From Myxococcota bacterium (GTDB lineage Bacteria; Myxococcota_A; SURF-8; G963663525): a DNA stretch of 64,000 bases. Position 1 is the first letter of the stretch; each line of letters starts with the position of its first letter. The stretch is from the NCBI GenBank assembly GCA_963676915.2, contig CAXXVK010000035.1, positions 1 to 64,000 of the forward strand, read 5' to 3'. The translations under genes were made by a program, and so were the position numbers. Positions 1-64,000 of the stretch are shown here, in pieces. The notes below the pieces were generated by a model, which saw only the letters and a list, made by a program, of their open reading frames with translations, did no database searches and had not been told where the DNA came from.

Positions 1-2
1 AC

Positions 3-518
3 GTTCACCGGCTGGAGTTGGACCGCTTCGATTACCTCAACGACGATCTGACCTTGACGCTTCGTGAAATGGTGGCGTTGGAGGATTTTTCGGAAGACGC
101 CTCCTGGATTCAATCGCGTTTCCGGGGACGGGCGGGAAAAAAGAAGATCGAACAATCGCTTACGCAGCTTGTAAATATGGGCTTGTTGGCCCGCAACGAA
201 GACGGGAAGCTGAAAGCGACCCACTCGCATCAACACGCTTCGGGCGATATCGCGAACGTCGCGTTGCGAAGTTTTTACAAGCGTATGTTTTCCAAAGCAT
301 CCGCCGCATTGGAGATGAGCCGCGACGAACGGTATATGGGCGGCTACACGCTGACGCTCTCGCCGGAAGCTTACGAACAAGTTACCGAAATCCTGCAGGA
401 TTCCATGAAAAAAATCCGGCGCATCGTAGATGAAGACGATGCGCCGGACAATGTGTACCAAATGGTTTTTGCCCTGTTTCCCCTGACTCGTTCCGACGAC
501 GATGGCGGGAAGCACTAG
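3..518 (+). CDS. TIGR02147-family (DUF4423) protein, 5'-truncated at window edge
   Basis: Frame is open to the window edge. Family-typical motifs: 'LREMVAL..F.ED..WI..R', 'L..LGLL.RNEDGKL', 'ERYMGGYTLTLS', and C-terminal 'VYQMVFALFPLT'. Confidence 0.8.
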   Translation, partial: VHRLELDRFDYLNDDLTLTLREMVALEDFSEDASWIQSRFRGRAGKKKIEQSLTQLVNMGLLARNEDGKLKATHSHQHASGDIANVALRSFYKRMFSKASAALEMSRDERYMGGYTLTLSPEAYEQVTEILQDSMKKIRRIVDEDDAPDNVYQMVFALFPLTRSDDDGGKH

Positions 519-534
519 GAAGGGAAGGTTGAAG

Positions 535-3500
535 ATGTCGAAGTATATGAAATTTCAAAAAACAATCCTGTTGTTGGGCTTGTTGGTGGGGCTTTCGGTT
601 TTGTGGGGGTGCAGCCAATCGGAAAGCGCGTTGTCGGGTCCGCAGGCAGACAACGACGCTACCCCCTCCTCCGAAGAAGCCGACACCTCCGATGAAGTTC
701 TGGAAATGATCATTCGCGGCACGGGAACGACCGAAGGTAACCCAGCCATCGTTGTGATCGGTTTCGGCGAACGTCCCACAGACCCGAAAATCGAGCGTAG
801 TATGGAATGGAATCGCGTGGATTTGCGCATCAATGGAGCGTTTTTGGCGTCCAGCGATCAGTGCGATACCGAACACGGCTCGGTTCTGCAGAGCCATTCC
901 GGGGTGTTCGATTTTTCGCTGGTCGGAACGGAAAGCAAGCGAATCCGCATGTTTACCGAACCGACGCTCGAATATTGCTCGCTCGATTTCAGCCTGGACG
1001 ACAGTGACAACGCCGTGATCCTGGAAGGCGAGCATGACAACGGCACGATCCGCAGCCTCCATACCCACCTGAACGGTCAACTGCCGTTCGCCCCGGTCGG
1101 GGGACGTTTTGCGTGGGATGAATCCCAGCGGGAGCACTGGATTGTCGTGTTCGACCCCGACAAGCTGCCCGAAGACGACAGCAACGAGAACCTGGCGCTC
1201 GACGACAGCAGCAATCCCGTGCAATTGCAGCGCTGGCGGGAAGCGTTCGTCGGTGCGCTCGGTGTTTACCGGGATCTCGACGAAAACGGCCTGATCGACG
1301 AAAACGAGCTGACCGACGCCAACCTCGTCGCTCTGGGTGATCCCACACGTTTAAGCGCTACCTGGTCCGGTGGGGATCTGACTCCGATTCCCAGCGATGA
1401 CACGGGCGTTTTCGTGGCGGCTTCCCCGATCGGCAACGACGACGCACCCGGCACGATGCAACAGCCGGTAGCGACGATCGGTCGCGCTGTGGAACTGGCT
1501 AGCATCTCTAAATCCATCTTCGTGGCAGGGGGAGAATATCCAGAAGCCGTGACGACCATGACTTCTATGTATGGCGGCTACGAGGCCGACACCTGGACTC
1601 GCAACACCGGTGCGCATCCTTCCGTGATCGCCGCCCAGCTAGTCGATGAGGCCGATGTCGGCCTGATGGTAGGTGACATCACCTCGGCGAGTATCACAAT
1701 CAACAACACGGTATCGGATCGTCGTATCACGATCCAGGGATTTACGGTCATCGCGCCCGTTGGAGCGGAAGATATCGAAGAATCCATCGGTATCGCCGTG
1801 CTCAATAACACCTGGACGGTACTGGCCGACAACCTTGTCTATACCGATTCCAGCCTGACGTATAACAGCGTTACCGGTATCCGAGTCCTTCGTACCAGCG
1901 ACACCCGGCTGCTGAGCAACCGCATTTCGATGAGCCATGCCGCACAGGCCAAAGGTATTTCGTTGGACGAAAACGTTACGGCTCGACTGGAAGACAACCA
2001 AATGAGTCTCCAGAACAACACGAGCGAAACCGGACTCTATGCCACATCGCCCCGATTCATCTCGTTGCGGCGCAACCTCATCACCAGCTTTGGTCCGGCC
2101 GAAATGTCGAACCTTCTGCACTTCGGAGGCGGCTGCGAGTACGGTTGCCAGGTGGAAGCCGCCAACAACCTATTCCTTAATGAAGCGCTTTGCGGCAGTG
2201 CCTGCCCGATGGTCCGGGTGGAAAGCATTCCCTGCACGCTCGCCAACAACAGTTTTTGGGGATCGGGCAGCGCTGGAAGCCTGATCGTCGAATTCCAGGG
2301 CGAAGGCAACATGACGTTTGCCAACAACATCTTCCGCATCGCTCCCGCTACCTCGTCGGATACAGGAAGTCAGAGCGTATTCAAGACCGGTTCGATGGTG
2401 CAATTGACCGCCTACAACAACCTGTTCCATCTGCCGGATCAGACAGACGTAGCCTTCGTGCAGGGCACCTCTTCGACCACACTTGTGGATTCGGTTGCTG
2501 CGCTCAATGCCTGCTCCTGGAACGGCTGCACCTTTGCCGGAGGTAACCTGGCGGGCGATCCTCTCCTGGTCGATGTTTCCAGCGGAGATTTCCACCTTCA
2601 ACCTGCAAGTCCTTGCATCGATTCCGCGATGGACCCGCTACTTGTCGGGATACGCATCTGGAGCGACGCCGACGGCATCACGCGACCCCGTGGCGAAGGC
2701 TACGACATCGGCCCGTTCGAGTACGACGGCGACCCCAATCAGCACGAGTGCCCCGAGGTGGTCAACGAATGCCTGCGCCGTCCCACGATCTGCCGCGATA
2801 ACGCTATCTACCAATGCCAGGAACACTACGACGCTTTCAACTGCCTCGTTTCGACCGACTACGAGGATGCTTCGCCGGTCGATTGCGGGTCCGATCGCTG
2901 CTTCGACGAACCGCCTTCGGGGGTATCCGCCGAACTGATGGCGATCTGCCTGGAAGAATGCACGCCCTGCGATGTTTCCGGTGCGCTGCTGTGCCTCGAC
3001 AACGCTGCGGGCGGCTGCCGCCAGTGGAATTGCATCGACGGATGCCGGACCCTGACCCTCGACACCCCGGATGACACCATGCATTGCAGCCGTGAAAACA
3101 ATGCCATCTGCGTTTCCGACAATTCTTGCGGTCCGGTGCTTTCGGTGCAACCCGAGTCCATTGATTTCGGTTGCGTCCCAGAAGAGAATACCGTTCGCAA
3201 ACTCGTTACGATGTCCAACGTCGGCACGGCAGACATCACGATCCATTCGATCAACTTTGCTGACAGTTTCGGCGCCACAGGAGCACGTCTGGAGATTCAG
3301 GGTATTTCACTACCGCTGCTTCTTTCTCCAGCCGAAGCCAAAAACTTTTATGTTGTCGTAATTCCAGGAGAAAACCAAGAAGGATTGTACGAAAACATGG
3401 TACGGATTTTAAGCTCGGACTGTGAACGGCCGGTTCGTGATATTCAAGTAATACAAGACTGCCGGATCGACGCGCTTTGCACCGATCAGCCCGACGGTTC

Positions 3501-4806
3501 GGCTTGCGACGACGGCGATGTCTGCACGGTCAATGATGCCTGCTCGGCCGGGGTATGTGTCGGTGTGCCGCTCAATTGCGACGACGACAACCCCTGCACC
3601 GACGACGCCTGCAATGCCTCCGGCGGTTGTTTCCACACGAACAACAATGCGGCTTGCGACATTGGAAATCCCTGTGCCATGGGAGAATGTCGGAACGGCG
3701 ATTGCATGGAAACAGCCGATCCCGATTGCAACGATAACAACCCCTGCACCGACGACTATTGCTCTCAGGAAACGGGTTGCTATCATGAGATAGCACCCGA
3801 CGGGACAACCTGCACCTCGGAAAGAATCTGCCAGGACGGTGTATGTGAAGCGAGTTGCACCAACGACGAGGACTGCCAGGACGAGCACGCCTGTACCACG
3901 GATGTTTGCGATCTGGCCAGCGGATATTGCCGCCACTCGACCGATGCACTGTCCTGCGATGATTCCAACGTCTGCACCGAAGATTTCTGCGATCCGCTCG
4001 ACGGCTGCCTGCATCTCTACAGCGAAACGCTGTGTCCCGAAAACATCTGCCCCACAGTTTCCGCTCCTGAGCCTGAAGTACGGGAATGTACCGTAGGCGA
4101 TAGACTCGCTTTATACGGTCCAATCAGCACCGATCCAGATGGCACGATCGTGGAAGGCCATTGGGAAATCGTCGAACAACCGGAAGGTAGCCAAATAGAA
4201 ATGACACCTATGGATCCGGAATTCCATAACGTCCTCGTGACAACGGATGTTGAAGGAACGTACCGATTCGCCTACTCGGTTCGGGATAACGACAACTGCT
4301 GGTCCGAACCGGTGGAAGTGGTTCTGCTGGCGGTCGATGACAGCCCTTACCGTTTAATTCTCGATCTAGAGTACGATCAAGGAGAAAGCTCCGATCTATC
4401 CACCAATCTTGTGGATTTGGATCTGGGCGTAATATCCCCTGATGGCTATCGCTGCTCCGTGGATTTGATCAATAGTATAAACTCCTGCACGTTTCCCAAT
4501 GGTTGTGGTGCAATGTGGGCGTTTTCCCAATCGACGATAGATGGAAAAGTCATAAAACGATTCTTGGTAAACCAATACTGTGAAGGTGCTTGGAACTACA
4601 ATGTTGCTCTTTTAAACGACTGTGATGACTGGGTAGATATCTTTGTCACACCATTCTGTGCCCATCATACCGTTGTTGATTATACGTTGAGCCTGTATCA
4701 GGTCTCTCCGAGTCTGGAAGAACCGATACATGTCTTCGAAGGAACATTGGATGGACAGGGAGATATGGACAACAATGTTCTCACCCTTCCGCTTTCCGAA
4801 CCGTAA
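535..4806 (+). CDS. Large modular lipoprotein: parallel beta-helix (DUF1565/choice-of-anchor Q-like), Ig-like (choice-of-anchor D-like), Cys-rich repeats, PKD-like domain
   Basis: Lipobox LWGC after a hydrophobic signal; 'GNDDAPGT..QPVATI..AV', 'GDFHLQPASPCID', 'DIGPFEY'; repeated 'CDDxNPCTxDxC'; 'STDPDGTIV..HW'. ATG 535 chosen because of the upstream AGGAAGG RBS (ORF track starts at 502). Confidence 0.8.
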   Translation: MSKYMKFQKTILLLGLLVGLSVLWGCSQSESALSGPQADNDATPSSEEADTSDEVLEMIIRGTGTTEGNPAIVVIGFGERPTDPKIERSMEWNRVDLRINGAFLASSDQCDTEHGSVLQSHSGVFDFSLVGTESKRIRMFTEPTLEYCSLDFSLDDSDNAVILEGEHDNGTIRSLHTHLNGQLPFAPVGGRFAWDESQREHWIVVFDPDKLPEDDSNENLALDDSSNPVQLQRWREAFVGALGVYRDLDENGLIDENELTDANLVALGDPTRLSATWSGGDLTPIPSDDTGVFVAASPIGNDDAPGTMQQPVATIGRAVELASISKSIFVAGGEYPEAVTTMTSMYGGYEADTWTRNTGAHPSVIAAQLVDEADVGLMVGDITSASITINNTVSDRRITIQGFTVIAPVGAEDIEESIGIAVLNNTWTVLADNLVYTDSSLTYNSVTGIRVLRTSDTRLLSNRISMSHAAQAKGISLDENVTARLEDNQMSLQNNTSETGLYATSPRFISLRRNLITSFGPAEMSNLLHFGGGCEYGCQVEAANNLFLNEALCGSACPMVRVESIPCTLANNSFWGSGSAGSLIVEFQGEGNMTFANNIFRIAPATSSDTGSQSVFKTGSMVQLTAYNNLFHLPDQTDVAFVQGTSSTTLVDSVAALNACSWNGCTFAGGNLAGDPLLVDVSSGDFHLQPASPCIDSAMDPLLVGIRIWSDADGITRPRGEGYDIGPFEYDGDPNQHECPEVVNECLRRPTICRDNAIYQCQEHYDAFNCLVSTDYEDASPVDCGSDRCFDEPPSGVSAELMAICLEECTPCDVSGALLCLDNAAGGCRQWNCIDGCRTLTLDTPDDTMHCSRENNAICVSDNSCGPVLSVQPESIDFGCVPEENTVRKLVTMSNVGTADITIHSINFADSFGATGARLEIQGISLPLLLSPAEAKNFYVVVIPGENQEGLYENMVRILSSDCERPVRDIQVIQDCRIDALCTDQPDGSACDDGDVCTVNDACSAGVCVGVPLNCDDDNPCTDDACNASGGCFHTNNNAACDIGNPCAMGECRNGDCMETADPDCNDNNPCTDDYCSQETGCYHEIAPDGTTCTSERICQDGVCEASCTNDEDCQDEHACTTDVCDLASGYCRHSTDALSCDDSNVCTEDFCDPLDGCLHLYSETLCPENICPTVSAPEPEVRECTVGDRLALYGPISTDPDGTIVEGHWEIVEQPEGSQIEMTPMDPEFHNVLVTTDVEGTYRFAYSVRDNDNCWSEPVEVVLLAVDDSPYRLILDLEYDQGESSDLSTNLVDLDLGVISPDGYRCSVDLINSINSCTFPNGCGAMWAFSQSTIDGKVIKRFLVNQYCEGAWNYNVALLNDCDDWVDIFVTPFCAHHTVVDYTLSLYQVSPSLEEPIHVFEGTLDGQGDMDNNVLTLPLSEP

Positions 4807-4854
4807 TCCTTCACACCCGCCGAGGACCGGCCTAGCCGGTCCTTCGTCCCCTCG

Positions 4855-4892
4855 CCCCCCCCGAACGTCGAATCGTTTCGGGGGGTATTTTT
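4855..4892 (+). terminator. Probable intrinsic terminator between convergent genes
   Basis: CCCCCCGAACG...CGTTTCGGGGGG stem followed by TATTTTT; a second hairpin GGACCGGC-cta-GCCGGTCC lies just upstream. Confidence 0.6.
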
Positions 4893-4969
4893 GTGGGAAA
4901 TGTCGGCCCATTAGATTGAAAACAAGGATTTTATGCACTACCCCGCTTCAGGGTTCGTTCCAATCCCCA

Positions 4970-6130
4970 TTACGGTACGTTTGCCAGCGGAAGCGTCAGG
5001 CAAAAACAGCTTCCCTTGCCTTCACCTTCACTTTGAGCCAACAAGTCACCCCCCATCCGTCGTGCCAACTCCCGAGAAATCGACAACCCCAGGCCGCTTC
5101 CGTGTCGCACCGTCTGGCCGTTGCGCACCGAACGATAAAACGGCTGAAAAATCTTCTTGAGGTCTTCGGGAGCGATGCCGATACCCCGATCCACGACCTT
5201 GACACGTGCCTTGTTTTCCCAGCGTTCCACATGCAGTTCGATATCCGTTCCGCCGTATTTGCGGGCGTTGTCCAGTAGATTTTCCAGAATTGTGCGCAAG
5301 GCGTCCGGGTCGGCTCGTACCTGCACGTCGTCTCCGGGATGTATTTCCTGACGAAGATCCTCGCCTTCTTCCTCCCGATGCCGGATAACCTGCTCGACGC
5401 ATTCCCTTAAGGAAAACTCTTCGACACCCAATGCAGTGTTCGTGCGCCGCAAACGGTTGCGCGTCAACAGATTTTCGACCATGTGCTCCAACCGGACGGT
5501 TTCTTTCAGCCCCATCGAAATCAGCGCATCACGCTGCTCGTCATCGATACGACCCATCTGCATCGACTGGAACAGCGCCTTGACGCCCGTAATCGGAGTT
5601 TTCAATTCGTGTGTGGTCGTGGCAACGAAAAGATCGATTTCCTGGAACGACCGCCGCTTGACCGCCACGAGGCGGAACAGCATGAAGACGAGAATTCCGA
5701 TCAGGGTCATCAGTAAGCCGCCCTCGCCCGAAATCATGAAGTATTGCCGTTCGTAGCGTTTTCGAAGGGCTTCGTACCAGGAAGGATCGACCCGAACCCC
5801 CTTGGTCGGCCATCGCGGGCCAAGGGGTAACACATCTTTGGACGCCTCCAACGGTACAATAACCAAGCCGGGATGCCCCTCAACCGGACCGAGGGACGGT
5901 TCAGCCTCTCCATTCCCCAAAGCGACAGCCACGGAGAGTGCTCCCAGCTCCATGCGGTCGGCTCGGCAGCGGTAGTTTTCATCGATGGAACGGCGAAGGA
6001 AGAAAATCCACCAGATCGCCAACGCAAGCAAGGCGATCAGCGCGAGCGCAAAAAGGATCTGGTAACTGTGTTCCGCCATCCACTCGAAGCGTGAACCGAA
6101 ACGCCGTTGAAAATTTGTACCCTTCCCCAC
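4970..6130 (-). CDS. Membrane sensor histidine kinase (HisKA + HATPase), no adjacent response regulator
   Basis: Two TM segments, H-box 'THELKTP', N-box 'NLLDNARKY', G1 'DRGIGI', F 'IFQPFY', G2 'GSGLGL'. Confidence 0.92.
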   Translation of the reverse strand: MGKGTNFQRRFGSRFEWMAEHSYQILFALALIALLALAIWWIFFLRRSIDENYRCRADRMELGALSVAVALGNGEAEPSLGPVEGHPGLVIVPLEASKDVLPLGPRWPTKGVRVDPSWYEALRKRYERQYFMISGEGGLLMTLIGILVFMLFRLVAVKRRSFQEIDLFVATTTHELKTPITGVKALFQSMQMGRIDDEQRDALISMGLKETVRLEHMVENLLTRNRLRRTNTALGVEEFSLRECVEQVIRHREEEGEDLRQEIHPGDDVQVRADPDALRTILENLLDNARKYGGTDIELHVERWENKARVKVVDRGIGIAPEDLKKIFQPFYRSVRNGQTVRHGSGLGLSISRELARRMGGDLLAQSEGEGKGSCFCLTLPLANVP

Positions 6131-6397
6131 GAATGTCCTCCCGATCGAAAACCCTTGCTCTCGGTTACTTTCATGAAATTATTCACATCCTTTAGGGAGA
6201 GGCAAGAGAAAGCGAAGCGCCATCGCAAAACCCGTCAAGGGAACAACAAACAACAGTGAAATTTTCCCCTCCCAACATTGAGATTTCCAGCACTTGACGC
6301 TAAACTGAAAAGGTTTTAAGAACAAGAATCACCCCGGTTGCATCTAGGACCGATTCATGGACCGGGACATTTTCCCTTTTCGACACAGGATGTTACC

Positions 6398-6958
6398 GTG
6401 AAGTATTGCCCGATCTGTCGTTCCGAGTTTCACGATGTCGCCACCCATTGTCCCAATTGCGAGACGGACCTCGTGGAGAGTCTGGAACAGGCCCGTCCAG
6501 TGATGACCGAAGACGAGATTTCCGCGTGGCTGTCCCAACGCAAGACCCTCGCGCTTTCTGCATCGGGATACGACAACCTGAAATCCGTCAAGGAATCGTT
6601 GATCAACGCCCACATTCCCTGCCTGATCGCCCGTGACGTCCCGGACTCCGGGTGTTGTGCAACCGGAGGATGCGGACAAAACGACGGATTTTTGCTGATT
6701 CTGGCCGAGGAAGACCTCGAAGAAGCCCAAAATCTATTCGAAAAACACCGCGAACGCATGATTCGCACCGTTGATGCTCCCGATGCACAAAAAGCGGCCG
6801 ATTCTATTGTTGATCTGGGTAGCGGGGGAGACATCCAATGTCCCGCCTGCGGAACCACGTTCGCCTCCGGCACGGAGGAATGCCCGGAATGCGGCCTGTA
6901 CGTCGGCGTCCCGGAAGGTCTGTTCGATGATGACGACGACGAGGAAGAGGCGGAGTAA
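6398..6958 (+). CDS. Double zinc-ribbon protein with a DUF2007-like middle domain
   Basis: N-terminal CPIC...CPNC, C-terminal CPAC...CPEC, central CC-x4-C, acidic tail; GTG 6398 preceded by CAGGA. Confidence 0.7.
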   Translation: MKYCPICRSEFHDVATHCPNCETDLVESLEQARPVMTEDEISAWLSQRKTLALSASGYDNLKSVKESLINAHIPCLIARDVPDSGCCATGGCGQNDGFLLILAEEDLEEAQNLFEKHRERMIRTVDAPDAQKAADSIVDLGSGGDIQCPACGTTFASGTEECPECGLYVGVPEGLFDDDDDEEEAE

Positions 6959-7010
6959 ATGCAGCCGGGGGCGGAACGAATAATCTTTCGAGCGACGAGA
7001 AAGCAGAAAG

Positions 7011-7391
7011 ATGACGCCTTCAATCGAACATAGAGTTTCCGATCGAATCGATTTGAAAATCGAAATCGGTCTGGGATCACCGAACAACTTTTTCACCGGC
7101 TATTCCCTGAATATTTCGCATGGAGGGCTTTTTGTCGCCACGCATCTCCCCGAAGCGATAGGAACCCTTCTGGTGCTACATTTTATGTTGCCGGAAACGG
7201 GACGCGAAATCCATACCACGGCAAAAGTCGCCTGGGTTCAGGAATTCAACCCCATGCACGCCGAGACCCAACCCGGTATGGGACTGCGGTTCATCAATCT
7301 ATCTCCGAAAGATCAAGACGACGTGAACGAGTATATCCAGAACCGTCAGGAACCGATTTTCCATCCCAGCGACGACAGCGAGCTTCCCTGA
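7011..7391 (+). CDS. PilZ-domain protein (TIGR02266-like)
   Basis: RxxxR ('RVSDR') and NxSxGG ('NISHGGLFV'), plus 'PGMGLRF'. Confidence 0.88.
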   Translation: MTPSIEHRVSDRIDLKIEIGLGSPNNFFTGYSLNISHGGLFVATHLPEAIGTLLVLHFMLPETGREIHTTAKVAWVQEFNPMHAETQPGMGLRFINLSPKDQDDVNEYIQNRQEPIFHPSDDSELP

Positions 7392-7598
7392 ATTCCGTCG
7401 CAAAATCCTATTTGATATGAATCGTTTGCCTCGGTTTGGCGTGTTTTGGGCTGGTTTAGTACCGTCAGGTTCGTTCGATACCTTTTTTTCATAACCTTCA
7501 TGCGGCGATTTCTCTTCTCACTCCCCTCGTTCGGAGTATAATTCGAATCAATTTCATGGGGACGGTCTGGATTCGTCACGAAAACAAGCGAGGGTGCG

Positions 7599-8756
7599 AT
7601 GCATTTCCAGTTGACCGAAGAACAACAGATGGTTCAGGACATGGCCAAGCGGTTCGCCGAACAGGAAATCGCACCGACGGTGGCCGAGGAAGAACGCAAG
7701 CACGAATTCAAGATCGAACGTGTGGCGAAAATGGGCGAGCTGGGGTTTTTCTCCTGTGCGCTCCCCGACGAACTGGGCGGCAACGGCATGGGCTTTTTCG
7801 AGTCGGTGCTGATGGCCGAGCAGATCGCGAAAGTGTCGGCCTCGTGGCGGTTGCCGTTCAATATGCAGAATCTGGGTCCAGCGCTGACCGTTGCCCAATT
7901 CGGCAACGACGAGCAAAAAGAACGCTATCTCCCCGGCTGGATCGACGGCACCAAGATGGGCTTTTTCTCCATCACCGAAGCCAATTCCGGCTCCGATGTC
8001 GCCAGCATGAAAACCTATGCCATCGACAAAGGCGACCACTGGGAGTTGCATGGCTCGAAAATCTGGACCTCCAACGCCCACGTCGGTGACGCCGGGTTGC
8101 TGTATGCGGTCACCGACAGGGGAGCCGGACATAAAGGGATCAGTTGTTTCATTCTCGAACCCAAAAATCTCGAAGGTTGCCTTGCGCTGCCCATCGAAAC
8201 CAAACTCGGACTGCATTGCGCTCCAACCGGAGAATTCGCCTTCGACGGAGCGAAACTACCCAAAAGCGCCATGCTTGGAAAACCGGGCGACGGTTTCAAA
8301 ATCTGCATGTGGCAGTTGAACAACACCCGGCTGGGTTGCGCCGCCGGAGCGCTTGGAATCGCCGGAGGTTGCCTGGATCTGGCCATCGATTACGCCAACG
8401 AACGCACGCAGTTCGGCAAGCCGATTTCCAAGCATCAAATGGTGCAGGCGCAGATCGCCGAAATGGTCGCCGAACATCAGGCCGCGCAACTGTTGGTTTA
8501 TCGAGCCGCCTGGACCAAAGACCAGAAACTGCCCAACCAGTACGAAACATCGGTTGCCAAATATTTCGCGTCCGAGGCCGCTGTCCACGCTGCCAACGAA
8601 TGCATGAAAATCTTCGGTTCCTACGGATTTTCCACCGAATACCCGGCCGAACGCTTTTACCGTGACGCCAAATCCCTGCAAGTGGTAGAAGGCACCTCCA
8701 ACGTCCAGAAACTCATCATTTCGGGCATCGCCTGCGGGTTTACCTCGAATCGGTAA
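7599..8756 (+). CDS. Acyl-CoA dehydrogenase, resembling non-decarboxylating glutaryl-CoA dehydrogenase
   Basis: 'ITEANSGSDV', 'GSKIWTSN', 'RTQFGKPI', 'YGFSTEYPAERFYRDA', 'VVEG'; 'WRLPFNM' resembles the carboxylate-binding segment of the Desulfococcus enzyme. Confidence 0.88.
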   Translation: MHFQLTEEQQMVQDMAKRFAEQEIAPTVAEEERKHEFKIERVAKMGELGFFSCALPDELGGNGMGFFESVLMAEQIAKVSASWRLPFNMQNLGPALTVAQFGNDEQKERYLPGWIDGTKMGFFSITEANSGSDVASMKTYAIDKGDHWELHGSKIWTSNAHVGDAGLLYAVTDRGAGHKGISCFILEPKNLEGCLALPIETKLGLHCAPTGEFAFDGAKLPKSAMLGKPGDGFKICMWQLNNTRLGCAAGALGIAGGCLDLAIDYANERTQFGKPISKHQMVQAQIAEMVAEHQAAQLLVYRAAWTKDQKLPNQYETSVAKYFASEAAVHAANECMKIFGSYGFSTEYPAERFYRDAKSLQVVEGTSNVQKLIISGIACGFTSNR

Positions 8757-8773
8757 GTTCCTGTATTTTCCAT

Positions 8774-8804
8774 AAAAAAGTCGGGTGCTTCTTCACCCGA
8801 CTTT
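8774..8804. terminator. Bidirectional terminator-like hairpin
   Basis: AAAAAAGTCGGGTG-cttctt-CACCCGACTTT between the convergent acyl-CoA dehydrogenase gene and typA. Confidence 0.7.
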
Positions 8805-8827
8805 CATCTTTGAATGGATTCAAGGGC

Positions 8828-10675
8828 CTACTGCGGCTCCCGTTTCTCGCTGCGCTTCCGGTCGTTGTGGTCGAGGTGGCTTTTGCGGATACGGATGGAT
8901 TTCGGCGTGAACTCGGCGTATTCATCGTCGTTGATGAATTCGATCGCCTCTTCCACAGTCAGGGTGCGGTGAGGTTTGAGGAAGTTGGCCTCATCGGCGG
9001 CGGCGGCACGCATGTTGGTGAGTTTCTTGCTCTTTCCAGGGTTGACCACGATGTCCCGCGCCCGGTTGCGCTCGCCGATGACCTGCCCGGCATAAACTTT
9101 TTCGCCCGCCGGAACGAAAAACATGCCCCGGTCCTGCAATTTCCACAGGCCGAAGGTAACGGTCGTGCAGGTGTCCTGAACGATGATCGCGCCGCTGTTG
9201 CGCCCTTGCATCGGTCCCATGAAATCGGCGTATTCGTGGAAAACGTGGCTCAAAATGCCCATGCCGCGTGTGTCGGTCATGAACTGCGAACGATAGCCGA
9301 ACAGTCCCCGCGTAGGCACGATGAAGTCCAGCCGCGTACGTTCCCCGCGCATTTCGCGCATTCCGGTCATTCGTCCGCCGCGTCGGTTGAGCGCATCGAT
9401 CACCGTGCCCATATGTTCGTTGTTCACGTCGGCGACCACCGCTTCGTAGGGTTCCTGCTTGCGGCCATCTTCGTCCTCGTGCAGCACCACTTCGGGTCGC
9501 GACACCATGAACTCGTAGCCTTCGCGACGCATGGTTTCGATCAACACCGACAGGTGGAGTTCCCCACGCCCGGACACCACGAAAGCGTCCGCCTGGCTGG
9601 TCGGTTCCACCCGCAGCGAGACGTTGGAACGAATCTCTTTTTCCAAGCGTTCCTTGAGGTTCTGACTGGTGACGTATTTGCCTTCGTTACCCGAAAACGG
9701 ACCGGTGTTCGCCCGAAACGTCATCGAAACGGTGGGCGCATCGATCGTCATCAGCGGCAGAATCCGAGGATTTTCGATGGAGGTGATGGTTTCGCCGACG
9801 TTGAGGGAACTCATGCCGCTCAAGGTGACGATATCCCCGGCTACGGCTTCATTCAGATCGAAGCGGTTCAGCCCATGAAAACCGAACATCCGCATAATGC
9901 GGAATTCCTCACGAGAACCGTCCCGATGCACCAACAGCACCTGGTCTCCCACGGCAAAGCGACCGCTCGATACCCGCCCGGTGGCCATTGCTCCCAGGTA
10001 ATCGTCATGGTCGAAGGTTGCGACCTGCAAACAGGGAGACAATTCCTCGTCCACCTCCGGTGCGGGAACGTGGTCACGAATAATCTCGAACAGCGGTGAA
10101 AGATCCTTGGGTTCGTCGTCGAGCGAATGGACGGCGTAACCCTGCTTCGCCGAAGCGTATACCACCGGAAAATCCAACTGTTCGTCCGTGGCATCGAGGG
10201 AAATGAACAGGTCGAACACTTCATCCATCGCGCCGTCCGGGTCCGCGCCTTCGCGATCGATTTTGTTGAGCACGAGAATGGGCCGCAACCCCCGCGCCAA
10301 GGCTTTTTGGGTCACGAAACGGGTTTGGGGCATCGGTCCCTCGAAGGCGTCCACCAAAAGCAACACCGAATCGACCATCTGCATCACACGCTCGACCTCG
10401 CCGCCGAAATCGGCGTGGCCGGGAGTGTCCACCACGTTGATGTGCAACCCTTCGAAATCCATCGACGTGCATTTGGACAGGATCGTGATGCCCCGTTCAC
10501 GCTCCAGGCTGTTGGAATCCATTGCCCGGTCGATACCTTTTTCGTTACGTTTCAGGCTACCTGATTGTTCGAGCATCCGGTCTACCAGCGTGGTTTTGCC
10601 GTGGTCAACGTGCGCGATAATCGCCACGTTGCGAATATTGTCTTTGTTTCGTGTCGTCTGCGAGGAAGTCGTCAT
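8828..10675 (-). CDS. typA: Translational GTPase TypA/BipA
   Basis: '[18 protein letters not shown]', 'ERERGITI', '[14 protein letters not shown]', 'GRGELHL', 'KKLTNMRA'. Start set at ATG 10675. Confidence 0.97.
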
Positions 10676-10861
10676 GATCGCGTATCCAAAATAGAGAAAA
10701 GAAAAACACGGGGTTTTCGAGCATCCCGTCAAGGTCTGGCTTCATCTCACATCTCGCCCCAAGATGCAAGCCCGGAACCCGAAAGTGTGGAAATTATATC
10801 GATTTTTATCAATTCGTACCGATACGTGAGCTTTCGACCGCCGGTTTTTTTTCATCACAAC

Positions 10862-10890
10862 AAAAACCGGCGGTCCTTTCGAACCGCCGG
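10862..10890 (-). terminator. Intrinsic terminator of the large lipoprotein gene
   Basis: On the minus strand: CCGGCGGT-tcgaaagg-ACCGCCGG followed by TTTTT. Confidence 0.65.
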
Positions 10891-10920
10891 GAGAAAAATC
10901 CTTTTCGGATGGGTTATGAC

Positions 10921-13900
10921 TTACAGTCCGTTAAAGTCGGAATTCGATCCCAGGGTGCGAATCACCGTTCCGGCCTGGAGGTCGATGAAGATGATTTCGT
11001 GGTTGTCCGTCGAGGCGACCACATAGGCTCCCGTAATGGGATCGATGGCCATACCTTGCGGGTTGTTAAGCATGTAGAAATCTTCGTTCACCATGTCGCC
11101 GATCGAGTCAAGGCTGGCGGGATTGTCCGTATCTCTCGGGTACAGCACCGCTTTCGAGGGGTCTTGGTGCGGACCGTAAAGAATGTAATGTTTGGATTCG
11201 TCCACCATGTTGATCTTGTTCGCCTGGCTGGCCAGATCCAAGGTCGCTTTGTCGATCTTGCTGATGTACCCTGACTGGTCGGGTACGGTGTTCGTGTTAC
11301 GGAACGGCCATTTTTTGCCTTTCCCACTGTAGTGCAGCATCAGAAGGTTGCCGTCGGCGTCGAACATCATGTAGGTCACGTAAAGCGTTACGCCGTACTT
11401 GCCGATTTCTTCGGGTAAACCGTAAGCTCCGTCCACCATTTTCATCCGGTACAAGCGACTGTTGTTGGCGATGTACAGCCACTTACGGGAGTCGATTGCA
11501 ATGGCATCCATCGCTTTGGTCGTATCCCAGATGATTTCGCCATCGGGGTAGTTCGGATCTTCGTAGACGTTGCCGTTGGCATCCACCGGGAAGCGGCGCA
11601 CGTCCTTCTTGTTGTTTTCTACAACGTACATCCACTCGAAATCGGGATCGAAGCAGAAAGCCGGCGCTTTGGAAAGCCCTCGTTCATTGTCCATGTTACC
11701 GACCGAGAACCGAACCGTACCATCGATATCACCGTTGTGATTGTCCGGCTGGCTGGAACTGGATAACTGACCATATTCGTCCGGGACGATCTTCCACACA
11801 CCGTCATCGTTGTTGATGTGATCGTCGGTAGTGTAAATCGCTCCGTTGGGACCGACCGAAATGGCACCGACGCGGTAATCTTTCCATTTGGGATCCTGAC
11901 GCGACATGTCGACGAGGTACACCTGGCCGGTGGGATGCATCTGTGGATCGACCGACATCACGGTGCCGTACTTGACGCTTTCGTGGGTCACACGGCCACC
12001 CAGGTACATCGTGCCATCGGGACCGAAGGCCACGGACGTGGGATACTCGACGCCTTCGTAATGGACCGGCAGGGTTTCGCCGTTCGGGTCGCAGGATTCG
12101 CCATAACCGTCATGGTCCGGGTCGTATTGATCGACGTTGGAATCGAAGGGGCAATTGTCCGAAAGGTTCGGAATACCGTCGCCGTCCAGATCGAGGTCCA
12201 CGCAATCGGCGATGCCGTCGCTGTCGGTGTCGTCGAAGTCTTCGTCCACACTTCCGTCATTATCGTTGTCGATACCGTCGCAAATCTCTTCTTCCACCAT
12301 CTCCCAGGGACTTGCGCAACGGAAACCGACGGCAGCGTCTTCCAGAATCGGTGGTAGAGCCTTACGATAGCTTACACGAGTCTGTCGTGGATCGCTGGAG
12401 TATCCACCGCCGCGAACCACCTTGTAGCTGCAATTTTCCACGCAGGCCGGGTCGCCGTCACAAAGCTCGATGCAATCCTCTTTCGTGGTGTACTTCGGAT
12501 TGACAAAAGGATCGGAAGATGTCGAAGGCTGATACTCATAGAGCCAGTCCGCCACCCATTCGCCGACGTTTCCGGCCATATCGTACAGGCAATGACCGCC
12601 GAAGCAATGAGTACCGTCTTGGGCCGGATTATCACCATTGAAGCTTCCCACGTCCATCGGAGCATCCAGATTGCTTTCGTTGCTGGCGCAACGGTTGGCG
12701 TCCCAGGTCGCTCCCCAGGGCCAGAGGTCATCATCCAGACCGCGTGCGGCAAACTCCCATTCCGCTTCCGTGGGCAAACGAAGTCCCAGCGTATTGCAGT
12801 AGTCGAACGCCGCTTCCCATGGCAGACCGGATACCGGCTTCAGATTGCCACCCGGAGAGTGGTAAGCCGTTTCTTCGGACGGAACGAGGTGACAACCCGT
12901 GACACAAATCCCCGCTTCCGTACAATGATACTGGTCGGGACAATTAGCCTGAAGGTCGTCAAGAGTGAATTCGCACTCTACATCGGATTCCAGATAACGG
13001 TCCATACAAGCCTTGTATTCCAGCACGGTCACTTCACGCTGCATCATGATGAACGGTTCGAGTTCCACCCAATGCTTCGGCACCTCATCCAAATACGGTT
13101 GCTCGTCGGTGTTGTAGGAGGGATCTTCGTCAAGTCCCATCGGAGCGACGGACCAGGGAAGCGGCACATAGCCGGGTTCGACCTCCTGGCTTTCCACCGT
13201 GATCATGAAATGGCGGGTATCGGACCATAGTCCAGCCCCGTTGACCGCACGAACGTGCATGTAATACGTGCCCGCCAGCGGAGCGCTCTGATCATCGATG
13301 TGTGCGGACGTCGTATCAACCACTGTGTCGGGCACGGTACCAGCTTGATCGTCGAACACGAACGAATATCCCGCGATGCCGGAAACGTCGCTGGCGACGA
13401 AATCGAAGACAGGATCGTAGCTGTCATAGGATTGCTCCGGCGACGGGTGGGTTGAGGAGGTAACTTCCGGCAGTTCCGGCGGTGTTGTATCGATGCGGAA
13501 TTCGTAGGTTGTGGATTCACCCCAGTTATCCGAATCGTCCTTGGCTTTGACGTGGAAATACCAGATGCCATCGTCCAGATCGTTGAAATCGATCGACCCG
13601 GAATCGTCCTCTGTGACGCCTGTGGGGCCATTGGAGCACACTGGCAGCGAGGCATCCACAGTATCGGCACCGGCCTGGGTGGTGGCACTGAAGGATGTTT
13701 GCGCCCCCAAGGCTCCGGCAATGGCGTCGCCAAGGATGAAGTCGTCGAAGTCCGCACCGGATACCTGCAAAGTGCCACGCACGAGACCACGTTGATCCAT
13801 CAGCATGTAAGCGGCGAGAATATCTGAACTAATCGGGTTTGTGGCAATGATATTGTTGATGTAGAACTCGAAGGTTGCCGCCTGTCCGTCGGTCACCAGC

Positions 13901-15963
13901 ACGTTGTTGATGAATTCCACGTCGGCGATCAAGACATCGGTGTATCCGTTCACACAGTCTCTCAGCTTGATTTTAAATCCACGCTCGATCGTGCGGTCCA
14001 CGAGGTAATAACGATTGGAATATACACGATCTTTGTCGATCACGAGGGTGGGGAAAATCACCTGTGCGCGAGGCGCCCAGTCGCCGCAATCGTTCCCGTA
14101 GCCGCTGTAATCGTTGAGTTCATCCGTGGACGGATCGGTGTTGACGATCTGGCTCGGGGAGATCAACTCCAGCGTCTCGTAAAAACCGTCTTCGGGATAG
14201 CCCGAACCCGTGGGACCGTCGAACAGGTTGGCCGTTCCCATGAATGCCATGCCCTGACTGTCCAACTCGACGTAACATTTGCAGGTTTCCATTTCGGCGT
14301 TGTGATTGAAATCGAAGCCGACGGGAGCGAACGTGAATACATCCTCGAAGAACAGCGGCTCGTCGAAGCTCATCGGGCTGATACGCACGAGGTTTCCGTT
14401 GTCCGTTCCGGCGTAGAGGTAACCATCCGGGTGCCAGCCCATGGAACTGAGCCCCGTGTATTCCAGCAAGGTGTCGATGGGTTCTTCGTATCCGGAATAC
14501 ATATCCACGGTCGTGATTTCGCTCATGACGCCTGAATCGACCAGATAGGTGATGTACAGCAGACCGGTCGGAGCATACGAGCAGGTCATGATGTTGTCCG
14601 GCAGGTTGTCCGCAACCTGTTCGAAACCATTGGAGTACCGCCACACCTTGTCGCCGGAAACCATCATCAGCAGTCCGTTGTGGGTCGCTCCCATGCAAAG
14701 GACGTTATCTGCCGTACCGTCACCTTCGAAGTCGATGTAGTTGCCATCCAAGATCACTTCTTCGACCGGAATGTTGGTGCCGACTTTGTTTTCGAGGTCG
14801 ATACGGATCAGGTGATCGCGTCCCAGAGTATCCCGCGCCATGGCGAGGAACTCGGACACTTGATTTTTCTCGTTGTCCTCATACTCGCGCACGATGAGAT
14901 CGTGGGTGTAGGTCGGTACGAACGAGGTGGAGGAAAAGTCCAGCGTACCCAAAGGCAATGCACTGGCGCTGGGGGCGTAAAGATCGAGGAAAAACAGCGT
15001 CTTATCGTCTCTCAAAGCGTAGCCGCGATAAGTGTAGGCGTCCTTTCCGGAACCGAAACAGGCACAATAGCCTTCCTCGAACGGCTCTCGGCAGGGAGTA
15101 TCGACATTGTCTTCGGTGCCGTAATCCATTTCGTTGTCCGGTTCCGTGTCGGAAACGTGGTCCAGCACGTAGCTGAAGCCGTCGATTCCGAACACGCCGC
15201 TGGGAGCCGAAACCGGGTCGGTGGCTTCGAAGTCTATGGTGACATCATTCGCCACAGCCCAGGCTTGACTGTCGGGATGGGTGGGGGAATCCACTTTCGG
15301 GGCGTCGGGTTCCACCTCGTCGATGTACCGGACATAGTAGTCATCCTGCGTAACCTCGGGATACATCACGTAGCCACTACCGGGCGAGTAATGCACCGAC
15401 CGCTCGACGTTCCAGTCCAGGATCAGAATATTGAGCAGGGCATTGTCGATTTCGGGGATGTCGATCTCGATTTTGATGCTGTTGTTGCCCACAGTCGGCA
15501 GAATGTGCATGTCATGCTCGATACCGTCGACGGTAACGGTGGCGGTAGGATCCAGCACAAGACGGATCTTCGAGTACAAAGCCGCCGGGATCTGCGCCAC
15601 ACCAATGGTCGCCATCACACCGTAGCGAAGATCAAGCAAATTCAGCAACTTAGGTCCGCCATCGAAATTGAGACTCAACCAGCCGGTATCGGCCAGCACC
15701 TGGACATCTTCGATCGTCACGGTACAGGCTTCGATACCTCGGAGAGGATGGTCTCTGAGCATGACCTTCAACGTCGGCGCATCCGAGGGAAGATCCAATG
15801 TTTTCGGGTTGATCACCGGGAGGTTGTCCTCGGAAACCAGCGGTTGTTCCGAAACAGGTGAATCGGAAACCGAACAACCCGTTAGAGTCGAAAAGGCCGA
15901 AACAAGTACAATAAGAAGGAAAAGTCCGACACGTTTCGAGGAGGAATGATTTGAAGTAATCAT
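10921..15963 (-). CDS. Giant modular lipoprotein: DUF4382-like, Ig-like repeats, beta-propeller, FGE-sulfatase (SUMF1-like), thrombospondin type-3 repeats, C-terminal NHL-like propeller
   Basis: Lipobox LTGC; 'LLNLLDL...YSKIRLVL...ILDWNVERSV'; 'RLPTEAEWEFAARG', 'DMAGNVGEW', 'RGG', 'GFRCA'; 'DGDGIPNLSDNCP...DQYDPDHDGYGESCD'. ATG 15963 has an AGGAGA RBS. Confidence 0.8.
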   Translation of the reverse strand: MITSNHSSSKRVGLFLLIVLVSAFSTLTGCSVSDSPVSEQPLVSEDNLPVINPKTLDLPSDAPTLKVMLRDHPLRGIEACTVTIEDVQVLADTGWLSLNFDGGPKLLNLLDLRYGVMATIGVAQIPAALYSKIRLVLDPTATVTVDGIEHDMHILPTVGNNSIKIEIDIPEIDNALLNILILDWNVERSVHYSPGSGYVMYPEVTQDDYYVRYIDEVEPDAPKVDSPTHPDSQAWAVANDVTIDFEATDPVSAPSGVFGIDGFSYVLDHVSDTEPDNEMDYGTEDNVDTPCREPFEEGYCACFGSGKDAYTYRGYALRDDKTLFFLDLYAPSASALPLGTLDFSSTSFVPTYTHDLIVREYEDNEKNQVSEFLAMARDTLGRDHLIRIDLENKVGTNIPVEEVILDGNYIDFEGDGTADNVLCMGATHNGLLMMVSGDKVWRYSNGFEQVADNLPDNIMTCSYAPTGLLYITYLVDSGVMSEITTVDMYSGYEEPIDTLLEYTGLSSMGWHPDGYLYAGTDNGNLVRISPMSFDEPLFFEDVFTFAPVGFDFNHNAEMETCKCYVELDSQGMAFMGTANLFDGPTGSGYPEDGFYETLELISPSQIVNTDPSTDELNDYSGYGNDCGDWAPRAQVIFPTLVIDKDRVYSNRYYLVDRTIERGFKIKLRDCVNGYTDVLIADVEFINNVLVTDGQAATFEFYINNIIATNPISSDILAAYMLMDQRGLVRGTLQVSGADFDDFILGDAIAGALGAQTSFSATTQAGADTVDASLPVCSNGPTGVTEDDSGSIDFNDLDDGIWYFHVKAKDDSDNWGESTTYEFRIDTTPPELPEVTSSTHPSPEQSYDSYDPVFDFVASDVSGIAGYSFVFDDQAGTVPDTVVDTTSAHIDDQSAPLAGTYYMHVRAVNGAGLWSDTRHFMITVESQEVEPGYVPLPWSVAPMGLDEDPSYNTDEQPYLDEVPKHWVELEPFIMMQREVTVLEYKACMDRYLESDVECEFTLDDLQANCPDQYHCTEAGICVTGCHLVPSEETAYHSPGGNLKPVSGLPWEAAFDYCNTLGLRLPTEAEWEFAARGLDDDLWPWGATWDANRCASNESNLDAPMDVGSFNGDNPAQDGTHCFGGHCLYDMAGNVGEWVADWLYEYQPSTSSDPFVNPKYTTKEDCIELCDGDPACVENCSYKVVRGGGYSSDPRQTRVSYRKALPPILEDAAVGFRCASPWEMVEEEICDGIDNDNDGSVDEDFDDTDSDGIADCVDLDLDGDGIPNLSDNCPFDSNVDQYDPDHDGYGESCDPNGETLPVHYEGVEYPTSVAFGPDGTMYLGGRVTHESVKYGTVMSVDPQMHPTGQVYLVDMSRQDPKWKDYRVGAISVGPNGAIYTTDDHINNDDGVWKIVPDEYGQLSSSSQPDNHNGDIDGTVRFSVGNMDNERGLSKAPAFCFDPDFEWMYVVENNKKDVRRFPVDANGNVYEDPNYPDGEIIWDTTKAMDAIAIDSRKWLYIANNSRLYRMKMVDGAYGLPEEIGKYGVTLYVTYMMFDADGNLLMLHYSGKGKKWPFRNTNTVPDQSGYISKIDKATLDLASQANKINMVDESKHYILYGPHQDPSKAVLYPRDTDNPASLDSIGDMVNEDFYMLNNPQGMAIDPITGAYVVASTDNHEIIFIDLQAGTVIRTLGSNSDFNGL

Positions 15964-16364
15964 GGGATTCTCCTTTGTCCTTGCACATTTTTTCATGCTG
16001 TGAAGAATTATTTGCATAGTTGCTCTTCTATGTCAATTTTATTTACAAAAAGCTTGAAATTCCTTAATCCATAACAATACGTCCCATAATACAGGTGTTT
16101 TATAGAAGATTGGTTTCTCCGCACCATGGAAACGACTTGTTTTTTCGAGAGCATCATCCGAAAATCCTTTTAAGGAACCGTACCGCTTAAATAATAGTCG
16201 CAATTTTCACGCCAACCCCTTCTCAAACCACGGAAATCGTACTTTCACGAACATTCGATAGAGCGGAGGTTGATGAGGCGACTTCTAGACTTGTGTAATT
16301 TTTTCGAACACACTCAAAGTCGTGCAACGTAAAGGATCGTGTAAGCCCCCCGCTCGCCATGGAT

Positions 16365-18659
16365 TCACCCTTTCAGTTTTCCAAGGTTGACCCAACCGTT
16401 GTGATACAGAACGTGCTTGCATTTCGTGGTGTCCACCTTCGTTCCCGGTACACGAAGAGACACAAGCCGGAACAGAAGCGCTTGTTTGTCGTCTTTTCCA
16501 GGATCAAGCTCCAGGTTGGGTTGCAGCTCCGCCGGATGAACCACGATATTTTCGGTGCCGATGTCGATGGAAGCTCCCATGCGACCGTATTGGGTGGCCA
16601 TTTCCCGCAAGCGATCCGTATCGCGAACGGAAAGTCCCCGGATTTTTTCGAAGATCGTCGGCTGCCCCGAAAACAGCGCGCTTGTAAATAAAAGCGGCAA
16701 AAGGGAAGGAATTTCAGCGGCATCCACGTGGTGAGGCTGCAGGATGTCCATTTCCTCGATCCACTTTCGGATTCGACGACAGCGCGGACCGAGATTTTCG
16801 TCCACATTCAACAGGTTGATTTCCTTGCCCAACAACCAGCCGGTATAAATCAGCATGGCGGCAATGGAATCGTCGAAACCGACTTTGTATTCCCCGCTAT
16901 GGTAGCGCCCATGAGGAACGACAAGGGTTTGCCGGTCGGGACGATCCACCGGAACGCCGAAGGTTTCCATCACTTTGAGTGTGGATTCGATGTAAGGCGA
17001 GTAGGCCGAGCCGCCCAGCAGATGAAGGGTCAGGCCGTCTTTCAGAATCGGAGCCATCAATACCAGACCGGCGGCGAGGTTGTCGTTGTCGCTGGTATCG
17101 ATTCCCGTGGATTTCGGTGGGTTATTGTCCACGATGAAGTGAATTTTCTCGTTTTGTTCGCCGCTGCGGGAAATCCTCACACCGAGCGCTTCGAGCGTCA
17201 TCAGCAACCCGGCCAATGGACGATGCACCAGCGAAGGACCGAGATGAAGCTGCATTCCCCCCTTGACCACCAGCGAAAGAGACGCCAGTTGACGCAGGAC
17301 CGACCCGCCGTGCTCGATTTCGATTTCCTCTGAAGATTCAAGCACATCGGGTGGAATCAGACGCCAGGCAAAACCTTCGGATTCGACCTGAACCCCGAGC
17401 TCCCGCAAAGCAACACGTAACTCTGCCGTTTGCAATGAATCCAGTGGGCCGTTGATCAACGACGGTCCGTCGGCCATTGCGGCACAGGTGATCATGTCGA
17501 GGGTTTCGCCACGGGAAGGAGCCACCATCAGTTCGATGGCTTTTCCTAAATGTCGTACACCGGAATGCGCCGGGCGGGGGGCAATGTGCTCCCAGGCTTT
17601 CAGCACGTCCGATTCGCGGACGATTTCGGGCTGGCAATCTTCGTGCATCAACCCAATTCCATTTGGTAAACAAAGCCTTATCCGATTGTCTACCCATTGG
17701 CGGTCTGCCTCGATAGCGCGGCTCAGTAACTCACCAGGTACCGGCTCCCAGCATTCCGGAAGCTGGAAATTTCCCATAACAGCCCGAATTCTCTCAAAAG
17801 ATTTCAAATCGAGAATGTTTTTTTCCACCGCGATACGGCATTCGACGAGAATCCCCAAGGCGACCGCCTCGGCGCGGGTAATCGTGTAATTGAGAGCACG
17901 CTGCAAAATTCGAGAGGTCGGCAGACCGATTTGCAGGGCGGCGTGATTTTCCCCCAGCTTTTCGGTCGCCACAAAGCGCGCTTTGACCGCAAGACTGTAA
18001 TAAATCAGCTTTTTCAGGTCGGGTTGATTGCGTGCGGACTGGTTCGTCAATCGCTCCAGACGTTCGAACAACAAAGCGTCGCCGACGATGGCATGCCGGA
18101 TGATTTCGGCCCAGCCGTTGGCCCATTCGTCGTCGGGAAGATTTTCGAGAAGTTTTGTATCAACCCAGGAGCCGAACGGCGGATGAAACGCTCCCAACAG
18201 GTTGCGACCGGCCGGGGCATGAATCCCCGTTTTACCGCCGACGGCCATTTCCGCCTGAGCCAGCAACGTTGTAGGAATCTTGATATGGGGAATGCCGTGA
18301 AGGTAGGAAGCCGCCACATAGCCCGCCAGATCCAGTGTCACGCCGCCACCCAGAGCCAGAATCAGGGAATCTTCACCCAGTCCCAACTCGAACATGCGGT
18401 CTTCGATCAGCGCCTTGGCATCCCGCGATTTGCTGGCTTCTCCCGAGGGAAACGAGATTTTATGCACGTTTTTCCCGCTTTCGGCGGCCAGATTCGCGAT
18501 CAGGTCGCCGAACTGCTCCATCACCGGTTCATCGGAAACCACGACACAATGGGAAATCGTTTCTGGAATGAACATTGGAAGGGTTTGAAGCACACCTTCC
18601 CCAAGGATCAGGAAAGAGAGCTGATTGTCTCCATAATCGACATCGATTCGCTTGGTCAT
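16365..18659 (-). CDS. Fusion of 3-dehydroquinate synthase-like and EPSP synthase-like domains, both apparently catalytically degenerate
   Basis: N-terminal half has 'GEASKS', 'ALGGGVTLDLAG', 'PTTLLAQ..AVGGKTG', 'NLLGAF'. C-terminal half has 'RPLAGL', 'SPYIESTLKVMETFGV', 'DTDRL'. The ORF is uninterrupted. Confidence 0.85.
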   Translation of the reverse strand: MTKRIDVDYGDNQLSFLILGEGVLQTLPMFIPETISHCVVVSDEPVMEQFGDLIANLAAESGKNVHKISFPSGEASKSRDAKALIEDRMFELGLGEDSLILALGGGVTLDLAGYVAASYLHGIPHIKIPTTLLAQAEMAVGGKTGIHAPAGRNLLGAFHPPFGSWVDTKLLENLPDDEWANGWAEIIRHAIVGDALLFERLERLTNQSARNQPDLKKLIYYSLAVKARFVATEKLGENHAALQIGLPTSRILQRALNYTITRAEAVALGILVECRIAVEKNILDLKSFERIRAVMGNFQLPECWEPVPGELLSRAIEADRQWVDNRIRLCLPNGIGLMHEDCQPEIVRESDVLKAWEHIAPRPAHSGVRHLGKAIELMVAPSRGETLDMITCAAMADGPSLINGPLDSLQTAELRVALRELGVQVESEGFAWRLIPPDVLESSEEIEIEHGGSVLRQLASLSLVVKGGMQLHLGPSLVHRPLAGLLMTLEALGVRISRSGEQNEKIHFIVDNNPPKSTGIDTSDNDNLAAGLVLMAPILKDGLTLHLLGGSAYSPYIESTLKVMETFGVPVDRPDRQTLVVPHGRYHSGEYKVGFDDSIAAMLIYTGWLLGKEINLLNVDENLGPRCRRIRKWIEEMDILQPHHVDAAEIPSLLPLLFTSALFSGQPTIFEKIRGLSVRDTDRLREMATQYGRMGASIDIGTENIVVHPAELQPNLELDPGKDDKQALLFRLVSLRVPGTKVDTTKCKHVLYHNGWVNLGKLKG

Positions 18660-18682
18660 AACGCCCCGTTTAGCAAGATTTT

Positions 18683-20215
18683 TTAATCGATCCAACCCCG
18701 ATTTCTACGCAACAGCGCCAGTACAGGCAAGAAGAGCCACCACCAGACGGCGTTCGAAACACCGCTGCGGCAGGAAGAATTCGTTCCCAGGTAGGTCACC
18801 GAATTCCCGGCGATTTCATCCGAATCCCCGGAGGAAACGGGAATATCCCAGTCGGCGGCGGGAATCGTTTCGTCTTCGTCTGCCGGATTCGGACCATTTT
18901 CCTGCTCGGAAACAACGTCTTCTTCCGTCGTCGTATCGACCGTTTCCGTCACATCGTCGTCCGTATCGCCATCGACCACGGCCTCGTCGGCGTCACCCTG
19001 GGACGGATCGATGCAAAACGCTGTAACTTCAACAGTTTGCGATCCGTCAGCGGTCTGTATCGTGACTTCCCCGTGATGCTCGCCCGGTTGCATACCCAGC
19101 GCGTAAATGGAAATCAACAGTTGTGCCGTTTCTCTGGCATCGATCCGTCCGATTTCCTCCCCTTCGTGGCCATTGAGACGAATCCAGGTTTCCGAAGGCA
19201 TAGCCGTCCATTGCAGCGGATTGCTGCCGGTGTTCGTGATTTCCACCTTCACGGGGATCGAATCGTCCCCGGAGTGCACGTCGATCGCCACCTGTTCCTG
19301 GTCCAGTTCGAAACTCGACGCGGGCGGAGAAGGCAACGTACTGGAATCCAGTTGGAAGTAGTTGACGTACGTAGCGAAACAGGAGGTGTTGCGTACGATT
19401 TCGAAATATCCGCCGTCGCCCCAGTCGTCGCCCCAGGAGTTTTTCGCAATCCACGAGTTGTGGCTGTCGTCCCAGCCAACCAGCGCTACAATGTGACCTT
19501 GACTGCTGGATAAGTCACTGAAATAACAACCGGTATCGCTGGGTTCGTACACGCCGTCCCCACTGAAATCGCTGCGAACCACCATGTTCGCCACCACCGG
19601 TCCCTGCATGATACGAGTTTTGATATCCGGTTCGGTCGTGGAAGGATCGGTGACACCGGGAATGGTGATGATCCGCCCCTGGGAGGTGATTTTCACTACC
19701 CGGTCCTGCCAGTCGGAACATAAATTGGCGCAGTTCCCTTCTTGGGCGGTGTAGGGATAGCAGCTTTCGTCCGGTACGCCATCGGCTTCCATGGCGGCCA
19801 ACACTTCGTCCGGCATCCCCCCCGATTCACACGAGGTGCTGCTTCGTCCGCAGGACACCATGTATTGCTCGCAGAGGTCGAGATCGTAATCCGGGTCGTT
19901 GAGGTAGATATTGGCGTGAGCTTCCGCCGCTGCAAGCGGTCCATGCGCCCAGCAGGAACCGCAGTTGCCCTGGTCTCGAACCGGCGTCATCCAGTTGACG
20001 CCATCCACATCGCGCCAGTCCCAGCGAGAGGGAAAATCACGCGGGCGGTTGGGGAGAGGATTCGAATCGCCCTCGGGCATCGAAAGAAGTTCGGGACCGG
20101 GATAAAAAGGTACAAGGGTCCGGCCTTGAAATTCCGCAGCGGAAACCGAGGAAACGCCAACGAATAAAAACGCGCAACTCATGAGAAAAACTGAAAAAAT
20201 AGATAGTTTCGACAT
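18683..20215 (-). CDS. Secreted papain-family (C1A) cysteine protease with BACON-like domain and C-terminal membrane anchor
   Basis: Signal peptide; 'WDWR', catalytic 'QGNCGSCW', 'GHIVALVGW', 'KNSWG..WGDGGYF'; acidic linker; tail 'SSC...WWWLFLPVLALLRR'. Confidence 0.9.
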   Translation of the reverse strand: MSKLSIFSVFLMSCAFLFVGVSSVSAAEFQGRTLVPFYPGPELLSMPEGDSNPLPNRPRDFPSRWDWRDVDGVNWMTPVRDQGNCGSCWAHGPLAAAEAHANIYLNDPDYDLDLCEQYMVSCGRSSTSCESGGMPDEVLAAMEADGVPDESCYPYTAQEGNCANLCSDWQDRVVKITSQGRIITIPGVTDPSTTEPDIKTRIMQGPVVANMVVRSDFSGDGVYEPSDTGCYFSDLSSSQGHIVALVGWDDSHNSWIAKNSWGDDWGDGGYFEIVRNTSCFATYVNYFQLDSSTLPSPPASSFELDQEQVAIDVHSGDDSIPVKVEITNTGSNPLQWTAMPSETWIRLNGHEGEEIGRIDARETAQLLISIYALGMQPGEHHGEVTIQTADGSQTVEVTAFCIDPSQGDADEAVVDGDTDDDVTETVDTTTEEDVVSEQENGPNPADEDETIPAADWDIPVSSGDSDEIAGNSVTYLGTNSSCRSGVSNAVWWWLFLPVLALLRRNRGWID

Positions 20216-20521
20216 CGATAAATCCTTGAAACGCAAAATAGACAAACCACTGTAACGCCTAAGATATCTATCATAGCTGATTTCGCGAACTTTGGCTAGA
20301 GCGGATTGCATAGGATCGGAAGGATAAGTTTATGTTTTTCGCAGGATTATGCAGTGTAAACAAATTGGATATTCGAAAAAACGATATCTTCGTTAAAAAC
20401 GTCGATTCAAACCGTTGCTTTTCACTGTAGAGCCAGGATGGAAAATCTACCACCAGAACACCATTCGAAGTCGAAATCAGGACCAACGAACGAACAAATC
20501 TCTGCTATATGCGCAAGATAC

Positions 20522-20551
20522 TTGACGAAACGGCTCCCGCACGCCTACAAT
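20522..20551 (+). promoter_or_regulatory. Putative sigma70 promoter of the MBL hydrolase gene
   Basis: TTGACG-N18-TACAAT about 100 bp upstream of the CDS. Confidence 0.5.
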
Positions 20552-20648
20552 AACCTAACGTAAATCATCGGCTTTCTGGACAATCAATCGATTCGGGGTG
20601 ATGGCGTCGTCCGTGATGGCATCATCTTATGGAAGGTGGAAATCCCTG

Positions 20649-21470
20649 ATGAAAGTGACATATTTCGGTTGTCGGGGTTCTTTGCCGGCTCCTGGGCCGG
20701 GAACTTTGAAGTACGGTGGAAACACTACCTGCCTGCTGGTCGAAACGGAAAAAGCGACGTTGATCGTCGACGCCGGCTCCGGGTTGCGCAATCTCGGCAA
20801 CGCCCTTCTGGGAAAGGCGTTCGGCAAGGGAAAAGGCGTGGCGTCGTTCTTTTTCACCCACGTTCACTGGGACCACATTCACGGGTTCCCCTTTTTCGTT
20901 CCGGGCTACATTACCGGAAATCGTTTCGAATTCTATGGCATCGATTCCATGGGGTACAGCCTCGAACAGGTGCTTTCCCTACAGCAGCAGTTCCAGACTT
21001 TTCCCGTGATGTTCGAGGAAATGCCTGCCGACATGAATTTCAATACCATCGAGGAAGATCAGACCATCGAAGTCGAAGATATCCTCGTGCGCGCCCGGAG
21101 ACTGAATCACCCCGGCGGCGTGTTGGCCTATCGCATCGAAGCGGATGGAAAAACACTGACCTTCGCCACGGATGTCGAGCATTATTCGATTCTCGACGAA
21201 CGGCTGGTTGAGTTGGCTAAAGGGTCCGATTTACTGGTGTACGATTCGCAATTTACCCCAAAGGAATACGAAAGCCACATCGGCTGGGGTCATTCCACCT
21301 ACGAGGAAGCCGTTAAAATCGCCAAAGCGGCTGGAGCCAAGGAACTGCACCTGACCCACCACGATCCCGATCACGACGACGTCTTTTTGGAACAGAAGAT
21401 TTTGGCTCCGGCGAAAGAGCTGTTCGATTCCGTATCCTTGGCGCGTGAAGGCTGGGCTTTCAAGCTGTAG
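20649..21470 (+). CDS. MBL-fold metallo-hydrolase (RNase Z/phosphodiesterase-like)
   Basis: 'GCRGS.P.PG', 'YGGNTTC', 'THVHWDHIHG', 'HPGG', 'WGHST', 'HHDP'. Confidence 0.9.
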   Translation: MKVTYFGCRGSLPAPGPGTLKYGGNTTCLLVETEKATLIVDAGSGLRNLGNALLGKAFGKGKGVASFFFTHVHWDHIHGFPFFVPGYITGNRFEFYGIDSMGYSLEQVLSLQQQFQTFPVMFEEMPADMNFNTIEEDQTIEVEDILVRARRLNHPGGVLAYRIEADGKTLTFATDVEHYSILDERLVELAKGSDLLVYDSQFTPKEYESHIGWGHSTYEEAVKIAKAAGAKELHLTHHDPDHDDVFLEQKILAPAKELFDSVSLAREGWAFKL

Positions 21471-21727
21471 AGACTTTTGCGCAAATCAGATTTTTGATGG
21501 TTTTATAAAACCCATGTGGCCATAGTCTTACGCACAAAGGGCGGAAGGCTGTGTTTTCAACGGGTTGTACAATCTCTCGGACCTTCCGGTCCGTTCCGTG
21601 AGATTATGGCGTCGCAAAGCTTCATCTTCGGGATTTGTGCAATTTTTTCTGTAAACGCAGGAAATTGCTAGAAAACCGCAATCCCCCGTGAATTCCCATT
21701 GCTTGTGAAAATCTCCCCAATGGTCGA

Positions 21728-21958
21728 TCACGCCACCGGCGGACGACCTTGGCAAAAAATTTCGCCCGAAGCCGGGATGAGAAAAGCTTCGAACAACGAA
21801 ACGATCTGGGGGATCAACGTCCAGCAGAACAGAAGATACACCAACCCGCTGACTGGCTTGCCAAGGTAAAATTTGTGGGCGCCCACCGGAATGAGCGCTC
21901 CACCAAGCAAGGCCAGAATCACCGCAAGCCAGATTTTCTTTTGCACGGGATCAGGCAA
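21728..21958 (-). CDS. TM2 (NINE) domain small membrane protein
   Basis: 'LALLGG...GAHKFYLG...GLVYLLFCWTLIP.IVSLFEA'. Start position uncertain. Confidence 0.75.
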   Translation of the reverse strand: MPDPVQKKIWLAVILALLGGALIPVGAHKFYLGKPVSGLVYLLFCWTLIPQIVSLFEAFLIPASGEIFCQGRPPVA

Positions 21959-21968
21959 AGGTCACCAA

Positions 21969-22130
21969 CTACGGGACCAGGGTTTTGATTGCTGAAACGA
22001 CAGCGGGAACCAGGTCGGGACGTCGTCGAATCAGGCGCACCATCAACAGCACGGCCACAGCGGCCTGACCATCGGTGTCGTCCACTTCTTTCAACAATTC
22101 TTCGAGGTTATCAACTTGCTCGTTTGGCAT
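21969..22130 (-). CDS. Small hypothetical protein (53 aa), not in the ORF track
   Basis: ATG..TAG frame MPNEQVDNLEELLKEVDDTDGQAAVAVLLMVRLIRRRPDLVPAVVSAIKTLVP fills the gap between the XRE and TM2 genes on the same strand. Confidence 0.6.
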   Translation of the reverse strand: MPNEQVDNLEELLKEVDDTDGQAAVAVLLMVRLIRRRPDLVPAVVSAIKTLVP

Positions 22131-22169
22131 GACGTGTCGCTTTCTCTTGGATGGGAGTTGATATCGAAA

Positions 22170-22664
22170 TTAATATTTTTTCATGCGAAGGTACAAAGCC
22201 ACATCGCAGAAATGATGGAAATCTTCGTTGACGCGGTACAGCGAGTACAACCGGTCCCTCTGCTTGACTTCGTCCTGGTTGAGCGGCTGGAACAGCTTTT
22301 CTTCGTCTTCCGCTTCCATATCGCGCATCACGTAGCCCATTTCGACGTCGCCTTTTTTGCCTCCGCGTCGAATCGTCGGACCACGGCGCTTGGGCAAGGG
22401 TTCGATCGGTTCGGGGAAATCGGCCATGTCGTCGAATTTCGACTTGGATCCCAGAATCATCGGTCCGCGCCCAGCAAGAACCCAGAGGGGGTTGACCTGG
22501 AACTGCTCCCACATTTTCCTGAGAAACGAAGAAGGAACGTCTTGCGTCAAGTCCTGCTCGTATTTTCGCAATGTCCCAATTGGAATGTCCAGGCGGTACG
22601 CGAATTGTTTTTGCGTGTACCCCAACTCTTTTCGAATAATTTTCACTTGATTGGCTTCGAGCAT
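22170..22664 (-). CDS. XRE-family helix-turn-helix transcriptional regulator
   Basis: 'IRKELGYTQKQFAYRLDIPIGTLRKYE...VNPLWVLAGRGPM'; GGAGG RBS. Confidence 0.85.
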   Translation of the reverse strand: MLEANQVKIIRKELGYTQKQFAYRLDIPIGTLRKYEQDLTQDVPSSFLRKMWEQFQVNPLWVLAGRGPMILGSKSKFDDMADFPEPIEPLPKRRGPTIRRGGKKGDVEMGYVMRDMEAEDEEKLFQPLNQDEVKQRDRLYSLYRVNEDFHHFCDVALYLRMKKY

Positions 22665-23488
22665 GTTTGCCTCCGATGATGTGTTACACTATGTGCTCGT
22701 TGCATCGCATCCATGATGCGAAAGGTGGAATAGGCAACAGATAGGAAAATGTACGAATAAATTATGAATTGCCCTGAGACGATTTTCCGGTCGCAGTTTA
22801 GGAATGACCCCTTTCATTCAATAATAACATAGTTCCTTTTAGAGTGTTTGCACGAAAAAAAGTCACTTTTTTTTTCATTTGGCCGTTCAAGACAATCAAA
22901 CCAGCTAGGCTATATACATTATCCATTATAACAGCAACGTGCATAATCACAAGAGAAAAGATCAATTTGTTAGTATTACCGTATTACGAAAAAAAGCTTT
23001 TTGCCTTTTCACGGCATCAATAGCAAAAAATACTATTTCATAGCAAACTATTTTTCATGATAGTTACCACAGATGAATTTCTTTCAAAATCCAGAGATTT
23101 CGCCCTACTTTTCGATAATCAAGAAAACTCTCTCGGGAAGAGAGGAGACGATATAATTCAAACGTGTGAACATTGCAGGCAAATCGTGATTCGCCCCTAT
23201 TCCTAGGATTGTATTGGAAAAAACTATAATTTTGCGAAAAATAACAAACGAGTTATATATTAAAGTTTGGATAATCTGAAAAAGTTCTTCTTTCATCTGT
23301 TAATTCCTGGTATTGTCCCTCGCTTCCAGATTTTTTGATGTACCGATTTTTTTCCTTTCACGCTCAAATAAGGAAAGAGGTTTGCAACGTCTTACTTTTT
23401 GGGTTATTTTAATGAATCTTGATGCTTTCCCGATAGAAAAGCGGGGTAGCATGGAGTTTTTATCTGCCAATTTACGTGAGGTGGAGCG

Positions 23489-24904
23489 ATGAAAAAATCG
23501 AGCGGCATTTTTTTCCTTTGGGTGACCATGGTGATGTTTTTCCCTTTAGCCTGTGGCGATGAAGGCTCCAGCGGTACGACAGACGGAAACAACGATGGAA
23601 AGAGTTGCGAAACGGACTCGGAGTGTTCCATCGGCCAGTACTGTTCCAGCGGCAACTGCCTGACCTCCGACCTGGAAGGAGACGGGGACGACTGCAAGGT
23701 CAACACGGATTGCTACAAAGGAGAGTTCTGCGCATCCAACAACAAATGCGCCGATATCCCGAACTCTTCCACCCCAGGCGACGTCGATTACTCAAACGAT
23801 AATGTCGTCCAGGCCTGTACCGCCGATGAATACCGGTGCAGTCCTGTCGATAACAGCCAAGTCGAACAGTGTTCCGATCTCGACGGCGTGCTGGATTGGC
23901 GTTTTTACAAAAAATGCGGAGACGACGAAACCTGTGTCAGCGGTGTTTGCCGGGGAGCCAACGATTGTGGCGCAGAGGATGTCGGAAAGACCAAATGCGT
24001 CGAGAACCAGGTTTTCCAATGCACCTCGCAGATTTTGTATTGGGGATATTTGAAAGACTGCCTGCCGCCATACGTCTGCGTAGAGGAAACCCCCGGTGAG
24101 GCCGGATGCAAGCTCGAAGGAGATGCCTGCGAGGTCTGCGACGAAAACAACCTGCCGCTCGGTTGTGGCTGTACCGGCGAGAATCAGTACTGCCTGCCCG
24201 ATGGCGTGGACAGCACTACGGGAGCCTGTGCCACCTACTGTGACCGCTCCGACGGAACCCAATGCCCGCGTGGCTGGGAATGTGTCCAAGGAAAATGCCA
24301 GCCGGTGGACGGCTATTGCACCTCCGATAACGATTGCTCGCTCAAAGAATTCTGCAACAACTTCCCCGGTGCGGATGACGGCCAATGCGAAACCCGTTGC
24401 TACGAAAGCGGTGTCTACTGCCCTGCCAATTACCGTTGTGTCGGTGCGGAAGATCCAGACAACGCCGGACGTTGCGTCCTGAAAGATCCGACCTGCATCG
24501 AGTGCTCGGGTGATACGGGGTGCGACTCCTCGGAATATTGCGAGATTTCTCCCGGCCAGAACGTCGGTTGTTGCCTGGAACGCTGCCTGAACGACGACGA
24601 CTGCCCCGGTATTCTCGTTTGTACCGGCGAAGGAAAATGCCGTCCGAGTCCGGAGGGAGGCGACTGTGGCGGCGGTTGCCCCGATGGATATCTCTGCGCC
24701 ACGGACTTCAACCAGTGCTTCCTCAATTGCCCCGCCTGCCCTGCCGAACGCCCCTGCTGTGACGCAGCCAGCGCTCCGTTGTGCTACGACTGCGGCGTGT
24801 GCGTCAACCCGGCAGCCTGCGGTTTCGGTCTGCCGCAATGTTGCCCCGGATCGAACTGTTCGGTGTTGGACTTTACCTACGGACTCGGTGGATTCTGCCA
24901 GTAA
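23489..24904 (+). CDS. Extremely Cys-rich lipoprotein
   Basis: Lipobox PLAC; repeated C-x3-DC-x5-C-x4-C modules; about 65 Cys in 471 aa by manual count. Confidence 0.82.
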   Translation: MKKSSGIFFLWVTMVMFFPLACGDEGSSGTTDGNNDGKSCETDSECSIGQYCSSGNCLTSDLEGDGDDCKVNTDCYKGEFCASNNKCADIPNSSTPGDVDYSNDNVVQACTADEYRCSPVDNSQVEQCSDLDGVLDWRFYKKCGDDETCVSGVCRGANDCGAEDVGKTKCVENQVFQCTSQILYWGYLKDCLPPYVCVEETPGEAGCKLEGDACEVCDENNLPLGCGCTGENQYCLPDGVDSTTGACATYCDRSDGTQCPRGWECVQGKCQPVDGYCTSDNDCSLKEFCNNFPGADDGQCETRCYESGVYCPANYRCVGAEDPDNAGRCVLKDPTCIECSGDTGCDSSEYCEISPGQNVGCCLERCLNDDDCPGILVCTGEGKCRPSPEGGDCGGGCPDGYLCATDFNQCFLNCPACPAERPCCDAASAPLCYDCGVCVNPAACGFGLPQCCPGSNCSVLDFTYGLGGFCQ

Positions 24905-24939
24905 GAGGGTATAAGTACATCATTCAAGTGCAATTCTCT

Positions 24940-24973
24940 ACGGGCGGCTCATCAAGAGTCGCCCGTTTCTTTT
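24940..24973 (+). terminator. Intrinsic terminator
   Basis: ACGGGCGGCTC-atcaa-GAGTCGCCCGT followed by TTCTTTT. Confidence 0.75.
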
Positions 24974-25344
24974 GCAGGATTCATCCGATATTTCCTATCC
25001 CGCATTATAGCAGTTTTTATTTACATTTAGCGATCCCAATCCTTTTCGTTGTGGGTGGCATGGGCGAACCTAGGTTGCCCAGGGTCATCGTTCGACCACG
25101 GGCAAGCAGACGTTTCACGTCGCTTGGCCCCCCTTCGCTTCCAGGATTCTCTATCGCTAAAAAACAAATACGAACGGCTATAGTCAAAAACCTGCTACGA
25201 ATCGAAAATAAACGATCTTTCACTCGTTTCTCGAGTTTCATCCTCGACTGACTGTAGAGGTTGCCTGCGGGTGAAGATATATCCAACTTCTTGAAAAGTC
25301 TTCGGTTTTCGGCGTCTCGCACCGATCCTCATGAATGCTGCGGG

Positions 25345-28300
25345 CTACAGCGTAATCCCCGCTTCTTGCTTGAATCGTTCCACCAAATAGACGGGATTCT
25401 GTTTCCAGAAATCGAGATCGAACGGATAGATGACAACATCGTTGTAATCGTTCGTTATCAGATAGCGGCCATCCGAAGTTTGGGTTCGGGCAATGGTTTC
25501 GTAAGAAAACAGCAGTTGCTGAACGACTTTGCCCGTGTCTATTTCCCAAATCCGTACCGTGTGGTCGTCGCTGGTAGACAGAAGATGCTTTCCATCTTTG
25601 AGGAACAACAGCCTCGGCACCCATTCCGCATGACCTTTTAAAGTCCGAATCAGCTTGCCGGAACCCGTCTCCCAGATTTTCACCGTTTTGTCCCTGCTAC
25701 CCGAGACCAGCAAACGGCTATCCGGAGAAAATTCCACCGTGGTTACCCAATCCGTATGTCCTTTGTAGGTCTTAAGAAGTTGCCAGGTGCTGGTGTCCCA
25801 TAGCTTGATGGTCTTGTCATTGCTCGCCGTCGCCAGTAGTTTGCCATCGTTGGAAAAAGCCACATACCAGACTTGTTCACTGTGACCCTGCAAGGTCGTC
25901 ACCAACGACAGATCATCCGCATGGAGAATCTTCACCTCTTTTTCGCAACAGGAAGCTACCAACTGCGAATCGGGTGAAAACGTGGTCCACCAAACGATCC
26001 TCTGTTTTTCATGAACTTGTTTAGTAAGCACTCGCTTGTATCCGTCTTTGACATCCCAAAGCCCGACTTCTCCAACGCCGTTGCCGGTAACAAGCCACTT
26101 TCCATCGTCGGAATGTTTCATGGAGACCAAAAACACGTCGTCTTTCTCGCATTTTTTTATCCATGTCTTGGTCTTGAAATCCCAAAGATTCATGAATTGT
26201 TCCATACCGATCGACAAGAGATATTTTTCATTCGGAGACAAATCAACGGAGTACACGTACTTTTCATGGCCGCTTAGACGTGTGACTTTGGGTGGCAACA
26301 CCTTCCAGAGCTTGACGGTTTTATCCCAACTTGCCGAAGCGATCAGTGAATCGTCCGGAGAAAAAACGGCCATTGGAATGTAATGTTCGTGTGCGGTGAT
26401 TTTCGTAATAAGCTTTCTTTTTTCAAAATCCCACATGCGGATCGTATGGTCGTCGGCGGACGTGATCAGACTCTTTCCATCCGACGAAAAACGTGCACCC
26501 CAAATCGGATCTTCATGATCATCAAAAGATTCCTCCAGTTGCATGGAATCAAGGTTCCATATGTTGACCACTTTATCCGAGCCTACGGAAACCAAGTGTT
26601 CGTCGTTGGGAGCGAAGGTAATTTCGTGAACTTGATCCTTGTGACCTTTCAGACTGTGAATCAGCTTGTGATCCCTCATGCGGTAGAAACGGATTTCCCT
26701 ATCCGAGCCTCCCGTTGCCAACCATTGGGAATCGTTCGAAAAAGCGATGGTTCCGACGCGACCGCGATTGTCAGTGTGACGTTTGAAGATTTTCATACTC
26801 GACAAATCCCAGATGGTCACGAGGCCATCCGATCGTCCGGTGGCCAGCCATTTCCCGTCCGGTGAATACGCCACATCGAAAACTTGAGAAGAATTGTTTC
26901 GCAACACATGCAATTCTTTGCCGTCGGGGAGGCTCCATATTCTGACGGTCTGGTCGTCACTGCACGAAGCTATGTTTTTTCCATCCGGTGAAATGTCCAA
27001 ACGCCAGATTTTCGCCGTATGCCCGGATAGTGTTTTGTAAAGCTTTCGCTCGCGAACGTTCCAAATTCGAATTGTTGAATCCGTTCCCGCCGATACCAGC
27101 CATAAGCCATCCGGTGAAAATTCGACGTCGTTGACATCGGCCTGGTGGCCTATAAACGTTGTGTCATGCACGACGGAGGTGTTGGCATCGGCTTGAAAAA
27201 CAAGAGAACTGGCCGAAACACGCGACTCAGCGGCTTCAACGGTATCCGTAATATCCGGGGTAAATGCAAACGGGCTGTAAGGATTGTAGGGATTGTTCAA
27301 GAGCGCTTCGGCAGCAAAGACACGAGCCTGAAGATAGTCTTTTTCAACGTAAAAGTTCTTGGCTTTTTCAACCAATGATTTCGATAGGTGATAGTGGACT
27401 TGCCGCTCGTTGTTTTCCGCTTCTTCGCGGGCGGCTACCGCTTCTTGCCTGGACATTTCCGCCGTGCGGTAGGCATCGAAGATAACGCCCGCACCGACAA
27501 TCAGAAACAGAAGAAGGAAAATGGCGGAAGCCGTGAGAGATTTGTTTTTCGCAATGAAGCGTTTGAGCAATTCCCACGACGTGTATTCGTAGGCCTCGAT
27601 TTTCGAACCCGACATGTAGGCTTGTACTTCGTTGGCGATCTCTCTGGCTTCGCTGTAGCGCTCCGACTTGTTGCGACACAAAGCTTTTTCCGCAACGGCG
27701 GCCAGATCGGGAGGCGCTTCGGGACAAAGCTCGCGCACGGGTTTGATCGGCTGCTCTTTGACTTTGCGCACGATCTCCATCGGGTTGTTGCCCTCGAAGG
27801 GCGTACGACCCGTAAGGATCTGGTACAACACCACGCCCAGGCACCAAATGTCGGAGCGTTCGTCGATCTGGTCGATTTGTCCCATTGCCTGTTCAGGACT
27901 CATGTAGGAAGGCGTCCCAATGGCTGCGCCCACGATAGTTCTACCCGCCATGGCATCCAGCAGCGATTTCGTTTCCTGTTCGAAGGTGCTGTCGGCATAC
28001 TCGGGCTGGCCGTGAACTTTCGCCAATCCCCAGTCCAAAACGACCGTTTCACCGAACTCGCCGAGCATCACATTGGCGGGTTTGATGTCTCGGTGAATGA
28101 CTTTTTTGGAATGTGCGTAGGCAATCGCCTGGCATAAATCCTCGAAGTGGGTAAGAAGTTCCAGCCGGTCGTGGATGTCTTTGCATTCGCGAAGAGCTTG
28201 CGCCAACGTCTTGCCGCGAACGAGTTTCATGGAATAGTAAAACGTTCCGTCGTCGCGACGCCCGATTTCGTACACCGGCATAATGGAGGGATGCTCCAGG

Positions 28301-28908
28301 CTGCCGGTGATTCTCGCTTCCCTCAGAAAACGGGAAACACGAATATTATCGACTTTCTCGGTCTCTGATTCCTGATCGTTTTTCTCTGAAGCTTTAGCTT
28401 TTTTCTTAGGGATCAGCTCTTTGATCGCTACGTTGCGCTCCAGATGGATGTCGAAAACCGACAACACCCGGCCCAATCCTCCTCGCCCGATTTCAGAGGC
28501 ATAAGCGGACCCGCTGGTGAATTTATAGCGCCCTGGTGTTTCGGGAGTGGCCAGCAGGGATTCTTTCTGAGCTTGCAGAAATGAATCTTCTTTCTTTTTG
28601 ATTTTCCCCTCGTAAGAATTTTCCAAAATCAAAGTCGCCGAAGGGCCGAACGTATCGTTGACGATCTGGTCGCCTCCCATGCTCGAAAGCACCATATCCG
28701 CATCGCCGTCATGCAGGATCAACGTTTTTTCGGTAAAAATATCGATATGCTGGCGGGTCTCTTCATCGATGGTTCCGGCATACAACAAGGAGTCGGACAA
28801 CGTTTCCTTGCGGTCGGGATTTTCCATACAGCGAGCCACTACATCCGCTTCGGCGAGACCGAGACGAACCGTAATGACTCCAGTCAATAAATCCTTGGCA
28901 TTGCGCAT
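25345..28908 (-). CDS. Ser/Thr protein kinase with a TM segment and C-terminal WD40 repeats
   Basis: 'IGRGGLGRV', 'VAIKE', 'HRDIKPANV', 'DWGLAK', 'GTPSYMSPEQ'; many GH...WD repeats. Confidence 0.95.
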   Translation of the reverse strand: MRNAKDLLTGVITVRLGLAEADVVARCMENPDRKETLSDSLLYAGTIDEETRQHIDIFTEKTLILHDGDADMVLSSMGGDQIVNDTFGPSATLILENSYEGKIKKKEDSFLQAQKESLLATPETPGRYKFTSGSAYASEIGRGGLGRVLSVFDIHLERNVAIKELIPKKKAKASEKNDQESETEKVDNIRVSRFLREARITGSLEHPSIMPVYEIGRRDDGTFYYSMKLVRGKTLAQALRECKDIHDRLELLTHFEDLCQAIAYAHSKKVIHRDIKPANVMLGEFGETVVLDWGLAKVHGQPEYADSTFEQETKSLLDAMAGRTIVGAAIGTPSYMSPEQAMGQIDQIDERSDIWCLGVVLYQILTGRTPFEGNNPMEIVRKVKEQPIKPVRELCPEAPPDLAAVAEKALCRNKSERYSEAREIANEVQAYMSGSKIEAYEYTSWELLKRFIAKNKSLTASAIFLLLFLIVGAGVIFDAYRTAEMSRQEAVAAREEAENNERQVHYHLSKSLVEKAKNFYVEKDYLQARVFAAEALLNNPYNPYSPFAFTPDITDTVEAAESRVSASSLVFQADANTSVVHDTTFIGHQADVNDVEFSPDGLWLVSAGTDSTIRIWNVRERKLYKTLSGHTAKIWRLDISPDGKNIASCSDDQTVRIWSLPDGKELHVLRNNSSQVFDVAYSPDGKWLATGRSDGLVTIWDLSSMKIFKRHTDNRGRVGTIAFSNDSQWLATGGSDREIRFYRMRDHKLIHSLKGHKDQVHEITFAPNDEHLVSVGSDKVVNIWNLDSMQLEESFDDHEDPIWGARFSSDGKSLITSADDHTIRMWDFEKRKLITKITAHEHYIPMAVFSPDDSLIASASWDKTVKLWKVLPPKVTRLSGHEKYVYSVDLSPNEKYLLSIGMEQFMNLWDFKTKTWIKKCEKDDVFLVSMKHSDDGKWLVTGNGVGEVGLWDVKDGYKRVLTKQVHEKQRIVWWTTFSPDSQLVASCCEKEVKILHADDLSLVTTLQGHSEQVWYVAFSNDGKLLATASNDKTIKLWDTSTWQLLKTYKGHTDWVTTVEFSPDSRLLVSGSRDKTVKIWETGSGKLIRTLKGHAEWVPRLLFLKDGKHLLSTSDDHTVRIWEIDTGKVVQQLLFSYETIARTQTSDGRYLITNDYNDVVIYPFDLDFWKQNPVYLVERFKQEAGITL

Positions 28909-29340
28909 GAATTTTTTTCTTGCACGTTAAAAAACTTCCCAAACTTACCATGAAGCGATGGTGGTGACAAATTCCAAAGAGATTTCCCGTGGATAATTTT
29001 GAGTAAAGAAACCGGAAAACGAACCGATGTACGCAAAATATACAAATTGTTTTCACGGATTTTGTTCACGGTAAAAAGTGTATTGCTCGAAACGAAACAA
29101 TGCGGTATACCTATATTAACATGGGTTTTCAGGCTTTTTCTCGACGGGAATTGCAGGGTTGTGCTACACAGGAGTGACATTTTTCGGCAACTCGCGGACA
29201 GTTATGTGTTCAGATTGTGAACAATTCACTCCTTTATTAAGAACATGTTACGCTAGAAAACCGTCATTTACCGAGTAAAACATAGTATTTAGGACAAGAT
29301 ACGCTTCAGACATAGCAAAGCTATGTATATAACTAGAAAC

Positions 29341-29356
29341 TGGCTTTTATTTTGCA
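29341..29356 (+). promoter_or_regulatory. Sigma54-type (-24/-12) promoter upstream of the pilin gene
   Basis: TGGCTTTTATTTTGCA gives GG-N10-GC, 40 bp before the ATG; pilA genes are classically sigma54/PilR-driven. Confidence 0.65.
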
Positions 29357-29395
29357 TTGATAGAACAAGAAAAGTCACTATTGAGGAAATAACCG

Positions 29396-29794
29396 ATGAA
29401 ACGCGCTTTCACTTTAGTCGAACTGATGGTCACTGTAGCTATTATCGGTGTTTTGGCAGCACTTGCCTTGCCGGCATACGAAACAGCGATGTGGAATTCC
29501 TACGAATCGGAGGCAATCGGTTCGCTGGGCAACATTCGTCAAGCTCAACTGGCCTATAAAACCCACCCCTTTAAAGGGAACAATTCTTTCGCCTCCTCAC
29601 TCATCGCATTGGAATGGGAACTCGATGGAGGGACAATCGTCGGGGAAAACGTTATCGGCAAGGAACCGGCTTCATATGTCTACGAAACGAATTCTGTGTA
29701 CTCCAGAGCCACGACGAACAACGAGAGAGCACGACGCAAATCCATTACCATCTTTAACGAGTCGGGAAAAGTGGTCTACTCTCGGGAGGAATAA
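29396..29794 (+). CDS. Type IV pilin-like protein
   Basis: Prepilin motif 'MKRA|FTLVELMVTVAIIGVLAALALPAY' with Glu5; GAGG RBS. Confidence 0.9.
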   Translation: MKRAFTLVELMVTVAIIGVLAALALPAYETAMWNSYESEAIGSLGNIRQAQLAYKTHPFKGNNSFASSLIALEWELDGGTIVGENVIGKEPASYVYETNSVYSRATTNNERARRKSITIFNESGKVVYSREE

Positions 29795-30037
29795 CCCTCT
29801 TTTTCTGGTGCCGTCACACATCTGATCTTCACTACACATAACCCATCGAAAACGATCAAAACCACAAAACTATCCTTCAACAATACCGCCTTTTCATGAA
29901 AATTTTCGCATTGTGGGACAAAACGTAAAATCCTTTGTTCTTCGCTTTGAAAAAAGCTCTCCAATTCCCGAACGGACATTTAAAAAGTGCGATAACGTAC
30001 CTGCATACTGTGCAACAACCTGAAATAAAAGAAAATT

Positions 30038-30123
30038 TCCCTCTCCTTGGGGAGAGAGCCAGGGTGAGGGGATTCAAAGTTACGTTGGCGTCAAAGCCCC
30101 TCACCCGGTGCCAAAGCACCGGC
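30038..30123. repeat. REP/MITE-like palindromic unit
   Basis: CCCTCTCC-ttg-GGGAGAG followed by GGGTGAGGGG, with the complementary CCCCTCACCC 25 nt later and then a CCGGTGC-caaa-GCACCGG hairpin. Confidence 0.55.
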
Positions 30124-30303
30124 ATCCGTTGGACCTTTTAGGTCCATTGAAGTTCCGCACTAAAATAATTTCCGCCCCCTTTTCCAACTGTAAGGACAAT
30201 ATTCCAATCTCAAAAGCGCGTCGTTTGGCAACCGGAGAGAATTTGTAGTATGATGCCATCGTTTGGCTACGGATTCTCAATTTTGGTATAAAAATACGGA
30301 AAC

Positions 30304-30894
30304 ATGGCGACGTTACGACGATTCTGGACAATCCTCGGTGCTCTGCTGCTTTTGATGACGGCCTGCTCTCCCGATCCGGCAGCGATCGACGTACATCCTC
30401 CGTTCATCAAGTTCAACAACCTCAAACGTTCCGTCACTTTGGATATTTCGGTACAGGACGAAAACGGCCGCACCATGGCTCATATCGATCCTCAATTGAA
30501 ATCGTCCGACCCTTCCGTCGTTCGGATCGAAGGGAAAACGGTCATTCCCGTGGGTTCAGGGGAAGCTGTCGTTACCGCGCAACATGAAAACCTTACCAAC
30601 CAATGCCACATTTTGGTGGAACTTGCCGACAAGCTGCAACCACCCAGCAAACAGATGAAAGTCTCCGTCGGCGATTCTTTCGATATCAAGCCGAAAATTC
30701 TCAATGAAAAAGGAAACGAAATTTCGTACAAACCGATGATTTTTTACAGCATGAATCCCGATCTCGTTTCCATCACGCCTTCCGGCATGGCAACGGCGCT
30801 GTCTCCGGGAAAGACAACCGTTGTTGCGATTTACCTTCAACTCCGTGCCGAAATCGGCGTCGAAATCACTCCCGCCGAACAGAAGCGACGTTGA
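30304..30894 (+). CDS. Lipoprotein with two bacterial Ig-like (Big_2) domains
   Basis: Lipobox MTAC; 'SSDPSVVRI..G.V..VGSGEA' and 'S.NPDLVSI.PSG..TALSPGKT'. Confidence 0.82.
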   Translation: MATLRRFWTILGALLLLMTACSPDPAAIDVHPPFIKFNNLKRSVTLDISVQDENGRTMAHIDPQLKSSDPSVVRIEGKTVIPVGSGEAVVTAQHENLTNQCHILVELADKLQPPSKQMKVSVGDSFDIKPKILNEKGNEISYKPMIFYSMNPDLVSITPSGMATALSPGKTTVVAIYLQLRAEIGVEITPAEQKRR

Positions 30895-30956
30895 CCTTTC
30901 GAAAACGGTACCTACTGGAAAACTCAAGACTTTCGGAACACGTTTGATCGTGTGAA

Positions 30957-31904
30957 TTACCGGAGATTTCCTGCCGCGGTGTTGGATTCGGATTCGGCTA
31001 TAGAGGTTTCGGGAAATGCTCCGTGGTTGTAGAAATGATCGAGCAATCGATCTTTCTCGATGAAGCGGGCCATCAACCAGCGGGTGCGGTCGTCGCTGTC
31101 TTTCGGCAATTCCTCCACGGGAAATCGCTGGACGTGCAGATGTACCTCGTGCACATAGCCTTTGATCCACTGCCACAGGTCTGGCACTCCTTCGTTGTAG
31201 GCAATCGTCACGTCGTATACGGCATCCAAATGGGTGCTCAGAGCGTCGAGAGTGGCGACAAAACCCTTGGTACGAGGAATCAGAACATGGGATGGTTCTT
31301 TCATCCCTTGCGAACGAGCGTACTCCTGGCTTTTTTGAAGTTTTTCCGGGGTCTGGCGAGTGCCTTCGGAAAAGTTGATGATCCATACCGGCACTTGAAA
31401 TTTCAATATTTTCGCAAACATTCGGCTGATATAGTCCCGATCCTCCGTCCAATTGCGTTTGATGAACAGGCAATCGAGAAACAACATACCCCAGCCTACT
31501 CCCGGAAAATATTTGATAATATCTTTGACGAACCATTTCAGATTGCCCAGACTTTCCTTCGTTTTGGCAAAATCCAGCAGGACGGGAATGTCGGCGAAGG
31601 TCTGATGGTTGGACACGAGCATGATGTTTTCGCGTTTCGGTACGTCGTCGCCCGAAACAACCACTTTGGTTCCGTGCATGGCTTGGACCCACCAGACTGT
31701 CCACCCCCACCAGGTACCCGCACACCAGCGGTTGATGGCTCGAAAGGCTTTTTGTGAAAACGGCCTCACCACCATGCTGGACATCTGGATACCGTTGAAA
31801 ACGAGAATCGCCGCAAATAGAAACACCGTCGCCACGCTGCCTTTCATCCAGCTAAGTCGTCTGAATTTCTCGGAAGAAGGTTCTTTCAGAGAAGCAAGAG
31901 GCAT
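30957..31904 (-). CDS. Lysophospholipid acyltransferase (AGPAT3-5/LCLAT1/YihG-like)
   Basis: 'NHQTFAD' (HX4D), 'FIKRNWTEDR', 'FSEGTR', 'LIPRTKGF', 'VYDVTIAY'. Confidence 0.9.
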   Translation of the reverse strand: MPLASLKEPSSEKFRRLSWMKGSVATVFLFAAILVFNGIQMSSMVVRPFSQKAFRAINRWCAGTWWGWTVWWVQAMHGTKVVVSGDDVPKRENIMLVSNHQTFADIPVLLDFAKTKESLGNLKWFVKDIIKYFPGVGWGMLFLDCLFIKRNWTEDRDYISRMFAKILKFQVPVWIINFSEGTRQTPEKLQKSQEYARSQGMKEPSHVLIPRTKGFVATLDALSTHLDAVYDVTIAYNEGVPDLWQWIKGYVHEVHLHVQRFPVEELPKDSDDRTRWLMARFIEKDRLLDHFYNHGAFPETSIAESESNTAAGNLR

Positions 31905-32408
31905 GGCGAGTCCTTTCTTCACAAAAAACGCAACGTTTCCAACCCAAACGGTTTTTTTCGCAGTTTTCTACACACCTTCAAAGAGTGGCTTTTGTTTTCG
32001 TTTGCTTTCGGCGTCGTTCGTCTCACGGTGGGCAATCCATGAACCCATCGTGTAACAATACGTATTACCATGTATCGCACAATCCACCAAATCACTGTAA
32101 AACTTCCGTAAAAACAAGATCTTAAAGCAAATAGTATGATTTGATCCCACGGATTGAAGTCCCGATTCTCGGCGTGGTTAGTGCAAATCTCCCAACTGGT
32201 TCCATAAGTCATGTGAACGGAACTCTAGGGGAAACAAAACAACCAACCATATCAAACGTCTCCAACCCACCGTAGCAATGGTGTGTAAGCCCATTGAAAA
32301 ATAACTTTAATACAAGATATTTAGTGGACGAAACGATTCCAATTGTGTTATATTTGGCCATTATCGGCAACGCGCTCGTGCGGGCGGTCGTGACGGAGGT
32401 CTTCGATC

Positions 32409-33182
32409 ATGTATATGTATGTGGCAGGATTGTGCTTGTTTGCGTTTGGAATGGCAACTCTGGCCATGGTTTCCAAAAAAATGAAGCCGACCCTTCAGCC
32501 GGTGGGAGAGTACGACTCGAACCCCGAGACCATACAGAACCGCAGGATACAGCTTGTCGCCAAGCACCTGAAATCCTTGGATTATCAAATGATCCAGACC
32601 GAAGATCCCTCGAAAAGCGTCATGACACGCAAAGCTTTCGAACATCTGGAAAAGCATTTTCGCCGAGCCAAGGAATACGATATTGCGCTTGTCTCGTACC
32701 AGGATGCCCTGTATATCCTCAAAGACCTGCGAGAACGAAAAATCGCCGACGATTCGGACATCGAGCATTTCGTCCGCAACAAGAGCGAATACCTGGGCGA
32801 AGCGATCGAACGTCAACTTAACGACTTGCGCCAGACGCCCCCGATCGAACGAAGCCGTTCGGCGTTTTCCAGTGAAACCGCCTACTTGATGAGCAACGCG
32901 CTGGAATACCTCATGCAGTGCGAATGCGAGTCCGGCCGCTGCCGCGAAAAACTGAAACGGCTTTGGCCCGAAGTCAAAGGTCTGGCCAGTTCGACGAAGT
33001 TCAATTTCCGCCTTGCGCAGGCCATTGAGACGGATCTCCGCCAGGAAAAGGAAACACATCTGTCCTATCACTCGCTGCTGTGCCAGTTAACGCAGGAAAA
33101 AGAACTGGATGTAGCGCTGCTCGTGGAGCAAACGTTGAAAAAGCGCCTTCACGAACTGACCGACGAAGACGACATCTGCTGA
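32409..33182 (+). CDS. Hypothetical protein with N-terminal membrane anchor and helical body
   Basis: 257-aa ORF with GGAGG RBS and hydrophobic N-terminus; no family recognised. Confidence 0.7.
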   Translation: MYMYVAGLCLFAFGMATLAMVSKKMKPTLQPVGEYDSNPETIQNRRIQLVAKHLKSLDYQMIQTEDPSKSVMTRKAFEHLEKHFRRAKEYDIALVSYQDALYILKDLRERKIADDSDIEHFVRNKSEYLGEAIERQLNDLRQTPPIERSRSAFSSETAYLMSNALEYLMQCECESGRCREKLKRLWPEVKGLASSTKFNFRLAQAIETDLRQEKETHLSYHSLLCQLTQEKELDVALLVEQTLKKRLHELTDEDDIC

Positions 33183-33347
33183 AAAACATATCTGCCGATC
33201 CATAGCAACATCCTTTTCTGTTGATTCAGGACAGGAATCATGAACCTGTGATTTCCCGCATCAAACGGCGGATTTACGCCTCAATGTTTCCACTTTTTCC
33301 CTCCTGTTCATCAAAACTTGCACCGTAAAGCGAAACATCCTACGGTA

Positions 33348-33487
33348 AACGGGACTGTGGTGTGGATCTTGCGTCTTTCTTCCGATGAGGGGATCATCCC
33401 CTTGGATTCTTCGAAGACGACCTTAGTTTATAACGGTTGCAAGCCGATGAACGGCGGCTATCGACCCCTTGCAGAATCGTTCCCGTT
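33348..33487 (+). ncRNA. Candidate structured RNA or leader, family unassigned
   Basis: Follows TTGCAC-N17-TACGGT. Nested complementarity: AACGGGA/TCCCGTT, CTTGC/GCAAG, CGTCTT/AAGACG, AGGGGAT/ATCCCCT. Confidence 0.4.
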
Positions 33488-33505
33488 CGGAAATGACCTG
33501 ATGTC

Positions 33506-34084
33506 ATGCTGGTGCCTTTCGAATTGTCCATCATCGCCAATCGTCACGGACGTCTGACGCCCTCACTCGCTTTGGGATGGAAAATCGGCCATTACCTGCG
33601 GGAATATTTCAACGGCCTGGATCAAGTTCGTCTGGCCGTTTCCCGAGATGACGACTCCCACGCCGCCTTGCAGCACATGCGTACCGAAAGCCGTTTCCCA
33701 CTCGATCTGATACCGGCGAATCGGGAAAATCCCTGGGACGTGCTGGCCTTTCATCCTGCCACGGGAACGGTACTCGAAATCACGTTCATCGTTCCTGAGG
33801 ACGACGTTCAGCCCTCGGACCCAAAAGCATCTTACGATACGTTGGCTTTAGCCATGTTTAAACGAACGCTGGATCAGTTCGTGGCCAGCCTGATTTCCAC
33901 CCCGCTCGATCATTACTGCAATATTATCGAAACCCGCGTTTCGCGCAGTCGTGCCGGGAAAGGCACCGTTTCCTGTCGACGTTGCGGACAAACCATTGAT
34001 AAAGACGACATCTGGCACATCAACGGGCTACCCTGCTGCCAGGAATGTTCCGGGTTACCCGATTCCTGGGCCGGGATGAACTGA
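33506..34084 (+). CDS. Degenerate FmdE-like protein with C-terminal C4 zinc finger
   Basis: 'HGRLTPSLALGWKIG' aligns with the FmdE 'HGHxCPG.A.G' motif; C-terminal CRRCG...CCQEC. Confidence 0.6.
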   Translation: MLVPFELSIIANRHGRLTPSLALGWKIGHYLREYFNGLDQVRLAVSRDDDSHAALQHMRTESRFPLDLIPANRENPWDVLAFHPATGTVLEITFIVPEDDVQPSDPKASYDTLALAMFKRTLDQFVASLISTPLDHYCNIIETRVSRSRAGKGTVSCRRCGQTIDKDDIWHINGLPCCQECSGLPDSWAGMN

Positions 34085-34366
34085 TTTCGAACTTCCTGCA
34101 TTTTGACGCACTGCAAAAAAACTGTTTTCTCCCCTGGACGACGTTCGCACGATGCTGTACAGTAATGAAGTATGGCGAATGGATTTCGTACCGTAACGTG
34201 TCGAAATCCAAGTATTCCATGTGAATTATCCACGGGGGGCGTGACCGACGGTGGCAAAGACACCGTGACGGTGCCGTGTTTTTTGCGATCTTGCGGTTGA
34301 AGGACCGAAAGAATCGTTGCGGTATTGTTTTTTTCGCGGTCATGAACTCTCGAAGGGAGACCTATC

Positions 34367-35689
34367 ATGCTACGAGACGAGATCCTCAAAAGTCTGAAAA
34401 AAGAGAACGTTCGGTACCTGCGCCTGTGGTTCACCGACATCATGGGGACGAACAAAAACGTGGAAGTTCCCGCCTCCCAATTTGAAAAAGCCCTGGATGG
34501 CCAGATCATGTTCGACGGCAGTTCCATCGAGGGCTTCAGTCGGATCGAAGAATCGGACATGCTGCTCGTCCCCGACTACGACACCTTCGTGGTGTTTCCG
34601 TTCGAGGAGGATTTCGGCAAGACAGCGCGGGTGATCTGCGACGTGAAAAACCCCGATGGCGGGGATTTCGCCGGATGTCCACGAACGATATTGAAGAAAC
34701 AGTGCGAACGAGCCGCCAAAGACGGATACACGATGATGGCCGGGCCGGAAGCCGAGTTTTTCCTGTTCGAAAAGAATTCCGGACAGATTTCGCTGACGTC
34801 CACTCACGACTCGGGCGGCTACTTCGACCTGACGCCCATCGACAAAGGCGAAATCGCCCGTCGCGCCATGGTAGAGGTGCTGGAAAACATCGGCTTCCAG
34901 GTCGAGGCGGCTCACCACGAAGTGGCACCGGGTCAACACGAAATCGACTTCAAATATGCCGATGCCCTGAAAACTGCCGACAACATTGCAACGTTCCGTT
35001 TCGTCGTGCGCAAAGTCGCACTCGATTTCAACCTGCACGCCACGTTCATGCCCAAACCGATTTTCGGAATCAACGGTTCGGGAATGCACATGAACCAGTC
35101 TCTGTTCAAAGGCAAGAAAAACGCCTTTTACGATGAGAATGCCAAGTGGCAACTGAGCCGCGAAGCATTGAACTACATTGCGGGATTGATCGAGCATATT
35201 CAAGGATTTACGGCAATTACCAACCCGTTGATCAACTCCTACAAACGCCTTGTACCGGGTTATGAAGCGCCGACGCACATCGCCTGGTCCGAGCGCAATC
35301 GGTCGCCTCTGATTCGCGTGCCCGCTCGTCGTGGAAATTCCACCCGTGCCGAGCTTCGTTCGCCCGATCCGTCAGCCAATCCCTACCTCAGCCTGTCGGT
35401 GATGCTCGCCAGCGGCCTCGAAGGCATCGCAAAGGATCTGACGCCACCGGAGCCGATTTCGGAGAATATCTACCACATGAGTCGCGGCGAGCGCGAGGAG
35501 CGAGGAATTCTCTCTTTGCCGGGCGATATGTTGGGAGCCATCGAAATGATGGAGAAAGACGCGTTCATCGGCGAAGTATTGGGACCGCACATCACCCGCC
35601 AGTTCTTGAAAGCCAAACGGGCCGAGTGGAAAAAGTATATCGCCAACGTTCACCAGTGGGAAATCGATCACTACCTGAAAACCTACTGA
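34367..35689 (+). CDS. glnA: Glutamine synthetase type I (GSI-alpha length)
   Basis: 'FDGSSIEGF', 'GPEAEFFLF', 'HHEVAPGQHEI', 'ATFMPKP', 'NGSGMH', 'NSYKRLVPGYEAP', 'ELRSPDP'. Confidence 0.97.
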   Translation: MLRDEILKSLKKENVRYLRLWFTDIMGTNKNVEVPASQFEKALDGQIMFDGSSIEGFSRIEESDMLLVPDYDTFVVFPFEEDFGKTARVICDVKNPDGGDFAGCPRTILKKQCERAAKDGYTMMAGPEAEFFLFEKNSGQISLTSTHDSGGYFDLTPIDKGEIARRAMVEVLENIGFQVEAAHHEVAPGQHEIDFKYADALKTADNIATFRFVVRKVALDFNLHATFMPKPIFGINGSGMHMNQSLFKGKKNAFYDENAKWQLSREALNYIAGLIEHIQGFTAITNPLINSYKRLVPGYEAPTHIAWSERNRSPLIRVPARRGNSTRAELRSPDPSANPYLSLSVMLASGLEGIAKDLTPPEPISENIYHMSRGEREERGILSLPGDMLGAIEMMEKDAFIGEVLGPHITRQFLKAKRAEWKKYIANVHQWEIDHYLKTY

Positions 35690-35701
35690 TTTCTATACCT
35701 T

Positions 35702-35922
35702 ACCACTGCGGAGAATTCGCCTAGCCCGCATTATTCATGAGGATCGTTGCGAGACGCCGAAAACCGAAGATATTTCACGAAGTTGGAGCGATTTTTTAAC
35801 GGAAGCATACTTGGCAGTATGTTGAGTATAAAAATTCGGGAAACGAGTGAAAGATCAAGAGTTTTCAAGTCGTAGTAGATTCTTCATGAATTATGCGGGC
35901 TTGCCAGAACTCCGCAGTAGGT
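35702..35922. repeat. ~220-bp imperfect palindromic element (MITE-like)
   Basis: ~45-bp terminal inverted arms (ACTGCGGAG..AGCCCGCATTATTCATGA / TCATGAATTATGCGGGCT..CTCCGCAGT), with internal pairing up to a central GCATACT-tggc-AGTATGT. Confidence 0.75.
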
Positions 35923-35944
35923 CGGGTAAATTCTTTGCCCGACA
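35917..35944 (+). repeat. GTAG-type REP-like hairpin, copy 1
   Basis: GTAGGTCGGGTAAATTCTTTGCCCGACA, near-identical to 44686-44713. Confidence 0.65.
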
Positions 35945-35951
35945 TTCGTAG

Positions 35952-36812
35952 TTATCGGTTGCGTTTGCGGGGGGATTGTGCTTCTTGCATCCAGTCGATC
36001 TGTTTCGGTGCTTCCGAAAGCGGCTCGTTGTCTCCATCAACGGCAAACAAGGGCATCGGACCCCGTGGTGGTGCGCAGTGGATACGGCACTCCAAACCGG
36101 AACTTTCGATGGTCCGGGTCATGGTTTCGAGCGCAAGATCCGGGTGGTTGTTTTCTTTGGATAAATGCCCCAGAATCAGTTGTCGCAAGTGGCTTCCAGC
36201 TTTGTCGGCAACAAGCTTCGAAGCTACCGCATTGCTTAGATGCCCTTTGTTCGAGGCAATGCGACGCTTCAGAAAATAGGGATACGGCCCTGTTTGCAGC
36301 ATTCCGGCATCGTGGTTCGATTCGAGGAGTAACACCTCCGAAGTCGCTACGGCTTTTTTCACGTCGGCCGTCGGTTTTCCCGTATCCGTTACAACGGAAA
36401 TCATCCGATTTCCCCGACGAAAACGGTAGCCGCACGGCTCTGCGCCATCGTGCGAGGTTTTTAAACTGTCGATCTCGGTTCCTTCGAAAACGAAGCTTTC
36501 ACCAGCCTGAAAGGTCCGCAGGTTTTCGGGGCGTTCTTCGGTAAAAACAGCTTGGGCGGTTCCTTCGGTCATGTACAGCAACGGCTTGAAATGTTTGCAG
36601 AAAACCGCCAGTCCTCGAATATGGTCGCTGTGCTCGTGAGTAATGAGAATCGCGCCGATTCGCTCGGGTGACACCGCTGCATCGGCAAGTAGCAATTTCG
36701 TCTGCTTGCAATTCAAGCCGATATCCACCAGCGCATAGCTTCCCTCCAGATGCACCAGGGTTTCGTTCCCGGAACTACCTGAAGCCAGCGGTTGCAAGCC
36801 GAAACGGTTCAT
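35952..36812 (-). CDS. MBL-fold metallo-hydrolase, YycJ/WalJ-like
   Basis: 'LASGSSGN', 'THEHSDHIRG', 'TDTG', 'ESNHD..ML..GPYP..LK.RI....GHLSN', 'HLSKENN'. Confidence 0.9.
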   Translation of the reverse strand: MNRFGLQPLASGSSGNETLVHLEGSYALVDIGLNCKQTKLLLADAAVSPERIGAILITHEHSDHIRGLAVFCKHFKPLLYMTEGTAQAVFTEERPENLRTFQAGESFVFEGTEIDSLKTSHDGAEPCGYRFRRGNRMISVVTDTGKPTADVKKAVATSEVLLLESNHDAGMLQTGPYPYFLKRRIASNKGHLSNAVASKLVADKAGSHLRQLILGHLSKENNHPDLALETMTRTIESSGLECRIHCAPPRGPMPLFAVDGDNEPLSEAPKQIDWMQEAQSPRKRNR

Positions 36813-36856
36813 GATCGGACGTTTCCTGGATGGTGCTTTTTCAGTAGAAATATCAA

Positions 36857-37435
36857 CTATCTAGGTTCTTCCAGCAAGGAATGCAGTTGATTTTGATCGT
36901 CGGCGGTCGTTTGTCCCAAAGCAAGAAAATGTCGATGGTATTCGCCTTCTACCCGGACTAGCTCTTCGTAAATTTTCGCCAGCCGCTTTTCGTGCTCGTT
37001 GGCGTCGGCAAGATTTCGGGTGAAAGAGTACGACTGGCCGAAGGTCTGCAGGTCAGCGGTCCATTCTTCGTGCCATTCATTCCACAAATGCAGCGCCGTT
37101 TCGGGGTTGCGGCTCATACGGCGAAAGGTTCGCTTGGTCTGGGCGTGCAAATCGCGATAAAAATAGTTCAGTGACCGGCGGGCAGTCATGGCGTGACTTC
37201 CGTCAAGGATACGACTTTCCTGATCGGTGTCGGGAAGACGCTCCAGACGAGTATAACTGTGGTATTGGGAAAGGCCGACGCTGATACCGACCCCGAGAAT
37301 CAACCAAGCCGTCAACAGAGACAGGAAAACCACCCAAACAATTTTGGAAATGAAGATCACTCTCTCACGTCGTGTGGGGGTTTTAACCGCGATCTCCGCC
37401 ACGAATTCTCCTGGGTTGTCCGGCGGATGATCCAC
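36857..37435 (-). CDS. Hypothetical membrane-anchored protein
   Basis: 192-aa ORF with one TM helix, co-directional with its neighbours. Confidence 0.65.
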   Translation of the reverse strand: MDHPPDNPGEFVAEIAVKTPTRRERVIFISKIVWVVFLSLLTAWLILGVGISVGLSQYHSYTRLERLPDTDQESRILDGSHAMTARRSLNYFYRDLHAQTKRTFRRMSRNPETALHLWNEWHEEWTADLQTFGQSYSFTRNLADANEHEKRLAKIYEELVRVEGEYHRHFLALGQTTADDQNQLHSLLEEPR

Positions 37436-37490
37436 GAAAGCAAGTCCACCGGAGAATGCTATTCAGCACCCCCAGTGGGGGTGCGTATCA

Positions 37491-39392
37491 TCAGAACGTG
37501 GTGTAGAATTCAAAAGTATCCTCGAAGGCGTTTTTGCTGGGAGGATTGTAAATCTCGCCGCCGGATTTGCTTTTATCCACATCGAGGCCACCGACGATCA
37601 GCACCATGCCGTTCATCAACGACGTTACGGTCAGGTTTTCACGCTGCTGGAACATATCGTTGGTTCTGTACGGAGTTTCCGTGGAATCGGTATCGTCGGA
37701 ATCAACCTGAATGGCACCGAAATCCCACAGCCCACGGCAGTCGACGTTATCTTCGTCGAAGGAGTAGGAAAACTTGATGATCTGGCCCGCCTTCGGAACG
37801 GCAGTTCCGGTCGGCTCACTCAGTGGTGCAGCGGTCGCACCGGCAATCAGGATCGTGTCGTAGCTGCCCGTCATGAAATCCCAATCGGCACCGATATAGG
37901 GAAGAACCTGATTGTTCGGGTTGGTACAGGTAACTTCACCGAAGGCATTGATGAAGGCGAAATCGGTCTCGTTGCCATCCTGACCCAAGACGGTTTCGGT
38001 ACCGGACGCTTCGATTTTCACACCACCAGCGACGGCGATCCGCGCAGCTTCGACCTCTTCGCTCGACTCGTCCAGTTGTCCGGTAAGTCCTCGTTTATAA
38101 AGAGGAATCGCGAGATGCTGGGAACGTTTGACGTAGGCCGTCTCGGTGTTGCTTCGGCAGGTCGCCAAGCAGGGATTGGCCACGCATTCCGCCACATCGG
38201 TTTGATAGTTAAAGCAGGAAAAAGATCCCACTTCAGGATTGAACACTTCGACGATGGGTTCCGACACGTCCACTTCGACGTTGTTGTCCAACTTGCGAGC
38301 CGTACCACCGACCGCAATGAGGTTCCATTTTACGTCACCTGTCGTTTCATCGATCCATGGCAGAGCTGTCAACGTATGGTCATAACGGGCGCTGTTGAGT
38401 CCGCCACCCAATTCCTGAATGGGAGTAGGAGCGTCCGTAGCGGCTTCGATCACCGCAGCCTGGGCAATGGGAACGCGGCTTTCGCTTTTGCCACCGGCCA
38501 CGACCAACGCGCTGGTGTCCGGAATCGCCGCCGCAGCATGATGAACCACGCCCTGGGTCAGCGTGCCGAGTAACTCCAGATTCAGGGTCGTTTGTCCGGC
38601 AACATAGGTTCCACGATAGACCTCGTTGGACAACTCGCCGTCTTTTTCACCACCCACGATAACGAAGGTCAGAGCGAGGGTTCCGGCGGAAGTCAGCCGG
38701 TTGCTCATGCTTTCGATCACCGTGAGCGTATGGAAAGCGCGTCCACCGGACCAACCCTCGACAGTCATGCGCTCGAACTGGTTCGTGGCGGGATCGTACA
38801 AATCGGCGGTGTCCGGGTAATCGTAGGTATCGATCACCTGGTTTTTTCCACCAATAATCAAGACTTTGCCGTCAGGCAGTAAAGTAGATGTATGGCCATA
38901 ACGACCGGCGGACATCTTGGCGGGGCGCCCTTGACCTGCAGAATCATCCAGAGGAATTTCACCGAAGCTGTCGACTTTGGTCAGGAAAACGGAAACTTCC
39001 TTTCGACCGCTGCCATCGTACTTGATCGGCGAAGAAATACCGCGTGCAACCGTCTTGTCCTCGGCGTCGGTGCCTTCGACGACCAACACCCACTCTGCGG
39101 TGGAACTGGTCGGAAGCTGGTCCAAGTTGACCGATCCACCATTCCAGCGTTTTTCTTCCAGGTATTCCCGGAAGTACTGCAAAGGGGAGGTTTCTTCGAA
39201 AACGCCGAAACGCACTCCGGTCACCGTGGCGGTTACGGAATTGCTGCCTTGCTGATTCGTCGCGGCGTAGGCATGAATGTTGAGGGATTTGTCCGCCTCG
39301 CCTTCACAGCCGGTCGCAACCGCGAGTAAAACGAGCAACCAGGCGAAAACGCTGAGAGTTACATACTTTTTTATACCGTTGAATCGAACCAT
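37491..39392 (-). CDS. Kelch-repeat lipoprotein
   Basis: Lipobox ATGC; repeats such as 'RYGHTSTLLPDGKVLIIGG', 'RAFHT', 'RYDHTLT', 'NGMVLIVGG'. Confidence 0.85.
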   Translation of the reverse strand: MVRFNGIKKYVTLSVFAWLLVLLAVATGCEGEADKSLNIHAYAATNQQGSNSVTATVTGVRFGVFEETSPLQYFREYLEEKRWNGGSVNLDQLPTSSTAEWVLVVEGTDAEDKTVARGISSPIKYDGSGRKEVSVFLTKVDSFGEIPLDDSAGQGRPAKMSAGRYGHTSTLLPDGKVLIIGGKNQVIDTYDYPDTADLYDPATNQFERMTVEGWSGGRAFHTLTVIESMSNRLTSAGTLALTFVIVGGEKDGELSNEVYRGTYVAGQTTLNLELLGTLTQGVVHHAAAAIPDTSALVVAGGKSESRVPIAQAAVIEAATDAPTPIQELGGGLNSARYDHTLTALPWIDETTGDVKWNLIAVGGTARKLDNNVEVDVSEPIVEVFNPEVGSFSCFNYQTDVAECVANPCLATCRSNTETAYVKRSQHLAIPLYKRGLTGQLDESSEEVEAARIAVAGGVKIEASGTETVLGQDGNETDFAFINAFGEVTCTNPNNQVLPYIGADWDFMTGSYDTILIAGATAAPLSEPTGTAVPKAGQIIKFSYSFDEDNVDCRGLWDFGAIQVDSDDTDSTETPYRTNDMFQQRENLTVTSLMNGMVLIVGGLDVDKSKSGGEIYNPPSKNAFEDTFEFYTTF

Positions 39393-39437
39393 GTTCCACG
39401 CTCCGTGGGGATTTTGGTAAGAAATGAATGTCTTTGT

Positions 39438-40928
39438 TTACTGTTTCGCCGGCAGAGTGATGGACGAAGGCCGGTTGTTGTCTTCCGGCTGCAACGCAAC
39501 GGCTGCCCCGGCAACGCCACCGATCAACACCACACCGATCACCGTCCAGAACCACCACTCTTCATGTATGGGAGTCTGCGCGACGATGACGTTTTCCTTG
39601 CAGCGCGGATCGTTGGGATCTTCGCATTTGACACCACCGAGATCCTCGGCCTTGGCCTGGTCTCCCTGGTCGAAAGTAAGGGTTCCCGAGGAGAGATCCA
39701 CCACTTCGTAGGGCTGCGCTCCACCTACATCCTGGTAGCCGTCTTCTTCGGCATAGCTTTCCACGGGCGGCGCGCCAATGATCAACGCCCGTTCCACCGG
39801 GAATTCATCGACAACGGCTTCTTCGATGTCGCGGGCTAGCGCCGCGTTGCTTTTATCGGCATCCACGAAATTGTGGCGCAGGGTCTGTTCGTCCAAGCGG
39901 ACGAGCTGGCCATCGGATACCTGCAAGACATAAGGAGTTACACTACTTTTCTTTCTGGAACTCTCGAAAACGGCGAACCCGATGTAATCCACCGGAATCG
40001 CTTCACCGATTTCCGTAGCCGTATGGATGAAATCCTCATCGAATTCCAGGTTTTTCGCTTTGGCTTTCAGTCCGGCATAGGATTCCCAGAGATCTTTATC
40101 AGAAGCGCCCTTTTTGCCGAGAACGACGTTGAGCTTCGTGGTTTTCGTCAATTCGACCAGCTGGCCGAAGGGTTCGTAGCCTTCTTTGGTGACTTGTACC
40201 CAGTGCTGACCTTTGACCAGCTTCCGGCTATCGTCTTCGCGTCCGTTGATAAAGATCGTGGCATCCTGAGGTTCCGTCGTGACGGAAAGGCGTTTCCGAC
40301 CTTTCTTCAGGGCTTTGGAACTCGCTTTGAGGGTGTCGCGAAATGCGCTGCCACCGTACATTTTGCTCTTGGCCAAGCGATTGTAAGTCAGCAATTCCTG
40401 TACGGCGCTGTCGGCGCCTTCTTCGCTTTTCACCGCCGAGGCCGCCTTGATGATGTAGGCTTCCTCGACCGCGTCCCAGTTGCGAATCAAATCGACGCAA
40501 CGTTGGAAACCACGAACCGCTTTGTCGGCAGCATCGATGGCTTCTTCGTACTCGTCGTTGTCGTAGGCATCGCGGGCCTGGTCCAGTCGGGACATCGCTT
40601 TGTCCAACCACTGGGGCTTACCCTTGATACCTTCAGTGGGCGTTCCGCCTGCGGGCTTGAGTGCCTTTTTGACGTCGCCCTTGCCAACCCATTGAATTTG
40701 TTCCACTTTCATCAAGCGGGTGTTGACTTCATCCTCGACCATCACCCGTACTTCGTCGGGTGTTTCCCCCTTGTAGGTGTCGTAGGACATCATGTGCAGA
40801 CGCACGCCCTTTTCAGCCGCTTGGATTTCACCGATACCGTACAGCGGGGTGTACATCATCGTTACGGTAAGCACCAGCAGACCACAAACGAGCTTGGTAA
40901 ATATTGTGGCTTGGTGAATGTGTTTCAT
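39438..40928 (-). CDS. PEGA-domain protein with TPR-like helices and C-terminal TM anchor
   Basis: 'LSVTTEPQDATIFING...GQHWVQVTKEGYEPF'; tail 'PIHEEWWFWTVIGVVLIGG'; ATG 40928 with GGAGG RBS. Confidence 0.82.
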   Translation of the reverse strand: MKHIHQATIFTKLVCGLLVLTVTMMYTPLYGIGEIQAAEKGVRLHMMSYDTYKGETPDEVRVMVEDEVNTRLMKVEQIQWVGKGDVKKALKPAGGTPTEGIKGKPQWLDKAMSRLDQARDAYDNDEYEEAIDAADKAVRGFQRCVDLIRNWDAVEEAYIIKAASAVKSEEGADSAVQELLTYNRLAKSKMYGGSAFRDTLKASSKALKKGRKRLSVTTEPQDATIFINGREDDSRKLVKGQHWVQVTKEGYEPFGQLVELTKTTKLNVVLGKKGASDKDLWESYAGLKAKAKNLEFDEDFIHTATEIGEAIPVDYIGFAVFESSRKKSSVTPYVLQVSDGQLVRLDEQTLRHNFVDADKSNAALARDIEEAVVDEFPVERALIIGAPPVESYAEEDGYQDVGGAQPYEVVDLSSGTLTFDQGDQAKAEDLGGVKCEDPNDPRCKENVIVAQTPIHEEWWFWTVIGVVLIGGVAGAAVALQPEDNNRPSSITLPAKQ

Positions 40929-41103
40929 GAGTCCTCCAACAGAGAATCTTGTTGCCGACGGCAGGTGAACAAGCCAAGAACGGCCCATCGGCAGCCCAAT
41001 CGCCAAAACGTGATTAATCGCAATAAGTTCGCTTAGTTAGCCTTCTCGATCAATGCCTTTATATAGCGCTCGGACGCTAACACAATATCATTTCCTAGTC
41101 AAT

Positions 41104-42675
41104 TTATTGTTCGTCGAACTTGGATTGGATCGGATCGGGAAAATGGAAGTCCGATACGTCCTCTTCGGCTTCTCTTCCCCGTTGCCGGTTCAGATCGCGC
41201 CGATAGCTCTCCGAATCCTCGGTGTAGATTCGCGCCGTTGCCCGGATAAAACAGTTGGACATGCACGAAGCCCATGTGCTTGTTTCCCATGCTCGTCGGA
41301 ATCGGAGAACCGAACGCTTCGGCCCCGACCGTCAGTCCGGGAAGCCAGTAATCGATACCGCCACCGAATCCGTGAACCGCCATGGGGTCGGATCGTTCCC
41401 CAACGCGATCGACGGAGGCGATACGCCCCCACTGAAATTGATACGCCGGCCAGATTCGCAAGTTTCGGAAACGAAATTCCCCGGCCAGCCGGTGCGTGAA
41501 AATCCATGAAAGCGTGCTGCGACTCTGATTTGTAGAAACCTGTGTACTTCCGGTACCTTGGCGTTTCTCTGTGGCGGATTCGTCACCCATCAGGTCGAAC
41601 TGATTCATTTGCTGGACACTGAAAAGTCCGCCCGGTTCGACACGGAAAAGCGGACCCACCCCGAGATGCAGCCAGTTGTACCAGAGTTCGTCGGATCTTT
41701 GCTCTTTGATCAAACCGATGATTCCCGCTTCCCAGACAGCGCCCCATTGACCTTTGTTCCAATTACGACCGCCGGTAGCCAGAAGATGTCCCAGGGTAAA
41801 AAGATCGTAATTGCGGGAAGAAAACTCGAAATGCTGGTACTTGGGTTCGGGCAGCGCAAACATCAACATCGAGAACCACAAGCTATTGTGCTCGGGTTTG
41901 TTTTGCGTCAGAGACTGCGCCACTTTCACCTTCTGTCCCCGTTTCGGGTCGATGGAAAACACCTTGGGAGGCAGGGTTTCGTGTTCGAAACGAATGTGGT
42001 GCCGGTTGTCGGTCAACTCACCGCTCCACATTCCCCGTCCGACATCTTTTGCCATCGACGAAGATGGTCGTATCCGGCGGATAGGCGACGAAATTCGACC
42101 GGCGCAAACAGTCGAAGCGAATATTTGCGGTGTGAGCCGTTTCCCTTTCTCGATGTTGAGTTTTTCGGAAAGCGCCATGAAATCGCGCACATAAACTTTC
42201 AGTTCATGCTCTCCCGGCGTGACGGCCATCGCCATCTCCCTGGGCAACGTCGTTTTACCATCCAGCACGGCTACGGCGTCGGGATTGTCCAGTTGTATAA
42301 GGATTTCAGTACGTTGGAGCAATCGAGCTTCGATATGCCTCGGCTCGTTCGGTTTCAGATCGATCATGAATTCCCGGTCGGGGTATCCCGGTTTCGTCAC
42401 GCGGAAAACGGTACCATCCCGGCTTGAGAAAAAACACCCGCTCGGACCGGCTGCCTTCGAAACGCGCCCCTTCGAGAAACACCGTAGCGTCGGGAGGATC
42501 GACTTCTAATGTAAGTTCGATATCGCCATCGGTGGCGGCTGGCATCCCCTGATCGTGACCGGCGGGCGGCACGGTTTCCGACATCCCGGAAGCTTCCGGC
42601 GTCTGGGCTTGGATCATGGCGGGACCGATCAGCCACCACAACCCGATCAACATGAAAAAAATGCCTTTTTTTCAT
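41104..42675 (-). pseudogene. Multi-PEGA plus probable beta-barrel protein, broken by apparent +1 homopolymer insertions (pseudogene or sequence error)
   Basis: Removing one base at each of ~42655-42672, ~42405, ~42123, ~42092, ~42048 and ~41250 joins the ORF fragments into one frame with a signal peptide and three PEGA-like repeats. Confidence 0.7.
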
Positions 42676-42741
42676 GGGACGAGGCGTATCCTGTTCGAAA
42701 TGTGTTCCATCAAGGATTCCAGCATCGGTGAAAACAACTCC

Positions 42742-44634
42742 TTATGCAAGCTTTTCGAACAATAACCACCATTGGTTGGCCCCGTGTTTCGAAACGGGGT
42801 GATGCTGTAGTAGACGTAACGAATCGGAATTTATCGCGATGATCGACGCCAACGCCTGTTCCGAATCGTGATTGCGGTAGTGTTCGAAGTGTTTTTTGCC
42901 TTTTTGACCTCGAATGGAGGACCATTTGTCCTCATCGTAGACGACTCCCCAGGCCGTGTTGTCCACAACCAGCAGTTTTCCACCGGGTTTCAAAGCTTTT
43001 TCGAAAGCGTCGAACGCACGGGGTAACGAATGGAAATGATTGTAACTTCTCAGCACCAAGATCCAATCGAACCGTTCTTTTTTCAACGCAGCGCTTTCGA
43101 TATCCCCCACAATCAAGGATGCCGAAGCATGATTTTCGACGAAGCGACGCAGCGTTTCACCGGGTGTTGGTTCCAGCGCCGTATAGCGCATCGTTTCGGC
43201 ATCGAGACGTTCCCCAAACCGCTCGCCGTACAGCAACGAACCGGCTCCTACGTCGAGCACGTCTCCATCGATACGAGAGAGAACCTCGGCCAGTTCCTCT
43301 TCGGCCAGCGAAAACACGTCTTTTTCCACAGGTGTCCAAAATCCAGCACATTTTAATAGGTTGGAGCAGTTTTCGCACGACGGAGACAACTCCAGCTTGC
43401 GCAGATCATTCGAAAAATCGTCGTGAAACAGCTTGTCGCTGACATCAAGATACACCTGCCGCGTCTCCAGCCGCGTCGCCCGAATCCGCTCGGAAGAAAA
43501 ATCCCCGGTATCGGTGCGAAACAGTTTTACCGCTCCATCGTGCTCTATCAGCAACGAACGTTCCGGGTCGAAGACCGTGCGAACTCCGCGCCGAATGGGA
43601 CAGGTGGCGATGTCGAAGTCGTCAATCGTTTCCACCGGAGAAAAGGCCATGGCGTTGGCCTTCGGTTCGAGCCGTGGACGCAGGTCTTTTGCCGAACTCG
43701 CCAACCGTTCGAACACGCCGAGACAATCGCCGAACAGGTTGCAATCGTCACAAAGCGGTGTCTTGATCCGGTCCAGATACCGGGTGCGAGAAAAGCCTTC
43801 GAGCGGCGGCTCGTAGCGTTCGGCCCAACCGTCTTTTCTCGTTTCGTGCCAGGTACTTTCGTCGTCGGGCAACAGGCAAAGCGGCAAGCCCGAAAACCGC
43901 AGCTCGCCACGTTCGGAATCCGGCAGGGATATCCAGGTTTGATAAATCTTTTCAAATACTTGCGATGTTTCCCCAAGCGAAGGAACCACGGCATCGAACG
44001 CTTTTTCTTCCATCGCGGAAGGATCGACTGCCGCCACGGAAAGCCTGATCGGAGCCAGCGTTTTCAAGCGTTCGGGTAGGTTCGGTAAAGTCTTCAGGTT
44101 GGCGTTGACAACCACGGCGTGAACTTCTCGGGAGAGGTTCAAAGACACGGCACGTTCGAGCGTTTTCCAAGCAACAGCGAAGGAATCGACACCGCAGACC
44201 TTCTCGTGGGTCGCCGCATCGGGGCCGTGAAGGTCCACCCGCAGGTGCGAAAGACCGAGCCGCACCAGCTTTTCGAGTACACCGGGCGCTTCCAGTCCAA
44301 TGCCTGTCGTGCGCAACTCCACCGACATGTCCAGCCGCGAAGCCAACGCCACCATGGCGGGTAAATGAGGCGAGGCCAGCGGTTCCCCACCGGTGAAAAT
44401 CACCCGTTTCATCCCGGATTTGCGGGCATAAGATAAGGCTCGGACGAGGTCGTCTCGTCCCGGTTCGGGTAAATCCTTCAGTGGTGCAAGGCGACAATGG
44501 GCGCAAGCACAGGCGCACCGCCGCGTCAGGCGAATCGCCAAGCTATCGAAAATTTCCGCTCGGGGGTTGTCGAGGTCCGGTTTCATAACGAAAAAGAATA
44601 CCAGACCCGAACCACCCACCGCCATGATTTTCAA
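42742..44634 (-). CDS. Radical SAM protein fused to a class I SAM-dependent methyltransferase
   Basis: CxxxCxxC ('CACACAHC'), 'FTGGEP', two CxxC-x5-C-x-G clusters, 'VLDVGAG', 'LKPGG.LLVVD'. Start could be 44625 or 44586. Confidence 0.85.
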   Translation of the reverse strand: MKIMAVGGSGLVFFFVMKPDLDNPRAEIFDSLAIRLTRRCACACAHCRLAPLKDLPEPGRDDLVRALSYARKSGMKRVIFTGGEPLASPHLPAMVALASRLDMSVELRTTGIGLEAPGVLEKLVRLGLSHLRVDLHGPDAATHEKVCGVDSFAVAWKTLERAVSLNLSREVHAVVVNANLKTLPNLPERLKTLAPIRLSVAAVDPSAMEEKAFDAVVPSLGETSQVFEKIYQTWISLPDSERGELRFSGLPLCLLPDDESTWHETRKDGWAERYEPPLEGFSRTRYLDRIKTPLCDDCNLFGDCLGVFERLASSAKDLRPRLEPKANAMAFSPVETIDDFDIATCPIRRGVRTVFDPERSLLIEHDGAVKLFRTDTGDFSSERIRATRLETRQVYLDVSDKLFHDDFSNDLRKLELSPSCENCSNLLKCAGFWTPVEKDVFSLAEEELAEVLSRIDGDVLDVGAGSLLYGERFGERLDAETMRYTALEPTPGETLRRFVENHASASLIVGDIESAALKKERFDWILVLRSYNHFHSLPRAFDAFEKALKPGGKLLVVDNTAWGVVYDEDKWSSIRGQKGKKHFEHYRNHDSEQALASIIAINSDSLRLLQHHPVSKHGANQWWLLFEKLA

Positions 44635-44685
44635 TCTCTGACGGCAGGTGTGAACGAAAATGTAAGGAAAATTCGCCGTTTTTCA

Positions 44686-44713
44686 GTAGGTCGGGCAAAT
44701 TTCTTGCCCGACA
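44686..44713 (+). repeat. GTAG-type REP-like hairpin, copy 2
   Basis: GTAGGTCGGGCAAATTTCTTGCCCGACA. Confidence 0.65.
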
Positions 44714-44736
44714 ATGTCAAGGCGTCATGCTAGAAA

Positions 44737-46008
44737 TCAGCCTAATCTTGGCTGAGCCGGTTTCCGTTTCCCTCGACGACGATTACGACGGGCCCCTCTT
44801 GGAGGTTGTTGCCCAAAACGCTTTTTGGGGCGTTGGGGTTTCCGTTTCGGGGTTGCAAACAGTTCTTCGGTGTGGCCCAGTTCCTTCCCGGAGTCGGAGA
44901 GTACCGGAACACGCTGATGAATCAGTTTCTGTATGGAAAACAGATCTTTGCGTTCTTCCGGCGAACAGAAAGATATGGCGATTCCCTGCGCCCCTGCACG
45001 TCCCGTTCGTCCGATTCGATGTACGTAGGCTTCGGGTTCGTTCGGGATATCGTAATTGATCACGTGACTCACAGCCTCGATATCCAACCCGCGAGAGGCA
45101 ATATCCGTTGCCACAAGCACACGCACCCGACCACGTTTGAAAGCCGTCAGCGCCGCCTGGCGTTTGTTCTGGCTTTTGTTTCCGTGGATGGCGGAAGCGG
45201 GAATGTCCGCTTTCGTAAGTTTGCGAACGATCTTGTCGGCACCGAATTTCGTACGCGAAAAAACCAACGTGCGGTCGATGTTTTTCTCTTGAATCAAACG
45301 AATCAGCAACCCGATTTTCTCCGGGCGTTCCACCATCATGATCGATTGATCGATGGATTCCACGGTCGTCGCCGAAGGGGCGGTTGAAACTTCTTCAGGC
45401 TCATGGAGCAACTCACCGGCCAGGTGGCGAATCGTGGGAGCTACCGTCGCCGAAAACAGAAGAGTTTGCCGTTTTTCCGGCAAGAGCATCCCGATGCGTT
45501 TGATATCGTGGATAAAACCCATGTCCAGCATTCGGTCGGCTTCGTCAAGGATGAAGGTCTGGACGCGACCGAGTTTAACATAGCCTTGTCCGATCAAATC
45601 GATCAGACGTCCCGGTGTGGCCACAAGGATATCTACGCCGCGTTGCAGCGCTCGGGTTTGCGGATGTTGGCTGACCCCACCGTAAATGACCGTACCGCGC
45701 AAATTGGTAAAGGCACTATAGGCTTCGAAGCTCTTGCCGATCTGGATGGCCAGTTCACGCGTCGGAGCCAGGACCAGCGCACGTATGAAGCGCCATTTTC
45801 CCCTTCGGGGACTGGTCAGCAACTGGTGAAGAACGGGCAGTGCAAATGCGGCGGTTTTCCCGGTTCCGGTCTGGGCACAACCTAAAACATCGCGACCTTG
45901 CATCACAAGCGGGATGGAAAGTTCTTGAATCGGTGTCGGCTGCACATATCCCTCAGCCTTCACCGCTCGGCTCAGAGCCGTGTGAAGATTCAGTTCAGAA
46001 AAATTCAT
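44737..46008 (-). CDS. rhlE: DEAD-box RNA helicase (RhlE-like)
   Basis: Q motif, 'AQTGTGKT', 'PTRELA', 'DEAD', 'SAT', 'HRIGRTGRAG', basic tail. Confidence 0.9.
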   Translation of the reverse strand: MNFSELNLHTALSRAVKAEGYVQPTPIQELSIPLVMQGRDVLGCAQTGTGKTAAFALPVLHQLLTSPRRGKWRFIRALVLAPTRELAIQIGKSFEAYSAFTNLRGTVIYGGVSQHPQTRALQRGVDILVATPGRLIDLIGQGYVKLGRVQTFILDEADRMLDMGFIHDIKRIGMLLPEKRQTLLFSATVAPTIRHLAGELLHEPEEVSTAPSATTVESIDQSIMMVERPEKIGLLIRLIQEKNIDRTLVFSRTKFGADKIVRKLTKADIPASAIHGNKSQNKRQAALTAFKRGRVRVLVATDIASRGLDIEAVSHVINYDIPNEPEAYVHRIGRTGRAGAQGIAISFCSPEERKDLFSIQKLIHQRVPVLSDSGKELGHTEELFATPKRKPQRPKKRFGQQPPRGARRNRRRGKRKPAQPRLG

Positions 46009-46154
46009 AGAGGTATAGACCTGTCTTTCCCCCGCTTCGTTCGGAGGTGAACGGCAAACGTGGCCTGCATCGATGTGAATCTGGAGAATGTCGAGAAATC
46101 CAGAGGAGCACGTAACCGCGCCGATTCGCTGAAGGGTCGCCTGCGACTGGACGT

Positions 46155-46183
46155 AACCTAATCACAATTTTGTTGAAAGTCAA
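46155..46183 (-). promoter_or_regulatory. Putative sigma70 promoter of the helicase, implying a ~140-nt 5' leader
   Basis: Minus strand TTGACT-N17-TAGGTT. Confidence 0.5.
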
Positions 46184-46459
46184 TATTTATCTAGTAAATT
46201 CTGCAACTTGGGATTTTAAAAGTAAAACCTTCGTTTATTTCCAGCACCTTTGACAAAGACAATTTCCTGCCGAAAATTCCCTTAGCATCGACGTGGGAGA
46301 GTTTCTTTGAATCAACCGGAATATTTCGACCATCCCGTGCGTTACGATTATTTGTATCCGCTTCGAATTCATTGAGGAAAACGATAGCCTCCCGGATTGA
46401 CAGCCGGAAGCGCTTTTCGTACACTCCCTTCCAACGACATTCACATTGGAGAGTTCCCT

Positions 46460-47491
46460 ATGCGTCGATTCCGTTCCCCTTTGATCGTCTGGTTCGCGTT
46501 GATTCTTGCCCTGCCGCTGATGCAAGGTTGTTTCAATACCAAGCTCAACCTGTTTCCCGATTATTCCGAGCCATATCGCGAAGTTACGCTTCAGGGAGAT
46601 GGAGACACCAAGATTCTGGTGATTCCTGTCGAGGGCATGATTTCTTCCTCGCCGCGAAAGGATTTTCTTTCCAGCTATCCGTCGATGTTGGAGGAAGTCG
46701 TTGCCCAGTTGAACAGGGCCGCGCACGATCCTTCCATCCGGGCGGTGGTTCTCAAAGTGAATTCTCCCGGCGGCGGTGTCACCGCAAGCGATATTCTGTA
46801 TGAAGAACTGATGCGCTACAAACGTAAAACAGGTGTTAAAATCGTCTCCGCCATGGCCGATACCGGCGCGAGCGGCGCGTATTACCTGTCGATGGCCGCC
46901 GATTCCGTCGTGCTGCATCCCACGACCATCACAGGTTCCATCGGTGTGATTTTCGTGACAGTCAACGCCGAGAAACTCGTGCGGAAAGTCGGAATCAAGG
47001 TTGAACCTATCAAATCCGGTCGTCATAAAGACATGGGTTCGCCGTTCAAGGAAATGAGCGAAGAAGAGCGCCAGCTTTTCCAGACCATGATCGACGAAAT
47101 GTACGAGCGTTTCGTCTCCATTGTTGCCAAAGGTCGCAACATGCCGGTCGAAAAGGTCCGCAAACTGGCTGACGGACGTATTTATACCGCCAAGCAGGCT
47201 GTGGATCTGAAACTGGCGGATCGCATCGGCTACTATTCCGAGGCCATTGACGAGGCGGTCAAGCTGGCGGGGTTGCCGTCGAACTCGCGGGTGGTGATCT
47301 ACCGGCGCGCTCCCGTTGCCGAGGACAGCATCTACAATTCGCGCAACGCCTACGCCCCTAGCGCCGAAGCTCTCTCGAAAGGCGCGGCGCAGTGTTCCTC
47401 GCCTGTGGATTCTCTCGAATCGATGGTTCCCCAAAGCGGCTTTTACTACCTGTGGGACGCCGCCCTCATGAAAAATTCGGAGCACCCGTGA
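46460..47491 (+). CDS. sppA: Signal peptide peptidase SppA (36K type), lipoprotein
   Basis: 'NSPGGGV', 'ASGAYY', 'TGSIGV', 'KSGRHKDMGSP', 'ADGRIYT'; lipobox MQGC. Confidence 0.92.
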   Translation: MRRFRSPLIVWFALILALPLMQGCFNTKLNLFPDYSEPYREVTLQGDGDTKILVIPVEGMISSSPRKDFLSSYPSMLEEVVAQLNRAAHDPSIRAVVLKVNSPGGGVTASDILYEELMRYKRKTGVKIVSAMADTGASGAYYLSMAADSVVLHPTTITGSIGVIFVTVNAEKLVRKVGIKVEPIKSGRHKDMGSPFKEMSEEERQLFQTMIDEMYERFVSIVAKGRNMPVEKVRKLADGRIYTAKQAVDLKLADRIGYYSEAIDEAVKLAGLPSNSRVVIYRRAPVAEDSIYNSRNAYAPSAEALSKGAAQCSSPVDSLESMVPQSGFYYLWDAALMKNSEHP

Positions 47492-47955
47492 CCCTGCGCA
47501 TCGTTCTCGTCGAACCGGAAATTCCACCGAACACGGGAAGCATCGCCCGACTGACCGCCGGAGCGAAAGTACCGCTTCATCTCGTCGAACCGCTGGGATT
47601 TTCGCTGGAAGACAAATACATGAAACGAGCGGGCCTGGACTACTGGCCCGCCGTGGATCTGCACGTCCATCCCAATTTCGACGACGTGTTGAGTCAATTT
47701 CCCCCAGAACAGTTCCCGTACTGGTTTTTGTCGAAAAAGACGGATCAGCCCTATACGGAAGTTCAATACACCGGCAACGATATATTGGTTTTCGGCAAGG
47801 AAACCAAGGGGTTGAGCGAAGAAATCCGCACCCGTTGGGCCGACCGGCTGCTTTCCATTCCCATTTGGGGAGAGATCCGCAGCTACAACCTGGCCAACGC
47901 GGCGTCTATCGTATTGTTCGAAGCCTTACGACAGACGCGGTCGTTTCGTTTGTAG
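47488..47955 (+). CDS. trmL: tRNA (cytidine/uridine-34 2'-O)-methyltransferase
   Basis: 'PEIPPNTG', 'RAGLDYW', 'FGKETKGL', 'RSYNLAN'; the GTG start overlaps the sppA stop codon. Confidence 0.93.
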   Translation: MTLRIVLVEPEIPPNTGSIARLTAGAKVPLHLVEPLGFSLEDKYMKRAGLDYWPAVDLHVHPNFDDVLSQFPPEQFPYWFLSKKTDQPYTEVQYTGNDILVFGKETKGLSEEIRTRWADRLLSIPIWGEIRSYNLANAASIVLFEALRQTRSFRL

Positions 47956-47959
47956 AGGG

Positions 47960-48925
47960 TCAGATTCCGGCTCCGTCCTCGAAACACTCCTGCACTGTTT
48001 TTCCCTGGGTCACCCTTGTATTGGGAGAAACGCTGGTGGTCAACCAGACGTTGCCGCCGATGATCGAGCCTTTGCCGATCGTCACCCGGCCCAGAATGGT
48101 CGCCCCGGAATAGATGATCACGTCGTCTTCTACCACCGGATGGCGATCGATGCCTTTGATGGGATTTCCCAACTCATCCAGGGGGAAACTTTTCGCCCCC
48201 AAGGTCACCCCCTGGTAAATCCTCACCCGCTGGCCGATACGCGACGTTTCGCCGATGACGATCCCCGTGCCGTGGTCGATGAAAAAGCTCTGGCCGATGG
48301 TCGCGCCGGGGTGGATGTCGATCCCCGTGATGGAATGGGCGTGTTCGGTGATGATACGCGGAATCAGGGGAACGCGCTGCAAATGCAACTCGTGGGCGAT
48401 ACGGTAGCTGGTAATCGCCATCAGTCCCGGATAGCAGAAAATCGCCTCCGCCGGGCTGGTCGCCGCCGGATCGCCTTCGTAGGCGGCTTGTACGTCGGTG
48501 GACAACATGGCGCAAATCTGGGGAAGACGAACCAGAAACCGGTTGGTGATTTCGGCGGCCTGCTCGAAACAGGTCGGGTAGTGGTCGGGATGCTGGCATT
48601 CGAAACAGATCCCTCGCCGGATCTGATCCAACAAGGTGCGCTGCACTTTATCCAACATCGAACCGACGTGAAACCGCAGGTTTCCCTGATCCAACTCCGA
48701 AATGCCGAAAAAGCCGGGAAACAGGATCTGCCGTAGATCCTCAACCATTTCGACCACTGCCAACCGTGACGGCAATGGTTGCCAGTGTGGTCCCTTACGC
48801 ACTCCCATAGGAGATAAGCTGTTGACTGCACAGAGGTTTTCGACGATTTCCTGCAAGGAAACGTCCGAATGGGCGGAATCTTCCGGTTGCATCGGAATCA
48901 GGCAGCGGTCTTTTCCGTCGAACAT
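47960..48925 (-). CDS. cysE: Serine O-acetyltransferase (EpsC/CysE type)
   Basis: 'GDPAA', 'TGIDIHPGATIG..FFIDHGTG', 'YQGVTLGA', 'RHP'. Confidence 0.92.
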   Translation of the reverse strand: MFDGKDRCLIPMQPEDSAHSDVSLQEIVENLCAVNSLSPMGVRKGPHWQPLPSRLAVVEMVEDLRQILFPGFFGISELDQGNLRFHVGSMLDKVQRTLLDQIRRGICFECQHPDHYPTCFEQAAEITNRFLVRLPQICAMLSTDVQAAYEGDPAATSPAEAIFCYPGLMAITSYRIAHELHLQRVPLIPRIITEHAHSITGIDIHPGATIGQSFFIDHGTGIVIGETSRIGQRVRIYQGVTLGAKSFPLDELGNPIKGIDRHPVVEDDVIIYSGATILGRVTIGKGSIIGGNVWLTTSVSPNTRVTQGKTVQECFEDGAGI

Positions 48926-49029
48926 CGTCGTTTCCCTTTCTTCTGACCCGGGAAAGTAAATCTAGCTTCCTTTAAATACCTGCGCCTTGTTCAACACAAG
49001 ATGTCTTGTCATGAGATGGAGTTTTTTGG

Positions 49030-49059
49030 TGCAGGTCGGATGATTTTCACCCGACTTAC
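49030..49059 (-). repeat. Degenerate REP-like hairpin of the same family
   Basis: Minus strand GTAAGTCGGGTGAAAATCATCCGACCTGCA. Confidence 0.4.
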
Positions 49060-49102
49060 TTCCCCCTGCCCTAGTCTCGCCGAAAAATGGAAATCTCTCG
49101 AA

Positions 49103-50452
49103 TCAGTTCAATTCGGCATCGAGTACTTTGATAATGCGGTCGGCGTAAGCATCGATTTCTTCGGCGTTTTTTCCTTCGACCATCACCCGGATCTTGTTTT
49201 CCGTGCCCGAATAACGCACCAGGACGCGGCCTTCGTCGCCCAGTTCGGATTCGACTTGTTTAATGATTTCAGGCGCTTTTTCCAACTCTTCCATCGGGGT
49301 TTTGTACACCACGTTGAGGTTTTTGAGCACCTGGGGATACCGCTCCATGATCTTCGCCAACTCGCTCAAACGCTTGTTTTCGTCGACCATGATCGATAAA
49401 ACCTGAATCGCCGCCAACACGCCGTCTCCGGTGGTGGAAAAATCGCTGAAAATCAGATGCCCGGACTGCTCGCCTCCGAAAGTATGGCCGTGTTTGCGCA
49501 TTTCTTCCATAACGTAGCGGTCACCGACTTTGGTTTTCAGCACTTTGACGCCTTGCGCCTCACAGGCTTTGAACAGTCCCATGTTGCTCATGACCGTGGC
49601 TACGAAGGTATTGCCGGGCAGGCGTCCTTGTTTCATCATTCGGGTGGCACAAATCGCCATGATCTGGTCGCCGTCCACGATCTGGCCGTTTTCATCCACG
49701 AAAATCGCCCGGTCGGCGTCGCCATCGAAGGCAATACCGATATCCGCACCGTTTTCACGCACCGCCACGCCGAGTTCCTCGGGGTGCAGGGAACCGCAGG
49801 CTTTGTTGATGTTGCGCCCGTTGGGTTCGTTGTGAATGGCGACGACATTGGCCTGGAGGCGACGGAATACCCGAGGAGCCACCTCGAACGCTGCTCCGTT
49901 GGCGCAATCGAGAACGACTTTTTTCCCGGAAAAACTGATACCTCGCGGTGCCGTGGCCAGCAAAGAGTGAATGTAACGATCCACCGCACCGTCGAAAATT
50001 CCGGCGTCACCCACGGCGTGGGGAGGAACGGCCAGTTCGTCCATGTCGGCGTGCAGGATCAACTCTTCGATCTGTTCTTCTTCCTCATCCGGCAGCTTGA
50101 AGCCGTCGCGACCGAAGATCTTGATGCCGTTGTCCACATAAGGGTTGTGGGAAGCGGAAATCACGATACCCGCGTCCGCCTCGACCACCTGGGTCAGATA
50201 CGCAATGGCCGGGGTGGTAATCACGTTGGCCAGCAACGCTTCCCCACCGACCGAACAGATCCCCGACACCAGCGCTCCTTGAATCATTCGACCAGAACGG
50301 CGAGTGTCCCTGCCGATCACCAGCCTTGGAACACGCTTTTTTTCGGCGAAATGGGACGCGATGGCCGCGCCAATTTTGAATACGGTCGAACCGTCGAGAG
50401 GATATTTGTTGGCTTGTCCGCGAATGCCGTCCGTTCCGAAAAGTTTACGCAT
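49103..50452 (-). CDS. glmM: Phosphoglucosamine mutase
   Basis: 'LFGTDGIRG', 'ISASHNP', 'DGDADR', 'GGEQSGH', 'RYSGTE'. Confidence 0.96.
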   Translation of the reverse strand: MRKLFGTDGIRGQANKYPLDGSTVFKIGAAIASHFAEKKRVPRLVIGRDTRRSGRMIQGALVSGICSVGGEALLANVITTPAIAYLTQVVEADAGIVISASHNPYVDNGIKIFGRDGFKLPDEEEEQIEELILHADMDELAVPPHAVGDAGIFDGAVDRYIHSLLATAPRGISFSGKKVVLDCANGAAFEVAPRVFRRLQANVVAIHNEPNGRNINKACGSLHPEELGVAVRENGADIGIAFDGDADRAIFVDENGQIVDGDQIMAICATRMMKQGRLPGNTFVATVMSNMGLFKACEAQGVKVLKTKVGDRYVMEEMRKHGHTFGGEQSGHLIFSDFSTTGDGVLAAIQVLSIMVDENKRLSELAKIMERYPQVLKNLNVVYKTPMEELEKAPEIIKQVESELGDEGRVLVRYSGTENKIRVMVEGKNAEEIDAYADRIIKVLDAELN

Positions 50453-50635
50453 AATCCGGTCCCCTTCGTTTGAAATGTTCTATTGCAACCGACCGTAGCG
50501 ACAAATATGCAGCTTCCCGCCCGGTAACCTACGTCAATATTCGTCTACTTTAATTCCAAATCCATACCAGCGCAACCGCAAAGCTGTACGATACCCGCCA
50601 AAGTGCCGAAATAACCATCTGAAGCCCTTGGTTTC

Positions 50636-50668
50636 TTGACAGTTTCCGGCAGGTTGGGTTACTGTCAA
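50636..50668. promoter_or_regulatory. Overlapping divergent promoter region for glmM and frr
   Basis: Inverted repeat TTGACAGT-N17-ACTGTCAA places a perfect TTGACA on each strand. Confidence 0.5.
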
Positions 50669-50730
50669 ATGTCCTATTGTATTATGGTTGAAACGATCCA
50701 ACGTGCCTGGCACATTGAAGGAGAATAATC

Positions 50731-51288
50731 ATGCTCGACGAGTTGTATATGGAGATGGAAGAAAAAACCGAGAAAACCTTCGAGGCTTTCAAGCGGGATC
50801 TTTCCAAGGTTCGTACCGGTCGCGCATCCGCCGCGATCCTCGACGGCGTTCGCGTGAACTATTACAACGTTCCCACTCCGTTGAATCAGACGGCAACCAT
50901 CAGCGTGCCCGAGCCGCGCATGATTCTCGTCAACCCATACGAGAAAAACATGCTCGGTGAAATCTCCAAGGCCATCGCCGCCGCCGATCTGGGACTCAAT
51001 CCCAACAACGACGGTCAGGTCATTCGTATTCCGATCCCCCAATTGACCGAAGATCGACGCAAGGAAATCGCTCGTCAAATCGGGAAAATGGCCGAGGAAG
51101 CACGGGTTTCGGTGCGCAATGCCCGACGCGACTCCAACGATGCGGCCAAAAAAGCGGAGAAAAACAAAGATATCAGCGAAGACGATCTCAAGCGGGCGCT
51201 CGAAGAGATTCAAAAACTTACCGATGCAGCCATCAAAAAGATCGACGAAGCCGCCGAGGTCAAAGAAAAGGAAATCATGGAAGTGTGA
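50731..51288 (+). CDS. frr: Ribosome recycling factor
   Basis: 'RTGRAS', 'DLGLNPNNDG', 'LTEDRRKE', 'VRNARR', 'KEKEIMEV'. Confidence 0.97.
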   Translation: MLDELYMEMEEKTEKTFEAFKRDLSKVRTGRASAAILDGVRVNYYNVPTPLNQTATISVPEPRMILVNPYEKNMLGEISKAIAAADLGLNPNNDGQVIRIPIPQLTEDRRKEIARQIGKMAEEARVSVRNARRDSNDAAKKAEKNKDISEDDLKRALEEIQKLTDAAIKKIDEAAEVKEKEIMEV

Positions 51289-51347
51289 TTCATGGCGGGT
51301 AGACCATCCGTCGCCGCATCTAGGGACTCTTTCGAAAGGCGTTCTTC

Positions 51348-52943
51348 ATGGAGCGTGTCATCGGAATCGATCTGGGTACTTCGAATTCCTGCGTAGCTGT
51401 CGTGGAGGGAGACAAAACCATTGTCATTCCCGACGAACGTGGGCGCAAGACCCAAAGTTCGGTAATTTCGTTTTTCCAGGACAACAAAACGCTCGTCGGC
51501 TCCGATGCCCGCGAGCAAATGGTGTATAACCCGGAACATACGGTTTTTTCCTCCAAACGCCTAATTGGCCGAAGCTTCAGTTCGGACGAAGTACAGACGA
51601 TGATCCGCCTCGTGCCTTACCGCATCGAGGAAGGACCGAATAACTCAGTACTGATTCATGCGGGAGAAAAAATCTGGGCGTTGCCGCAATTGAGCGCCAT
51701 GGTGTTGGAGCGGATGAAACGAATCGCCCAGAATTACTTGGGTGAGGACATCAACAAGGCGGTCATCACCGTTCCGGCCAACTTCAACGAAGGCCAGCGT
51801 ATCGCCACCAAGCAGGCGGGTGAACTGGCGGGTTTGAACGTACTGAAGATCATCAATGAGCCGACCGCCGCCGCGTTGTCCTATGGTTTCGGCCAAGGGT
51901 ACGACCAGCGCATCGCCGTTTACGATTTCGGTGGCGGCACGTTCGATATCACCATCCTGGAAATTCACGATGATATTTTCGAAGTCATCACCACCGCCGG
52001 CGATACTTTTCTCGGCGGCGACGACATCGACAACCGCATCGTGCGGATGATCGTCAATTCCTACCAGCGCAATTTCAACGTGAACATCGACGAAGACCCG
52101 GTAGCTCTGTTGCGGGTTCGTTCCGAGGCGGAAAAGGCCAAAATCGCGCTAAGTGCGAAAGATTCGATTCAAATCAAGATTCCGTCCCTGATGTATTCGG
52201 GATCGGGAAAAATCGACCTCAACGTCACGCTTAACCGCTCGAACTTCCAGGCCATTGCCCGCGACGTGATTCAGCAGAGTTTCGTGATCTGCGATGAAGC
52301 GTTCCGGCTGGCGCATCTGGATGTCAGCGATATCGACAACGTAGTGCTGGTCGGCGGAACCACACACATTCCTCTGCTGCGCAAGATGGTCGAGGAATAT
52401 TTCGGCAAACAACCGTATTGGGGAGTTCCGCCCGACGAATCCGTCGCCATGGGTGCCGCCATCCAGGGTTCGATTCTTGCCAACATCAGTTCTGGGATCG
52501 ACGATCCAAGTTCCGACGCGGTGCTGCTGGACGTTACCAGCCTGTCGCTGGGCGTGGGCACGGTCGCGGGACGGATCGAGAAAATCATCGATCGCAACAC
52601 TCCGATTCCGGTCGAGCGCACCCGGCTGTTCACCACATCGAGAGACGGCCAGACCTCCGTTCGCATTCGCGTGTACCAGGGTGAAAGCGAATACGAGGAA
52701 GAAAACGACCTGATGGGCGTTTTGGAGTTGAGCGGTCTCGATCCGGAATCGTTGCGTGGGGAAGTAGAAATCGCCGTAACCTTCGAAATCGATACCAACG
52801 GTATCGTTCAGGTTTCGGCGGTGGACAACAAAACCGGACGCAAGACCACGGCCCGAATCGACCTGCTCGGCGCGGCTCCGCTGGAAGGACTGTTCGATTT
52901 CGACGACGACATGGGAATCGCTCTGATCGACGACGACGATTGA
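51348..52943 (+). CDS. Hsp70/DnaK-family paralog lacking the C-terminal lid
   Basis: 'GIDLGTSNS', 'TVPANF', 'NEPTAAAL', 'DFGGGTFD', linker 'VLLDV', SBD-beta ending 'FEIDTNGIVQVSA', then a short acidic tail. Confidence 0.92.
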   Translation: MERVIGIDLGTSNSCVAVVEGDKTIVIPDERGRKTQSSVISFFQDNKTLVGSDAREQMVYNPEHTVFSSKRLIGRSFSSDEVQTMIRLVPYRIEEGPNNSVLIHAGEKIWALPQLSAMVLERMKRIAQNYLGEDINKAVITVPANFNEGQRIATKQAGELAGLNVLKIINEPTAAALSYGFGQGYDQRIAVYDFGGGTFDITILEIHDDIFEVITTAGDTFLGGDDIDNRIVRMIVNSYQRNFNVNIDEDPVALLRVRSEAEKAKIALSAKDSIQIKIPSLMYSGSGKIDLNVTLNRSNFQAIARDVIQQSFVICDEAFRLAHLDVSDIDNVVLVGGTTHIPLLRKMVEEYFGKQPYWGVPPDESVAMGAAIQGSILANISSGIDDPSSDAVLLDVTSLSLGVGTVAGRIEKIIDRNTPIPVERTRLFTTSRDGQTSVRIRVYQGESEYEEENDLMGVLELSGLDPESLRGEVEIAVTFEIDTNGIVQVSAVDNKTGRKTTARIDLLGAAPLEGLFDFDDDMGIALIDDDD

Positions 52944-52969
52944 TTCTGCAACCTTTGGCAAAAGGATAA

Positions 52970-54103
52970 GTGACGATGCCCCGTGTGGTGATTCTCTGCA
53001 CCGACCCGGCGCGCAAAACGTTTGTGGAAAGCGCCTTGAAAGGGCTTGATGCGCCCGTGGTGGAGGAATACGGTCAGCTCGAAAAGGAACTGACTCGTAA
53101 AGCCACGCATATGGTGATCGTCGATGCTTCCCAACATGCCGATATCGCACCGTTTGTCGCTCGTACCGTCCGAAAAAGCCCAAAGGGCGAACACCTGAAA
53201 ATCCTGGTGCTGGCCGAAAAGGCGGAAGAAGATTATTCGAGCTATACCCTCGCCGGTGTGGACGAAGTGATTGTCCCGCCATTGAAGAAAAAGACGTTCC
53301 AGGAAACGGTCCTAAGACATTTAAGACAGTTATCGAAGAAAAAAGACAAAACCGACACGGAAACCACCGAAACGAACGCTGCACCAACGCCGCCCCCCCA
53401 ACTCAAAACGGACCTTCCGCCTTTACCCAAACAAGCGCCACCGCCTAAAGTTGAGCCGCCCGCAGCTCCCCAACCCGCCGAAAAAAAGGCGGTACCCTCC
53501 GAAACGGCGCCTCCGGCATCTTTCGTCAACGATCTCGCAGTGCACATCCAAAAAGCTCTCGGATCGCTGAGCGATGCCGACCGGCAACGGATCGGAGACG
53601 AACGGCTGGCCCAAATTCTGTATTTTTGGAAAAAAATAGACGCTTTCGACTATTACCAGTTCCTCGCCGTTTCTCCCGAAGAAGCCTCCAACACCATCCG
53701 GCGGGCGTATTTCAAGTTGTCGAAAACCTATCATACCGACCGCTTCGCCCTGGTCGAAAACAAGCGCTTTTACGAAGTCTCCAATGGCATCTGGAAGCGA
53801 ATGACGGAAGCCTATCAAATCCTGACGAACCAGGAAAAAAGAACAAAATACGATGCCCTTCTCGCCACCGGTCGCAACCCGGACACAATGCGCTTGATCG
53901 AAAAACAGAAGGAAGAGTATGCCAAAGCTCCCGGTTCGACCTTAAAAGATCCCAACGCTCGGAAATTCTTCAAGCTGGGACTCTCCGCCTATGAAGACGG
54001 CAATTATTCGGCGGCCCTGATGAACTTCAAAATCGCGGAAGGCTCGCAAAAGGGCAACGAGGAACTCGCCGAATACATCCGCAAATGCCAGGAGAAAAAA
54101 TAG
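52970..54103 (+). CDS. Pseudo-receiver + Pro-rich linker + J-domain (HTD variant) + TPR-like protein
   Basis: 'DYYQFLAV...IRRAYFKLSKTYHTDRF...EAYQIL....R.KYD'. Confidence 0.85.
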   Translation: MTMPRVVILCTDPARKTFVESALKGLDAPVVEEYGQLEKELTRKATHMVIVDASQHADIAPFVARTVRKSPKGEHLKILVLAEKAEEDYSSYTLAGVDEVIVPPLKKKTFQETVLRHLRQLSKKKDKTDTETTETNAAPTPPPQLKTDLPPLPKQAPPPKVEPPAAPQPAEKKAVPSETAPPASFVNDLAVHIQKALGSLSDADRQRIGDERLAQILYFWKKIDAFDYYQFLAVSPEEASNTIRRAYFKLSKTYHTDRFALVENKRFYEVSNGIWKRMTEAYQILTNQEKRTKYDALLATGRNPDTMRLIEKQKEEYAKAPGSTLKDPNARKFFKLGLSAYEDGNYSAALMNFKIAEGSQKGNEELAEYIRKCQEKK

Positions 54104-54347
54104 ACTCGTTCATCTGGTTTCGTCACGATCTTTCCCGAAAACAGGTGTTTTTTCGTGCCTCCCCATGAATGCTTCGCACATGAAAATGAATAAGTCTGGG
54201 GGAGGGAGGGACATGACCTCAAAATTCTCTAAGATATTCCATTCGAAACGACCCATCTGACGACCGATCCTTGCAACCGGAGAGGAGTTGGGATACCCTT
54301 TGCCTGTTGAATGTAGATAAAACCTTAGAATCTCAGGAGAAAACTCC

Positions 54348-56093
54348 ATGACTCCTACGCTTACCCGGATGATCGTTGTCGGATGGTTCGCTTTGACTCT
54401 TTTCTGTGCTTGCGGCAGCGATGACGGCAGCTCGAACGTTGCCGGAGACACGGATACCGACAACGAACTCTCCGAAAATGCCGAGCAGCAGCTATTTCCG
54501 GACTGCGGAACGGGAAGCTATACCGGGAAATATCTGCTGGCCGGTCCGGGAGAAGAGGGTTACGACGCCGAACTGGCACGCAAAGCCCGTCAATACGACC
54601 GCCAGTTCCATACTTTCGTCGCCTATCCGATGGGCGTCAATTGCGACGTGTCGGTCAGCCTTGAATCCACCGAGAAACGCGAGTGGATCGAGCGCTTTCT
54701 TTCCGAGGACGACGGCTGGGATTTCGAAACGTTTTCGGGTGGTTTGACACCTACGGACGCCGTAGACAGCTACCACAAGGTTGCGGGATTGTACGGAGGC
54801 GCGGGAATCGCCGCCGACGCCATGCGCTATGCCGTGTTGCGGGATCAGGGCGCGGATTGCGACGAAATCGACGTGGCACGAAGCCACCTAATCCGCTCGT
54901 TGGAAGCCCTGCACCTGGCGCACGATATCGCCGACGTTCCCGGCGTGGTGGTGAGGGGCTTTATCCGCACCGACATTCCCGGTTACGGTTCCACGACCGA
55001 AACCACGCCGCTTACCGATGAAGAAGGCGTGCCGCTACCTTATGAAAAAGACAACGGAACCTGGCGCGACGACCCGTCGGGCCGTTATCCCAATTACATT
55101 ATGGAAGACAGTTGCAGCCGGGATATGATCCTGGGTTGGGCGATGGCTTCAGCCGTGGCCAAGGAAGTGATTCAGGATGACCCATCTTTTGAGGATTCCT
55201 TGAAAGAACGGCTGGCCTCGGATGCCCATGCGGTGGTGGAAATGCTCCGAACCGTTCGGGAATCGGGTTACGACCTAGAGTTTCTCGACGTGGATGGGCG
55301 CATCACCTACCATGGATACATCAACGAACACTGCGTCGAACGGGAATTGTACGTGGAAAACGGCCTGAACGGCTTCCATGCGATTATGGCGCTGGGGATC
55401 GTCGGAGCGTATGCCTACGCCTCGGGTGATGCCTCCGACGCGGAGTACATCTACAACGAGTTAATCGGACAGCGGAAACTCCCCGAAGCCGCCCGAGACG
55501 ATATGATGTATATCAACATGGGAACGCAGTCCAATTTCAGCAATTACAACATGGCTTTCGTCTCGGCCTGGCTGGCGCAACGCTACCTCGACAACGAAAC
55601 CGCCCGGCAGATCGTTGCCGAAACCACGAACGTGCAATTGTACGACACACCGGATGAAAGCTACCAGCCCAAGGGCGCTCAGATGGCGTTGTACGACTTC
55701 ATTCTGCTGTCCACGACGCTTGACGATCACGCCTTCGGCGACCCGGACGGAACGATCGACGAGGAAGCGCTACAGGACGGTTTGGCGTCGTTGTATGGCT
55801 TTGCCGAACCGCCGTACTGGGATTACGCCGTGGAACAATGCGACGAACAAGAGTTGCAAAGCGGAGATTGCTCTTTCGAAGATGGCACCCAAACCGTGGT
55901 GTTGTTTGAAGGTGGTCGTAAGGGAAGCACCATTTGCGAAGATCCGATCCCCAAAGCCATTCGACGACCCAGCAACTTCGAATGGCGCTCCAACCCCTAC
56001 AATCCCAACGGCGGGGGTGGCGGCTCCAGCCTGCTGCCGGGCGTCGATTTCCGGGTAGCCTACTGGATGGGACGTTTTACGCGGGTACCGTAA
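54348..56093 (+). CDS. Hypothetical lipoprotein, probably with a large alpha-helical catalytic-type domain
   Basis: Lipobox FCAC, AGGAG RBS, 581 aa; no family recognised. Confidence 0.7.
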   Translation: MTPTLTRMIVVGWFALTLFCACGSDDGSSNVAGDTDTDNELSENAEQQLFPDCGTGSYTGKYLLAGPGEEGYDAELARKARQYDRQFHTFVAYPMGVNCDVSVSLESTEKREWIERFLSEDDGWDFETFSGGLTPTDAVDSYHKVAGLYGGAGIAADAMRYAVLRDQGADCDEIDVARSHLIRSLEALHLAHDIADVPGVVVRGFIRTDIPGYGSTTETTPLTDEEGVPLPYEKDNGTWRDDPSGRYPNYIMEDSCSRDMILGWAMASAVAKEVIQDDPSFEDSLKERLASDAHAVVEMLRTVRESGYDLEFLDVDGRITYHGYINEHCVERELYVENGLNGFHAIMALGIVGAYAYASGDASDAEYIYNELIGQRKLPEAARDDMMYINMGTQSNFSNYNMAFVSAWLAQRYLDNETARQIVAETTNVQLYDTPDESYQPKGAQMALYDFILLSTTLDDHAFGDPDGTIDEEALQDGLASLYGFAEPPYWDYAVEQCDEQELQSGDCSFEDGTQTVVLFEGGRKGSTICEDPIPKAIRRPSNFEWRSNPYNPNGGGGGSSLLPGVDFRVAYWMGRFTRVP

Positions 56094-56393
56094 GGTAACG
56101 CACTGATTTTACCCGAGATTTTTCGTAGACATCTCGATGAACGGGGAGTGCATCCCCGTCCGTATGGTTCTTCCCAAAGAAAAACGTAAAATCAGGACAC
56201 AATCAAACTCCATCTAAAAATCGTCCCAACCCGCCGGACAACGCGTTTTCGTTTTTCTTTCGTCTGTCGTTGGTAGCGTGATAGAAGAAATCGGACACAA
56301 TCCGTTGGAGAAAATCTCCCGATTTGACCCAACGAATGGCTGGTGAAAAACTCCCTTTTTTGCATTACGCTCCCAAAACGTTCGAAAAGGTGA

Positions 56394-58385
56394 ATGATGG
56401 ATACAAAAACTTCAACAGTGCAAAAACATTCGATCCCGAGTCTGACATTCGAGAGGTTTTCCTTCGCACTGCACCTTACGAAAGCGGAAGTGAGCTACGT
56501 TTCTAACCCTGACGGTGAATTGAAGACTTTTTCGGTGGCTCGCCAAACCGATGATGCAGGCTGTCTCGCCGCCCGATCGGACGAGTTGGATGTTTCGGTG
56601 GCGTTTCAAGAAAATGACGGCTGGAGAATCGAGCCGGAACTTGTCACGACGGATCGCGGCGCCGTTCGCCTGGATCGTCTTCGCCTTGTCTGGACATTGC
56701 AAGCGACTCAAGAGACGGGACGAACGTTGTTTTCCTTTTTCAAGAACGGCTGGCAGTCCTGGACGATGAGCCGCTCGTACCGTCCCGAGCAACGCGAGCG
56801 GGTACCGTTCGTACCTTTCGCCAACGCGATGCAGGACAACCCACGCAACCTGTCTTCGGGTAAAACGGGCGAGTTCTGTTCGGACACTTTCGCCCTGATG
56901 GAAGAACTTTCGAAAAACGAAGCGCTTTTCGTGGGACAACGCGGAGAAATGCGCCAGTTTTTCTATATTCGGGCGGCATTCAGTCCCAAACAAGGCGGAA
57001 TTCCCACCCTCGAATTCCAATGGGATCTGGATGGCAAAGAGCTACAGCCCGGCGAACGCCTCGCCCTGGATGCGGCGGAGATTTTCGCGGGGAACCATCC
57101 GAACTGTTTGATGGACCGCTATTTCGAAGCCCAACGTTCGCCACGTCCCATGGCCGAGACGCTACCCACCGGTTGGTGCTCCTGGTATCATTATTACACG
57201 AAAGTCAGCGAGGACGCCGTTCGCAAGAACCTGGAGACCGTAGAGTCCAGACAACCCGGTTGGTCGGTGTTCGTGCTGGATGACGGATACCAGACAGCGG
57301 TGGGCGACTGGCTGAGTTTGAACGAGAAATTCCCCAGCGGTCTGAAAGCCGTAGTCGATGCCATTTGCGAACGGGGAATGACGCCGGGTATCTGGCTGGC
57401 GCCGTTTTCCGCCCTGGATCGTTCGCGGCTTTACCAAGATCATTCGGACTGGACCCTGAAAGACGACCGGGGCCGTCCCGTGCAAGCCGGGTGGAATCCT
57501 TTGTGGCATGTTTTCGGGCATTTTTACGCCATGGACACCACGAATCCCGGCTTTCAAGGCTACCTGCGGCGGGTGATCCGAACCTTTGTTCACGAGTACG
57601 GTTTCCGTTATCTGAAACTCGATTTTTTGTATTCCGCTGCTCTTCACGGTCAAGCCTACGATCCGAGTTTCAGCCCGGCGGAGCGTCTGCAACTCGGGTT
57701 ACAGATCATTCGCGAAGAAGCCGGAGACGACGTGTTTCTGCTGGGTTGCGGTTGTCCGCTGGGTGCGGCGTCGAAAATCGTGGATGCCATGCGTATCGGC
57801 CCGGATGTCGCGCCGTTCTGGTTCGATCCGATCCGCTACCACCTGACCCGCGATCCCCATGCGTTGTGCACGAAATTCGCCATTCGTTCCGTGCTGGCGC
57901 GTGCGGCGATGCACCGCCGGTGGTGGCTCAACGATCCCGATTGCCTGATGCTGCGCGACACCGATACGAAACTGACGCTGGACGAACGCATGGCGCTGGC
58001 CCACGCCATCGTCATCACCGGTGGCATGTATCTGGTGTCCGACGACCTGGGACTGCTTCCCGATGCCACCTGGAACGTACTCGACCGCATTGAAGGCATG
58101 GTGCGCGACTGCGACCGGGGACGTGCCTGGACGCTGGACCTGATGGAGCGGGAATTCCCGGAACTGGTTTACAATTCCAGCGGGTACCTTGCCGTATTCA
58201 ACCTCTCGGACCGTCCTCGTTACAAAACCGACGATCTAAAACCGTATCTCGCCGACGTACTGGAAGAGAACGCCAGCTTTGAAGATGTCTGGACGGGAGA
58301 GGTTTTTTCCTGCAACGGCACCAAACTGGATCTCGGGTTGATTCGCCCACACGCCTCCAGATTGTTGAAATTACGGAAGAAATGA
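56394..58385 (+). CDS. Alpha-galactosidase (GH36)
   Basis: 'GWCSWY', 'VLDDGYQ..VGDW', 'GIWLAPF', nucleophile 'YLKLDF', 'MRIGPD', 'NDPDCL'. Confidence 0.9.
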   Translation: MMDTKTSTVQKHSIPSLTFERFSFALHLTKAEVSYVSNPDGELKTFSVARQTDDAGCLAARSDELDVSVAFQENDGWRIEPELVTTDRGAVRLDRLRLVWTLQATQETGRTLFSFFKNGWQSWTMSRSYRPEQRERVPFVPFANAMQDNPRNLSSGKTGEFCSDTFALMEELSKNEALFVGQRGEMRQFFYIRAAFSPKQGGIPTLEFQWDLDGKELQPGERLALDAAEIFAGNHPNCLMDRYFEAQRSPRPMAETLPTGWCSWYHYYTKVSEDAVRKNLETVESRQPGWSVFVLDDGYQTAVGDWLSLNEKFPSGLKAVVDAICERGMTPGIWLAPFSALDRSRLYQDHSDWTLKDDRGRPVQAGWNPLWHVFGHFYAMDTTNPGFQGYLRRVIRTFVHEYGFRYLKLDFLYSAALHGQAYDPSFSPAERLQLGLQIIREEAGDDVFLLGCGCPLGAASKIVDAMRIGPDVAPFWFDPIRYHLTRDPHALCTKFAIRSVLARAAMHRRWWLNDPDCLMLRDTDTKLTLDERMALAHAIVITGGMYLVSDDLGLLPDATWNVLDRIEGMVRDCDRGRAWTLDLMEREFPELVYNSSGYLAVFNLSDRPRYKTDDLKPYLADVLEENASFEDVWTGEVFSCNGTKLDLGLIRPHASRLLKLRKK

Positions 58386-58876
58386 CAAAACGTTGGAAGG
58401 ATGGAAGCAATTCCACCATGAGCTTAAGATCTGGAGAAAGACCTGAAGGATACAAATACAGTCCTAGTGTTGTATCCTGGAGCCTCCAGAACCATAAAAG
58501 CCAAGAAACCCCACCGACAAAAAATATTGAAAAATACGCAATATAATCAATACCTTAGAAGAAGGCATCGGAAAAACCTTACAATTCATACATTGAATAT
58601 ATTCATAACCGAAAAGAAAATCATTATTAATATCGGCAAGTTAGAGAATTTCTAAAGCTTTAGAACGCTCCGTGCGATTTGAAGCAAGAATTTCGGGGAA
58701 AATTTTCAGAAAAAAAGTATTTTTAATATAGTGACAACAATATACACAAGTCCTTGAAAACAGGGAGGGATTGGCGCGCTGTTCAGGAAGTGAACAATGT
58801 TGTTTTTTTCGACGTTAAATTGCCCTGAAATTCGCTAAATGACCTGAAATAAACCGTTTTTTCATCTTGCGACTGC

Positions 58877-58925
58877 ACACTATATACGGTAGGGTCGTTT
58901 AAATGGATCACACCATATATGGGGT
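58877..58925 (+). promoter_or_regulatory. Tandem NrdR boxes
   Basis: ACACTATATACGGTAG (58877) and ACACCATATATGGGGT (58910), starts 33 bp apart, upstream of nrdJ. Confidence 0.8.
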
Positions 58926-59194
58926 GGTAAAAAATTTTTCTTTGACAATTTTCCGTTTGCCAAGTAGCTTGAATACACGAACCGACGACGTGCGAAAAGG
59001 TTGGTTCGAAACCAAAATAAAACGAAGCAGGGAAAAGCGTAACTCCGCAGAACCATACAGGTTTGTCAATTTCCGAGCCAAGCGGAAAACAGGATTGTTT
59101 TGGCCTGAATTCGGCGAACGCGGAGAGAAAAGAACAGCGATAACACATCATGAAACACATCACGGACATCATCCGATACCGATAAGGAGGCGAC

Positions 59195-62092
59195 ATGAAC
59201 ACGACGTGGATTCCGGACGACCGGTCGACCAAAGACAACGACAATGGCAATGGAAGTGGGAAACAAGCGATGGAAACAGGGTCCAAATCCAAAAAAGAAC
59301 GCTATCTCGGGGAAAACCTTATCGAGAATATCAAGGGTGGAACGTGGCGTATCCGTACCGAACATCTGCCCCACCCCGGTCCGGGCGGCGGTCTGGAATG
59401 GACTCGCTATTTTACCGAAAAAGGCAAGCATCCCTACGATGATATCGAGTGGACCGAGTTCGAAGCCAAAATCACCAACGACAAAGGTAAAGTGATTTTC
59501 GAGCAGCCCGGCATCGAAGCGCCGAAAAGCTGGTCGCAACTTGCCGTCAATGTCGTCGTGTCGAAATATTTTCGGGGAAAACTGGGTGAACCGACCCGCG
59601 AACGCAGTATCCGTGATCTCGTGGGTCGCGTGGCCGATACCATCTCCAATTGGGGACGGGTTCAAGGCTATTTTAAAACCGGTGAGGACGCTCGCGCTTT
59701 CAACGAAGAGTTGACCTTCCTGCTGGTCAACCAGTACGGCAGCTTCAACAGCCCCGTGTGGTTCAACGTCGGTGTCGAGGAACATCCCCAGGGGTCGGCC
59801 TGCTTCATCAATCAGGTGGATGACACGATGGAATCCATCATGGATCTGGCCAAAACCGAAGGCATGCTGTTCAAATACGGTTCCGGTACCGGCACCAACC
59901 TGTCGTCCCTGCGTTCCAGCAAAGAACATCTCTCGGCGGGCGGTATCGCCTCGGGTCCGGTATCGTTCATGAAGGGCTTCGACGCCTTTGCGGGCGTGAT
60001 CAAGTCGGGTGGCAAAACCCGTCGCGCCGCCAAAATGGTGATGCTGGATGTCGATCATCCCGACATCGAAACCTTTATCAAGTGCAAGGTCAAAGAAGAA
60101 GAAAAAGCCTATGCATTGATGGAAATGGGCTTTAAAGGCGGTATCGACGGCGAGGCGTATTCCTCCGTCTTTTTCCAAAATTCCAACAATTCCGTCCGCG
60201 TCTCGGACGATTTCATGCAAATCCTGGAAGACAATGGCGACTGGTACACCCGCGCCGTGACCGACAAACGACCGATGGACAAATACAAAGCCGGTGATCT
60301 GATGAACATGATCGCCGACAGCGCATGGAAATGCGGCGACCCCGGCCTGCAATACGATTCGACCATCAACCGTTGGCATACCTGTAAAGGAGCGGGACGC
60401 ATCAACGCCTCGAACCCTTGTTCCGAATACATGTTCCTCGACAACTCCGCCTGCAACCTCGCGTCGCTCAACCTCCTGAAATTCCTTGGAGAAAACGACA
60501 GATTCGACACCGAAGCCTTCGAGCACGCGGTGGATACCTTCATCATGGCGCAGGAGATCATCGTCAGCAACGCCAGTTACCCCCGCGACCGTATCGCCGC
60601 CAACAGCCATGTCTATCGACCTTTGGGACTGGGCTATGCGAACCTGGGAGCCATGCTGATGTCCTGCGGACTGCCGTACGACAGCGACGAAGGCCGGGTC
60701 AAAGCCGGAGCCGTCACCGCCCTGATGACCGGTCGTGCCTACAAAGCTTCCGCCGGTATAGCGGAAAAAATGGGACCGTTCCTCGATTATCCCCGCAACC
60801 GGGATAGTTTCCTGGGAGTCATCGGTTTGCACAAGCAGGCGGTGGAAGCCCTGGCGCAGGATCGCGACGAAGATCCCTTGATCCAGGCTGCAAAACGTGC
60901 CTGGGACGACGCTCTCGACCTCGGCAGCCGAGTGGGCTATCGCAATGCGCAGGTGAGCGTTCTGGCTCCTACCGGAACCATTGCCTTCATGATGGACTGC
61001 GATACCACCGGTATCGAACCGGATCTGGCGCTTGTCAAATACAAAAAGCTGGCCGGTGGCGGTATGTTGAAAATCGTCAACAACAGCGTACCCCGTGCGT
61101 TGAAACGCCTGAACTACGACGAGCAGACCAGCAAAGAAATCGTAGACTTTATTCACGAAAACGACACGATAGAAGGCTGCACCAAACTGCGTCCCGAGCA
61201 TCTGTCCGTATTCGATTGCGCCTTCCGTCCCGCCAACGGCGAGCGGTCGATTCACTACAACGGGCATTTGCGCATGATGGGTGCGGTTCAGCCGTTCATT
61301 TCGGGCGCGATCAGCAAAACGGTCAATATGCCCAACGAGGCCACCCAGGAAGACATCATCGACGTCTACAAACGCGGCTGGAAACTCGGACTGAAAGCGG
61401 TGGCGGTGTATCGTGATGGCTCCAAAGCCGCGCAACCGCTGTATCTGAAGAAAAAGAAAGAAAAAGCCAAGGCCGAAGCGGTGGTTGAAACCACACCGAA
61501 GCCGATCCGTCGCAAGCCGCCGGAAGAACGTGAGGCGATCACCCACAAATTCTCTATCGCCGGGCACGAAGGATACATCACCGTCGGCAAGTACAAAGAC
61601 GGCTCTCCCTGCGAAATCTTCCTGACCATCGCCAAAGAAGGCAGCACGGTATCCGGTCTGATGGACGGCTTCGCCACCATGACATCACTGGCTCTGCAAT
61701 ACGGCACGCCACTGGAAACCCTGGTCGAGAAATTCAGCCACATGCGTTTCGAACCGCAGGGCTTCACCACCAACGGCGAGATTCCGATTGCGAAATCGGT
61801 GTATGACTACATTTTCCGCTGGCTGGCGTCGAAATTCCTCGATCCCAGTCAAAACCAGGAGTTGGGCAACCATCTTCCGAAAACGATGACCGACGGCGAC
61901 TCCCCCTTGCTGCGGGCCGAGGAAGAAAAGGCCAAGACCGAAGCGGCGGGAACCCCGGACATGTTCCAGGAAGTCAGCACGTTCATCAACGACAAGGACG
62001 CACCGAGTTGTCCGGGATGCGGGACCATCATGACCCGCAACGGTGCGTGCTACAAATGTGGAAACTGCGGCGCAACCAGCGGTTGTAGCTGA
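59195..62092 (+). CDS. nrdJ: Vitamin B12-dependent (class II) ribonucleotide reductase with TSCPD and C-terminal zinc-finger domains
   Basis: 'FNSPVWFN', 'SACFI', 'SNPCSEY', 'APTGTI', 'AISKTVN', 'YRDGSK', terminal 'CPGCG...CYKCGNCGATSGCS'. Confidence 0.96.
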   Translation: MNTTWIPDDRSTKDNDNGNGSGKQAMETGSKSKKERYLGENLIENIKGGTWRIRTEHLPHPGPGGGLEWTRYFTEKGKHPYDDIEWTEFEAKITNDKGKVIFEQPGIEAPKSWSQLAVNVVVSKYFRGKLGEPTRERSIRDLVGRVADTISNWGRVQGYFKTGEDARAFNEELTFLLVNQYGSFNSPVWFNVGVEEHPQGSACFINQVDDTMESIMDLAKTEGMLFKYGSGTGTNLSSLRSSKEHLSAGGIASGPVSFMKGFDAFAGVIKSGGKTRRAAKMVMLDVDHPDIETFIKCKVKEEEKAYALMEMGFKGGIDGEAYSSVFFQNSNNSVRVSDDFMQILEDNGDWYTRAVTDKRPMDKYKAGDLMNMIADSAWKCGDPGLQYDSTINRWHTCKGAGRINASNPCSEYMFLDNSACNLASLNLLKFLGENDRFDTEAFEHAVDTFIMAQEIIVSNASYPRDRIAANSHVYRPLGLGYANLGAMLMSCGLPYDSDEGRVKAGAVTALMTGRAYKASAGIAEKMGPFLDYPRNRDSFLGVIGLHKQAVEALAQDRDEDPLIQAAKRAWDDALDLGSRVGYRNAQVSVLAPTGTIAFMMDCDTTGIEPDLALVKYKKLAGGGMLKIVNNSVPRALKRLNYDEQTSKEIVDFIHENDTIEGCTKLRPEHLSVFDCAFRPANGERSIHYNGHLRMMGAVQPFISGAISKTVNMPNEATQEDIIDVYKRGWKLGLKAVAVYRDGSKAAQPLYLKKKKEKAKAEAVVETTPKPIRRKPPEEREAITHKFSIAGHEGYITVGKYKDGSPCEIFLTIAKEGSTVSGLMDGFATMTSLALQYGTPLETLVEKFSHMRFEPQGFTTNGEIPIAKSVYDYIFRWLASKFLDPSQNQELGNHLPKTMTDGDSPLLRAEEEKAKTEAAGTPDMFQEVSTFINDKDAPSCPGCGTIMTRNGACYKCGNCGATSGCS

Positions 62093-62169
62093 TTCGTCGA
62101 GGTTTCGGAGACCTCCTTCTTCTTCAGAGGAAAAAACTCCCCCTCCCTGGTTTTTTCCTCACCCCTCCC

Positions 62170-62199
62170 ACCGGGACGTTTTGAACGTCCCGGTTTTTT
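62170..62199 (+). terminator. Intrinsic terminator after nrdJ
   Basis: ACCGGGACGTT-ttg-AACGTCCCGGT followed by a T tract. Confidence 0.8.
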
Positions 62200-62307
62200 C
62201 GTGTGCAGATTTTCACGATAATTTGGCTTTTTTTACCATTTCGAGTACACTTGGACCACGGGACAACCTCTCCACGGAAATGACAGGAAGTATGGACGCG
62301 TTTGAAC

Positions 62308-63285
62308 ATGAAAAAATGCGGATGGAAGTCGTACGGTTCGTTTTGGCTGCACCGGATTGCGGTGCCGGTCATTGTCCTGGTCTGGTTGACGGTATCGCAG
62401 GCTCGTGCCGAATTGCGCCTGATTCCCCGTGAAGACTCTCCCGATGCGATCCAGGCTCCCAGTTCTCTAAGCGTCGTTGCCAAACCGGAAGCCCCAAGCT
62501 TCATGTCTATCGATGTCGGCGACGCCATCAAATCCACCCCCTTGCAAATGTTCCGTAACGATCTGGGCACCACGATCTACGCCCAACAGCTTTCGGAATC
62601 GGAAGGAACCTCGGCATCGGACTCCAAAGCGGGGAATTTCGGGGTCGGAGCCGATGCCGCCGCGACGGAAGGACGACAGATCCTCACCGTTCCCTTGTCA
62701 CTGGAAGTCGATCAGGTCGCCATGCTCTGCCTGGATTTACCGGTCGTCTTTTCCTCACGCCGCAAGGGAGAAAATCACTGGGGGATCGGGGATATCTCGG
62801 CGGGAATCGTCTATCGCTTTTTAGATCTGTACGAAGACAACCTGCGGGTAGTGTACGTCCTCAAGCTGAAACTGCCGACCGGTAGCCGTTCGTGGGATAC
62901 GGGAAACGGCCTGACGGAATGGTACACGGGCCTGACGTTCATCGGCAAAGCAGGACGCTTTTTACCGCAAGGTGGGCAGGATGTACGTATCAATTCCAAC
63001 GATTTGTTCGCCAATACCTATGGAGGACTGGACTACAATCCCGCCATATCGGTGAAATGGTTGTATGTAGGGGGGCGATTGATCTGGTCCACCCAGGTAA
63101 GAAACTGGGGAATCGGAAGAGAGAACCGAACGAGCGGTTTTTTATCTATCGCACCGGGAGTGAACATTCTGTACGCTCGCACATTTTCGGCTTATTTCAA
63201 TGTTTCCGTGCCGGTTGCCGGTACGAAAAACGCCCGCTTCCGGTATTGGCCGGTATTCAATTTCGGTACGACCCATGTATTTTAA
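62308..63285 (+). CDS. Probable outer-membrane beta-barrel protein (MetA-pathway/transporter-like)
   Basis: Signal peptide; 'GIGDISAG..YRF', 'LKLPTG....TGNG'; terminal Phe. Confidence 0.65.
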   Translation: MKKCGWKSYGSFWLHRIAVPVIVLVWLTVSQARAELRLIPREDSPDAIQAPSSLSVVAKPEAPSFMSIDVGDAIKSTPLQMFRNDLGTTIYAQQLSESEGTSASDSKAGNFGVGADAAATEGRQILTVPLSLEVDQVAMLCLDLPVVFSSRRKGENHWGIGDISAGIVYRFLDLYEDNLRVVYVLKLKLPTGSRSWDTGNGLTEWYTGLTFIGKAGRFLPQGGQDVRINSNDLFANTYGGLDYNPAISVKWLYVGGRLIWSTQVRNWGIGRENRTSGFLSIAPGVNILYARTFSAYFNVSVPVAGTKNARFRYWPVFNFGTTHVF

Positions 63286-63357
63286 CGTCCAAACGAATCA
63301 AAGACTGAAAAAGGCCAAAACAAATCCCAGGGCCGGGAATTGTCGGAGGGAACGACC

Positions 63358-64000
63358 ATGACGACATCACGAATCTGGAGCGCAGCAGCCGTTCTGCTGT
63401 CGGTGAGTTGGTTGTTGGTATTGGGAACGGTGGATTTCGGCTGCCTTGCCTATGAAGACGACGAATTGATCAACAATCCCGGCGGTGACACCACGGAAAA
63501 TCCTCTCCCCGGAGAAAAATGGGTGGTCTGGCGCGGACAGGAAATCCTTGCCTCCACGTCGAATACCGATGGCGATACGGACCTTGACGTCGAAGACGAT
63601 TCTGAAATAGAGGAAAACGAAACCTCCGAAGAAGAATCGGAAACAGAGGAAATCGTTGCGAAAATCCGCACGTCAACCGGTGGAGAAAGGAAGAACGCTG
63701 CTCGGGATTTCCCCGAAATCGTGGATTCCGCCTCGCGTTCTGGGGAAGATGTCTATCGGCTCCGGCCCGGAGCGGACACACTGTCTACGGGAGATCCGTT
63801 GGAAGCGTCATACGAATCGACCATGGAAGCCGGAGATGTCGATAACGAAACCGAAGACGACGCCGAAGTGGAAATCGTGGCCTCGGGCGATACTTTGTTA
63901 CCGGTGAATACCGCCGACTGGGGAGAAGAGTGCTACCGCACCAACCAGGCTTGCAGCGATACGTTGGACTGCCTCGTGGAATCCAACAGCGGTCTGAGTT
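63358..64000 (+). CDS. Secreted or lipoprotein with acidic low-complexity region, 3'-truncated at window edge
   Basis: ATG 63358 with GGAGGG RBS; MTTSRIWSAAAVLLSVSWLLVLGTVDFGC...; frame is open to the window end. Confidence 0.7.
   Translation, partial: MTTSRIWSAAAVLLSVSWLLVLGTVDFGCLAYEDDELINNPGGDTTENPLPGEKWVVWRGQEILASTSNTDGDTDLDVEDDSEIEENETSEEESETEEIVAKIRTSTGGERKNAARDFPEIVDSASRSGEDVYRLRPGADTLSTGDPLEASYESTMEAGDVDNETEDDAEVEIVASGDTLLPVNTADWGEECYRTNQACSDTLDCLVESNSGLS

Follow-up and report, generated by a model that had tools for sequence, protein, structure and literature searches.

The window analysed here comprises 64,000 nucleotides of a Myxococcota contig (C35 of the assembly termed G000 below) and carries a single gene whose product resembles 3-dehydroquinate synthase (DHQS, AroB) in its first half and EPSP synthase (EPSPS, AroA) in its second (Table 1). 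The initial annotation had placed an uninterrupted reading frame at these positions, which we confirm, adding the minus strand that it did not mention; the stop codon occupies 16365-16367. The longest form of the frame starts at the TTG and codes for 776 aa. The true start is most likely the ATG, since the recorded protein of the ortholog in a second genome of the same genus (G001) opens with the same MTKR, since the stretch from the TTG to the ATG is lengthened by an insertion of 5 nt in G001, and since this ATG lies 23 nt past the stop of the upstream gene. Residues are numbered on the longest form (P0001), counted from the TTG, so that the ATG corresponds to Met13. Among the contigs of three sequencing runs, one identical full-length contig (possibly the source sample itself) and small identical fragments were recovered, and no variants of the fusion were found.

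Table 1. Features of the fusion locus; coordinates refer to the window and residues to P0001.
Feature	Coordinates	Strand	Remarks
AroB-AroA-like fusion CDS	16365..18659	minus	764 aa from ATG 18659; open frame up to TTG 18695
DHQS-like domain	17634..18605	minus	Residues 31-354; NAD-type motifs kept, metal and substrate residues replaced
Former metal and acid-base loop	17910..17924	minus	Residues 258-262, LPTSR, versus H-T-x-G-H in the family; LAAAH in the same-genus ortholog
Arg274 in place of the second metal-binding His	17874..17876	minus	HGE in the family, RAE here
Inter-domain linker	17544..17570	minus	Residues 376-384; pLDDT <50, unlike all other segments of the model
EPSPS-like domain, degenerate active site	16416..17531	minus	Residues 389-760; evidence from TIGR01356, Pfam and alignment with the EPSPS of E. 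coli and Vibrio
Papain-family (C1) cysteine protease gene	18683..20311	minus	Upstream; stop 23 nt before the fusion ATG

The flanking genes encode a secreted protease, a giant secreted protein, TypA and an MBL-fold hydrolase. The narrow gap between the protease stop and the fusion ATG suggests that these two genes are likely co-transcribed. A MYXO-CTERM tail considered for the protease was dropped, no NCBIfam model matching it. Scans for promoters and terminators gave counts that were not above those in shuffled sequence; one promoter-like site (11 of 12) was seen ahead of the giant gene. The protease, the fusion and the giant FGE-sulfatase/TSP3 protein form a block of three genes that is found in synteny in G001 as well. 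Orthologs of the protease and of the giant protein occur across the order at unlinked loci, and the adjacency of protease and fusion is kept in G001 but not in the other genomes of the order. No neighbour was common to the fusion locus and the aroB or aroA loci of four related genomes, and the gene context provides no clue to function.

It had been noticed at the outset that no other shikimate gene lies nearby, and whole-genome searches for aroC, shikimate kinase, DAHP synthases I and II, dehydroquinases I and II and aroE indeed returned zero matches on the contig of the fusion. An active paralog elsewhere in the genome had been envisaged as well. For aroA this proved right, as a canonical copy (347.3 bits, TIGR01356) is found in an aroD-E-K-A-C cluster on contig C6; a canonical aroB was demonstrated solely in G001, where it scores 318.7 bits, adjoins a DAHP synthase gene and coexists with the same degenerate fusion. 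In the G000 assembly (5.18 Mb, 90.8% complete) no canonical aroB was found, just a remnant of 94 residues. DAHP synthase II was not found in G000 either, and the single PF00793 match of this assembly is 29% identical to the aroB-linked DAHP synthase of G001 and matches another G001 locus.

The order of the two domains, as first proposed, is borne out by Pfam, with DHQ_synthase (PF01761) at residues 80-192 (6e-32), DHQS_C (PF24621) at 194-332 (2.8e-15) and EPSP_synthase (PF00275) at 392-764 (1e-34). Both halves score well below the equivalog cut-offs of the corresponding families: the DHQS-like domain reaches 223 bits against TIGR01357 (225.6 in the genome search; cut-off 305) and the EPSPS-like domain 130-132.9 bits against TIGR01356 (cut-off 287.25). 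The structure model of the fusion has a mean pLDDT of 89.8, with both domains confident and low values solely in the linker. Foldseek retrieved AROM and DHQS as the top structural matches of the model, with a TM score of 0.92 to the Vibrio DHQS 3okf.

Motifs of both halves were examined in MAFFT alignments and against solved structures aligned by phmmer. At 48 columns conserved in at least 90% of 67 DHQS references, P0001 departs from the family 16 times, compared to 0-4 times (median 1) in the references. The NAD-binding scaffold, initially described as kept, is preserved in alignments to structures and to references alike: GGGVTLD, PTTLL, GGKT and Glu86/Lys89 are retained, as is Glu197, and the unchanged NAD-type residues are G85, E86, K89, G116-G118, D122, P141, T142 and G153-K155. 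The active-site replacements reported at first sight, including the loss of both metal-binding histidines, were found again in the structure-based and MAFFT alignments. They affect the substrate-binding set (R133H, K164R, K200R, R251H, N255Q, K332R and K333Q, with Lys155, Asn165 and Lys238 unchanged) as well as D149E, H258L, T259P, H262R, H274R and G275A. The divalent metal of DHQS is bound, in the A. nidulans structures, by one Glu and two His. Here the Glu is present (Glu197), both His are gone (H258L, H274R) and the adjoining His262 has become Arg. In Candida albicans Aro1, the H268K/H280K exchange left DHQS activity undetectable (PMC9074039). These two histidines align with residues 262 and 274 of the fusion.

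In the EPSPS-like half, 18 of 37 near-invariant columns are changed in P0001, compared to 0-9 in 32 references; the reading frames entering this tally were picked by phmmer match to the canonical aroA of the genome. The catalytic and substrate-binding residues of the family are, in E. coli numbering, K22, R27, S169-Q171, D313, K340, E341, H385, R386 and K411. Replacements here comprise K395R, S396G, R400D, SSQ to NDN, D664S, H736D, R737K and K762V, together with K to R and E692D in the KE(T/S)DR motif and N to H in the NxGT loop, the Gly of which is kept. The equivalents of Lys22, Asp313, Glu341 and His385 are thus among the residues lost, and those of Arg124, Arg344 and Tyr200 are unchanged. 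The motif replacements listed in the initial annotation hold in the alignment, except that SSQ had been read as DND, an immaterial shift by one residue. Since the Arg124 and Arg344 equivalents are kept and other basic residues changed conservatively (K to R, R to K), an anionic ligand might still bind. For comparison, Aro1 D715A of C. albicans retained 1.6% of EPSPS activity (PMC9074039).

The protein had been likened to the N-terminus of fungal AROM. The shared domain order stands, and AROM/Aro1 (PDB 6hqv, 7u5s) ranks first by sequence and by Foldseek when both domains are considered. However, the fusion consists of two domains in 764 aa according to Pfam and does not belong to the AROM type: it lacks the shikimate kinase, dehydroquinase and dehydrogenase domains of AROM, and it is degenerate in both domains, whereas the DHQS and EPSPS domains of AROM are active. 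Many catalytically intact, as yet uncharacterised bacterial AroB-AroA fusions are closer (among them P0063, P0092, P0107, P0125, P0136, P0172 and P0056), with the same domains in the same order in 727-822 aa. These keep GHxxGH, HG, (S/P)SKS...R, SSQ, KE(S/C)DR and DHR, unlike the fusion described here, with the provisos that P0063 stops short of the DHR region and that the N-terminal motif of P0092 lies outside the aligned slice. They change 0-4 of the 48 DHQS columns and 0-7 of the 37 EPSPS columns, compared to 16 and 18 here. Sugar phosphate cyclases such as 2-deoxy-scyllo-inosose synthase, 2-epi-5-epi-valiolone synthase and the AroB-related TIGR04425 share the fold and the NAD-type motifs but match more weakly, the best score being to aroB itself. 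These cyclases keep the metal ligands, and by their titles their structures were deposited with Co2+ or Zn2+ and NAD. On the contrary, the fusion has lost two of the three ligands.

Of the 401 genomes searched in the phylum, two were found to carry the fusion, and the degenerate form is confined to one genus, with three known sequences (those of G000 and G001, and P0004 at 96% identity). Pattern scans of metagenome and genome contigs confirmed no relative, a word-based search with the C-terminal half gave solely P0004 and P0005 above 26% identity, and a scan of 1.84 billion representatives gave solely P0005 above 32%. The nearest relative outside the genus is P0063 (32% identity), both halves of which group near genes of the same order. 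In quick trees, each half of the fusion sits on a long stem next to its counterpart from the order itself, aroB for the one and the adjoining aroA for the other, with lengths of 1.46 for the stem and 0.07-0.09 for the tips in the N half and of 3.72 and 0.003-0.03 in the C half. The halves thus lie among bacterial genes of the same order and do not point to a fungal AROM origin. On the basis of these quick trees, the fusion probably derives from the order's own aroB and aroA, which adjoin in related genomes, and would either have arisen by a local joining of the two or descend from an older fusion that was catalytically intact, like P0063. The fusion would then have diverged sharply on the stem leading to the genus and remained nearly constant afterwards. 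The pathway itself would be carried by a second shikimate set, consisting of the aroD-E-K-A-C cluster and of the DAHP synthase-aroB pair present in G001, the sister genome.

The comparison with G001 indicates how the gene has evolved since. At a dS of about 1.2, the dN/dS between the two orthologs is 0.096, practically equal in the DHQS half (0.087) and the EPSPS half (0.104) and no higher than in three control genes, which gave 0.088, 0.159 and 0.156. The claim that the gene is selected rather than decaying is therefore upheld, 0.096 being far from the value of about 1 that had been named as speaking against it. The replaced columns are identical in both genomes at 13 of 16 positions in the DHQS half and 16 of 18 in the EPSPS half, which implies that the losses are older than the species split and that selection acted on the degenerate form. 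Family-conserved columns that were retained, including G85/E86/K89, GGG..D and GGK, differ between the two genomes at 1 of 32 and 0 of 19 positions, against backgrounds of 54/353 and 75/408. The replaced pocket columns differ at 3/16 and 2/18 (backgrounds 15% and 18%) and, being no more variable than the background, may belong to a remodelled pocket that still functions. The loop at 259-262 is different at all four residues (PTSR versus AAAH), an unlikely pattern for residues with a precise catalytic role. Conservative replacement was tried as a mark of a remodelled site and dropped: exchanges with a BLOSUM62 score of at least 0 make up 13/16 and 11/18 at near-invariant columns, a share not clearly different from the 27/36 and 40/76 at moderately conserved ones.

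We consider that the fusion is a selected double pseudoenzyme with respect to shikimate chemistry and acts non-catalytically, with a probability of roughly 0.55. The ancestral catalytic residues are lost and the gene has since been kept under purifying selection in two genomes, as expected of pseudoenzymes; the term double pseudoenzyme is in this sense supported at the sequence level. The N-terminal domain would still bind NAD(H) through its preserved Rossmann-type motifs, the former metal site would be filled by Arg and Leu side chains, and the whole protein might serve as a non-catalytic ligand-binding, regulatory or scaffolding protein. The roles suggested at first, as sensor, scaffold or regulatory subunit, thus stay mere candidates, on which the surroundings of the gene shed no light. 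Related cases have been described. The dehydroquinase domain of C. albicans Aro1 is naturally inactive and compensated by a separate enzyme (PMC9074039). In Leucomyxa plasmidifera, a TrpC-TrpF fusion has one catalytic residue replaced in each half and is called a pseudoenzyme of undefined function by its authors (PMC11528492). This is likewise a fusion of two enzymes of aromatic amino acid biosynthesis hit in both halves; nevertheless, it involves another enzyme pair in a eukaryote devoid of the rest of the pathway, and the conclusion was reportedly drawn from a single residue per domain.

Alternatively, one or both remodelled pockets could catalyse another reaction, for example a metal-independent, NAD-dependent reaction of the DHQS-like domain on some other sugar bearing a phosphate or carboxyl group, while the EPSPS-like domain would bind or transfer a group of another kind. 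Such neofunctionalisation agrees with a purifying selection as strong as on real enzymes, with pocket replacements mostly fixed in both species, with a charge or polarity that is often preserved (D to E, K to R, N to Q, R to K) and with the retained NAD-type motifs. A metal-independent precedent is given by the maleylacetate reductases, members of the related iron-alcohol-dehydrogenase fold. We nonetheless regard it as possible but doubtful, since the replacements are no more conservative than those at moderately conserved columns, the central loop at 259-262 differs throughout between the species, the flanking genes include no biosynthetic neighbours and the degenerate form is restricted to one genus. 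A more specific version, in which Arg274 and Arg262 would replace Zn2+ and the catalytic His of a metal-free NAD(H)-dependent DHQS-like domain and a partly cationic EPSPS-like cleft would accept a non-shikimate phosphorylated substrate, thus forming a two-step chemistry seen in a single genus, appears unlikely.

A further explanation is that of a redundant duplicate that lately became dispensable and is starting to decay, the G000 copy being not yet broken. Indeed, one nucleotide is missing from the G001 copy (GGG to GG) at the equivalent of window position 17106, a deletion that splits the gene and leaves a recorded protein of 518 aa. Moreover, shikimate genes are in flux in the order, with aroB remnants in both G000 and G001, and the fusion, used as query, retrieved nothing from G007, another genome of the order. 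On this view the frameshift is real. P0004, from another assembly, is intact across the deletion site. Past the deletion, G001 continues in the G000 frame for 245 codons without a stop and with a dN/dS of 0.107, so that the deletion has either arisen very recently or been introduced in assembly, and single-base homopolymer errors are plausible in the 4-contig assembly of G001. Together with the low dN/dS at high dS over the whole gene, and with a frame that stayed open although the catalytic losses predate the species split, this renders decay quite improbable.

Finally, the fusion could still function as a DHQS and/or an EPSPS despite its unusual residues and fill the missing DHQS step of the assembly, in which it is the sole aroB-like match beside the retained aroD, aroE, aroK, aroA and aroC, with no DAHP synthase II found and only the distant PF00793 match mentioned above, but this is hardly credible given the loss of most residues for substrate binding and of two metal ligands out of three, the abolished DHQS activity of Aro1 after His-to-Lys exchange at two of these positions (PMC9074039), the coexistence of the same degenerate protein with a canonical aroB in G001, the canonical aroA of G000 itself, and the fact that G000, 1.9 Mb smaller than G001 and in 74 contigs, may have left the missing genes unassembled.

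To our knowledge, pseudoenzymes derived from core metabolic enzymes are mostly known as single domains. The double pseudoenzyme proposed here, although narrow in scope with one genus and three sequences, would represent a clear-cut example, from bacteria, of two fused enzymes that gave up their chemistry jointly and have afterwards been maintained by a selection as strong as on working genes. As the catalytically intact ancestor type, both as separate aroB and aroA and as intact fusions, persists in the same order, it would form a well-controlled system to understand why dead enzyme folds persist and whether NAD binding outlives catalysis. It also exemplifies an annotation hazard: on its domain content such a gene would be labelled "bifunctional 3-dehydroquinate synthase/EPSP synthase" and would wrongly complete the shikimate pathway in metabolic reconstructions, a hazard that is acute in G000, where the fusion is the only aroB-like gene.

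The fusion is most likely translated from the ATG at 18659 (Met13 in the numbering used here, which counts from the TTG), giving a product of 764 amino acids, because MTKR also opens the recorded protein of the same-genus ortholog, because the same-genus genome (G001) carries a 5-nt insertion between TTG and ATG, and because the TAA of the upstream gene is only 23 nt before the ATG. The NCBIfam aroB and aroA models score 223 and 132.9 bits, below their cut-offs of 305 and 287.25, respectively, and both halves are well under equivalog thresholds. On the strength of the Pfam and NCBIfam matches, the predicted DHQS and EPSPS folds can be regarded as certain. The AlphaFold2 model, for which 70 aligned sequences were used, is confident, with a mean pLDDT of 89.8 and values below 50 only in the linker 376-384. 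Foldseek matched both domains to AROM (6hqv, 7u5s) and the N-terminal half to bacterial DHQS (TM 0.92 to 3okf).

Coordinates of the fusion, of other genes of the window and of shikimate pathway genes in the two genomes of the genus
Feature	Location	Strand	Remark
Fusion open frame	window, TTG 18695 to stop 16365-16367	minus	uninterrupted
DHQ_synthase	fusion protein 80-192		Pfam
DHQS_C	fusion protein 194-332		Pfam
EPSP_synthase	fusion protein 392-764		Pfam
Papain-family (C1) cysteine protease, secreted	window 18683-20311	minus	23 nt upstream of fusion ATG
FGE-sulfatase/TSP3 protein, 1698 aa	window 10921-16017	minus	347 nt and a promoter-like site after fusion
Ser/Thr protein kinase domain, then many WD40 repeats, 1187 aa	window 25345-28908	minus
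Dictyostelium CTDC repeats, DUF1565, Ig-like domain, 1434 aa	window 502-4806	plus
aroD, aroE, aroK, aroA (347 bits), aroC in a row, with aroB remnant	G000:C6:111644-116029		outside window
Second-type aroB remnant, 94 C-terminal residues	G000:C6:111644-111919		just upstream of aroD
aroB fragment carrying TAG	G001:C4:492702-492869		with the same aro row
Canonical aroB, PF00793 DAHP synthase, 454-aa gene	G001:C1:383934-387502
Canonical aroB (318.7 bits) adjoining DAHP synthase	G001:C1:385398-387223

The replacements listed for both active sites in the initial annotation were borne out in alignments to solved structures, and differences were counted over near-invariant columns to avoid picking residues by hand. 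The DHQS alignment comprised the fusion, its G001 copy (P0005), a close relative from another assembly (P0004) and 67 references, namely P0056 and, out of the 150 best matches, 56 single-domain DHQS and 10 two-domain proteins; the long AROM-type matches and a few others were excluded because of their length. The references differ at 0-4 (median 1) of the 48 columns that are at least 90% conserved among them, and the fusion differs at 16 (R133H, D149E, K164R, K200R, D245E, R251H, N255Q, H258L, T259P, H262R, A263I, E265Q, H274R, G275A, K332R and K333Q). Unchanged columns include G85, E86, K89, G116-G118, D122, P141, T142, G153-K155, N165, E197 and K238, which presumably cover the glycine-rich and other motifs contacting NAD+ in DHQS structures. 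Arg262 and Arg274 of the fusion align with His268 and His280 of Candida albicans Aro1 in the alignment to solved structures, and excerpts of PMC9074039 state that DHQS activity is not detectable in Aro1 H268K/H280K. The EPSPS alignment held 32 references: 17 same-phylum aroA frames (18 regions were taken, one being dropped as no frame matched), 11 fusion C-terminal halves and 4 of 30 distant matches. These differ at 0-9 of the 37 columns that are at least 90% conserved among them, and the fusion at 18, including K395R, S396G, R400D, S538D, Q539N, S565Y, D664S, E692D, H736D, R737K and K762V; the equivalents of E. coli Arg124, Arg344 and Tyr200 are kept. In Aro1, D715A leaves 1.6% of EPSPS activity, according to the same excerpts (PMC9074039).

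The fusion is not decaying. Among 401 sampled genomes of the phylum, its form is present in two only, G000 and G001, whose copies share 83% and 74% identity over two pieces. A dN/dS near 1, which the initial annotation had associated with a decaying duplicate, was not found: the Nei-Gojobori estimate between the two is 0.096 for the whole gene (dS 1.2), 0.087 for the DHQS half and 0.104 for the EPSPS half, and the same method gives 0.088 for the giant neighbour, 0.159 for the protease neighbour and 0.156 for canonical aroA. The replaced columns hold identical residues in both species at 13/16 positions of the DHQS half and 16/18 of the EPSPS half; the catalytic losses are therefore older than their split, and the measured selection acts on the degenerate protein. 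The G001 gene is split by the loss of a single nucleotide (GGG to GG) at the site matching window 17106. This deletion either arose very recently or reflects an error of assembly; the 245 codons past it hold no stop in the G000 frame and have a dN/dS of 0.107, and P0004 (96% identity) is intact at this site.

The columns kept from the DHQS family are nearly frozen, with 1 of 32 differing between G000 and G001 against a background of 54/353, whereas the replaced columns vary near the background rate (3/16) and all four residues of the former metal and acid-base loop differ (PTSR in G000, AAAH in G001). We read this as a nucleotide-binding core that would be preserved around a catalytic centre that need not be exact; judged from its sequence, the fusion is probably a non-catalytic, NAD(H)-binding protein. 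The main rival is a remodelled enzyme, favoured by the fixation of most replaced residues in both species and by basic residues, several of which persist in the EPSPS cleft. Catalytic columns were tested for replacements more conservative than usual, with no signal.

The initial annotation had considered canonical paralogs elsewhere in the genome. A canonical aroA is indeed present in G000, whereas a canonical aroB was found in G001 and not in the G000 assembly, of which the fusion is the only aroB-like gene. The aroB remnant of G000 shares 44% identity with the aroB of G004, another genome compared, and the aroB fragment of G001 is a different one. In the G000 row, aroE and aroK share one 450-aa open frame and may be fused. 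No counterpart of the G001 aroB/DAHP synthase block was found in the G000 assembly, and neither DAHP synthase II nor type II dehydroquinase was found in G000 or G001. As assembled, G000 is without the first two shikimate steps and has the last five; since it is 90.8% complete, in 74 contigs and 1.9 Mb smaller than G001, an assembly gap may explain why this block is missing. In the relatives search, neither fusion half had a match in G007, a same-order genome in one contig that is about 93% complete, a sign that both aroB and aroA may be missing from it entirely. G005 has only a weak aroA-like match, and the set of shikimate genes seems to differ among genomes of the order.

Motif-intact two-domain AroB-AroA proteins are not rare in bacteria, and the nearest, P0063 (755 aa, 32% identity), retains the catalytic motifs. 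Among 1.84 billion representative proteins, only P0005 exceeds 32% identity to the fusion. The sole other close relative is P0004. In the N-half tree, the fusion (stem 1.46 substitutions per site, tips 0.07-0.09) stands beside a clade of same-order aroB genes and P0063 (SH-aLRT 87). The C half (stem 3.72, tips 0.003-0.03) groups with P0063, the aroA of G002 and the aroB-adjacent aroA of G008 (SH-aLRT 92), and aroA directly follows aroB in G008 and G006. The canonical aroA of G000 falls in a different EPSPS clade, with those of G001, G004 and G003. This pattern fits an origin in which a native pair of aroB and aroA, either separate or already joined in an intact fusion, would have become redundant, changed fast and later been fixed, an origin we only infer because these were quick IQ-TREE searches with moderate support values. 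P0063 itself carries a tandemly repeated insert within its DHQS domain (residues about 195-250, units like GEQAKSPIDKKL) and stops short of the last EPSPS motifs.

Gene context gives no functional information on the fusion. The protease-fusion-FGE-sulfatase order is also kept in G001, and both neighbours are found at unlinked places throughout the order, G007 included. The protease has an N-terminal hydrophobic segment, an acidic low-complexity region and a C-terminal hydrophobic stretch ending in RRNRG that looks like a sorting signal; no NCBIfam model matched this C-terminus. The 1698-aa protein, predicted to be secreted or lipoprotein-like, has DUF4382, FGE-sulfatase, thrombospondin type 3 repeat and SGL-like regions, and three genomes of the order carry orthologs of it at 36-37% identity.

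The known proteins that come closest to the fusion are AROM, over its N-terminal part, and the bacterial AroB-AroA fusions with intact motifs. Judged from titles, the openings of abstracts and individual papers, full-text literature searches turned up no description of a degenerate DHQS-EPSPS protein. In concept, as presented in excerpts of their sources, two cases come closest: C. albicans Aro1, whose DHQase domain is naturally inactive (PMC9074039), and Leucomyxa, whose TrpC-TrpF fusion is a double pseudoenzyme (PMC11528492). The sequence case for the fusion is well documented, within a single genus.
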